Assembly (NCBI GenBank): GCA_000934665.2 | Contig: JYFJ02002771.1 | Span: forward strand, 1-51,187 | Direction of reading: 5' to 3' | From: Catajapyx aquilonaris | Lineage: Eukaryota | Length of the DNA: 51,187 nucleotides | Part shown: piece by piece, positions 1 to 51,187 of the stretch | Layout: every line of letters starts with the position of its first letter | How positions within the stretch are numbered: position 1 is the stretch's first letter | The notes under the pieces: generated by a model | What the model was told of the DNA's origin: nothing | Seen by the model: only the letters and a program-made list of their open reading frames with translations | The model's database searches: none | Made by a program: the position numbers and the translations under genes

Positions 1-866
1 TCTGCAATCCCCCCGGTATCCTGCAATTTCCGGTGAGCATTGCATCAGCAATGTTGCGTCACGTTGCTTCCTGCTCCCGCCGGCAGGTATACGGCTCCGC
101 CAATCAGGAGCCTCACACCTTCCCGCCAAACATTTCCGCCTACATTACCGTTTCCCCCATCTCTGCACATGCGCACAGTCCGCCAATGACTCCCAGCCAT
201 TCAAAAAATCTGATCAAGCAGCTGGCAGGTACTGGATCGTGTAAATTCCAATCCTAGGTTTTACACTGCGCCATGTGTATGTGCACTCCTGCTGCCTGGT
301 TGGTCGTAATTATACTGTCTGGTGTGGCTGGACCAATAGGACGCAAGAGGACAGTAAAGTGTCTGGATCCTGCAACGAGGTATAAATAGGGTAGAGGCCG
401 TAAAGGTCATCTGTGCCGCTTTTATTAATTTTTGTGCGTCATAAAATATGAAGCTCGTTTCCCTTCCAATTAGTGGCAATAACATTTATTCACTCAAAGT
501 TGCTCCGAAAAACGCGGGGAAATTATCAGGCAGCTAATATTGACAGCTAATGTCCAATCACACCAATAACTGTTCAGAGGTTATTGCACACCAAACGGGG
601 GACTTTGGACGTGACGTCACCGACTGTCCCGTTTATTAACCAGCAGCTGAGGAGTGACGTCATATGACCCGCTTGCACACATAATTACCAAATTTACAAG
701 TAATCCTCCTCCTTATCCGCTGGCAACGCCAGGATTTTGGGATAAAGCCGTGAAGGATGATGATGAACTAATTAATATTAAAATTGATGAGACTGTTGTT
801 TGTGGGGCGCGCTCATTGTTGTTGGTTGATTGGCTGGTTGGTAGGTTGGTTGATTGTTGCAGGTGT

Positions 867-1103
867 GGTATTTGTCATGCTTCATTGGTGACTCCGTTGA
901 CGACATACTCCGGGTTATTGTTGCCAGCCCTGTAGTGGTGGTCCTGGTATTTGTCATGCTTCACTGGTCAGTCCGTTGACGACATACTCCAGGATATTGT
1001 TGCCAGCCGTGTCGTGGTGGTCCTGGTATTTGTCATGCTTCATTGGTCACTCGTCCGTTGACGGCGAACTCCAGGTTATTATTTCCAGCTCTCTAGCGGT
1101 GCT
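867..1103. repeat. 79-bp tandem repeat, 3 copies
   Basis: GGTATTTGTCATGCTTCA recurs at 867, 946 and 1025 (period 79); the third copy is more diverged. Confidence 0.9.
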
Positions 1104-1130
1104 GGGTAAGTGGGTAGGCCCGGGCGGGAA

Positions 1131-1226
1131 CGCGTAGCGCCGAAGGCGCGCCAATTGGGGCGCAGCCCCAAAGGGGGGGTGTGGGGGGGCGGAGCCCCCC
1201 CGCCTCGCAAAGCGAGTCTTCTATAT
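1131..1226. mobile_element. GC-rich cluster of mini-hairpins, putative terminus of a rolling-circle (Helitron-like) element
   Basis: Five triloop stems: CGC-GTA-GCG 1131-1139, GCGCC-GAA-GGCGC 1137-1149, TTGGGGC-GCA-GCCCCAA 1155-1171, G7C-GGA-GC7 1183-1201, CTCGC-AAA-GCGAG 1204-1216. Ends in GCGAGTCTTCT, shared with 41792. Family assignment is inference. Confidence 0.4.
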
Positions 1227-1278
1227 AACTCGAAGTTTTTTCCCTGTCCCCTGGAGATTCGACTTATAGAAGTTTTAC

Positions 1279-1960
1279 TGTGCTGTCATAAAATATATTG
1301 TTCAAACGTTACAATATTACTACACACCATTGTTTTGAACCTCACGAATTTATTACGTTTTGTCCACGCGGGAATTAAGTTTGGCACAAACAACAACAAC
1401 ACCTTAAATATAACAATAATTAATATGCACAACTTGGTCCCTTCTGGAGGAAACACTGCTTCAAAGCCATTACCTATAACAATAAGACGTACAAACAAAT
1501 TGAACGAGCTCGATCCCTTTTAACAATAAAGCCACCGCAAAATAATGGTAACAGTGTAAATTGGTGGCAGGCAGATAATTGACCGGAATATGTAGTCTGA
1601 GTGATACAATTCACAACCTCATCAGCATAATTGAAGCACGGAAGGGCCCAAGTGCCGATTTATGCGAAAAGGAGTTGAGATATACAAAGTCATGAATGAG
1701 ATGAGCATAATAATTTATACGAACATAAGCTTAGAAATTTAAAAAACCCTGTGAAGCTTTGCAAAGTTAACTGGCCTGGAATGTTGCGCAGCATTAGGAA
1801 AGTCCCTCTGCTTGTTAAACATATGTTTTGCTCCCATTGGTACGGTTATGCAAAAGCTGATTGGAATCAAACGTCAACATTTGTCCTTTTAGGCCTGCCT
1901 CTCTTTGAAGTCTTCCCTTTTATTTGTCGTATAGGAGGCGGCTCAGAAGGATAGATCCTC
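1279..1960 (-). pseudogene. Diverged duplicate of the last ~25 codons and 3' UTR of the separase/Three rows-like gene
   Basis: Colinear with 5027-5585 with indels. The minus strand reads PSEPPPIRQIKGKTSKRGRPKRTNVDV* (stop 1867-1869) versus PPEPPPTAKVKTAKRGRPKRTNRDV* in the gene. Confidence 0.9.
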
Positions 1961-2752
1961 CTGATATATTGTCCCATATCCCCTCTATCCTTTTCTGAAA
2001 TAACTATCCATATACATTCGATTGCTCCGTTTGCGGAATCACACCATTGATGTTTTTCGGAAAAGTACAGCCACCCACGGTGGAGTTAGAAACGCTGGAG
2101 AAACTATTTTCCTCTACCTCTATATGGTTCCAAAGATGGGAAGCATAACACGCTTGATGAACTGCGCTACTTCATGTTCCAGAGGTCAGTAACCGAAAAT
2201 TCTAACTATAGTATAGAGCGATAGGCACGAGGACATCCGAGTTCCCTATAGCCGTGGTTTCCATGGTTGTATTTCCAAACCAGAAAATAAATGGCTAATT
2301 TATACATAACAGTTAGACGAGTAACACAGGCGAGGAGTGGGGGGGAGATCAATTCTGAGCCTTTCCCCTACAGAATTCGAGTATTAGTATAATCTATAGG
2401 GATTTTGATGGAAATCGGAAACGGTTGCTCACATTTGCGAACGTTGCAAATTAATTCTCAGGTAGTATATATAGACCCTTCTGTAGCAATCGACTACGTC
2501 TTGTGAATTAAATTATTCATGACATTCATTGCGCAATCTGTGGCCACAGTATATATACCAACTTTGATATTTCAGGTAGTGCACCTCTCAGGCACGTGTC
2601 CATCCTTGCAATGGCGCAATTTCCGACCACAGTATATGCCAATTATCGTCTTCCAGGTACCTTTCAGGCGTATGTTTCCACATAGCTGCAATGCACTGTA
2701 AATTGCAGTGCGACGTGGATTTCATGATAGTTGGGGCACAGAAAGGTTTAGT

Positions 2753-4636
2753 ATGAGAACCAACATGGGGGCGATTGCACGCGTGTTTGTGGGGCTTGTC
2801 CTGATCAACCTTGGTTTGGGGGGAATGAAGAGCAGTGTGGTCCTGAGGGAAGACGGGCATCGGGAAGAGGAGGAGGCAGTGGCTCTCCTGGTGAGGGAGA
2901 TCCTGGGAAGACAAGACCTCAGGGGGCAGTGCGCACTGGTGGCCTCGACCGACTCTGCCTCCCTGCCCTCTCCCATCCAGAAGGTCATGACCGAGCAGGC
3001 CAACGAGTACTCGCCCGCACTCCCTGTCCTCATGAAGAGTTACCCGCACTCGTACGAGGATTACCCCTGGCTGACCAAGCAGGAGCAGCTGCTGGACTTC
3101 ACCTCGGTTCCTCCTCGTCTCCAGTCTCGTCTCTGGTCGGGTCTCTCCTGCACCCTGCACCTCCTCATGCCCAAGACCACCGGCTCCTTCGCACCCCTGC
3201 TCATGTACACGGCCTCCTCGGTCAGGCTACACCCAGGGGAGGACCTCTTCCTCCTCCACCTCCCATCCCGATCCTCCAAGGAAGACATCCGCACACTCAT
3301 CACCAGCCCGCCTGGAAGTTCCCTCAGGCTGCAACTGGTCACCACACCAACGACAGATGATGATGTGAAGGGATCATCTCTCCAACTGAGCAAAGTCTGC
3401 TTCTTCTGCGGGGAAGGAGGGGATCACCTGGTTCAAGAAATGGGATCGTTCAGTCCAGGTCGGAAGAAAGGCTTCGAACACTTACACCAGCTCTTCAGGG
3501 ATGAGACCAAGCACGTGAATGGGAAGGTGTTGAGGCTGAAATTCTACTTCGATATCGAAGTAGAAGAAGCACGAGAGAAGAAGAAGAAGAAGGAAGGAGA
3601 GATCTCTATTTCTTTCCACGACAGGGCCGCACTAGTCGGTGAAGAACTGTTGGGTGCCAGGGTGGAGACAAGTCTTCAACCTATTAAAAATATCGAGGTT
3701 GAATTCCAGCATCCTAACGGGACATGGGATGGCCTTACTGGCTGTCTCATCTACAACAAGTCTGACTTCACTCCACTCGCATATCTCACTGAAGACACGT
3801 TCGCAATTTTTATTCCCACGTATGTTCACGCTTATGCGTATGGGACATATCTGACAAGGCAACCAAAAGGCGTCGTGTCATGGCGGGTGATATACAGACC
3901 TTATCCTCTCCTGTTTTGGGTGTTATTCTTAGCAAGCCTCATTTTGTTGTCGATCACCACTCATTGTCTCTCTCGTTGTAATCGCACAGACAAGAACCAC
4001 AAGCCGAGGGAATTCGTGCCTTCCACAATGCAGGAACTTCTTGATTCCTATTGGCAAATCGAAGCCGACATGTTCAGTTATTTGGCGATGAAAAAATGTA
4101 CTGAATTAGTTAATTCCACATTTATGAACAAATTGATGGATAGGATGAAATTAGGCGGCAGCATCCCTAATTGCTTAGCTAGAGTGGACGAAGAGAATAT
4201 CATCTGCGGTGGACTGAACTTGCTGCTGGAGCGTGAAGTGTATCGATACACCAGCAGTTCGGGTGAACTGAAGGTAAAATACGGCAAAGACAAGCCGTTT
4301 CCTGGGTTCACTTCAGGAGCGGTACCCAGAGGACAGGTTGCACTGTTTCGTCTCTACAACAATGTCATACGAGTCTTTATTGAGAGCGACCTTACTAACC
4401 GATTCCTGGAGCAAGAGTTGTACATGAACCTCCTCCGAAGTCTGAAGGACATTCGGGCTGAAGAAGAGAGACACGCAGCATCGCACGTGCCAGAAGAAGT
4501 TCTGACTGTCAAGAAACTATCTGGAATATTTAACATTTGGCTGCTTGGATTGGCCTGCGCTTTTTTCATATTCATAATGGAAGTTGCGAAGTGCCCCATA
4601 TCAAAAGAGAAACCTCGCTATCCTTTTCTGAAATAA
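2753..4636 (+). CDS. Intronless divergent ionotropic receptor (IR/iGluR-like) with an in-frame deletion of the pore loop and M3; possibly non-functional
   Basis: Long ORF with ATG at 2753/2765 and a signal-like segment (AIARVFVGLVLINLGLGG). S1 motif NGTWDGLTGCLIYNKSDF, M1 RPYPLLFWVLFLASLILL, C-terminal LTVKKLSGIFNIWLLGLACAFFIFIME (M4). Lacks 55 aa present in the paralogue at 49793-51187. Confidence 0.85.
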   Translation: MRTNMGAIARVFVGLVLINLGLGGMKSSVVLREDGHREEEEAVALLVREILGRQDLRGQCALVASTDSASLPSPIQKVMTEQANEYSPALPVLMKSYPHSYEDYPWLTKQEQLLDFTSVPPRLQSRLWSGLSCTLHLLMPKTTGSFAPLLMYTASSVRLHPGEDLFLLHLPSRSSKEDIRTLITSPPGSSLRLQLVTTPTTDDDVKGSSLQLSKVCFFCGEGGDHLVQEMGSFSPGRKKGFEHLHQLFRDETKHVNGKVLRLKFYFDIEVEEAREKKKKKEGEISISFHDRAALVGEELLGARVETSLQPIKNIEVEFQHPNGTWDGLTGCLIYNKSDFTPLAYLTEDTFAIFIPTYVHAYAYGTYLTRQPKGVVSWRVIYRPYPLLFWVLFLASLILLSITTHCLSRCNRTDKNHKPREFVPSTMQELLDSYWQIEADMFSYLAMKKCTELVNSTFMNKLMDRMKLGGSIPNCLARVDEENIICGGLNLLLEREVYRYTSSSGELKVKYGKDKPFPGFTSGAVPRGQVALFRLYNNVIRVFIESDLTNRFLEQELYMNLLRSLKDIRAEEERHAASHVPEEVLTVKKLSGIFNIWLLGLACAFFIFIMEVAKCPISKEKPRYPFLK

Positions 4637-5501
4637 CTATCCACATAGTGTATAATTGCAACAATTATCACAATACCTGTACACATTCAACAGAACATTT
4701 CTTGAAACACAATAATTATGCTTGTTTTCATCATTTTTAAAAAATAGTGGCTCAGAGGGTAGTTTTTCAGCATGTAAATAATTGTTCATTGTGTGTCTGC
4801 ATATATTAATTATAATATTATATTTGTCCTGTACTTTTCTGTTTATGAAGTAAATAAACATGGTGTTGCATTGTATAATGATACATATTTTTAAGTTTCA
4901 CCCATGGTAATTATAATGGTCAAAATCTGAGCTTACATATCACTGGATGTATGCACGCCCAACACAAAAATTCGGTACAAAAAATTGTTTAGAAAAATCT
5001 CTACAAGATATGTATGACTTTGATATACTGTCATAAAATATATTGTTCGAACGTTACAATTACTACGCACCATTGTTTTGAACCTCATGAATTTATTGCG
5101 TTTTGTCCACGTGGGAATTAAGTTTGGCACAAAAGACACATAACAATAATTAATATGAGCAACTTGGTCCCTTCCAGCGGAAACGCTGCTTCAAAGCCAT
5201 TACCTAACGATAAGTACAAACAAATTGAACGACCTCCCGATCCCTTTTAACAATAAAGCCACCGCAAAATAACAGTGGAAATTGGTGGCAGGCGAATCAT
5301 TGACAGCAATATGTCTGAGCCGTACAATTCACAACCTAAACAGGATAATTACTCACAATAATTTATACGAACATAAGCTTAGAAATGACAAAACCCTGTG
5401 AAGCTTTGCAAAGTTAACTGGCCTGGAATGTTGCGCAGCATTAGGAAAGTCCCTCGGCTTGTTAAACATGTTTTGCTCCCATTGGATCCGCAAAGGCTGA
5501 A

Positions 5502-8500
5502 TCAAACGTCACGATTTGTCCTTTTAGGCCTGCCTCTCTTTGCAGTCTTCACCTTTGCCGTAGGAGGCGGCTCAGGAGGATCCTCATCTTCACCTTCCGA
5601 AAACATGAGCCGTCCGACACCCTTTCGCAAACCCCGAGTCAACCTCCGATTGACAGAAGGCGGCCGAGTACACTGCTCGTGCTCAGGTGAAAATATAATC
5701 CCAGCAGGACTATTCTCCAGCTTCATCTGAGCCATTCTACGAGTGAGACACGACGCGGCTCCCAACTTTTCTCTGTCGATCGGCACCATTTTCTTTTCGG
5801 TCTTAGGCGCCGCTGCCTTCTTCCTGGTTTTACGAGCTGTCTGTTTTTTCGGTTGCGGCTCATTCGCAGTTGGCTCATCGTCGCTGTCAAATGTGAGTGC
5901 TTTCGGCTTCAGCTTTGGCACGAAAATAGTCTCCGGCGATGGCATCTCCTCTGGGGTCATTTCAGGAATAAAAATCTGGGCTTGTTGGTCTTCAGGCGTT
6001 GTCGCACCGTCATTGTTGCTCTTTTTATTGACTCCTAGCACTGCTAGAACGTCAGCTATGACAGCTTCATCATACTGAGTGTCATCTGAGTCATCCACAT
6101 CTTCCCAGTCGCTTTCTTCGTCAGATTCCTCAGCTTTCCCGTTACCATCTTTTCCTTCTGTGGAGTTAAGAAGAGTTTTAATTTCGGAGCTCTGTAAACG
6201 TAGTGAGAGCGCTAGCATGCTGTGGGCACTATCAACTTTGAATTCCCGCCTTAACGAGCTACATATTTCCTTGGCCGCATCGTGCAAACCTAACGATGTC
6301 AGGAAGCCAGCGTAGGCCATGCCTGTCTCGCCTAGTTCAAGCTTTAGATCGGCTCCGACATGTGGTACGGAGGTTGCAAGACCCGATAGCACAGCACGGA
6401 CGCAGTTGTTAAAAGATTTCTCCAACTTGGACAAGCTCGCCTTAGCTAGGGAGTAAGCTCTTCTGTATGCCGCATTCGTCCCTTTCCAGTCGTTGATTAT
6501 AAAGTGAGCCCCTGCGTCCAGACAGCACACTCGGACGACCACTTTGTAGAGCAGTGGATGTCGGCAAAGCTGACACACACAGGACGGAATGTGGGAGGTC
6601 AGCCAGTACGGCATGGGGAGGTCTCTATGGAAACGTGGGGAAGACGAGTCGTTCCGTCCGTAACACACTGGAATATCCGGGCCATCTCCAGTTCCACCAG
6701 ATTCAAACTGGACGTCGGACGTGATCTTAGCAGAAGTTTGGGCAGTCCTGAGATGCGGTTTCGGCACGTCCGCGTCCGTTGTTTCCACCAACTTAGCGTT
6801 CCACTTCAGTAGGATTCCTTGCAATACGTCCAGGTTACACTCTACCTCCGGACCTCTCTGGTACTTGCTGTTGATTTGGCACATACAACTGAGAGCTTCC
6901 ACACACCTGCCGAAAATATTGCGTAAGTTACATTGCGACACAGTACAATATTCACAGGAACTGACCGGATTGGAAGGAACTGCTGTTGCGATATCTTCAG
7001 AGCAGCCAAATAGTGCGAGGTAGCAGTCGAACACTCGTTTGCAAGTCGCATCGAAACATCTCCGATCCACTGGCACAAATCTAGTAACATGCACGTAGCC
7101 TGGTAGTTGTTCAGCTCATCGCAATCTGTACAAACAGAAGCGATTAAATTCACACATTCATTCGGGGACATTTGACGACAGACTAACCTGGGCGGACTCC
7201 ATAGAATCTGTTCTTCACGCAATTGATGCCCGTGAGAGCCAGATGAACCGGTTCCTCTTTGAACAATGACGGACACACTATTGACGCAGGGAGAATCGCA
7301 TAGTGGCTAGCCAGATAATATCCGTCTGCTAGCGGAATCCATGCGTCGGTAGGCAGCTCTTCATCGTCCACATCCTTCAGTAAGTCCGCCAGTTTCTCCG
7401 CTCCTTCAACGAACTAACAAAACAGCACAACATAACCAACCCTGCTGAGAACATCAGATAGACAAATTACCTGCTCTAATTTGTAGTGACGCCAGCACAG
7501 TGCGACATTAAATACGATGCCTTCGTGCTTTCCGAGCCGGGCCGCAAGTTGCTCACCTTCTTCAACCAAAGCGGCGGAAAGTTCCGGCACAATTTTAAGC
7601 ATCCATGATATTGCTGAAATATAACGCACATTTTCAATGCTAAACAACAAAAGTTTTAAAAAAAGTGGAACCGAACCTTTCAGTATGCTGGAATCATCCT
7701 TCATCAATTTAGCAACCTTATAGTAAAGCACAAGTGCTTTTAATTTCTCAGACAGGATTCCGTGGATGTCGAATATGTGCGGCATTATCGACACTGCTGT
7801 AAAGACGCTTCGTTGCATTCCTGTATGCATTTCCTCCCATTTAATCTGCAACAATTGCATTCGAAATTTTTAAAGTGTCAGCTGAATATGAGCTGGTCGG
7901 CAATTATCCGTCACCTTGGTCAGGGCTTTCGATAGCCAATAGTGGGCTTGCTCCAGTTTGTCCATCAGCTTAATCTCGACTTCCACTGTCATGTTGATGA
8001 ACGCCGGAGAGTGGTTCTTTTCCTTCTCTCGAGGCCCTTCGCCTGGGTTCTCCTCTTCTTCTGGCTCCTCCATGGCTTCCGCTTCCTCCACCAATTTCTG
8101 CGCAACGGAAAAGTTAAAACACGGCTCATAACATAACGAGTAATACCTACCAGCTGCTTCTTCACAACTCGGCAGTTCTCATCGCAGAATCGGTTGAAGA
8201 ACATCAGACCGAGTTGAATTTCGGATAATATTTCATATCCTTTTTCCTGTAGGAAACGAAATCCGATTGTGAAGTCACGTCACGAAAGATGACAATTGCG
8301 ATTTACCTTCTGCGACTTCCGGAAACATTTGACTGCCTCGTTGTGGGACGTCCAGAGCTCCTTCTCGCTGAATTTGGAAGCGTAACAAGCTTGGATGGAT
8401 GCGGCGATTCCTCGTTGGTAGTCCGTCCGAGCCACATTTTTGGCGTCACAAACGACCTGCCAGCAGGCCTCCTTACACTCATCTTTTGCGCTGGAAAAAT

Positions 8501-10480
8501 ATTAATTAAGAGGCAAGGTTTCGTCATTACAAGACTTACGAGACAGCTCAAAGATTCTAAAATAACCTAACTCATCTAACATATTACCTGAGGTACGTCA
8601 CTTCCATTTCTACATAGTTCCACGGATCTACACGAGGAATCGGAAAGCCCAATATCTCATCCGACTGAAGCAAATTTAGCAACGTAATCTGAAATGCATT
8701 GCACGTTAATATTAAAAATAGCATGCTTTTGAGTCGTTTTGAGTACATGACATATTACCTCAACGTCTTTGTGTTCGAGTACGGCTTGGATCTTCACGTC
8801 AGCCCACTTTTGAACTATCGCATTCGGCAAGGTGGAGTCCAACGCTAAGGTCATACCCAGCCAATCCAGCTGTGTTCGAAACTTTCTCTTCCAACCGAGT
8901 TCCTTCAACAGGTTGGACACAATATGACGGAGAATGAAACGCTCGTACTTATCTCTGTCTTTATGCATGGTAATACATCGGGAGAAAATGCAGGCCAGCT
9001 CGGCTATAACTTCAGTCTTGTCCAGCTTCAGCGACGACACAGTCCGACAAACAGATGTGCATATTCCGACTGAAAGTAAACGGATTAGCAAATTTTTTTT
9101 TCCCCGCAATTATCTCACATTGCGACTCACCCATCCTCGACCATATCCTGCATTCCTTGTCCAGTACTGGATATTTCTCCATCACTTTCCGCACTTGGTG
9201 TCCGAACTTGGCAAGTGTGTCAATAAGCTCGGTCCAATTTGGACCCTCGGATGGTACCATCCCGGTGACCCAGTACATATGGAAAGTGCGATGGTCCAGA
9301 TCCAAATATAACGCTTCCTTTCCCTTCATAGCCAAATCAGAGTTTACCAAAACTTCTAGAAGCACCGTTGCGACTTTGGACCCATCGGTACACACCTGAA
9401 GTGGTCCGTTCAGAACTGAAAACGCGGCCATAACGACTGGTGAAAGTCTGCGTGAATCCATCACAAGTTTGGCCGCACACTCAAGCTGAATCAGCTGGAG
9501 CGAGTTCGACTCCAGAGTAAATTCCAGGCTGCATTTTAACATGGACACATGAGCTATTAGGCAGCGGACGCTCTCGGTTTGTCCCATGTTGTTGATCAGT
9601 CTTAAGGAACGGCATAACGATTTGCGATGATCCGCCGGACATGCGGTGGTCAAACATGAGATCCATCTGAATATGTCTTCAAAGTTGTCGGAAAGTCGCA
9701 GAACCTGTGAAGTTCAATACAATTTTATATGCTGCAGCACTATTATGCAAATACCAACCTGAAGCCGCGGAAACACTTCCTGTAGAATCATCTCCAGCGT
9801 ATCGTACGAGTCTTTGGCTATTGCGAACGCTTCGGTTGTTACTTTTATCACAGCGGACGAATCGCAACAGAGGTACAGAAACAACTTCAGGGTTTCTCGG
9901 GCTGAGCTTGATTTGCGGTTCAGCAGTTTCAGCATAGCCGTCCGAAGCAGACTAAGCGTATTGTTCATCAACGTTTGAGTCTTTTCATTATTATCCGTGT
10001 AAGTCAGATGCTTCAGATACTGAGCAGCGATGTTGACTAGATCATACTTTTCCTGCAACAATTACGCTTATTACAACTGCGATTATCGGCATCGTTGTGG
10101 CGCACTTACTTGGTTATGCAGCTTCCAGATGACGTTGTAAAGTTGACGATGGAATATTTGTTGCCGCTCTGCAGGAATCGTACAGCTGGTGACCTTCTGG
10201 CAGCACAATCCGACAGCTTTAACCAGCGAATCCGGATCGACTTGCTTCACTTTACTGACGGATATGAAGGTGCTTGTGACCTTAAGAAATTCCTGAGCAA
10301 ACTCAACATCGTCCGTTGAACTCAAACATTTCTGCGGAACAATGAACCGTTTACGGAACGCTCTAATTTTTTAAAATTAATTTTTAATAATGCAAATACC
10401 TTTGCGTCCTCAACCAGCTGTAGGTTGTACTCTCCTTGTTTTGCCTTCTGCAGAACATTCCTCTTCCGATCTGCTGTCAT
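5502..10480 (-). CDS. Separase N-terminal regulatory-domain protein (Three rows-like), ~1403 aa, with no peptidase C50 domain
   Basis: 13 GT-AG exons join in frame: 10480-10400, 10331-10110, 10052-9759, 9704-9131, 9069-8759, 8688-8588, 8490-8307, 8246-8151, 8097-7915, 7845-7471, 7413-7188, 7125-6966, 6906-5502 (4212 nt). ALKISQQQFLPIRCVEALS...ECNLDVLQGILL and SSPRF...WLTSHIPSCVCQLCRHP resemble vertebrate separase around its CDK-site/CxCxxC region (recalled, not aligned). Confidence 0.7.
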
Positions 10481-10693
10481 TTTTTTTACTGTAACAAAAA
10501 TGGAACATTCATCACAACACGCCCCGACACAGCTTGAACTTCACATTAATTTTTTTACTTACTAATTTTGGGTATCTGAATCGCCCTGAACCTGTTCAGA
10601 CGGCTGAAGTCCCCTGATGATAATCGAAAATTGAAGAAAACTTGATATTAATATTTAGAAAAATATGAGCCAAAAATCCGTTGGACAAAAGTT

Positions 10694-10750
10694 GGCCGCC
10701 ATCTTCCCGCGCCAGGGTTGCCAGATCATCATTCAGCTGGATGTTGCCAG
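10694..10750 (-). promoter_or_regulatory. Promoter module upstream of the separase-like gene (two TGGCAAC motifs, E2F-like GCGCGGGAA, YY1-like AAGATGGCGGCC)
   Basis: Minus strand reads TGGCAACATC...TGGCAACCCTGGCGCGGGAAGATGGCGGCC, ~215-270 nt upstream of the ATG; a similar module precedes cyclin H. Confidence 0.5.
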
Positions 10751-10867
10751 ATGAACTACAATGTTAGCGTTCGAATTTTAATTGCATTTACAATATATGT
10801 TTTTTAAATAGTGTTTAATATTTATAATATAGTTGATGAAAATTACGAAATTAATTTGGTGCGAATG

Positions 10868-10884
10868 TGCTGCCATCTAGCGGT
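10868..10884. promoter_or_regulatory. CTCF-like motif
   Basis: TGCTGCCATCTAGCGGT in AT-rich intergenic DNA between the cdc20 3' end and the separase-like promoter; matches the CTCF core consensus. Confidence 0.45.
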
Positions 10885-11462
10885 AAAGCTACAAGTGGCT
10901 TCAATACCGTATAGCATTCCTACTGTACATACTATGTTAATTAGCATTAATTTCAATTAATTAAAGTCGAATTTATTATAGCATTGGTTTTATTGGGGGG
11001 AGGTGCAAGGACATCTCGAAGTAACAACTTTATTGACATAAAATTCCAGACGACTGACATTAACGAGCTCGACTAATTACCGGCTGAAAGATAAGCCTAA
11101 TTAGGACATGTCCTTAGGCAAATAAATCCAATCAAGATTAAATTCCTACATTACCAATAAGTTGACATCTTGTGGTAACGACTTTATTGACACAAATTAT
11201 TCCAGACATTGGACATAACGAGTTTGAAGTAATTGAGCTGAAAAATAAGCGTAATTAGGACAACGCCTTCGTCGCATTTAATTCCAAAAAAAATTGCCAA
11301 ATAAGACAAGTCCAAATTGTGTAAATTCTCATCGCATGTAATTAATAAAAATGATGATTTTTGTTCATATTTCAACGTCCAGCACTAATGGACATGTCAC
11401 ACTGTAAAACACATTTAAAAAAACAATTACATCGTACAATTTTTTTTTTAAAAAAAGAACGT

Positions 11463-13348
11463 TCAACGAATTTGCTGTCGCAGCAGAAGACTTCCGGACT
11501 TATCCGCCGCTTTAGCCGCAGCTTTACGTTTTGCCGGATCGGGAACGAAGCACTTCCAGAGCCTCAGAGTCTCGTCGGCTCCAGCGGACATGACCATGCT
11601 TCCGTCCGGCGACATGGCCATGTTCAGTACCCGTGCGGTGTGACCCGTGAGCTCAGCGACTTTAGCCATCTGCGGATACTTCCAGATGATCAGCTGGTTG
11701 TTGGCGTATCCATGTCCGGAGATCAGCTCTCGGTACTCGGAGTTCCAGAGTATGGAGCACACCTGGCTCTTCGTGTCCACCGAGTTCAGCGGGGCGCCGG
11801 TCGACACGTTCCAGAACCGGATATGCCTGGAGGGAAATGGGGATCAGAAAAATTACGTGCGACACGCCGCATCTTACCTATCGGCAGTCCCTCCACCGCT
11901 GGCTAGGACGCTACTCTGCCATGGACACCACGACAACGCTTTAACCGCCGCCTGATGCTGGTTGAACGAATACACCGGCTGTCCTCCGCCGGAAGTGGAC
12001 GCTGACGGCCACACTTGCAGCAAGTTGTCATTTCCGCCCGATGCAAGATACCGTCCGTCTGAGCTCCATTTGAGTCCGCATATCTCCTGGGTATGTCCGG
12101 TGAGAGTCGATACATGATGCTGAGCTTGTCGGACGTCATGGTTGTGGATAACGCCGGTTCTACAGCCGCTGCTCAGAATGTATGAGTTCCAGGACATGGA
12201 GCCGACACGAGACGAATGGCCTCGCATAACCCGCGCACGCTTTGCCCGTTCCACGTCCCAAAGCTGTGAAAATTACGCCGTTACGTAACATGTACGCCAC
12301 CGATTACAAGTGAACAAACCTGAACTTCTCCAGCGCTTGTCCCGACCGCAAGAAAGTTCCCTTCCTGCACCCAGGACACGGACGACACGTACTCTTCCGA
12401 TCCTTCCAATTCCACCAGCTGCTTAATATCTCCGGAAGATGCATTCCAGAGATACACGCATTGGTTCAAAGCCGCGGCCAAATGGTTGTTACAGCTCCAG
12501 TCCAGCAGGTTCAAATCTGCGGAACAGAAACGACGGTAACATTTGATCGCAATATGACTAGTTAACAACTTACAGTAGTCGTTAATAATGTCCGGAGCGT
12601 CCAAGATCCGTTCTGGTGACTCCGGGATATGTCGCGTCACCTTCTTGGACGAACCAGGAACCTTTGTGTTGCTGTACAGCACACGCAAGGAGTTTTGATG
12701 GCCCTAAATGTGTTCAGATTAATTACGGTACAGCTGAAAAGTATGGAAGTCATACCTCGGGAGCGTTCGGCGCCTTCTTCTGGTAGGCCAGAATCCGGAC
12801 ATTTTTAAGATCACAGCCGTTCAGCTTCTCGTTCATGATCCGCTGGCACTCTTGCGTATTCGGACTCGCATCGTTCGGCTCATCGTCATTATTCCTCATT
12901 AGCTGTAACGCACATCGTTTAGAATCTGATTATATTAACGAATAAAAGTCGTTACCAAGAAGTGTCCTAGCTCGAAATTGATGGCGCTTCTGGTCGGAAT
13001 GAACCGGTCTCCGCCAGTGGGCGTCTTCGTGGCTCTTGCGGACGGAGTGTTGGTCGCTGATTTGCTTCTCCGTGGTGTCTTCTTGGGCGTTCTACTCGGC
13101 GTCTTTGATCCGAGGTTAAGCGATCCCATGGAGAGGCTCAGCTTCGACGACACATTAAGGCTGGTGTTGATACTGAAACAGTTGCTTCCGTTTAATAATT
13201 TGGACAACTGCTCAAACGTTGAGCCGCCGTACCTGGTGTTGGACTGCTCGTGAGCTTTCCGCTGCCACCGGGCCACAGGTCCTCGAGTGATGGGTGCGTC
13301 CATGGTTAGGGCGCTGTTCACTTCGCTCTCGAACACAAAATGTGCCAT
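11463..13348 (-). CDS. cdc20: Cell division cycle protein 20 / fizzy (APC/C activator, WD40)
   Basis: N-terminus [32 protein letters not shown]-box DRFIPTR, RILAY Mad2-binding-type motif, [23 protein letters not shown]40 repeats, C-terminal IR tail (QQIR*). Predicted exons 13348-13233, 13172-12956, 12902-12756, 12703-12574, 12516-12320, 12263-11878, 11826-11463. Confidence 0.97.
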
Positions 13349-14189
13349 GGGTTTTGTCCTCCGCGGAGTGAACTTGGCTGGCGGAGAAAACAGCAGCATC
13401 TTGTAAGACCCATCGAATTACAGCAAGTACGTAGCAATGTACGCAAAGGTTCCAATATCTCAAGACCATGCGGCATCGCAGTGTTAACAATGCAAGAAAC
13501 CATAGCAACGTAAGGTTATAGCATGTCAATTGACAGAGCAAATCGCATGTAACGAGCTCATGCGTGCAAATGGCAGGTCGTACGCACGTGCTCATGTACG
13601 ACCTGCAAGTGCAATTGCCATTTGCACATTCGCATTTTGGCAACAACCCGCTTAATTACCAATATTAATAACCAATTGATTACACGCATAATTAACAATT
13701 AATTACACCCAATGACATTATTATTAATAACAATTTCTTTGTAGCCATTAATACATTCATAATCAGCCTTATTACCTAAATTATTGCACAATTTTACACC
13801 TTTTATTCAATATCTGTGTAAATGATAATTACTTTGCAGCTAGTTACATATTGCAATTATGAGTTAGAAAAAAAAATTAATTTGTAACCAGTTATCATAA
13901 GTATTTTACGTTTTCTCGCTATAATTAATAACCACAATTTAAGTGCAATTTAAATGCAATCAATATAGTAATTAGGCTGTAACAAGAGCAATCACATGTA
14001 ATTAGTAATAATAATTAATACCATGCATTAAACTATTATTTCCGCCCAAATTTTTTTAACTGCCGAGCGTACCTACGTATCTTACAGTACTGGGGGACTG
14101 TACAGTGCAATTACATGAATTACCTGAAGTACTTGCAGGCTCCAACCAAAGAAGACCCCAACTGATTTTGAAACAATTTAAAAAGGACC

Positions 14190-14380
14190 GTTAGTCCCTT
14201 TAAAAATCAGAGCTGCTTCCTGATTGGTCCGTTCAAAGTCACGTGATTGTGGGCGTGGCTTCCACTGGTGGCCATATGTCGAACTACAGCGTTTTGATCA
14301 AGCTTTATCTGCCATCTGTCGGTCACAATTCGAACTTGCCAGCTTTTGACTGCTGATCCTGCCATCTGGCGGCCAGGTGA
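14190..14380. promoter_or_regulatory. Probable bidirectional promoter between cdc20 and the CLIP3/4-like gene
   Basis: CCAAT on the minus strand (TGATTGG 14221-14227), CHR-like TTTGAA on the minus strand (14232-14237), E-box CACGTG 14240-14245, GC box GGGCGTGGC 14251-14259, CTCF-like TGCCATCTG(T/G)CGG at 14310 and 14360. A minus-strand splice donor near 14123 and acceptor near 13378 suggest a non-coding cdc20 first exon. Confidence 0.55.
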
Positions 14381-14759
14381 TTAACTTTTGGATTTTACCG
14401 TATCGTGTAAATACGGTTGGCTCAACAGGTGCGCGCTATTAGCATTCAATGCACCATTGCGCCATGTCCCCCCCGGAAGATGGAGCCATGGAGGGGCCAC
14501 TTTTGTCCTTGGGAGGTCATCCGGTAAGAGGGGGAACAAGAAAAGGGCCACGGTCCGACAGGTTCTCCTTTTGTTGGGCTGCCCCGGAAGGACAATCAAA
14601 GGAGGTCATCAACATTGGACAATTAACACCAAGGTAATTAAGCTGAAGGTCTTCCACTTATGGTGAGGTCATATTGGAGTGTACACGTATATATCCACAG
14701 CAACGCACTGATCGGAGCCACCTTAACAAATGGGAAGTACCCAGTGTTAATTAACTGTA

Positions 14760-16763
14760 ATGGGTGGGCTGCGTCGTCGTCCGCATCCTATTTCCCATCC
14801 GGCGGTGGAGGCCCCTTTGTGCGACTCCTGCCGTCAGATGGACCTCGCCTTTTTTGACCCGAGCTGCCCCGGATGCCGGCAGATCCTCCGGGATGAATGC
14901 ACCACGACAGTAGCGGCCGTGTTTGCTATCCTGCGCCAGTGGGTACCGCAGACGCAGCGGAACGTGGGGATGCTGACGGAGGAGGTGCTGCGACGAGGTG
15001 CGCATGTGGACGATCGGGATAGTCTAACGGACATGACGCTTCTGCAGTACGCATGTAAGGCTGGGGCTAGCGGTGTTGGAGATGCGGATAGTGCGTCGAA
15101 AGCGGTGAGCCGACTGTTGACACTCGGTGCATCGCCTAGCAGGCGATGTCGATGGACCAGTATGACTGCGCTTCACTACGCTGCCTATTTCGACGTGGCG
15201 CCGGCTCTACGACTTGTACTTGATGCATGTAAAGGCAGCGGGATTGACGAGAGATGCTCCGAGTATGCAAACGGTGGGGCATTGCATTTGGCGGCGGCTA
15301 ACTTGTGTCTGGAAGCAGCCACCGTGTTAGTCCAGCGAGGAGCCGATTCAACGCTAAAGGACGACCATGGGCGAACAGCTCTCCGTAAGTGCTCACTGTA
15401 TACATTCCGGCTGTACAGTACAATCCGGCTAATTACAGAGTGTGTTCCCGATCCCGACGCATTCGCACTGGTACCGAACGTCCGTGAAGCAATCGAACGC
15501 CTCCGATCTATCCTACAACAGCAGCCGATTCCCCGCAACCCCACAATAAAATTACATGTCGGCCAGCGGATTCTGCTTGCTGGAACCAAGCCTGGTGTAC
15601 TAAGGTAAACAAACAAAGTCGCAAGTACACATCAACACCATTTATGAGTACCGGTACAAAAAAACACATTGCCTATAAATATGCGTTACAAATATTGTTT
15701 TGACTCTTTCTAGGTATTGCGGCACCACCAAATTTGCGGCAGGGATGTGGGCTGGAATTGAGCTGGACGCTCCGGATGGGAAACACTCGGGAACGGTGCA
15801 GGGGGTTACGTACTTCAAGTGCGCACCGAAGAAAGGTACGTTACAAACTTGTTAGACCCTAGCAATATTTCATTGCCTGTAAATCGACATGAAGATTGTT
15901 TTTAAAAAATGAAATAAATATTGCACAAATTTTTAAACATAATGCCCTATTCTCATGTGCACAGGATTTCAATCGAGGCTGTCCTACCTCTATGTAATTG
16001 TCCAGCAGCGTACAACTTGTATCTGTACGACCTTCCTGAACAAACAGGGCATAAGGGTCAAAGAGAAATGTAATTTTGGTATGTAGTGGTAATTGGCAGT
16101 GTGGCTACTTTTACAGGAATTATGGCTCCGGTGAGTCGTGTCACTCCGACGCCAACGCCGTCCCCGTCCAGTCTTCCGCCGTCCACTCCAACGCCTGATG
16201 TCCAGTGGCGAGTCGGACAGCGTGTGTTGATCCGATCCCGCCCTGGAACAATCCGGTTCGTCGGCGAAGTTCACTTCACTGGCGGCCGATGGGTCGGAGT
16301 TGCTTTGGACCGTCCGACAGGCCAGCATGACGGGACAGTCCGGGGGATCCGCTACTTCCGTTGCCGTCCACGCCACGGACTGCTCGCATCGACACGAACA
16401 CCGGGCGGCATAACGCCTGCACCGGCATCACTTCCGCCCACCTCCCCATCTCCGGCCCTCACTTCCATTGCGTCTTCGGCCGCATCCAGACGCACCAGCA
16501 TCTCAAAGGACTCCCGGTTCTGGCTCCACGAGGGAACGACGGTGCTTTACAAGCGGGAGGTGGCCACAGTGCGGTACGTGGGCCCAGTGCATTTCTCAGA
16601 CGGCAGCTGGCTCGGGTTGGAACTTAGGGAGAGGAAGGGAAGGCACGACGGGGAGGTCGAAGGAAGGAGATACTTCCAGTGCAGGCAAGGACACGGGGTT
16701 GTGGTCAGACCAAAGGCAGTGACGTCACATGGGATCAGCGGAGCCTTACTGGTTCCACCTTGA
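14760..16763 (+). CDS. CLIP4: CAP-Gly domain-containing linker protein 3/4-like (ankyrin repeats plus 3 CAP-Gly domains)
   Basis: FFDP...FAILRQWVPQ...DRDSLTDMTLLQYACKAGA...MTALHYAAYFD. CAP-Gly motifs GKHSGTVQGVTYF, GQHDGTVRGIRYF, GRHDGEVEGRRYF. Exons 14760-15384, 15439-15604, 15714-15835, 16117-16763; AATAAA at 16770. Start codon uncertain. Confidence 0.92.
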
Positions 16764-16817
16764 AACGTAAATAAATGGCAGCGAATGATCACGTGCGGTG
16801 TGAGATTCTTTGGGTAA

Positions 16818-19800
16818 TTAGCTCACGGGACTAGTCTTCGACGAGCGGAGGCTGCTGCTAAGTTGGCTCCCAGAGCTGTAATGTACACATTGCAATTAAA
16901 AAATGGACAATACAAGGATTTCGTTTTCATCATACCTCCTACTTCTGGTGAGCCGTCCGATGGTGGTCACGGTGATCATGGGCATCAGCCTGTCTGTAAA
17001 CCGATGGTAGTTCCTCTCCAACTCACGCTGGTAGTCCCTCTGGTCTGGACCTATCAGAGTCTTATTCCTGCGAAGCGCGTCCGCACACCTGAAAAGATCA
17101 CGTCACATGTGAAGGTCAGCAATATCACACCTAAACAATGCACCACCTCTTGGAGAAGTCCTTAAAGCAGAGCCGCAGTTTGTTCTGGTGCTTCGACGGT
17201 GTCTTCTGTCCGTCAAGCAGATCCGACAGAAACACGTGAGCCACCTCCATGGGTCCCTGATTGACGGTGGTTCCGATGCATCCTTGCAGCACCATCTGCA
17301 GGATCTTCGGATCGGGCGGTTCCTGCTGAGTCGCAATAGCCAGCTCCACCGTCTTCTTCTGGATGTCCTCGATGGCCACCTCGATAGGGGTTAACACCAC
17401 CTGCTTCTTCCCCACGACCTGGATCCGGGTCTTGACGTACGGGAAGTGGCTGGAGGTCGTAACGATAGTCTTGCGCTTGTACTGCTCATGAAGGTCGCCA
17501 TGTGCACGGCCATCCGGGGTGAACGGAGTCGCATATATGAATCGCTCTGTGAACAAATTCGGTTTAGTAAACATCGCATCGCAGCAGGAAAAAAATACTC
17601 ACTGATATTATAGTTCTTATCAAAGTAGGTGATCCTCTCGCGATATTCGTACGGGTCGAAGTACGGCTCAACATATGTTATCTGTATGTAAGCCATATCC
17701 GTATCGAGCTTTGAAGGGTCGACCATGTTGGAGTCCTTAATGATGGCCACATTCTCTGGTCCGAATCGCTCCGAGTAGAAGCTCTCAAGGCGGCTGGATA
17801 TCTCGGGCAACTTGGTGAGAGTCGGCTCCTTGTACACGAACTCCTCGTTGTCTAAATCACCGAACTTGTTGCCGTAGAAGCCAACACGAAAGTACGTGCC
17901 GAACACTCGCTTCCCATGCAGCTGGTCGATGCGTGTGAACGCTTCGTGTAGTTTACTGCCAGAGATAAAATTGTTACCCATACGTTTCTTAGAAGGCGAC
18001 AGTGATACGTACCTGTGAATGTTAGCCAGTTTCTTGTAGTCGCGATTGGCTTCGGCGATTGGGATTAATATTTTGTACACCTCGTTCATGGCCTCGTACA
18101 TTCCAGCCTGTGGTGTTAACATCCCGCAATTAACATACAGCCGCAAAGCACTGAATAAAGCCGAAACTTACAATGTTAAACGAGCTGGCAGCCTGCTCCA
18201 ACAGTCCCAACAGCCCATTCTCGGTGAAATACTTTCCGGTGCAGATCCCTTCTTCATCCGGACTGACCACATCATCCGACACTGCACTCTCCTCAAGTGA
18301 GTTTGGAGACAGACGCTCGAAGCTCACTGCTCCGATGGGCAGGTAAGGTCTGTCCTCCAGCATATGGAGGTACTCGGTTACTAGAGCCGCACTGTGGATC
18401 AGACACATGGCGGCTTCCGCATGGTTACTCCGCTGCGGAAAGAAAGTATTATGTTATGCCTAGCCCAATTGTAGACGAGTGGATAGCGTGCCTCGGTGTG
18501 TTTCTGGGCCATGTTGGCAAGCCAGGTGAGACGGAGGTCAGGCGAGTTCTGGTAGCCCTTGGCGATCCGGTACATTAGATCCAGAAGCATCTCCGGATCC
18601 TCCTGGAATTCCTTCATCTTCACGGTATCGGATAGGATCATGTGCAAGTTGAAAACCAAGTCGCGCACCTGATTATGAGAACATGTATGTAATTATTATT
18701 CAAGCAATAATAAGTTCAGATGACAATGGCTTACTTGTTCAGGAAATGTGGTGTCCTGCAGTTCCGAATCCTCCTCCGCATAGACCAGTATGGTCTTGAG
18801 CGACCGTCGCAGCGACTCCTCATTGAACGTCTGGCTCGTTCCGACGAGTGAGCTCAACGACATGGTCACCTGCATCTTGACCCGTGCAAAATTCTGCCAA
18901 TGGAAAAAAACAACCAGTCAGCCACAAAGCGACTCTACCTAAAACTGAACACGTACATTTCCGGTCTCAAAATTCTGCCGCATGAGCAAGTACAGCGACG
19001 CAGAGGCCTGCGACCGCACGATGCTGATGCAGGAGCTGCAGTGCTTCAGCAGGCGGAGACACAGGTCGGCACACTGCTCCGTCTCCTCATCAAACAGCAG
19101 GCTTGGAAACTGAAAGGCACAAATCCAGGCAAGTCACTAACGAAGTGTACAGCACCGACACTCGAATCATCAGGTCAGACTGAAATCCACACAAAGTTAG
19201 TCATGAAGTTCAACTGAAGTCCGTTGTACCCTATGTACCCTAGTATTATTAGTTAAGTAGTTTTAATTTTACATGTAATTAATTAAGTAGTTAATTGGGC
19301 TAATTAATAAGGGTAATTAGTTTTAATTTCAGTTGTGATTAAGTACTCAATGGAGGTTATTAATTAGTTGTAATTAATTAAGTACTTAATGGAGGTAATT
19401 AGTAGTTTTAGTTGTAATAAATCAAGTTTGTAATGGCCAATTAGTTTCAATTTAGTTGTCATTACTTGGAGGAGTAATTATAACTCGTTGATAGAGGTGT
19501 TAACTGTCAACTAAAATTAAAACTAATTAATTGATTACCTCCAGTAACAAATTAATTGCTTCCACTAACTTAACTATAACATTAAAATTTATTAATTACC
19601 TCCAGTAACTATTACAACTAAAATTAACACTAATTAATTACAACCAAAAGGAATACGACTTAATTGACGAATATTAAAATTACTTATTTACAACTAAAAT
19701 TAAAATTACTTATTTACAACTAAAATTAAAATTACTTATTTACAACTAAAATTAAAATTTATTAATTACCTCCTGTAACTATTACAACTAAAATTAAAAT

Positions 19801-22800
19801 TTATTAATCGCCTCCAGTAACTATTACAACTAAAATTAACAATATTAATAATTAATATTACTTATTTACCACTAATATTAAATAAGACTGATTAACTATT
19901 ACCTCAATTAACTAAATATTGGGTGGAATCTTCGTCCCACTGCTAATTACTGCTAACTTAATTTAGTAACGAAAATTCCACTCTCAATGATTACCTCCAT
20001 TACCTAATTAATCACAACTGAAATTGAAACTAAGTGGGTTGAATTTTCGTCGTACTACTAGTTACTTTTAACTTAGCACTGCTAAGTATAGTGTAATGCA
20101 ATATGATACTGCTAAGTTAAAAGTAACTACTAGAACGACGAAAATTCCACCCAGTGTGATAAATATGTACACTAATTGTGTCAATTAATTAGCCAATTAA
20201 ATTATGTAATGAAATCAATTATAAGTAACTAATCCCTCAACACAAATCAGCATGTAGTGAGACAGTCTTGTATCCAAATTTCAAACTCCGCGCCTGGATC
20301 CAAAATGGCGGACCGTGCCCAAACCTCCTCTTATAGATATGACACCCCCCAAAATTAGGCCGAAAATCCTGAAAATGGGCCAACGACCCAGATAATCCAG
20401 GTGTGTAAAATGATCATTACTGACGCCCGACCCGGATAAGCCTCCGAGCGAGGCCGCGTGATGACGAATCAAATGTGTATGGCGTTCCAACACGAAAGGT
20501 GACCAATTTGGGGTTTCCACAGGCCGCGGCATAAATAGGTACTTTCCGGACAGTTGGTCTCCATGTTACCAGAGGCCGCTTGAGCTTTGCTTACGGAGCA
20601 ACAGACGGGACTTTGAATAGTTCAAATGTAGCTCCGGGAAAAGTCCCCGGACCAGATGGCAGCGAGTGCCGGCGGGAACACATGCTCTCGCTCCGTGTCT
20701 CCCTTGGCCCGACCAGAGGGCTGGGAAGAGAGAGAGGCCATCTCTCTCGGAGCCTGGCCTGTGAGGGGCCCCCCTCTGTCTGACCTTCGGGTTGGGCTAG
20801 TGGGGGGGGCCACGAGGCGTCTGGCGGGCTGGGAGGTGCCCTGGTCACATCACAGTTCCATGCAAAGGCCCCTCGAACACACACAGGGGAAACTCAAGGG
20901 GGCTTACTCTAAGCGGCCTCTTCCTTTTCTTGGAGAATTTGTCGAAATCGTGGTACTTTGCCCCCGACTTATAGCCACACCCTTTTTTGCCCAAACATGG
21001 AGAATTTGCTGAAATCGTGGTACTTTGCCCCTGACTTATAGCCACACCCTTTTTTGCCCAAACATTGAGAATTTGCTGAAATCGTAGTACTTTGCCCGAC
21101 TTATAGCCACACCCAAAGGTGGGCATTAGCTCCTCTAATCAGCTAATAGCTGAACCGAGCTGAACTAACTTTTCGCTAGCTGGTCAGCTGTTTTCTCTAA
21201 CTTTTCAGGCCACTTGCCGACTAATTAGCTCCCACTAAATTAGTGCCGCACTGCAGCTAAATAAATTCAGCTAACAAAATTCATTCGTGTTCCTGTCTCG
21301 CTGTCTGTTACTTTTTAATTTTTATAGTTGCATTGTTTCCACTCCAGGCAGGGATTAAAATAGACCAGCTTTACAGGGCTAGGTGCGGGATTGTAAATTC
21401 TCAGTCTACCTGGCCAAAACTTTTTTCCGATCACTTCAGTGCGCGGATTATATTATACCCACCAGTTTTTTAATCTACATTTTGCCTTGCCTGTCTTTGT
21501 AGCTTTCTTCTGAGACATATAACCTTTTTTCCTCTTTGGATTTGTTTATTACTTTTTCTTTTTGTATGGAACAGTAGCCTAAATAACAAAATAAGGCGTA
21601 TGTGTAGCAATGCTCTCTAGGCTTTATCAGCTCAGGTATGTTTTTTTAAGGGTCATGGAGAATAAGAAAAAAGGAAGTTAGCTGTTAGCATTAGCTTTAA
21701 CTAATTTTCTAGCCATTTAGCATTAGCAATTTAGCAAATCCAATTTTTTGTAGTTAGCTGATCAGCTGTTAGAGAAGCTGATTTTTCGGTTAGCTGTGCC
21801 CACCTTTGGCCACACCCTTTTTTGCCCAAACATTGAGAATTTGCTGAAATCGTGGTACTTTGCCCAACTGATCGCCACAGATGGCAGCTTACCTTGAACA
21901 CCAGCGACCGCTGCGTTGCAAACATGCTCTGCAGCACGTACGTGCTCTGGTTCCTCGACAGGGCGTGGAGCAGCACTCGCAGCACCACGCTCAGCAGTCC
22001 TTGCAGCTGGTCCAGAGACGACACCACCTGGATTATCAGCTCCAGGGTGTCCAGGATTATCATGTTGGCTTCCGTGGCCAGATTTCCGTCTATGTGGGCG
22101 TCCATCTCGATCTCTGCTTTGGGTCGCTCCGTCGGCTCCGTGCTGTGGCGCCAGGACAGCTGGTCCTTCCGCCAGCGGAGGCGGTCGCCCTGGGTGCTCG
22201 GCGATGGCGGGTTGCGGTCTGTGGACCATCAACAGTCATTAGTTCAATGGGAAACTCTGCCTACCAATTTACTTGACATACAGTACGAAGGGCTAGGAGC
22301 CCATCAGTTTCTTTCCAACAAAGCCTCAGTTTTCATTGTCGACAACAATGGCTGCTATGGCAATTCCGGTTATAACTGAGGTTCCAAGTTACACTGAGCT
22401 TGGTGGTACCGGCCCTTCGAGATCTTTCGATGTGCCAGGAAAATCGTATCGGTAAATGCATACCTTTCCGCCTCATCATCATTTCACTCCGAGCCGACCC
22501 TTGTCCTAAGATGACGTCCTCCAGTCTTGATTTGATGTCGCACGTCTTGATAAATGTCTGTTGGGCACATCGACGTATCGCCTGTTTACCCTGCGGAAAT
22601 GGCAGTGTTTGTAGTCGGGATCTGGCCAACACAGAGAGTTCATCGTACCTTGTATTCAAAGCAGGTGATGCAGATGTAGAGGAGCTCCAGCAGCTGGTGC
22701 AGTCGCAACGGAGGCATCTCGGACCACCACTGCTTCAGGACAGATGTGCTCACGTTTTTAACCACCCACAGAAAGCAGCTCAGAAGGTTGCGGGTCGTCT

Positions 22801-25800
22801 CCGCGCTCAGTGGACTCTTGCGGGACTGCGTATATCAATAGTGTTAAGCATTGCTGACAAACCCGCCTGACATACAACATGCACAGCCAAAAATAAAAGC
22901 TCATAAGCGGCCACTAACCTGTGTCGGATTGTCATCTGCCACCCACTGAAAAAGCAGGTTAATGAAAGCGTTCAGCACATTGAATTTGCAAAATAAAAAG
23001 CAGGCAAATTTAGTAACACTTGGTAGTTTTCGGCCAACATGCGGACGCATAGCTGACCCTCAGGCAGTTAATTACAGCGCTAGTCTATTCGGCTGGAAAA
23101 TTATGATGCGTTGCCCTGCGTCGCAACGAAATTAAAAAAGCTGCGGTTTCAATTGCGAACAAAGCACCTGGTGAAACGGATCCTGAGTGTCCACGGCTGA
23201 TGTTCTAGCTCCGAACATGGACGTCCCGGCAATGGCCATGGCTACAGACTGATTGATGCTGACATGCTGATGCTCAAGCTCCTCTTGGCTTGGAGTCAGC
23301 AGCGGTCGACCTGTAACCAGACGGCATTGTTTCAACAAGAACGAACAGAAACACAGCAGACGTCACTTCGCCCCAAAAATTTGTTTGATTCTTTCCAAGC
23401 GCGACAATCATACCCTCGTGTTGACGCGTCCCCAAAGAATCGTTACGCATATTTTCTATGCTCCTTGCAGCCTACTCACGACCTGACGATGGTCACGGTA
23501 GGGCGATTTGGAGCAACAAGCTACTGATGGCAGTTAATTTACTCACTTCTGTTATCCGGAAACCAATCGTGCAGCTGCGGAAGGGCATCCAGTACGATCC
23601 CAATCAACGGCAAGTACAGAGTCGCAACCCTGGATTTGCAGTCTGGATCAGCGTAACGGGGATCGCAATCATGGCAGGTCATCAGATTGCGAATCGAGTT
23701 GACGGCCTTGCTGTGCACTACAGGGTGGTTTGTTTCCAGGACGGTCGCCAAGTCGCTCAGGACAAGTCCGACCAAAAAGTGCTGCTGGCGGAACTCAGGC
23801 GACAGTTCGGCGTAGCAGTTGCGGTCACCTCCGATTAGTGTGGAAATGAAGGATGATTGGCTTGTAGATGATGCGACTGAAGGACTTGGAGACGCAGGGG
23901 CTGAACTCGGAGTTAAGGGAGTGCCGAATGGAAGGTTCAGTGCTACGAAATGCTCGTGGCTGCACACAATACGCATGAAATCCAGCTGCGAAAAGTTGAA
24001 AAATTTAGTCTGAGGTTCCACATTAGGCTGCGCTTACATGTGAGCTATTCGATCATGTGTAAACATGGCTTTAATCATTGTTCAAACTATAAATATTTTA
24101 AAAATCGCACCTTGAGGCTGACTAGCTGTGCCGCGTCGGGTAACGACGCAATCTTTGCTCCGATCTGCTTGCTGTACGTCTTAACCAGGGAAAACACATA
24201 TCCTCGGTCCATCACGCTCATCAGGTCGTGAAAGAAGAAGGCCAGGCTGTTGTTCAATCCCTGTACGCACCGTATGTCCTTATTGTACCGAGAGATAATG
24301 TCGGACGTGTGGGTGGTCACGAGTGTGCCGATGTCGTCCATGAAATGCTCCGGGAACCGATGCTTTCGGGGCGAATCCAGCTGCTGCGATGCGGCCAAGT
24401 ATTCCACCATGCTTTTGACCATGAGCTCGAAGAAGAACCAGGAGTTCTGGAGAGCAAGCTCCTTCGCCGATCCGCTCGACACGACCCATTGCAGAGCTAG
24501 CTCTTCGTGAACTAACTTTTGCGTCGGTGCTCTCAGTAATCCGTACCCGTATTGTTCGGGTATTAAAGGCGCCCTCATGCTTGAAGCTCGGTCCAATGTA
24601 CGGTCGAAAGCCGCTGTTACTTCGTGATCATCAGATATGCCCAAGTCGGGGTTGCTGGTGCTACGTGGGTGTCTGTGGTGTGGCGATACGGATGGTGGCG
24701 GATGGGGCATGAACCCTGGGCTATGCGGCGGGGAAATGCTGTGGTGCGATCGAGCCTCTTGCGGAAGAGGCGGGAGGACACACTGGAAGCTGATGTAGCT
24801 AGTCAGTAGGCTCGCTCTTCCGTGCTGGTCAAGCTGGCCTTCTTGAAGAGCCGATACGTTCTTGACGATAATGGCGATGGCTTCAAACACCGACTGCCCC
24901 ACGTTCATCGGATGCCCGCATACATCCGGCGGTTGGGCCAACAAGGACAGCAGCTTCGACAGCACCAGGGGGAGGAACTTGACAAGCGGTTCCGCCTTAG
25001 CGTTGCTTAGATCCTGCACACTTCCCTTCAGCTCCACTTCGACGTTAGCCTCTCCGATCCTCGGAGGAAGCTTCCCATCCTCCAAACATGCGCACAGGGC
25101 AAAGAATCGATCCAAGTATTTGTCCTGGGTGTGTATCGACGAGACTCCTAGGAGATCGACTGTGAAAATTCCCTTGTGCCCATCGACCCATTTGGTGCCA
25201 GGCAGCATCACATCTGGAGTGATGTATGAGTAGTTGGATGGAGGCGGGTCCAGCATTACCGGAAGGCAGTATTCGCCTGTCTGCAGACGACTATCCTTCA
25301 GGATCGGCAGCCACTAGGAAAAGAGAAGAGACGGTGTCAAAAATACAGCCGTTCTCATAGTTAGAGCCAGACGTACGGTGTATCCCACTGGCGTCTCGAC
25401 GACAGTCTGCTCGAGCTTCTTCTGGCAGCTGATGTGATAGAAAGTGAACAGCAAGTGATGGTTGTCCGCAAGGTTGGCAGGAAGCTTCACCTTCACTTCG
25501 TCGTAAAATGCGGGGCTCCTGTCGAAACGGAATTGTTAACTGTGACTTTCACGCAGCGTGAAATAGCACGTACTTATTATGGTAATTGACAGTCGTGTAG
25601 GCTTCATGTGTAAAGTCAGGACAGGACGACTTCCCATAGATGTTTGTGAGGGCTTCCGACTCGTCTTCGCCTGCCATGAACTGCACTTTGACAGTGATGT
25701 TCCGGGCCGATCCTGTGAAAATGATTTGTCGCAGTATTGCACTCAATTGTTTAAGAAACACCATGCAACTCACCAGGCCTGTTCGCAAAGTTCAGCTCCT

Positions 25801-28800
25801 TTGGTGACACATACAAGATGTTGCGGTAAGTATAATGAGGCACGAAAACCTCTCGAGGAGGGATTTCAATCACTTCTTTGGTCGGCCGTCCCTTTTCATC
25901 TGAAATGCAACCGAATTATTAAAAGTCACTTCGAAACTCACGCTTCCTACGATCGCAGTTACGCTCATTGTACTCTACTTACAGTTTTCAGAATCGTCCT
26001 CTAAGCAGCACAATTATAAATGAAACAATCATTAGGGCAATAATCGTTATTTTACGCTAATTGAAAATTTTGTTAGATGCAACTCAGCTCTTCGGCATTA
26101 CGATGCTGTTACAAGAAAGGTGCAAAGTGATGAGATAATTATCTACAAACCTGGGTACGGATTGAGCCTGACTAGTTCGGAAGTGAGGCAATACTTCGGC
26201 TCGTCCGGACACGGAGAAATGTCTAGTTTGAGTATGCCAGGGATGCATTTCAGTCGCTTCAGTGCGGACGACGGCCTCTTCAAGTCTTGCAAAAACTTGT
26301 ACAGATCCTCATCCCTCAATTTGTCGCTCTCCTGGAAATGCATAAATTGGTTTAACATGTCGACAGACACATCGATTATGACATGGTGTACGAACCTGCT
26401 TGAAGAAACTGGACACGGTGAGTGTGACAGGCCTGAATATGTCGAGACTTGCGCCGAAATCTTCTGGCGACCAGCTTCGTCTTTTCTCCGACATGCTTCG
26501 CCTCTCCAGAGATCCGCGTCTGGTGAGAGAGCCTGTGTCTCCAGCTTTCTTGCGGAACTGGTCGAAGCTGCTCGTGCTTGACTTGCGATCTGTGCAAAAC
26601 AAAAACAGTACAATCAACAGAACGAATCGTTTGCTGCGCCACGTAATTTGGCCAATTCATCGCCTACAAAAGGGGCAAAGTGCGTACCCAAGCTGTTGGA
26701 TGCCATAGTTTCCTTGTCACTTCCCGAGTCCCTATCCAGACTATTGACTCCATTAACGATGTTCATCAGATAGATGGCAGTCCAGGCAAAGGGCATCCTG
26801 TACTTACCCAACCGGTCGCAACAGGCCACCGCATTTGACTTCACCTTGTCCCTATTCTAATGAGGAGAACATATGCTTACAGCATGCAACATGGTGTTCA
26901 ATAGTCGTAGAAACGAACCTTCTCATCCTTCATGTACGGCTCAGCACAGTCGGATATATCTCCTTGCAGCACTTTCTCCAGCTTAACCACCAAAAACAGA
27001 TCAGTCGATGGGTACGACACGTCGAAAATGCACGACCTGCTTAGAGTGCTGACGTCCTGATACGGCACATGCGATCCAAGCATTCTCTTTAGCGGCTCGG
27101 AGTTCATATCGAAGTAAAAGTTCTCCGAGATCTTCTTCTTTTCCTTCGCATCATACAGCGCCATCGACGCAAAAATTGGCTCTATCTCCAAGTCCAGGCG
27201 GAGGTTCTGGCACTTCACGAGAATCCGGTGCCCCATATGTTCGGCTGGAATCTCCGACGGCATCCTTCGCTCCACCATCTCGTCTTCTTCCTGTGTTGGA
27301 TACAGGTTGAACAGGGATTCATGCCGATGCTCGGTCCTGCGGGTTTCATTGAGCTGGTCAATAGTGTCGGCAGCCACTCGGTCCAACAGCGACGGGAGGA
27401 GGGAATCGCTTTGGGAGTTGCGGAGATCAAAACTGGCCCAGCTGCCTCGCGGAGTGTCCATCATATGAAGGGACTGCCTACTCGAGCCGGTATGAACCGA
27501 TTCCTACCCAGAGAAAGAGGAATTCTGTAATCGCACTTCTTCATTAAAAGGCAAAGACATTTACCCTATCCGAATCAATATCCGGCGAGCTATCCATTTC
27601 CTCAGTTTCGTCAGTGTCAATCTCGAACTCTTGCCTTGGAGTGTTTTGGAACATTGCAAGCCTATCATCTGACCGATCATGAACCCAACAGCTGCTGGAA
27701 TACTGCTGATAGCACCGGTTGTACACCAGCCAATCCGAGGTGTAGCTCCGTGCGCAGTCACGTACATGTCCATTGAGTTGGTTGCTGTGGAAAATTACGG
27801 TAATCATAAAGAAGCTGTCCCTGCAAAAGCGATGGGTTTGGTACAACGGTAGATACTTTACGACTTACAGTGGTTCCTCGGGAACTATGGGGGTTTGGGT
27901 CCTGAACTTCCGAGGTATGATCCCCACTTCCAAATCATCCGCCGGGAATTGGAGAATGTGTCGGAGGGGATCCCGATCAATGAGCATTTGGTGCTGCAGC
28001 ACGAATTCCTCGTAGTCCAACGGTTCCACCACATCGCACAAAGGAATCTGAAACAAACGGTGCAAATTTAATTACCGAAGAGTCCTCATGGCTTGCTTCG
28101 ATAACGTACATTTTCAAGTTGACAGTAATTTATACTGTGGTCAATTTAACAAGTTATTGCTGAGCGATGAAACTAATTGCCTGGGATATGACCACAATTG
28201 TTACTTTCGCCCCCAAACAATTGGTCTCATTGCTGAGCGAATCGCTCAAATGTAAACACAACATGGCCAACAAAAGTCTCTATAGAAACCAACTGTTGCC
28301 GGGAAATGATTGATATCAACATCCTTCCCTTGTTCTACTGCTTCTATTATCAAGCGCGATTTTCACCAATAAGTTATAAAGGAGAAAAGGTCTTCTAGAG
28401 AAGCAATGGGTAGCGCCATTAGCATAGGAACACTAGCGAAGAAGTTCAAGAAGCACAGCTCATCTCTAGTGCACGTAAAATGCGGCGGGTCCATCAGTGG
28501 AATGAGAGTGGCCGTTGATGGTGACGTATCGACAGTTCGAATCGCAAATGTAGGCCAGATCAATAATCTCAGCATCATTTCCGGAGCCAACGTTCATGTC
28601 AATTCGAACATCAAGCGCAACTGTCACATCAATAGTGACGGAAATTTGGAGAATCAGGTCTACACATATGCGGACGATATCGGCACCATCATCATCTCAT
28701 CAGGCGGCCCTGTCAGCGACGTAACTATTGAAGCTAGCGGCTCGATTAAAGTGGTGTCAGTCAACTCAACTGGCGATATTAGTCATGCCCATATGCATTT

Positions 28801-30564
28801 CTCAGACGACATTGACAGAGTGGCCATTAGGTCCACTGGTGACATAGAGGATACCCAGGTGGACTCGAGTGTTGGGATTGGCAGCACATTGGCTGTCATA
28901 GCAGGAGGATTGTACTACAGCAGCGTCCCAAACCGCACCGGAGTTACAATATCTGGTATGGGGAATGTCAGCGACGTTGACGTCAACAGCGCAGGAAAAA
29001 TCGGACTGGTCACGATTTCGGCTAAGCATCGCATCGAAAACTCCAGAAGCGGGAAGCAAGAGTTGTCAATGGTTGGCACGATCAACATTGCCAGCGATGG
29101 TGCCAGACCATTCATGAACAACTACCAGCTGTGAATCTGCCATTTTAATTGCAGACGACCATTTCGCAACTGTTCAAATTGTAAGTATTTTTATGACTTA
29201 CATTACGCTATTTATGTAAGCGGACTAATTGGTTAATTCTTACGAATTCCATGAAGACAACTTACAGACGATTGGAATGAGGAAGAACTGCTGATGCTTT
29301 TGCACAGCTCCCGATTGTACGAAGCGGCTGCAATTTGTCTCCGCACATCCGCTGCATGCTGCCTGAGGACAAGAAAAATTAATAATTAATCCTCCAGCCC
29401 TTTAATTAGTGTCTATTATGCCAATCACTTAAACTGTAATTACAACATCGTTCGAATAAACATTTTTCATCAATATATGACCATTGAATGAATCTAGTGC
29501 TTATTTTTAGCAGAAAAAATAGCCTAATTAATCTCCCAGCCTTTAATTATGTTAATTATGCTAATCACTGACATAATTAGAACATCTTTCGAACAATTTC
29601 ATCAATTTATGACCACAAATGAACCATTAACTGCTTATTTTTAGCACAAAAAATTGCCTAATTGACCATCCAGCATTTAATTATGTTAATTATGTTAATC
29701 ACTGATGAACGGCAATTAGAACATCGTTAGAACAATTTCATCATTTATGACCACAAATGAATTATTACAGTGCTTTTTTTAGCACAAAAAATAGTCCAAT
29801 TAATCCCCCCGCCTTTAATTATGTTAATTATGCTCATCACCGATGTAATTAGAACATCGCTCGAACCATTTCATCAATTTATGACCACAAATGAATTATT
29901 ATGAACTTATCAGTACCGTACTCATTTTTGAGCGGAAAAGCATCCCCCTCAATTAATCATAATTATGTTAATCATGCCAATCATTGGTGTAAATAGAATA
30001 GAATGTTAAATTATGTCCAACAATTCGATAGAATGTTAAATTATGTCCAACAATTCAATAGAATGTTAAATTATGTCCAACAATTCAATAGAATGTTAAA
30101 TTATGTCCCAACAATTCAATAGAATGTTAAATTATGTCCAAACAATTCAATAGAATGTTAAATTATGTCCAACAATTCAATAGAATGTTAAATTATGTCC
30201 AACAATTCAATAGAATGTTAAATTATGTCCAAACAATTCAATAGAATGTTAAATTATGTCCCAACAATTCAATAGAATGTTAAATTATGTCCAACAATTC
30301 AATACAATTCAATAGAATGTTCCTGTGTGTCTACAATTCCAAGTGAATCATTTATGTACTTATAGTGCCTAATTTTTTGTGAGTTAAAGTAGACCCCCCC
30401 CGAATGATTCCTAATTATGTTAATTACGCCAATCAATGATGTAAATTGAACACCGTTCGAAATATTACGACCCACAATATATTCTGCCCGTAGTTTTGAA
30501 TACACTCAATCAAGCCATCTTACTTGGGCAGCTTCTGTGCAAAAGCCCTCTGTCCAGCGGACAT
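16818..30564 (-). CDS. DOCK7: Dedicator of cytokinesis, DOCK-C subfamily (DOCK6/7/8; Zir-like) Rho GEF
   Basis: Start [24 protein letters not shown] (30564-30524, 29362-29266), [25 protein letters not shown]-1/C2 [15 protein letters not shown]-2 [10 protein letters not shown]...[30 protein letters not shown]. Probable last exon [19 protein letters not shown] ends at 16818; read-through of the last intron would give an alternative end. Confidence 0.97.
19245..20255. repeat. AT-rich minisatellite in fold-back arrangement with small nested inverted repeats
   Basis: TAGTTTTAATTT-type units (19245-19460) face their complement TTACAACTAAAATTAAAATT units (19510-19900). TGGGTGGAATCTTCGTC (19920) pairs with GACGAAAATTCCACCCA (~20136-20153). 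Lies within a 2.8-kb DOCK7 intron. Confidence 0.75.
20934..21878. repeat. 67-bp tandem repeat (~3.7 copies) interrupted by a MITE
   Basis: AGAATTTG unit starts at 20934, 21001 and 21068; the third unit resumes at 21809 after the insertion. Confidence 0.9.
21114..21808. mobile_element. Non-autonomous hAT-type MITE (695 bp)
   Basis: Perfect 12-bp TIRs CAAAGGTGGGCA / TGCCCACCTTTG, 8-bp TSD GCCACACC (21106-21113, 21809-21816), subterminal AGCTAA/TTAGCT repeats. Confidence 0.9.
28406..29134 (+). CDS. Intronless 242-aa ORF of 11-residue beta-strand repeats, nested antisense in DOCK7 intron 2
   Basis: ATG in GCAATGG context; regular xGx[IV]xx[V]x[IV]x[SA] units; lies entirely in intron 29265-28048; not a DNA-level tandem repeat. 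Confidence 0.7.
   Translation: MGSAISIGTLAKKFKKHSSSLVHVKCGGSISGMRVAVDGDVSTVRIANVGQINNLSIISGANVHVNSNIKRNCHINSDGNLENQVYTYADDIGTIIISSGGPVSDVTIEASGSIKVVSVNSTGDISHAHMHFSDDIDRVAIRSTGDIEDTQVDSSVGIGSTLAVIAGGLYYSSVPNRTGVTISGMGNVSDVDVNSAGKIGLVTISAKHRIENSRSGKQELSMVGTINIASDGARPFMNNYQL
29385..29990. repeat. Degenerate ~135-140-bp tandem repeat (4-5 copies, further remnant at ~30330-30480)
   Basis: TTTAATTATGTTAATTATGC..AATCAC...AATTAGAACATC...TTTCATCAATTTATGACCACAAATGAA recurs, with unit starts near 29387, 29528, 29661 and 29800. Confidence 0.8.
29998..30320. repeat. 30-31-bp minisatellite, ~10 near-identical copies
   Basis: Head-to-tail ATAGAATGTTAAATTATGTCCAACAATTCA with no spacers. Confidence 0.95.
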
Positions 30565-30943
30565 TCTGTCCCGTCCAAAACTGTCCCCAGAAATGTCCCA
30601 CAAAATAAATTAAAATTCGACACTTTTTTTTTCCTTCTTTAGCAGACGGACATATTGGATCGAACACCACGGGTTCGAAAACGACGTAGCTGTTTCTCTA
30701 GTTGCTAATACGCAGCTTAATAAGCTTGACAGTAGTACGTAGCTGTTAGATTCGATTTTCCTTTGTCGAGCGGCGTGCTGTTTTTTTTTTCTTTCTTTCT
30801 TTTTTCTTTTCAGGAGTTGGCGGCGTCGAAATTGTGTGTTTTTTTTTTTTCTTTCCCCCCCTTTTGAGAAGAGTGTTTTTTAAAGATGGTTCCCCGTGCG
30901 GTTAAATAGTGGGCGAAGTTCTTTTTAAATTGTTGTATTTATT

Positions 30944-31756
30944 ATGCTGCCTTCCACTGGATACTTCAAGACCATAAACTGCCCGTTCTACGACAGCGGC
31001 TTGTGCGAGAGGCCCTACTGCCACTTCAGACATGCAAAGGAAGGTGAATATTCGATTGGAACATCCACACGATTGGAACGGTTTATGAGTTAAATCAGTA
31101 CATTTTAATATTTAAAAAATGTGTGTGGAGAAGCATTGGCTTCATTTGGGATCATACATGCGGTGAGAAGGTCCACCTTGGCATGTCGAAGGAACAAAGG
31201 AACACAAAAGGATATGGAGCGGCCGGTGGATCCGTTGCTCGTTTATACACGAGGCCGCTTGATCCCGTGGTTTAATCCACAGTGTTAATTGCAGACGGCA
31301 GCAGAAGCTGGCCGTTGGGTCAGCCGTACGTTTCGATCAGTGGGATCGCCTTCTTCGCCAAATGACTGAACATACTCAAGTGTGCTCGCTCCTTTTCGTG
31401 TATCGTATTTAATATGCTGTATTGTTTAAAATTATTATATTATTATACATTTTTAGACACGTAATATAATTAAAATGTAATATATTATGTATAATAATTG
31501 AGGGCGACATGGTGGCCGAGTGGTTAGCGCCGCAGCCTTCCACCTCTAAGGTCCCGAGTTCGATCCCCGGGTCGGACGGAGGATACTTATGTGGATAGAG
31601 TTTCGATGGGTTCTCTCCGTGTTCGCGTGGGTTTTCTCGGGGTTCTCCCGTTTCCTCCCACTATCAAAATCCATCACATTTCAGGCAAATGATTAAAGTC
31701 GGTAATTCAAAAGATGATCCCCTATAAGAGACCCAAGGGGCCTATCACGGGGTATC

Positions 31757-31819
<63 letters not shown>

Positions 31820-32786
31820 GATGTATAATAATTTACTATTGTGTATATACGAGGGGTGTAAATAAAATAGTGGCAACTACTGTACTTAATTACTTGGGAC
31901 TTAGCTTCAAATTTTCAGAGTCCTTCAATGTAGTCATCAGCATTATTGTGTAACACTCGTCATTAGCGATGTGGAAGTCGAAGGATGCCGTTGGCATCCC
32001 TGGTTTGGTTGATGTTTCGTATAGAGCGGTTTAAAGCGCGAATTAGGTCTGGGATAGTCATACCCAGACGTTTCATGAGAATGTTCAGGATAGTCATACT
32101 CGACAAGTCGGTCTCATTGGCTAACTCATGTACTGTCTACCTCCGATCGTTCTCCATCAATGCGGAAGCAGCAGCCACTTGTCCTTCACTTGCATTTGGA
32201 TGGGGCTCGTATGTCCCCGTTTTTCCTTCCCTGACGGAAGGCTTTTGCCCACCTTGCAATCGTTCTATATGGCAATGCATGCATGTTCCCCACAAGCCTG
32301 TAAAAGCCCTTCATGACAAAATTGTCAATTTTTAACCAGCAACTTTGCTCAAATCTGGAAAACATCACCTTTAGATTGGTTGAGCTCACGTTATTCTTGT
32401 AACTGATCCTGTGCATATTGAGGTGGGACGATCCCATTATGTCCTGAGGTTAGATCAAGACCTAACCTATCTATGTGGCATAAGCGGTGTCCTTCCTACA
32501 TTTCACTGATTTTCTAGAGATGAGTTGCCACTATTTTATTTACAGCCCTCGTATAGTATAATTCTATGATTACAATTTATTAAATGTTTGACAATTATTT
32601 TGTATTATATTTTATATAGTAAAACCTCGATATAACGCTCTTCAATGGACCACCCAAAAGCAGCATTATACACGGGATACACGCGAGAAAATTTTCCTCA
32701 TGGAAATGATCGAGGGACAGGAAAAAATTGGTATTAAAAGCAGGAAAACATTATATGCGGGAGCGTTATATCAAGGTTTTACTGTG

Positions 32787-32854
<68 letters not shown>

Positions 32855-35800
32855 CCACACTGGAGGGAACGAAGCCCTTTGAAGGGGGGTATTATTTTTA
32901 TTTCTTTTTATATTACTTTTGCAATATATACCGTATGTTATAGTATTTTATATATTGGTGTGTTTTATGTTATCCTTGTAATTTTTATTTTTTATATTTT
33001 TTGTAATTGTTATATTATTTTGTTGGATATTTTATATTACTCTGTATAATCATAATATATTGGGTATAACAGACTGATTTTCTCAGTCCCTTACAGTCTG
33101 CTATATCTTGAGTATAGCGGTACAAGAGGGGCAATCTCATAATAACTTTAAGAACCTATTGTGGGCATTGGGTATACTCTCCACTTGATTTGCTTGACCT
33201 TGCGGTATCGCTTTGTTGTGTACGTTATGGCCGTTCACACTGCCCAGTGATCAGAACACAGGACTCAAAAATTTATTAAATGGACAACACGATCGGATCA
33301 TCCTATAAATGCATTTAGGAAATGGCGCATAATTATACACCATCCTTCTCGTATGAAAAAGTTAGATCAATGCACAATAAGATATCTGTGAGCAACATCC
33401 GCATCTTCAACCTTGATCGAGCAACATGGGCTGACTTCTGTGATGAAAGAGGAAATGACAAGGACTTTTTTCCAAATTGCCTTTCTATGTTGAAATGCTG
33501 TGGGTTCATTTTCTCATATCAGCCTCCTGATCAACCACATGTAATGATAGAATGTATTTTTTAAAATGGTAGATCTCTCTTGCTCAACTTCACACATCTG
33601 CCAAGGACAAGGAGCTAAAAATACAGGAAACTCTTAAAAAAGTGATAATTGGCTTCAATTGTGACAATTAGAATAATTCAGAAGAAGGTGAGTTGGTGGA
33701 GAATAAGTAGTGTTTGCGATGTAATTTTTCAAATGCCAACATTGCATTTGTCAGATTGATAAAAATGAACTTCATTTCACTTTTCAAGCCGGTGTTGCAT
33801 ATTTGCTGCCTATTGTTGATATCAGCGCTTAATTCGAATTCGATTAACTCGGCCCGGATTCAATGTCGTACTAATTCCTGGTCTTTTCAGAAGAGCTTCA
33901 GGCTTCAACGTCTCAACTGGCAGCTGCTAACGAGAAGGGCGGGAACGAAGCTGCCTTACAGCAACTTGTGTCCGAAGCAGTCAGAAAAGTGCTGCTTGAA
34001 AGGAAGGTCCTGCCTGAAAAGTCAGATGGATCTGAAATCGTGTCAAAGGTTATCCAGACCATATCGCAGCCAGAAACGAGCAAACAGGTGCCAAGCTACA
34101 AGCCAACTCCGATTGCTCAGCTCCGACGTCTGCAGAGTGGAGCAACCAAGCGACGTTCGCCGTTGGAGTATAAGCCTTCTAAGAAGACCCGAGAAGGAAA
34201 GAGCAAATACTCTCCGTCTCATCCAAACTCAGAGTCGGTTGCAGGTTACAGCCCAAACTATGGGGAGAAAGGAAGTGTGTCGTACACACCCAGCAACATC
34301 ACGGATATTGACCTCAAGGGAAGCCAGTATGTCCCGAGCGGATCGGATATTAAGGACGGTGGAGTGGATTACAAGCCAACTAGTAAGGATTTGACTAATC
34401 ACAGTCAGGCGGAGTATTTGCCCATTACTGGCAGCTCTAGTGCCTCCAATTTGTATGTGCCGACAGACATATCAAAGCTTGGTAACGTGCTTACGATAGA
34501 GAATGACATACTGGAAAAGGACGAGGACAGCGATCCTGGAAATGACTTCGACCTTTTTGAGCAAGTTTTGTCCGAGGGACCGAAGAGCGAGGCAGGTGTT
34601 GTGAAAAAGACGAACCATACCGTTATTTACGCTCAGAACGAACAAGGTAGTTTAAAGCGGTATAGTGATTTGGCATCTGGAAAGTACGTACCTAAGAAAC
34701 CCAGCGAAAGTATTAAGAGTGTCACAAGTGCCGGTTGTGAATCTCGTAATGAAAAGAAGCCCAGTGAACCTTCAGCGTCCAATTTTGACAAGACAAATGC
34801 GGACAAAGATGCAGCTATCAAGAATGACTCGGAGACCAAAAGACTTAAAGAGCCATGTTCTAAACCTGCCAATGAAGAGAGAGCAAGTAAGACTTTACGA
34901 CTGAATAAAGAGAGTGATAACAAAGCAAGTAATGAGTGTAAGAAGGCCGTGAAAAGTAAGGATGAACACAAGTCAAGTAAGGAGAAAGTTAGAGACTCAC
35001 ACAATAACTCGGAGGTAAAGAGGGACAAAGATGAACATAAGTTGCGTAAAGAGAAGGAGCTAACGAGGAGTAGGGACTCGGATAAGAAGAACGAGAGCAA
35101 GGAGCACAAGGTTAAAGAGTCGAGCAGTAGGTCAAGTAAGGAGAAGAGTTCAAGTTCATCTCGTCACAAGTCCAGCAAGTCGCACAGTTCCAGCCACAAG
35201 GAATCGAAGAGTAAGGACCACAAAAGCAGCAGTAAGGACCGGAAGAATGGCGATAGAGAGAGGAAGAAGGACGATAAGGACAGGAAAGACGACAGAAAGC
35301 GGAGAGAGCACAAGTCCAACAGCCATTCGAACCACAAGCACAAATCGAAGAAGTCGGACGATGACAATAAGAAGGGAACGACTTCCGCTCACGAGACGAC
35401 CAAAGGGAAGAAGGAACCTTCTCCGATCCTCGTCGACATTTTTGCTGGTGAGTTTTTGCTGTTAGTGAGGTCCGGCTCGCATTAATTTCTGGTTATTTGT
35501 TTCAGTTGGCAGTAACGTTGGCTTTGATGAACCGCCTGATTCTCCCGAGATGGACAGCTACAGTTTCATGTCTGAACTGGAGGACAACTCGGATCCAGAT
35601 GATGACGAAGTGACCCGTGAATGCTACAGGATCTTCCAGGAGTACAAGCCGGACAAGAACAAACAAGACAACCATAGCCAGAAGAAGGTACGATTAACTG
35701 ATTGACGTACTCTGCGAACCTTTTAACTAATAACGAATTGTTTCAATGCCGCTTGTTCGGATATGTACTCATTTTACGACTGCGATGGTGAGTTCACATG

Positions 35801-38800
35801 ATCATTTTTGTTACTGTTTCATGCAACAATGTATTTTTTTTTGGCAGGTACAACAGCTGGAAAGCAAGGCGCAAGTGGAGGATCCGAAGCCAGTATCGGG
35901 AAAGCAACGTGTGGCCCACAACGCTGCGCATGATTTTGTTCCGAAGATTCCGAGGCCACCGAAAGCCGTGCCCAAACCCTCAGCTTCTCAGGTATTTCGA
36001 GTGTTACGTTAATCGTGCTTTACATTACATGTGAAGCCCACATTAGCTGAGGAATGTCAGCAACATTTTAATTCGGCGGATACCGAAACATGAGAAGTTC
36101 ATTGACTTACAATGTTTGGTAATTAAGAATGTTACTACAATGCAGGATTTTTTTTTTGTACTGAGTTCATGTTTCATTCATGTTGTTGGAAGTGCAGGGC
36201 TTTGACCCCTGCTCACATCATGATGTAATGAAAAAAAAAAGGGGGGGGGACATGCTTAGTTGTTTATCTGGCTTGGCATGCTGAAACAAGAGATGCTGAC
36301 ACAAGCAGGGTCAGCCACCTCTGAAGGAGCGGGGAAGAAAAAGGGCGTTTGGAATTTTTAAGGGAGTGACTCAGTCTGCTGGCTTCACTTCCAGGTTATG
36401 GTTGATAGATGGAAGAAGGTCCAGGAGATTTGCCAGCAACCGGAGGCTGCACCAGTTCCAGTTGTTGCCGCAATTCCTGTCGATGTGAGGCCGACTCCGG
36501 GATCATCGCTGCTTAGAAGCGGCGTTGTTAGTTTCACTCAAGGTGAGTCGGTAGGCGATTGAATCTTCAGAGTGTGTACCTACGTACTTTACAGGAAAGA
36601 AGCGGATAGCTCATGTACCCAATGTGACGTCACTGTTGATGGCCAAAACCCAGGTGAAGCCCACAGAAACCAAACCGGACGCGTCCACCATTGCCCAGAC
36701 TGTCTCCAAGGGCGGAAAAAGAGTGGCTCACATTCCAACTCAGGTAAGAAAGAATGAGCTTGAAAACAACATTTTTGTTCAGTACATGGTGACAGATGGA
36801 GACAAGAATTGAGGTCATTCCTTATCAGTGATATCACACTAATTAGCTCACATGCTGAGCAATAGTTGAGTCATTGCAAGGTGAGCTGTTGGAGTGTTCA
36901 CATGTGATTCCTGTTCCAGGAGGTGCTCCAGCGTCCTACGATATCGGCTGAGTTTGGGTCCAAGGTGCCTGCAAATGTACGCCAACGATACCTCAACTCA
37001 TTTGTAGACGAATGTCTCAAGCTGTGTCCGACTCAGCAGGAAGCCTTTGATAGGGTGAGACAAAGTGTTACCGTAACTCGAGAGGTTAACATCGTCTCCA
37101 CTAAAGTCATGCAGTTTCCCGGTTTATTTTTATGTACAATAACAGGGCTCGAATGGAGAAGCCATAATCGTCTGGTCATGAAAACGTTACACGGACGTAT
37201 GATTTTTTGGGTCATTTTGTCAGCAATAGTCATGTAACGAGTGTACGAAAGAGTCAGCTGTTCATCATTTGTGATTATTATTATGATATTAATTTACTGT
37301 CACGTAACGAGTGTGCGAGAGAGTCAAGTCTTCATCATTTATTATTATTTTTATTATTAATGTTGGAAAACCCGGGTAACCTAAATCAACAGCTGTCTTT
37401 GGTGACGACTCACTCATGTGGTGTGTATAATTTAAATGGAAAAAAAAATTTGGCTGCCGTATTTAGCGGAGTAGCTCGTCAAGAACAACCTTCTACGGCT
37501 TGGTCATGCATACTGCATGGTCAATGTTTCATTCGCTGGTAAATATATATATTTTTAAAAAATAATGTAGTTTTTGTGCACTTAATGTTTGGAGGAAGCC
37601 TACGCAGAGTGAGAAAAGTGTTAATTTTTTTTGTGCGACTTGTATGATTCAAAAAGTGTAAAGGTTAATCAATAATTTGTGTCAGGCATGTTTTTCTCAC
37701 TGTATGTAAAGCTATTTTTTCACGGAAGAAAGTACCGTGTGCTTTCGTAAGAATGAGGATTGTTCTATGGTGATTAAGAGGAAACGGCTTATCAAGTATA
37801 GTGCGACTACAAAGGAGTAATGACAAGTAATTACTGACGGAGCCTGGCACATAATGGGTTAGAACGAGGGGGATCCATTATCACGAATGAACGAAGTCAT
37901 AGTTTGATAAAGCTTGTGCCCATTTTAGGGTATGCAAAATAATTTTTATGTCCCGATTGCATCACATTTAGGCAACCACCTTCCTTATGGTGCCTTTGGT
38001 TGTTTGCATACTTGTCAACCCTTTGTGTCTTTGTCTTTTCTGACCTTGGGTATTGTTTTTGTCAACAGGCGATACAGGAGGAGTTGAACTGTTACACTCG
38101 GTGCACTACTCGAACTGTCTACCTCAACGTTGCCGTGAACAATATTAACAGACTCAGGAAGGAGGTGGAGTGTGCCTCGACTTCTCCCCTCAAGGCAATT
38201 GAAGGTAACAACTGGATGAAAGGTCAAACTCTCTGGAATGTTAATAGCATAATATTGTCGTGTTGTGTCATATTTTGTCTTTGTTTCACAGAAGCAGTAG
38301 CTGCAGGCTCCAGTAGCGGACCCAACAGAACAGTGTCCCACATGTCCATCCTCGCAGGAAAAGGTGGTGCTCGCAACAGCTGGAGCATAGAGCGAGCAAC
38401 CCGCCGTTCCATGCCTGACCAAATATCGGACGCAGAGATGTACCGCCTCTTGAGTCGTTATATTCTCACTCCCGAGCAGCTGAGGGACAACGGCTTTCCA
38501 AGACCTGACCCCAGCGAGAAGGGCCGCGCTTTAATTCTCTCCACGGAGGTGTGTCAGAAGACGACGCATCTTGCCAATCCCTTCAAACGGATATGCGGAA
38601 GATGTCAGACCATGTATGCTGTTAACAAGCAAGGAGTGCAGGTGAGTTTGTGTAGATCTGCATGATTCTTCCACGCTACACCGGTTTTGTTGCTAATCTT
38701 CGTACTAAAGGCACGGTGCTTATGTTACGCAGCTGAGTGAGGAGCCGTGCACGCATCACTGGGGCCGGCAGTACAAGCGGAGAGGAGCCACGGGATGGGA

Positions 38801-40018
38801 AGGGAAGTACAGCTGCTGCCAAGGGGACAGCCACAGTGGCGGTTGCTGCGTGGCCAAGTGCCACGTGTCGGACAATTTCGACCCGGACAACCTGAGGGGC
38901 TTCGTCAAAACCCTGCCGAGATCCGAGGAGGAGGCGGCCTTCGAGCTCCCCGGTGTGTACGCGCTGGACTGCGAGATGTGCTACACCACCATGGGGAATG
39001 AGCTGACACGAATCACTGTCATAGGGACAGACATGAAGCCTATCTTTGAAACGCTGGTCAGGCCGGAGAACCCGATCATCGATTACAATACCAGGTATGA
39101 GCCGAGAGTTTGCCACGACGTCGTGCCCAAAATAAATACAAAGTAATGAAAATTGGCATATAATTTCAGGTTCAGCGGGATCACCGAAGAGGACATGCAG
39201 GGGGTGAAGACCACCCTGCGAGACGTTCAGGCCGTCTTGTTGAGCCGATTCTCCGACAAGTCCATTCTCATAGGGCACAGTTTAGAGAGTGATTTTAAAG
39301 CATTGAAAGTAAGAAGTTTGCGTAATTATGTGGGGGTGTCGGCTTTCAAAAAAAAAAAAACGATTCTGATGCACATAGCATGTACTATTTAGGCTCTCGG
39401 AATAATTACTATTCATAAACTGCTCGCAAATTTGCAGTATGGCACGTAAAATGATGGATTTGACTACATGTCTGATGAGAGGTATTCGTGTCAGTAATGT
39501 GCCTCCAAACGTTTGTCCTGCTAGGGCTTCGATATTGTTTAGTTCTGTCAGAGCCAGTTGGAAAAACAATGCTAAGGAGCGACCCTGAACATGTGGCCTT
39601 GTCCAATAGAGAGCAGGGGGAAGGTTGTTTCTCAATGCCTAACGTCATTAATGTTCGGCAATTATTTTATATACTGCGGCAAGGGATGGATTGGGATCCG
39701 AAACTATAATTTTTTTGCCCCCCCGTTCCTTTTCCAGTTAATACATGACACGGTGGTTGACACGTCTGTTGTGTTTCCGCACAAGATGGGACCGCCATTC
39801 AAGAGAGCGTTGAGGACCCTCTGTGCGGATTATATAAAGAAGATTATACAGAGTGACGGTAATATGATTTTTCGTAATGTTTTTTTTTGTATGAGATCCA
39901 GCGGGTAAACCTGGCTCGCTTTCCGTTTGCAGTTGGTGGTCATGACAGTGCGGAAGATGCAAGAGCCTGTATGGAACTGATGGTTTGGAGGCTGAAGGAA
40001 GACCTGAAAGGAAGATAG
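30944..40018 (+). CDS. REXO1: RNA exonuclease 1 homolog (elongin A-binding protein 1; DEDDh exonuclease)
   Basis: N-terminal [30 protein letters not shown] (30944-31043), large K/S/E-rich exon 33891-35447, [20 protein letters not shown], exonuclease motifs [28 protein letters not shown]; stop TAG 40016-40018; AATAAA near 40085. Confidence 0.95.
31502..31819 (+). mobile_element. tRNA-derived SINE with V-SINE-like central domain and (ATT)n tail
   Basis: A box TGGCCGAGTGG, B box GTTCGATCC, central GTTCTCTCCGTGTTCGCGTGGGTTTTCTCGGGGTTCTCCCGTTTCCTCCCAC resembling the V-domain consensus, and about 20 ATT units at 31758-31819. Confidence 0.8.
31850..32551 (-). mobile_element. Internally deleted mariner (Tc1/mariner) element
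   Basis: 29-bp TIRs CGAGGG(G/C)TGTAAATAAAATAGTGGCAACT (1 mismatch) flanked by TA. Minus-strand transposase remnants [18 protein letters not shown] (N-terminal HTH) and GILRLPHR...DYIEGL (C-terminus). Confidence 0.92.
32617..32784. mobile_element. Short pogo/Tigger-like MITE (~168 bp)
   Basis: 23-bp inverted repeats AGTAAAACCT(C/T)GATATAACGCTC with 1 mismatch; right end ...TTTTACTG. Confidence 0.75.
32788..32853. repeat. (TAT)n microsatellite
   Basis: About 22 perfect TAT units. Confidence 0.95.
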
Positions 40019-40959
40019 AAGAATAATTTATTATTTTCAGTGTTATGAACTGAATTTGTTCTTAGCCACCCAGCATTTTTATTAAATAAAAACTGAAAAA
40101 TGCGAAAAGGGAAAACTGCAGCCTGTTTGAATCGTGTATTCAGGATGAAATATACTTCTTTTTCGAGATGATGGCATTATTATCATGTATTTAAAAATGT
40201 GAAAAGGGAAACTGCAGTCTGTTTGAATCATGTATTCAGAATGAAATCCGAGGTCGTCTTTTTTTTTCCTCTCGAAATGATGGCGTTCTTATCATGTATT
40301 TATAATTTCTCTTGTGTCGCACATGGAGCGTGATTTATATTTTCCCGTGTTTTTCATGCAGTACGCTGGGTGGGAAGCTCATATGTGACACTATCGGTTT
40401 TTTTTAAGTTTGTGTTACTGATATTTGTTATTTAAAGAAAAGAAAAAATACGTGTGGCATCACTGGTGTTTGCCTCGAGATACAAAAAGACTGTACCGTG
40501 AATGCAATACATCAAATAGTAATAAAAACAATACCCCAGACAAGCCCCGCTGTTGTTTCTAGGTGAAGGTTAACGCCATGCTCTCATCACTGGATCCATC
40601 CTGACAGATTCATAATGTCAAAAAGTGGGTTGGAGAAAGTGTAGCTTCATTAACTGTCGATACTCACTTTTGGCATTGCAGCGACAAGGTCGTTTTGTCC
40701 GACATGGAGAAACCTGCCTGCAATGTGCATCTAACAATTTAATTGCATCCCACTACAATTGTTGTGGTACATCCGACAATCAACCTTGGACAATGGTGCG
40801 TGCCAACAAAGGTCGCAGTCATTCAGGCGTGAAAGCGGCCATTGCCATCCCCCCCTTTATTTTGTGTGTGTGTGTTTGTTTCAAAATGACTAGTAGGAAC
40901 AATCGTACATCGAGTGTCAATACGACAGAAGGCTTCGGACAGATCATATGGTCGACACA

Positions 40960-43900
40960 ATGCAGCGTGTCGTATGGTTCATCATACTGCTTGGACTTGG
41001 CCGGGCTCAAACGACGACTGAAAGTACGACAGATCCAGCAGTGACCACCGAGGAGGAATCGGCCACAAAACCGGTCATGAGCATAGCTCAAGCGCTCCTT
41101 CCGACGTCTGGACCACAACAACAGCAACAACAGCAACCTGCCAGTCCGACCAAAAATGAAAGTTTGAGCAAATGCGCCCAAATTCAGCCTCAAATTGGAT
41201 TGCGTCTGGACCAGGTAAGTTCAACGTAATCAATCTATCTATCTAACTAATTAATACACTTTTGGAACCGACTTTTGGATCGACATACCGACAAACTTTC
41301 CCTTTAATATTATTATGGGGAGGTGAAGTGGCAAACGCACGCGCCCACGGATATTATAAGGTCCCGGGTTCGATCCCCACCCTGGGTTATCCCACCTGTT
41401 ATCCGTGCGGAGTTGGGCCATCTCTGGCTTCATTTCGGGTGGCAATTTCCGACAGAATGGGCCACCCGGGGGAGCTCACAAAATGACCATTAGAGACATT
41501 GCACTTGCACTTTTGCACATCCCCTCCTACCTACCCTGGAGTAATTATTTAAGCTCTTAATTATTTCCGATGGTGGTAATCCACCCCCCTCAAGGGTCCC
41601 AATGGGGTAATGCAAATAAATAAATTATTATTATTATATTATTATCTCGTTTATTTACCATTTCATTATTTAATATTGATTAATATTGTAATTAATGAAA
41701 GCTTAAATAATAGTAAAATAATATATGAATATATAAAATAATGTTAAATGAATGAGATCGAGCGAAGCGAGGGTTATTCTGGGTGAGCGAAGCGAGTCTT
41801 CTTTTTTCTCTCTAGTTCCTGTACTTATACATATAAAGCATGTTCGTTTGTCGGTTCCAAAAGTACTGTATATTAGTTAATTAATGAATCCGGAATTAAA
41901 TGGAGCGTAAAATCGACGTTTTATTATATACAGTACAACGTATTTATTTCAATTTATTTTTTTGGCTGGCAATGTTTGGTGCATGTTTGCGTGTGACCTC
42001 CTCCTCCTCGACTGATTGATTGTCTTCATCATCAGATAGGAGGCGAATGGTTCATCCGGAGTCCATCAGCACCGGACGATACGTGCGGTACGGTGAGCAT
42101 AAAGCCGGCCCCGGATTCCCGAGTGCTCCTGCAGATCCGGAGTGTCCAGTCGCCCAACGCGTCTCTGACCCTCAACCTGACCTCGTCCGACTCGTCTCCT
42201 TCGTCTCCTGTTCAATGGAGATTCAACGACCCCAAAGGTAACGACGTAGCAAGCAAGAACGGTACACAATGCTGATGATGACGCACTCTTATGATATGTT
42301 GCGCAGGTTCGCCAGACAACGGCGGAATCTACGTGGTGACCAAGGCCAACGACAGCGTCGCGTTGTTGCAGATGTGCAGCGCAGGCGGGAACGACACCGT
42401 GTTGCTGACGAGGGCATCCATCACGCCTTTCCCGTCAAGGGCATCGTCGCCTGAGGTGATTTCATAACCCATTACACACTGACAATGCGCGCGCAACCTC
42501 CAACATCAGAATGGGAGGAGCCAATCATGCGCACACATCTTCAAACTTTAGAAGGGGGGGTTAAATATGCGCGCGCAACTTCCACCATCAGAAGGGCAGG
42601 AGCTAAAGATGCCCACGCAGCTTCCGACTTTAAAGTGGGAGGAGCTAAACATGCGCGCGCACTTGCAACTTTAAAGTTGGAGGAATTAAAGATGTGCATG
42701 CAACTTCCACCATCGGAAGGGGAGGGACCTAAGCTGCGGGCGCATCTTCCAACATCAAAGGGGAGGACGAGTTAGAGATGCCCACGCAGCTTCCGACTTT
42801 AAAGTGGGAGGAGCTAAACATGCGTGCGCACTTGCAACTTGTTGGAGGCGTTAAAGATGTGCACGCAACTTCCACCATCAGAGGGGGAGGAGTTAAATAT
42901 GCGCACGCGCATCTTCCAACTATAAAGTGGGAGGAGCTAAAAGATTCTCGCGAAACTTTAGAAGGGGAGAAGCCAATGATGCGAGCGCATCTTCCAACAT
43001 CAAATGGGGAGGAGCTAAAGATGCTCAAGCAACCTCCCACTTTAGAGGGGGAGGAGTTAAAGATGCTCGAGGAGCTTCCAACTTTGAAGTGGGAGAAGCT
43101 AAAAATGAGCACGCAACTTCCGCCATAATAAGGGGTGGAGCCAACGGTGCGCGCGCAACTCCCAACTTTAGAAGGGGAGGGACCAAAGCTGTGGGCGTAT
43201 CTTTCAAAATCAAATGGGGAGGAGCTAAAGATGCGCGTGATACTTCCAACTTTAGAGGGGGAGGGACCAAAGCTGTGGGCGTATCTTTCAACATCAAATG
43301 GGAAGGAGCTAAAGATGCGCATGGTACTTCCAACTTTAGAGGGGGAGGGACCAAAGCTGTGGGCGTATCTTTCAAAATCAAATGGGGAGGAGCTAAAGAT
43401 GCGCTTGGTACTTCCAACTTTAGAGGGGGAGGGACCAAAGCTGTGGGCGTATCTTTTAACATCAAATGGGGAGGAGCTAAAGATGCGCGTGATACTTCCA
43501 ACTTTAGAGGGGGAGGAGCTAAAATGAGCACGCACTTCCAACTTCAAAGGGGAGGGGCCAATGTTGCGCGCGCAGCTTCTAACTTCAACGTGGGAGGGGC
43601 TAAAAGTTGGGCTCGCTTTGTCAAGCAATAATTAGAGAAGTCCTCTAATAGCAGGTCTGTTTTTAATTGTTTAATTATTAATTACAGGCTAGGGCAGCTT
43701 GCTTGAAGTCTCAAGCTTCTCTGATCACGGCCGCGGGGTCAAGGGCGGCCATAAAGGAGCCTGCCCTTCAGCTGGCCCTTTGCAGCATGGCCCTGCAGTG
43801 CATTGCAGGAAGACCCAACCGTCTTCCGCACGCAACGAGCGGCGCGGGTTGGTTCGGACAGTACTGGACCAGCACACCGGATTACATCGGAGGGTACGGC

Positions 43901-44392
43901 GGACCCGGACTGGGCGGGTATGGAGGTGGACTGGGCGGGTTTGGAGGTGGACTGGGAGGTTATGGAGGTGGACTGGGCGGGTTTGGAGGTGGACTGGGTG
44001 GGTATGGAGGCGGTTTGGGCGGATTCGGAGGAGGATTGGGCGGATTCGGAGGCGGGTTGGGAGGCGGCGGGTTGGGCGGGTTCGGATACCCAGGGATTTA
44101 CGGAGGTATCGGACCTTCGTATGCATACAGCGATTACTCATACTCGTACGCGTCGGGATCTCCGTACTTTGGCGGGTACGACTACTGCACGTACAACCCG
44201 TACGATCCTCAGTGTTACGGGTACTACGGAGGGTTCGGATATCCGTACCCGTACTCGGCACCGGTAGCGGATGTGGCTGCTACTCAGAAGCAACAACCCT
44301 TGCAGCAACAACCGCAACAAACAGCGGTGGTACGAAAGACGCCCCGTGTACCGATGGTCAGGACAGTATGGCCAAGATTCATACTCTTGTAA
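40960..44392 (+). CDS. Secreted ~436-aa protein: signal peptide, T/E/Q-rich linker, lipocalin-like domain and Gly/Tyr-rich tail
   Basis: Exons 40960-41214, 42036-42237, 42307-42455 and 43688-44392 join in frame (1311 nt). Signal MQRVVWFIILLGLGRA; CAQIQPQIGLRLDQIGGEWF (GxW); IYVVTKANDSVALLQMC...VLLTR; (GGGLGG[Y/F])n. Confidence 0.65.
41317..41645 (+). mobile_element. Second tRNA-derived SINE family
   Basis: tRNA-like head with B box GGTTCGATCCC (AAGGTCCCG.GTTCGATCCCC shared with the 31502 SINE), unrelated body, (AAAT)/(ATT)n tail. Confidence 0.65.
41757..41816 (+). mobile_element. Helitron-like 3' end remnant
   Basis: Two GAGCGAAGCGAG motifs followed by TCTTCT...CTAG (41812-41815) and then T. 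Confidence 0.45.
42485..43610. repeat. 39-bp minisatellite (~28 units) with a 78-bp higher-order dimer in the 3' half
   Basis: Unit approximately CTTCCAACTTTAGAGGGGGAGGAGCTAAAGATGCGCG; 26-aa periodicity in the overlapping ORFs at 43150-43525; fills intron 42456-43687. Confidence 0.92.
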
Positions 44393-45137
44393 TCGTTGCT
44401 ATAAATTTGATTATGAAGGTCTACATATAGCCTTAGGTAGGCTATTAGGTAAGGAGAAAAAACATGTTAACCGCCATTTGAGTGCTCCACTGATGGCTGT
44501 TAACATGTTTTTCTCCCGAGCCTTTCAAATGTAGACATTTTTCTTTGTAAAAAAATTTTCGAATTAAAATTTCGTAAAATGCAATTTTGGAGTGAATATC
44601 GCTTCTCAATCGAGTGAAAAATTACTCGAAAAAAGGGTGAAAATGAGTGGAACACTAGAGTGAAACCAATACATTCAATTTGAGTGGTTTTTCTCTAGAA
44701 TCTGAGTCATTTCGATCAAATTGAGCGGAAAGTCCACTGAGATTGAAATGATCGCTCAGTTTGAGTGAAAATATTTCACGTGTTCACAGTGTGATTTCCA
44801 TTCAAAAAGAGTGGGAGTCAAATCAACTAGAAAAAAAATTATGAAAAATCATCCGAATCGAGTGGAAAAACACTCGAATTTTTTAAGAGTGATATGTGAT
44901 GATCAGTATTGTTTTAAAAATGTATTTTTATTTATTTTGCTGGAATAAAGGTTAAAACAGACGCTTTGTTGTATGTTTTTTTTATGTTACATCTGCTGCG
45001 TAATTACTATATAAATCCGCATGTCAGCTGACGTTATCGTGTAGTACATCACTTTACGTTTGCGGCGTACTAATAATGCAGAGTAGGTGTAAGTACACCA
45101 GCCAGTTGAACCAGTGTGCTTCAAGGAGACGGACAGA

Positions 45138-47367
45138 ATGGGCATGTGCCGGTGGATGACCGCAATTACATGCCTAGCAGGTAATGTCAATTAGAGGACA
45201 TGTTCATGAGAAATTGGTTCAAAAATAATCACTCCCGTTTCAGGCGCATTAGCGTCTGTATTGGTACCGTCGCAACACAACTTCGGAGGTATGCACAGTG
45301 ACCAATATTTCAATAGTGTTGACCCCAGTTGAACGAGTAGCAAGCGATCCGACATGTATATAGTGTGTAGGAGTTATTTTGTTATGTAAGCATGCGTACT
45401 TACACGACCTCGGTGCAGGTTCATTGACCATAATCCAGTCCGAACTAGTGAGTGACTCATACACAGTATATAGCATGCATTCTGTACACAGCACTTGTTG
45501 TGGCTGCTGTAGTGTCAAGAACAATGAGTCGTTTGGAGTCAAGTGTCATAATAATTTTTTTGGTTCGTAAATGATGGCAGGCTTAATTAGTCTGTATATG
45601 ATCTCTCTGAGTCCTGATAATTAGCAGCTAATTTTAAACTGTGAAGATCATATACATCACTTATTGCGGATATGCGCTAGTTTATACAAGAAGGATCATT
45701 CTTTGGTATATTAGTATGAACTGTACGAACTTGTCATTTTTAATTGCTTTCCAGCCCCATGTCCTACAGACTGGATATTCTTCAACAAATCGTGTTATTA
45801 CACCTCTGATTACCGCGTCACATGGGACAGGGCTCGAAGAAGTTGCAAAGAAGTGGATCGCAAGTCTGATCTAATCAGTTTGCACAGTCAAGAGGAGCAA
45901 GACTTCATAATCAGTTGAGTCATAAATTTTTTTGAAAGATACATATTTTTCTTGCTGTACATTTCATGTGTCTTTTGCAACAGTTGGATTACATCAGATG
46001 TATACATTATCCTTCTTGTACTCTGTAGAAATGATGTACTGGGAAGTGTGGATAGGACTGAACAGTATGGAGAAAGACCATGCTTGGACATGGAGCGACG
46101 GAACTCCAGCCAACTATTTCCTCTGGGACGATGAGTACGGAAGACCTGAAGATCACGAGACCGAACAATGTGTGGCTCTGGTCCTAAAGGACAGTGGGAG
46201 TGGAGAGGACGTCCCAAAAAACGCAGGAACATTTGTCAACACAGACTGCGAAGAAGTGAAGCATTTCGTGTGCATGGCAACGGCAGGTGTGTGTATATGT
46301 GCCACGAGTCATTCAACCACAGAGGATAGTATAATCAGGGACCATGTACATAAGAGGCGCAAACATTCGATTTCCGCGTCTCTCTGTTTGAGGCGTTGCC
46401 AAGGCTGGCGGCCATTTTGAAGTGTGGGCAACTCCTACGAGGTATAAATAGGGTACAGGCAAAAATAAGGTCCGCCATCTTTGATGGTTTTGGCGGCCAT
46501 GGCAACTACACGGCAAGAACACGTGCGAATCAAAGATGGCGGACCCTATTTTTGCCTGTACCCTATTTATACCTTGTTGGCGTTGCTCACACTTCAAAAT
46601 GGCGGCCAGCCTTCGCAAGAGCCCCAAACAGAGAAACGCGGAAATCGAATGTTTGCGCCTCTTATGTATAGTACATACTCCCTGGTATAATATAGTGATT
46701 AATAATTATATGTCTTCTCAGATAACTGCCCGGATAATTGGGAGTACAGACGCGGGTTCTGCTACTGGGTGTCTCATTTCAAAGGGACTTGGGAGCAAGG
46801 TCGTCATTTTTGTAAGCTGATCAATCCTGAGTCGGACTTAACCAGCATTCATCGGAAGGAAGACATCACACCTATCATAGGTACTATAACACGCAAAAAG
46901 ATTGTCGCACTGTATCCGTGAGACAATCTTTTTGTGCGTTATAGTACTACATATTTTTTTTATTTGTGGCAAGATATTGACTATTTGTGCCGCTACTTTT
47001 CGCTATAAATATTTTTATTAATATATAGAAAAGATGCATTGGAGATCATGGATCGGCCTGGACTTCTCGGCGTACGAAAGTAAGTGGCATTGGACCGATG
47101 GAAGTGACCTAACCTTCCTGAATTGGGGCGAACATCAACCTATGCCCGAACATGAAGAGCATTTGCATTGCACCGAGCTGCCCTACTCAGGATACTGGAA
47201 CAGCGAAAATTGCAATCGTCATTTGCATTACACCTGCAAACTTTCTCTCGAATGTAAATACCAGTAATTTATGTCAACATAACTATACAATGTTTAAAAA
47301 AAAAAAAAAACTTATTTCATCTCTTTCAGATAATCCACCGAGAGAGACCCTGACTCCGAGAAGGTAG
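45138..47367 (+). CDS. Secreted dual-domain C-type lectin
   Basis: Exons 45138-45180, 45244-45288, 45755-45913, 46029-46286, 46722-46880, 47029-47253, 47330-47367. Domain 1 CPTDWIFFNKSCY...WIGLN...WSDGT; domain 2 CPDNWEYRRGFCY...WIGLD...WTDGS...WNSENC; AATAAA at 47440. Confidence 0.9.
46336..46684. mobile_element. Foldback MITE with ~140-bp arms and 7-bp TSD (P-element/Galileo-like)
   Basis: Ends CAGGGA...TCCCTG; arms ~46346-46483 and ~46528-46668 are near-perfect complements; GTATAAT duplicated at 46329-46335 and 46685-46691. Confidence 0.85.
46881..46947 (+). ncRNA. Pre-miRNA-sized hairpin beginning at the 5' splice site (candidate 3'-tailed mirtron)
   Basis: 30-bp stem (2 mismatches, 1 G-U), 7-nt loop, 67 nt in total; the first nucleotide is the G of the intron GT. 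Confidence 0.35.
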
Positions 47368-47519
47368 TACAAGTCATGTAAGGCATACTAATTACAACAA
47401 CCAACAAGCTGATTATGTAATTAGCAGCACTTAAAATTTAATAAAGTAAATAATTATTATTCATGAATGTATTCTGTCTCGTTCAAAACTCCCGCTTCAT
47501 TTTGCTCTAGTGTGTGCGT

Positions 47520-47564
47520 TGGCAACACTGATCCCGTTGGCAACCCTGTTTCAAGATGGCCGCC
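47520..47564 (+). promoter_or_regulatory. Cyclin H promoter module (two TGGCAAC motifs plus YY1-like motif)
   Basis: TGGCAACACTG 47520-47530, TGGCAACCCTG 47538-47548, AAGATGGCCGCC 47553-47564; downstream donor GTGAGT at 47643 and acceptor just before the ATG. Confidence 0.5.
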
Positions 47565-47924
47565 GTCTAGAAGCGACGATTTTGCTGACTTCCTTTTGAT
47601 TTTTTGATTTTAGGAAGGAAATTTTCGGGTAATTAAATAGTGGTGAGTGTCAGGTACGGTGTGTACGGATGTAGTGCATGTTGTGGGCTTGTTATTTGGT
47701 AGTGATAGGCCGTAAGAGTGTTGGAATATGGCATGTAATGGCAAACACAAAATAATTGGTGAATTTATCAAGTGATTACAATTTCATAAATAGTAAGTTA
47801 AAAGTAAATTATGGCATTAATTTACTTGTAATTGTTTTAACTTGGCCAGTTGATGATGAATGTACTTTTTTAAAATGCACATTGCGATGTCACATTAGAG
47901 AGTACGGACCCTTTTTTTCAGATA

Positions 47925-49047
47925 ATGTTTCCGAAGAGCACGCAGCAGAAGCATTGGATGTTCCGGGATGAGCAGGAACTGGCCTTGCTTCGTCGGAAAG
48001 GCAACGCTAGTTACGTCGAGCGCTTCGGGAGCAGTCTGTCGGAGGATCAGCGCCACTCGCACTTTCTAAGTACGTCGGAGGAACGTACGCTTCTTCGCCA
48101 GTATGAGCTGCAACTACGTGAATTTTGCCGGTCTTTCTCACCGCCGATGCCGCCAGGTGTTATCGGAACCTCGCACCAGTACTTCAAGCGATTCTATCTG
48201 AACAATTCCATCATGGATTACCATCCTAAAGAGATACTAGTCACATGTGTGTACCTGGCGTGCAAAGTGGAGGAGTTCAATGTGTCCATCGCTCAGTTTG
48301 TGGCCAACACACGAGGCGACCGTGAAAAGGCCATGGACATCATCCTCAACAATGAGCTGCTGTTAATGCAACAGCTGAAGTACCATCTGGCCGTACACAA
48401 TCCGTACAGGGCAGTTGAAGGACTCCTGATCGACATCAAGACCAGGTGCAAATCGTTGCAGGATCCCGAACAATTGCGACCTGGGATTGAGGATTTCCTC
48501 ACCCGTGTTTTCTACACTGATGCGTGTTTGACATACGCGCCATCGCAGCTGGCTCTGGCGGCTGTGTTGCATGCAGCGAGCAAGAAGCAGCACAATTTGG
48601 ATGCTTACGTGACAGACACGTTGTTTGGTCAGCAAGGGAAGGAAAAGTTGGGGGTGTTGGTTGAAGCTGTGCGGAAGGTCGTAACTGTTTCATTTCTCAA
48701 GTTATTTGAAACCTGGCAATACTTTTTGTCATAATCACAATATAGAATTTCCAGACCTTTCCAAACAACTCAATAGTCTCATTGAATGTTTGCAGGTGCG
48801 CTCCATGGTGAAGAGCATTGAGCCTATTCAGCGCGAGGCGGTGAGGGCAATTGAGCGCAAGTTGGAGCGTTGCCGTAACCAGGACAACAACCCTGACAGC
48901 CAGGCATACAGGAAGCGGCAACAAGAGTTGGTCGACGAGGAAGGGGACAGGAGGCATGCAAAGTACCTGCGAGACATCCAGGGGCAGAGGAGAGTGGAGG
49001 AGAAGCTGCTCAACGAAACATCCTCCGCATCGTCTTCGCCCTTGTAA
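47925..49047 (+). CDS. CCNH: Cyclin H (CAK/TFIIH subunit), ~334 aa
   Basis: MFPKSTQQKHWMF, YFKRFYLNNSIMDYHPKEILVTCVYLACKVEEFNVSI, LLMQQLKYHLAVHNPYR, YAPSQLALAA, KLERCRNQDNNP. Exons 47925-48677 and 48796-49047. Confidence 0.97.
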
Positions 49048-49792
49048 TCCCAATGGCCCATTAAAAGTTCTGCATTTTTCGTTACGTTGTGTTCGTGTTT
49101 ATTAACTAACCCGCAGGTGCTGTTACTGACATATTTCTCAGATATTGTTGCATTTCTGTGGATGATCGATACTAGTTCTTACCTTGTAATTGGCACACTT
49201 TTGTTCAAAATTATTCCTTATAAGCTGGTAGTTTTTTTACTCTTTTAATTGACGTAATATCCAAACTATGTACTTATGGAAATAAAAATGTTTTAAAAAG
49301 CTGGTGGAAAATCCTCTTTTCTGCAATTATCTTGCTGGGGTTCACTTATAGAAATATTCTGTTGTCATTTTTAACAGCTCTAAAGTCAGATTATTGTTCT
49401 ACTAGATTTTGTGGTGCAAAAGGTGCCTGATGGTGGCCCCTACAAAATTGCAGGCACTATTTAAAAGCACACACTGTATTATAAATTGGGATCAGGTAAA
49501 CTGTGTCAACCATTAATACATGATGTAACTGAGTTATGTGCAGGTAATAAATTATAATCAATATAGACTACCAGATTTAGAAGAAAATGGGAAACGTTAG
49601 GACTGCAAGGAGAAAATCGGGCGGAAAATCGAACTTTTACATACACCATAATTATATAATATCTAGAGCTATAAATAGTGTGTGATTTACCAGCAGAAAA
49701 ATGCAATCAAAAATAACTGCATGGACAACCTGATATAGTGGATAGTTATTTCAGAGCAGGATGGGGAGGTTTCTTTTTCTTTGCGGGACACT

Positions 49793-51187
49793 TCACAATA
49801 ATTCCATTATGAATATGATAATAGCACAGGCCAATCCAAGCAGCCAAATGTTAAACATACCAGAGAGTTTCTTGACAGTCAGAACTTCGTCTGCCACGTG
49901 CGATGCTGCGTATCTCTCTTCTTCAGCCCGAATGTCCTTCAGACTTCGGAGGAGGTTCATGTACAGCTCTTGCTCCAGGAACAGGTTAATAAGATCGCTC
50001 TCAAGATACATTCGAATAACATTGTTGAAGAGACGAAACAGTGCAACCTGTCCTCTGGGTACTGCTCCTGAAGTGAATGTAGGAAATAACTTGTCGTCCC
50101 CGAATTTTACCTTCAGTTCACCCGAACTGCTGGTGTATCGATACACTTCACGATCCAGCAGCACGTTAACTCCAACACAAACGAGATTCTCATGGTCCAC
50201 TCTATCTAAGCACTTGGGGATGCTGATTCCTGATTTCAGTCTTGCCATCAATTTGTTAGTTAATGTGGAATTAGCCAATGCAGCAAATTTTCTCAATATG
50301 AGATACTCCAGCAAGGTGAGTTCGCCTTCCCAATCGGAATCAAGAAATTCCTGGAATGTGGCAGGTGCGAATTCCCTCGGAGGGTAAGTGAGAAAGGAAA
50401 CCAACTTTGCCTTGTACCCAACCACAATCACCGTCGCAAATAAGAAGAAAAAGGCAGCGTGGAAAATAGAAAAATGTGTAGAGGTGAAAGCCATTGGCTG
50501 CTCTATAACGTATCGGATGACATATCCGGTCGATTTAGGAAAGGACAGGTGGTTCTTGTCTGTGCGATTCCAACGAGAGAGATAATGAGTGGCTACAGAC
50601 AACAAAATGAGGCTTGCTAAGAATAACACCCAAAACAGGAGAGGATAAGGTCTGTATATCACCCGCCATGACACGACTCCTTTTGGTTGCCTGGTCAGGA
50701 ATGTTCCATACGCATAAACGTAAACATACGTGGGAATAAAAACTGCGAACGTTTCTTCAGTGAGAAATGCAAATGGTGTAATGTCCGACTTGTTGTAGAT
50801 GAGACTGCCAGTAAGGCCATCCCATGTCCCGTTAGGATGCTGGAATTCAAGGTCCATACTTTTAATTGGCTGTAGACTTGTCTTCACCCTGGCACCCAAC
50901 AGTTCTTCAGTGACGAGTGTGGCCCTGTCGTAGATAGAAAGAGAGATCTCTCCTTCCTTCTTCTTCTTCTCTCTTGCTTCTTGTATTTCGATATCCACGT
51001 AGAATCGCAGCCTCAGCACCTTCCCATTCACGTGCTTGGTCTCGTCCCTGAAGAGCTGGTGTAAGTGTTCGAAGCCTTTCTTCCGACCCGCTGGACTGAA
51101 CGATCCCATTTCTTGAACCAGGTGATCCCCTCCTTCCCCGCAGAAGAAGCAGACTTTGCTCAGTTGGAGAGATGATCCCTTCACATC
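49793..51187 (-). CDS. Intronless divergent ionotropic receptor, 5' end outside the window; paralogue of 2753-4636
   Basis: NGTWDGLTGSLIYNKSDI, M1, pore region YVIRYVIEQP, M3 FATVIVVGYKAKLVSFLTYP (SYTANLAAFLT-equivalent), M4 LSGMFNIWLLGL. Confidence 0.9.
   Translation of the reverse strand, partial: DVKGSSLQLSKVCFFCGEGGDHLVQEMGSFSPAGRKKGFEHLHQLFRDETKHVNGKVLRLRFYVDIEIQEAREKKKKEGEISLSIYDRATLVTEELLGARVKTSLQPIKSMDLEFQHPNGTWDGLTGSLIYNKSDITPFAFLTEETFAVFIPTYVYVYAYGTFLTRQPKGVVSWRVIYRPYPLLFWVLFLASLILLSVATHYLSRWNRTDKNHLSFPKSTGYVIRYVIEQPMAFTSTHFSIFHAAFFFLFATVIVVGYKAKLVSFLTYPPREFAPATFQEFLDSDWEGELTLLEYLILRKFAALANSTLTNKLMARLKSGISIPKCLDRVDHENLVCVGVNVLLDREVYRYTSSSGELKVKFGDDKLFPTFTSGAVPRGQVALFRLFNNVIRMYLESDLINLFLEQELYMNLLRSLKDIRAEEERYAASHVADEVLTVKKLSGMFNIWLLGLACAIIIFIMELL

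Follow-up and report, generated by a model that had tools for sequence, protein, structure and literature searches.

Does an open reading frame that lies on the opposite strand within an intron of a DOCK gene represent a gene in its own right, and if so, what kind of protein would it encode and where might that protein have come from? The frame in question (P0001) lies in a window of 51,187 nucleotides, the whole stretch of DNA that was analysed; it runs from ATG to TGA over 242 amino acids, with a stop-to-stop span of 253 codons, and it fills 60% of the host intron in the antisense direction. Read on the minus strand, the intron begins with GT at 29265-29264 and ends with AG at 28049-28048, so that the frame sits, intronless in appearance, inside the DOCK intron as the first-pass annotation had described. 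The identity of the host is clear from the exons that follow: positions 2-56 of the 113-position DOCK_C-D_N profile match 27868-28050 (E 2e-20), positions 57-113 match 27544-27864, and DOCK_N, DOCK-C2 and DHR-2 are found further downstream on the minus strand (Pfam). These domains confirm the earlier label of 'DOCK7 intron 2' at the level of the DOCK-C/D subfamily only; 'intron 2' is a plausible, inferred position. The sole phase-compatible frame of the putative exon upstream of the intron has no ATG, and the exon is preceded by a pyrimidine tract and an AG, which implies an additional DOCK exon further upstream; the piece is too short for a Pfam match and gave none.

The other genes near P0001 in the window encode cyclin-H, with insect cyclin-H as its best matches, an ankyrin-repeat protein, EloA-BP1 and an ionotropic-receptor-like protein. 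The three minus-strand open reading frames beneath P0001 have no Pfam match, and no second copy of P0001 occurs within the window. The features of the locus are collected in Table 1.

Table 1. Features of the P0001 locus and its DOCK-C/D host gene, in window coordinates.
Feature	Position	Strand	Basis
P0001, candidate intronless beta-solenoid gene with 11-residue repeat	28406..29134	+	ORF call, shuffles, codon log-likelihood, all-beta models
P0001 N-terminal 17 residues; Gly2 and Ser6 fit the N-myristoylation pattern; basic cluster K12, K13, K15, K16	28406..28456	+	Translation
Repeat block A, three in-register 11-residue units, residues 27-59	28484..28582	+	Self-similarity and pattern scan
Repeat block B, six in-register 11-residue units, residues 89-154	28670..28867	+	Pattern scan, pLDDT, phmmer
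Repeat block C, two in-register units, residues 185-206	28958..29023	+	Pattern scan
DOCK-C/D host intron, 1218 nt	28048..29265	-	Splice dinucleotides, phase, DOCK_C-D_N in downstream exon
DOCK exon immediately downstream of the intron (host direction), start of the DOCK_C-D_N domain	27868..28047	-	Pfam
Putative DOCK exon immediately upstream of the intron	29266..29362	-	Phase and candidate acceptor AG at 29364-29363

A frame of this length is not expected by chance. In 20000 mononucleotide shuffles of the intron, a run of 253 open codons arose only once, and the analytic expectation is 0.0018 frames of that length per 51-kb window. The window holds 112 stop-to-stop frames of at least 100 codons, and nine besides P0001 reach at least 253; six of these nine carry Pfam domains, while the remaining three lack a Pfam match yet are coding by score. 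Under a codon-usage model trained on 12 long ORFs of the window, the P0001 frame has a log-likelihood of +0.078 bits per codon, within the leave-one-out range of the training ORFs themselves (-0.048 to +0.241), and the other five frames are negative. Its GC3 of 0.58 compares with 0.51-0.66 for the same 12 ORFs, and its overall GC content, 0.49, exceeds that of the intron on either side (0.39 and 0.33). The shuffles, the host-like codon usage and the top score of its own frame among all six together lead us to reject a chance ORF; judged by its sequence, P0001 is likely to be a real coding gene.

An 11-residue periodicity runs through the translation. Measured as BLOSUM62 self-similarity of P0001 relative to 500 shuffles, it peaks at lag 11 (z = 5.70) and lag 22 (5.14), and all remaining lags between 1 and 44 stay at or below 2.6. 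A strict pattern scan recovered ten units, which fall into three blocks that each keep register (unit starts at residues 27, 38 and 49; 89, 100, 111, 122 and 133; 185 and 196), one more, at residues 144-154, is evident from the translation itself, and every unit quoted in the first-pass annotation is present. The consensus is [ST]-G-D-[IV]-S-x-V-x-[IV]-x-[SA], in about 20 degenerate units. The repeat had been described as kept in the protein and not in the DNA, and our analysis bears this out. The excess of identity is held by codon position 2 (z 2.92 at lag 11 and 3.86 at lag 22), is weak at position 1 (1.27 and 1.59) and absent at position 3 (-0.21 and 0.74); pairs of identical residues use the same codon in 22 of 69 cases, with 22.1 expected, and, even with a minimum score of 30, Tandem Repeats Finder detects no repeated DNA across 28300-29250. 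Periodicity at position 2 combined with a random position 3 points to long-term selection on the protein rather than to a neutrally decaying DNA repeat, and we read the repeat as being under protein-level constraint.

The predicted structure is in keeping with this regularity. A single-sequence AlphaFold2 model of P0001 is all-beta, with a mean pLDDT of 63.2 and a pTM of 0.63, and a 21-row alignment gave 63.9 and 0.64; the five alignment-based models span 55.8-63.9, and two of the five single-sequence models collapse (35.6 and 26.7). In the alignment-based model a strand starts every 11 residues, residues 71-150 reach pLDDT 77-87 and residues 1-19 fall below 50; confidence is moderate only, with no residue at pLDDT 90 and the C-terminal third mostly below 60. 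Nearly all VIA-align matches of the models are parallel beta-helix or solenoid chains, among them, for model 1, 3p4g (Z 13.4, rmsd 3.4, 194 residues aligned) and 3lyc (Z 12.7, rmsd 2.8, 171 aligned), and, for model 2, 9ozd (Z 14.5, rmsd 3.3, 229 aligned); for repeat folds a Z below about 13 may reflect only a common arrangement. Foldseek searches of the models against PDB and BFVD returned nothing at E <= 0.001. The solenoid proposed on first reading is thus predicted at moderate confidence, and on the strength of the models P0001 is probably a beta-solenoid. Each 11-residue unit would contribute one turn and one beta-strand, the units stacking upon each other, and the signal at lag 22 suggests two units per coil.

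Among known solenoids, the right-handed parallel beta-helices (pectate-lyase-like enzymes, tailspikes, two-partner-secretion domains and the Parabacteroides 'putative adhesin/pectinase' structures 3lyc, 3jx8 and 3ljy, the last three with VIA-align Z 11.1-13.9) share their general architecture with P0001. As a class they match at Z 11-14.5 and rmsd 2.8-4.6 over 170-233 residues, but with 4-17% identity, many unrelated structures tied and Z at a level common for repeat folds. The two-sheet functional-amyloid solenoids CsgA (curli) and FapC form strand-turn-strand coils of ~22 residues from two half-repeats, as is suggested for P0001; curli proteins are secreted bacterial fibres. CsgA (8c50) heads the VIA-align matches of model 2 (Z 15.3, 229 aligned) but at an rmsd of 9.4, and FapC (9u4u) heads those of Foldseek but at E 0.7 and TM <0.1, so that neither fit is reliable, and curlin has no Pfam match in P0001 at E up to 10. 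Bactofilins, which we take to be Pfam PF04519, and DUF4097 are small repeat proteins that form beta-helices and have G-D-[IV] motifs in their turns, beside which P0001 has a repeat period of 11 or 22 residues. The suggested resemblance to these two families gained no specific support: neither profile was matched in an hmmscan search of Pfam-A that admitted E-values up to 10, and the VIA-align and Foldseek matches listed include neither, although absence from such a list does not exclude a family. The same Pfam-A scan returned only DUF7524 (E 0.048; 13.9 bits, with a cut-off of 27), and P0001 matches no Pfam, PDB, PHROG or NCBIfam family, in agreement with its earlier description as a protein of unknown family.

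The N-terminus noted previously, MGxxxS followed by KKFKK, is present as read, as a motif. The PROSITE-type pattern for N-myristoylation, M-G-{EDRKHPFYW}-x-x-[STAGCN]-{P}, is short and common, and the M-G-S-A-I-S-I start of P0001 fits it. Residues 1-26 include five Lys or Arg and no Asp or Glu, and the basic residues come after, not before, a hydrophobic stretch, which is only 8 residues long; the Kyte-Doolittle mean over 19 residues peaks at 1.34. Neither a signal peptide nor a transmembrane helix is present, and the product should therefore be cytosolic. Src, MARCKS and the retroviral Gag matrix are myristoyl-plus-basic membrane anchors that, like P0001, begin with Met-Gly, have Ser at position 6 and then four Lys within 16 residues; the likeness is limited to this short motif, the remainder being unrelated. 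That MGSAIS and KKFKK together form such an anchor is a tentative proposal, to which we would give slightly less than an even chance.

Three other accounts of P0001 deserve consideration alongside that of a functional cytosolic solenoid. The frame could be non-functional, untranslated or decaying, for instance a gene copy that has died or what is left of a 33-bp repeat that had expanded, and its gene signals are indeed poor: a TATAAA stands only ~25-30 nt before the ATG, where it would leave almost no leader, and the first canonical AATAAA lies ~320 nt past the stop, beyond the host's upstream exon, so that neither core promoter nor poly(A) signal is convincing. No annotation or homologue was found; the exact sequence is absent from a collection of 15 billion proteins, where no annotation carries it, and searches for an orthologue or paralogue were negative in protein collections that hold no close relative of the host. 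A protein language model gives P0001 a low recognition score (1056; of known-family proteins, 91 in every 100 reach 2300), and scanning many windows will by selection yield some rare long ORFs. Against this stand the low expectation for so long a frame, a frame-specific codon signal and raised GC3 that match host exons, a periodicity maintained at codon position 2 over a random position 3, and the regular solenoid that AlphaFold2 builds in silico; we regard a dead frame as rather unlikely. The suggestion of a retrocopy gained no specific support, with no poly(A) tract past the stop and no flanking repeats, inverted or long direct. An ice-binding role like that of beetle, moth and midge antifreeze proteins would suit a short-period beta-solenoid in an arthropod, and 3p4g, a Marinomonas Ca-dependent antifreeze domain, is the top VIA-align match of model 1; it is, however, within 1 Z unit of unrelated beta-helices and ranks ninth for model 2. 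Insect antifreeze proteins are secreted and bear regular Thr or Cys ladders. P0001 has no secretion signal, no T-x-T motif, 5.4% Thr and only 2 Cys, leaving ice-binding, which had also been raised on first reading, without specific support and extremely improbable.

The third account, of a fibre-gene fragment horizontally acquired from a virus or phage, later domesticated or now fossil, draws on the few relatives that could be found. Its repeats would descend from the shaft repeats of a viral structural protein and assemble as a fibre-like trimeric rod, not as a solenoid of one chain, with the eukaryotic N-terminus added later. With P0001 as query, phmmer retrieved only two of 1.84 billion representative proteins: P0002, which is 668 aa long (E 1.1e-8), and P0003 (E 7.2e-4). 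The tail-fibre or baseplate domains Peptidase_S74 (endosialidase chaperone) and BppL_N occur in P0002 and in P0006, a member of its cluster, and P0002 matches tail and baseplate PHROGs outside its own repeat region. BLASTP aligns residues 22-210 of P0001 in register with the 11-residue repeats of P0002 at 57 bits, whereas 200 composition shuffles average 18.5 bits and never exceed 27.3, and the reversed sequence scores 20.8; the best stretch of the phmmer match to P0002 (residues 89-149) falls in block B, which is also the best-predicted part of the model. A profile search with P0001 found 23 proteins, and all seven that were inspected have an SGD-x-x-V-N repeat. These metagenomic fibre-like proteins (P0002, P0003, P0130, P0134, P0138 and others) have the same unit length and a near-identical consensus, [ST]-G-D-[IVL]-x-x-V-N-[IV]-x-[AS], and the lack of introns in P0001 also accords with such an origin. 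Their repeats are near-perfect, however, while those of P0001 are degenerate; they are flanked by Peptidase_S74 or BppL_N or by signal-anchor-like N-termini, while P0001 has neither fibre anchor nor chaperone domain (Pfam-A) and a myristoylation-type start; and they come from metagenomes, while P0001 sits among insect genes, with no virus-like gene nearby and ordinary animal genes as its scanned Pfam-bearing neighbours. The similarity is confined to the short repeat motif, at 24-34% identity, and homology and convergence of a simple strand-turn unit appear equally possible. No match was found in 50,697 phage records or in IMG/VR, metagenome or prokaryote contigs, nor did the BFVD fold search add one at E <= 0.001. 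Since codon usage and GC3 are host-like and the synonymous sites of the repeat are saturated, any transfer would be old. The horizontal acquisition suggested earlier is thus open but weak, and we consider descent from a viral fibre quite unlikely.

The best explanation, for which we see roughly balanced chances, is a real, lineage-restricted and apparently single-exon gene nested antisense in a 5' intron of an insect DOCK-C/D gene, encoding a cytosolic beta-solenoid that is possibly lipid-anchored. A short, flexible, basic N-terminus would precede the solenoid, the basic cluster and a myristoyl group added co-translationally to Gly2 would jointly hold it on the membrane, and the protein would most likely act as a rigid rod or scaffold at the cytosolic face. 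The analysis shows the open frame, its coding signature, the repeat and the predicted class of fold; we infer expression, lipidation and membrane location, as we would any partner or polymerisation.

If unexpressed or restricted to a single species, P0001 would be a mere curiosity of one genome. Very-short-repeat beta-solenoids are common in bacteria and phages and occur in a few secreted arthropod antifreeze proteins, and a cytosolic, lipid-anchored one would be unusual in an animal. The strongest form of the proposal, an expressed animal gene for an N-myristoylated, membrane-tethered solenoid of 11-residue units whose sole sequence relatives are the fibre shaft repeats of uncultured viruses or phages, is improbable; if true, it would mean either a domesticated viral fibre module re-used in insect cells or an independent animal solenoid, curli-like and possibly self-stacking, at the cytosolic face. 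Should P0001 be expressed, it would offer a compact case of a structured repeat protein arising and being kept within the intron of a different gene, a possible case of a structural module passing from virus to insect, and a natural rigid rod scaffold with a defined 11-residue pitch.

Our analysis indicates that the open reading frame for the protein P0001, which lies antisense within an intron of a DOCK gene, is most likely a real orphan gene encoding a repeat protein of a new family, predicted to fold as a beta-solenoid. The frame exceeds chance on three counts: length, codon usage and an internal 11-residue repeat. From stop to stop it spans 253 codons; in 20000 shuffles of the intron a frame that long arose only once (median longest frame 89), and the analytic expectation of a frame this long is 0.0018 per window. 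A model of codon usage built from 12 long ORFs of the window gives P0001 a score of +0.078 bits per codon when it is read in its own frame. This value falls within the leave-one-out range of those 12 ORFs (-0.048 to +0.241), and the score is negative in the other five frames. The GC3 of P0001 is 0.58, against 0.51-0.66 for the host ORFs, and the GC content of the frame is 0.49, compared with 0.39 and 0.33 in the two intron flanks. Promoter and poly(A) signals near the frame are unconvincing: a TATAAA lies only ~25-30 nt upstream of the ATG, and the first AATAAA is found ~320 nt downstream of the stop, past the upstream exon of the host gene. This is one reason why the reading of P0001 as a native gene is not ranked higher. 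A pyrimidine-rich AG ~9 nt upstream of the ATG could mark an untranslated upstream exon.

The Pfam domains of the minus-strand host gene place it in the DOCK-C/D subfamily; the name DOCK7 given in the first-pass annotation goes beyond that level of assignment. Upstream of the intron lies a short putative DOCK exon (ending at 29266); only a frame without an ATG keeps its junction with the next exon in phase. A pyrimidine tract and an AG (29364-29363) precede this exon, and the two features together imply a further upstream exon. The earlier numbering of the intron as the second is thus plausible, but is inferred through this implied exon. An exon of a minus-strand gene in place of P0001 is rejected; the minus-strand frames beneath it reach at most 85 residues and have no Pfam match.

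Features annotated in the window
Feature	Position	Strand	Basis or remark
ORF P0001	28406-29134	+	ATG to TGA, 242 residues
DOCK_C-D_N, first half	27868-28050	-	Pfam, E 2e-20
DOCK_C-D_N, second half	27544-27864	-	Pfam
DOCK_N	26898-27503	-	Pfam
DOCK-C2	24087-25313	-	Pfam
DHR-2	17391-18167	-	Pfam
DOCK intron around ORF	GT 29265-29264 to AG 28049-28048	-	1218 nt, splice dinucleotides
RNase MRP RNA gene	20572-20919	+	Rfam RF00030, 95.4 bits, E 1.9e-25, model positions 1-266 of 266
Tandem array	29383-29901		134-bp unit, 3.8 copies, 81% match
Tandem array	29997-30308		30-bp unit, 10.3 copies, 96% match
ATT and TAT microsatellites	31758-31819 and 32788-32853		
Long open frame, 644 codons	2702-4636	+	coding-like codon signal, no Pfam domain
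Long open frame, 537 codons	5502-7115	-	coding-like codon signal, no Pfam domain
Long open frame, 536 codons	33875-35485	+	coding-like codon signal, no Pfam domain
Cyclin-H	47874-48734	+	
Ionotropic-receptor-like ligand-gated channel	49793-51187	-	weak, E 3.1e-4
Elongin-A-binding protein 1	37943-38665	+	
Ankyrin-repeat protein	14751-15608	+	
SPB4-like helicase C-terminal extension	42729-43631	-	weak, E 2.3e-5, below Pfam cut-off

Between the DOCK exons, on the opposite strand, sits a full-length RNase MRP RNA gene, so the same DOCK gene has a second antisense nested gene. Two tandem arrays lie immediately upstream of the DOCK exon, in an AT-rich region (GC 0.35-0.41 over 29001-34000). The window is gene-dense and its introns are short, which points to a compact host genome. 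The neighbours (cyclin-H, the channel, Elongin-A-binding protein 1, the ankyrin-repeat protein and the weak SPB4-like match) are ordinary animal genes. The longest of the three unassigned open frames contains hydrophobic stretches that hint at a membrane protein, and the C-terminal end of the frame at 33875-35485 is extremely rich in Lys and Ser. The cyclin-H ORF matches 564 proteins at E <= 1e-10; among the best 120 of these the named organisms comprise insects from many orders together with a tick and a barnacle, with no identity above 70%. The host is therefore an insect or a near arthropod relation of insects, and the protein collections contain nothing closely related to it.

The repeat of P0001 is a property of the protein. 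In BLOSUM62 self-similarity, lags of 11 and 22 residues stand out (z 5.70 and 5.14), with all other lags to 44 at or below 2.6. Scanning with the pattern x-[GD]-x-[IVL]-x-x-[IVLMA]-x-[IVLMA]-x-x identifies ten units in three internally in-register blocks, which start at residues 27, 89 and 185 and are separated by degenerate stretches. Tandem Repeats Finder detects no DNA-level tandem repeat in the frame. Codon position 2 holds the excess at lags 11 and 22 (z 2.92 and 3.86); position 1 shows it weakly and position 3 not at all. Where identical residues recur at a distance of one or two units, the codon is shared in 22 of 69 cases, where 22.1 are expected. These measurements put figures to, and uphold, the earlier observation that the pattern is kept at the protein but not the DNA level. 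Such a pattern would be the expected remnant of old duplications under protein-level selection, of which it is an indication and not proof.

Searches of the known families bear out the description of P0001 as belonging to none of them: Pfam returns only DUF7524 (E 0.048, under the family cut-off), PHROGs and NCBIfam only noise (E 0.045 and 0.81), and the PDB has no sequence match at E up to 10. The exact sequence is absent from the protein collection; a word-indexed search of 5.8 billion clusters produced 414 candidates, none at E <= 0.01; the best ESM Atlas cosine is 0.77, at the level of a lead only, with no usable named cluster; and results of a full-text literature search contain no described family of this kind. 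An exhaustive phmmer search over 1.84 billion representatives yields two matches, both metagenomic: P0002 (668 aa, E 1.1e-8) and P0003 (231 aa, E 7.2e-4). Their N-terminal parts consist of near-perfect 11-residue repeats, A-[ST]-G-D-[IVL]-x-x-V-N-[IVL]-x. Peptidase_S74 and BppL_N are present in P0002 and in its cluster member P0006, and P0002 also matches tail/baseplate PHROGs, from which these proteins are read as virus or phage fibre-like. By BLASTP, residues 22-210 of P0001 align in register with the repeats of P0002 at 57 bits, compared with a mean of 18.5 and maximum of 27.3 for 200 composition shuffles, 20.8 for the reversed sequence, and a mean of 20.0 and maximum of 31.6 for a crude phase-preserving shuffle. 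A profile of the three sequences P0001, P0002 and P0003 finds 23 proteins, none with an organism name; all seven of those inspected carry the same 11-residue repeat, and one further match carries Peptidase_S74.

P0002, P0003 and further metagenomic repeat proteins (P0130-P0138) constitute a class of structural proteins, virus- or phage-like, whose 11-residue SGD-x-x-V-N-V-x-A repeats are near-perfect. The repeat region of this class has no Pfam match, only weak matches to unannotated PHROGs families (best E 0.0013), and no solved structural relative was found for it. This unnamed class is the nearest known likeness of P0001, and the shared feature is the 11-residue motif. The likeness is real at the motif level, and may reflect either descent or the convergence of a simple turn-plus-strand unit.

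A viral acquisition of P0001 is ranked below a native, lineage-restricted gene. The codon usage and GC3 of the frame are host-like, synonymous positions within the repeat have reached saturation, no virus-like neighbour or flanking repeat is present, and the phage and viral contig collections have no match; each of these argues for the native gene. Viral, metagenome and prokaryote contigs contain pattern matches but yield no tblastn relative, and tblastn against phage records is likewise without a match. A transposon or retrocopy is rejected, with neither terminal inverted nor long direct repeats flanking the frame, no second copy in the window and no poly(A) tract past the stop.

The AlphaFold2 model of P0001 computed without an alignment (model 1) is all-beta, with a mean pLDDT of 63.2 and pTM of 0.63. 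Averaged by block, pLDDT is 73-80 for residues 21-80 and 70-76 for residues 91-150 and falls to 53 between them, at 81-90; two of the five models score poorly (35.6 and 26.7). Model 2, built with a 21-row alignment of repeat-bearing matches whose homology is doubtful, serves to test robustness and does not amount to independent proof; it reaches a mean pLDDT of 63.9 (five models, 55.8-63.9) and pTM of 0.64, with 77-87 at residues 71-150, below 50 at 1-19, and a strand every 11 residues. Of two or three units per coil, two are favoured by the strong signal at lag 22. Foldseek against PDB and BFVD gives no match at E <= 0.001. A VIA-align search of 48,161 chains returns almost exclusively parallel beta-helices or solenoids, with a few leucine-rich-repeat solenoids; the leading matches are 3p4g (Z 13.4, rmsd 3.4, 194 aligned), 5n8p (13.0, 3.7, 199) and 3lyc (12.7, 2.8, 171) for model 1, and curli CsgA 8c50 (15.3, 9.4, 229), 9ozd (14.5, 3.3, 229) and 3lyc (13.9, 4.5, 180) for model 2, all at Z values where the tool's note says repeat folds commonly score. 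The models thereby support the proposed beta-solenoid class, and no particular family within it.

RP2/TBCC/CAP-type beta-helix proteins are eukaryotic and in part myristoylated, and P0001 was weighed as one of them because 1k4z, 6fm2, 2yuh and 5cya occur among the Foldseek rows. This reading is rejected, since those rows reach only E 3-6 and neither TBCC nor CAP is matched in Pfam. An ice-binding solenoid, one of the comparisons first drawn, is disfavoured: P0001 has no secretion signal and no T-x-T ladder, and the structural match to 3p4g is only a tie. Membership of the bactofilin or DUF4097 families failed the Pfam profile test. The first-pass annotation is confirmed in its observation and partly supported in its interpretation.

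The N-terminus of P0001, M-G-S-A-I-S-I, matches the N-myristoylation pattern, and is followed by K12, K13, K15 and K16. No signal-peptide-like arrangement is present, and the highest 19-residue Kyte-Doolittle mean is 1.34, under the usual transmembrane threshold. Residues 1-26 are basic (5 K/R, 0 D/E) and the remainder of the chain has a slight acidic excess (14 K/R, 21 D/E). Together Ser, Gly, Ile and Val account for 48% of the protein, which has two Cys and no Trp. In the proposed mechanism the product would be cytosolic and would be myristoylated co-translationally on Gly2. The myristoyl group and the Lys cluster would then bind acidic lipids of the inner leaflet, and the solenoid body would extend from the membrane as a rigid and mildly acidic rod, a possible scaffold for partners or a unit for end-to-end stacking.
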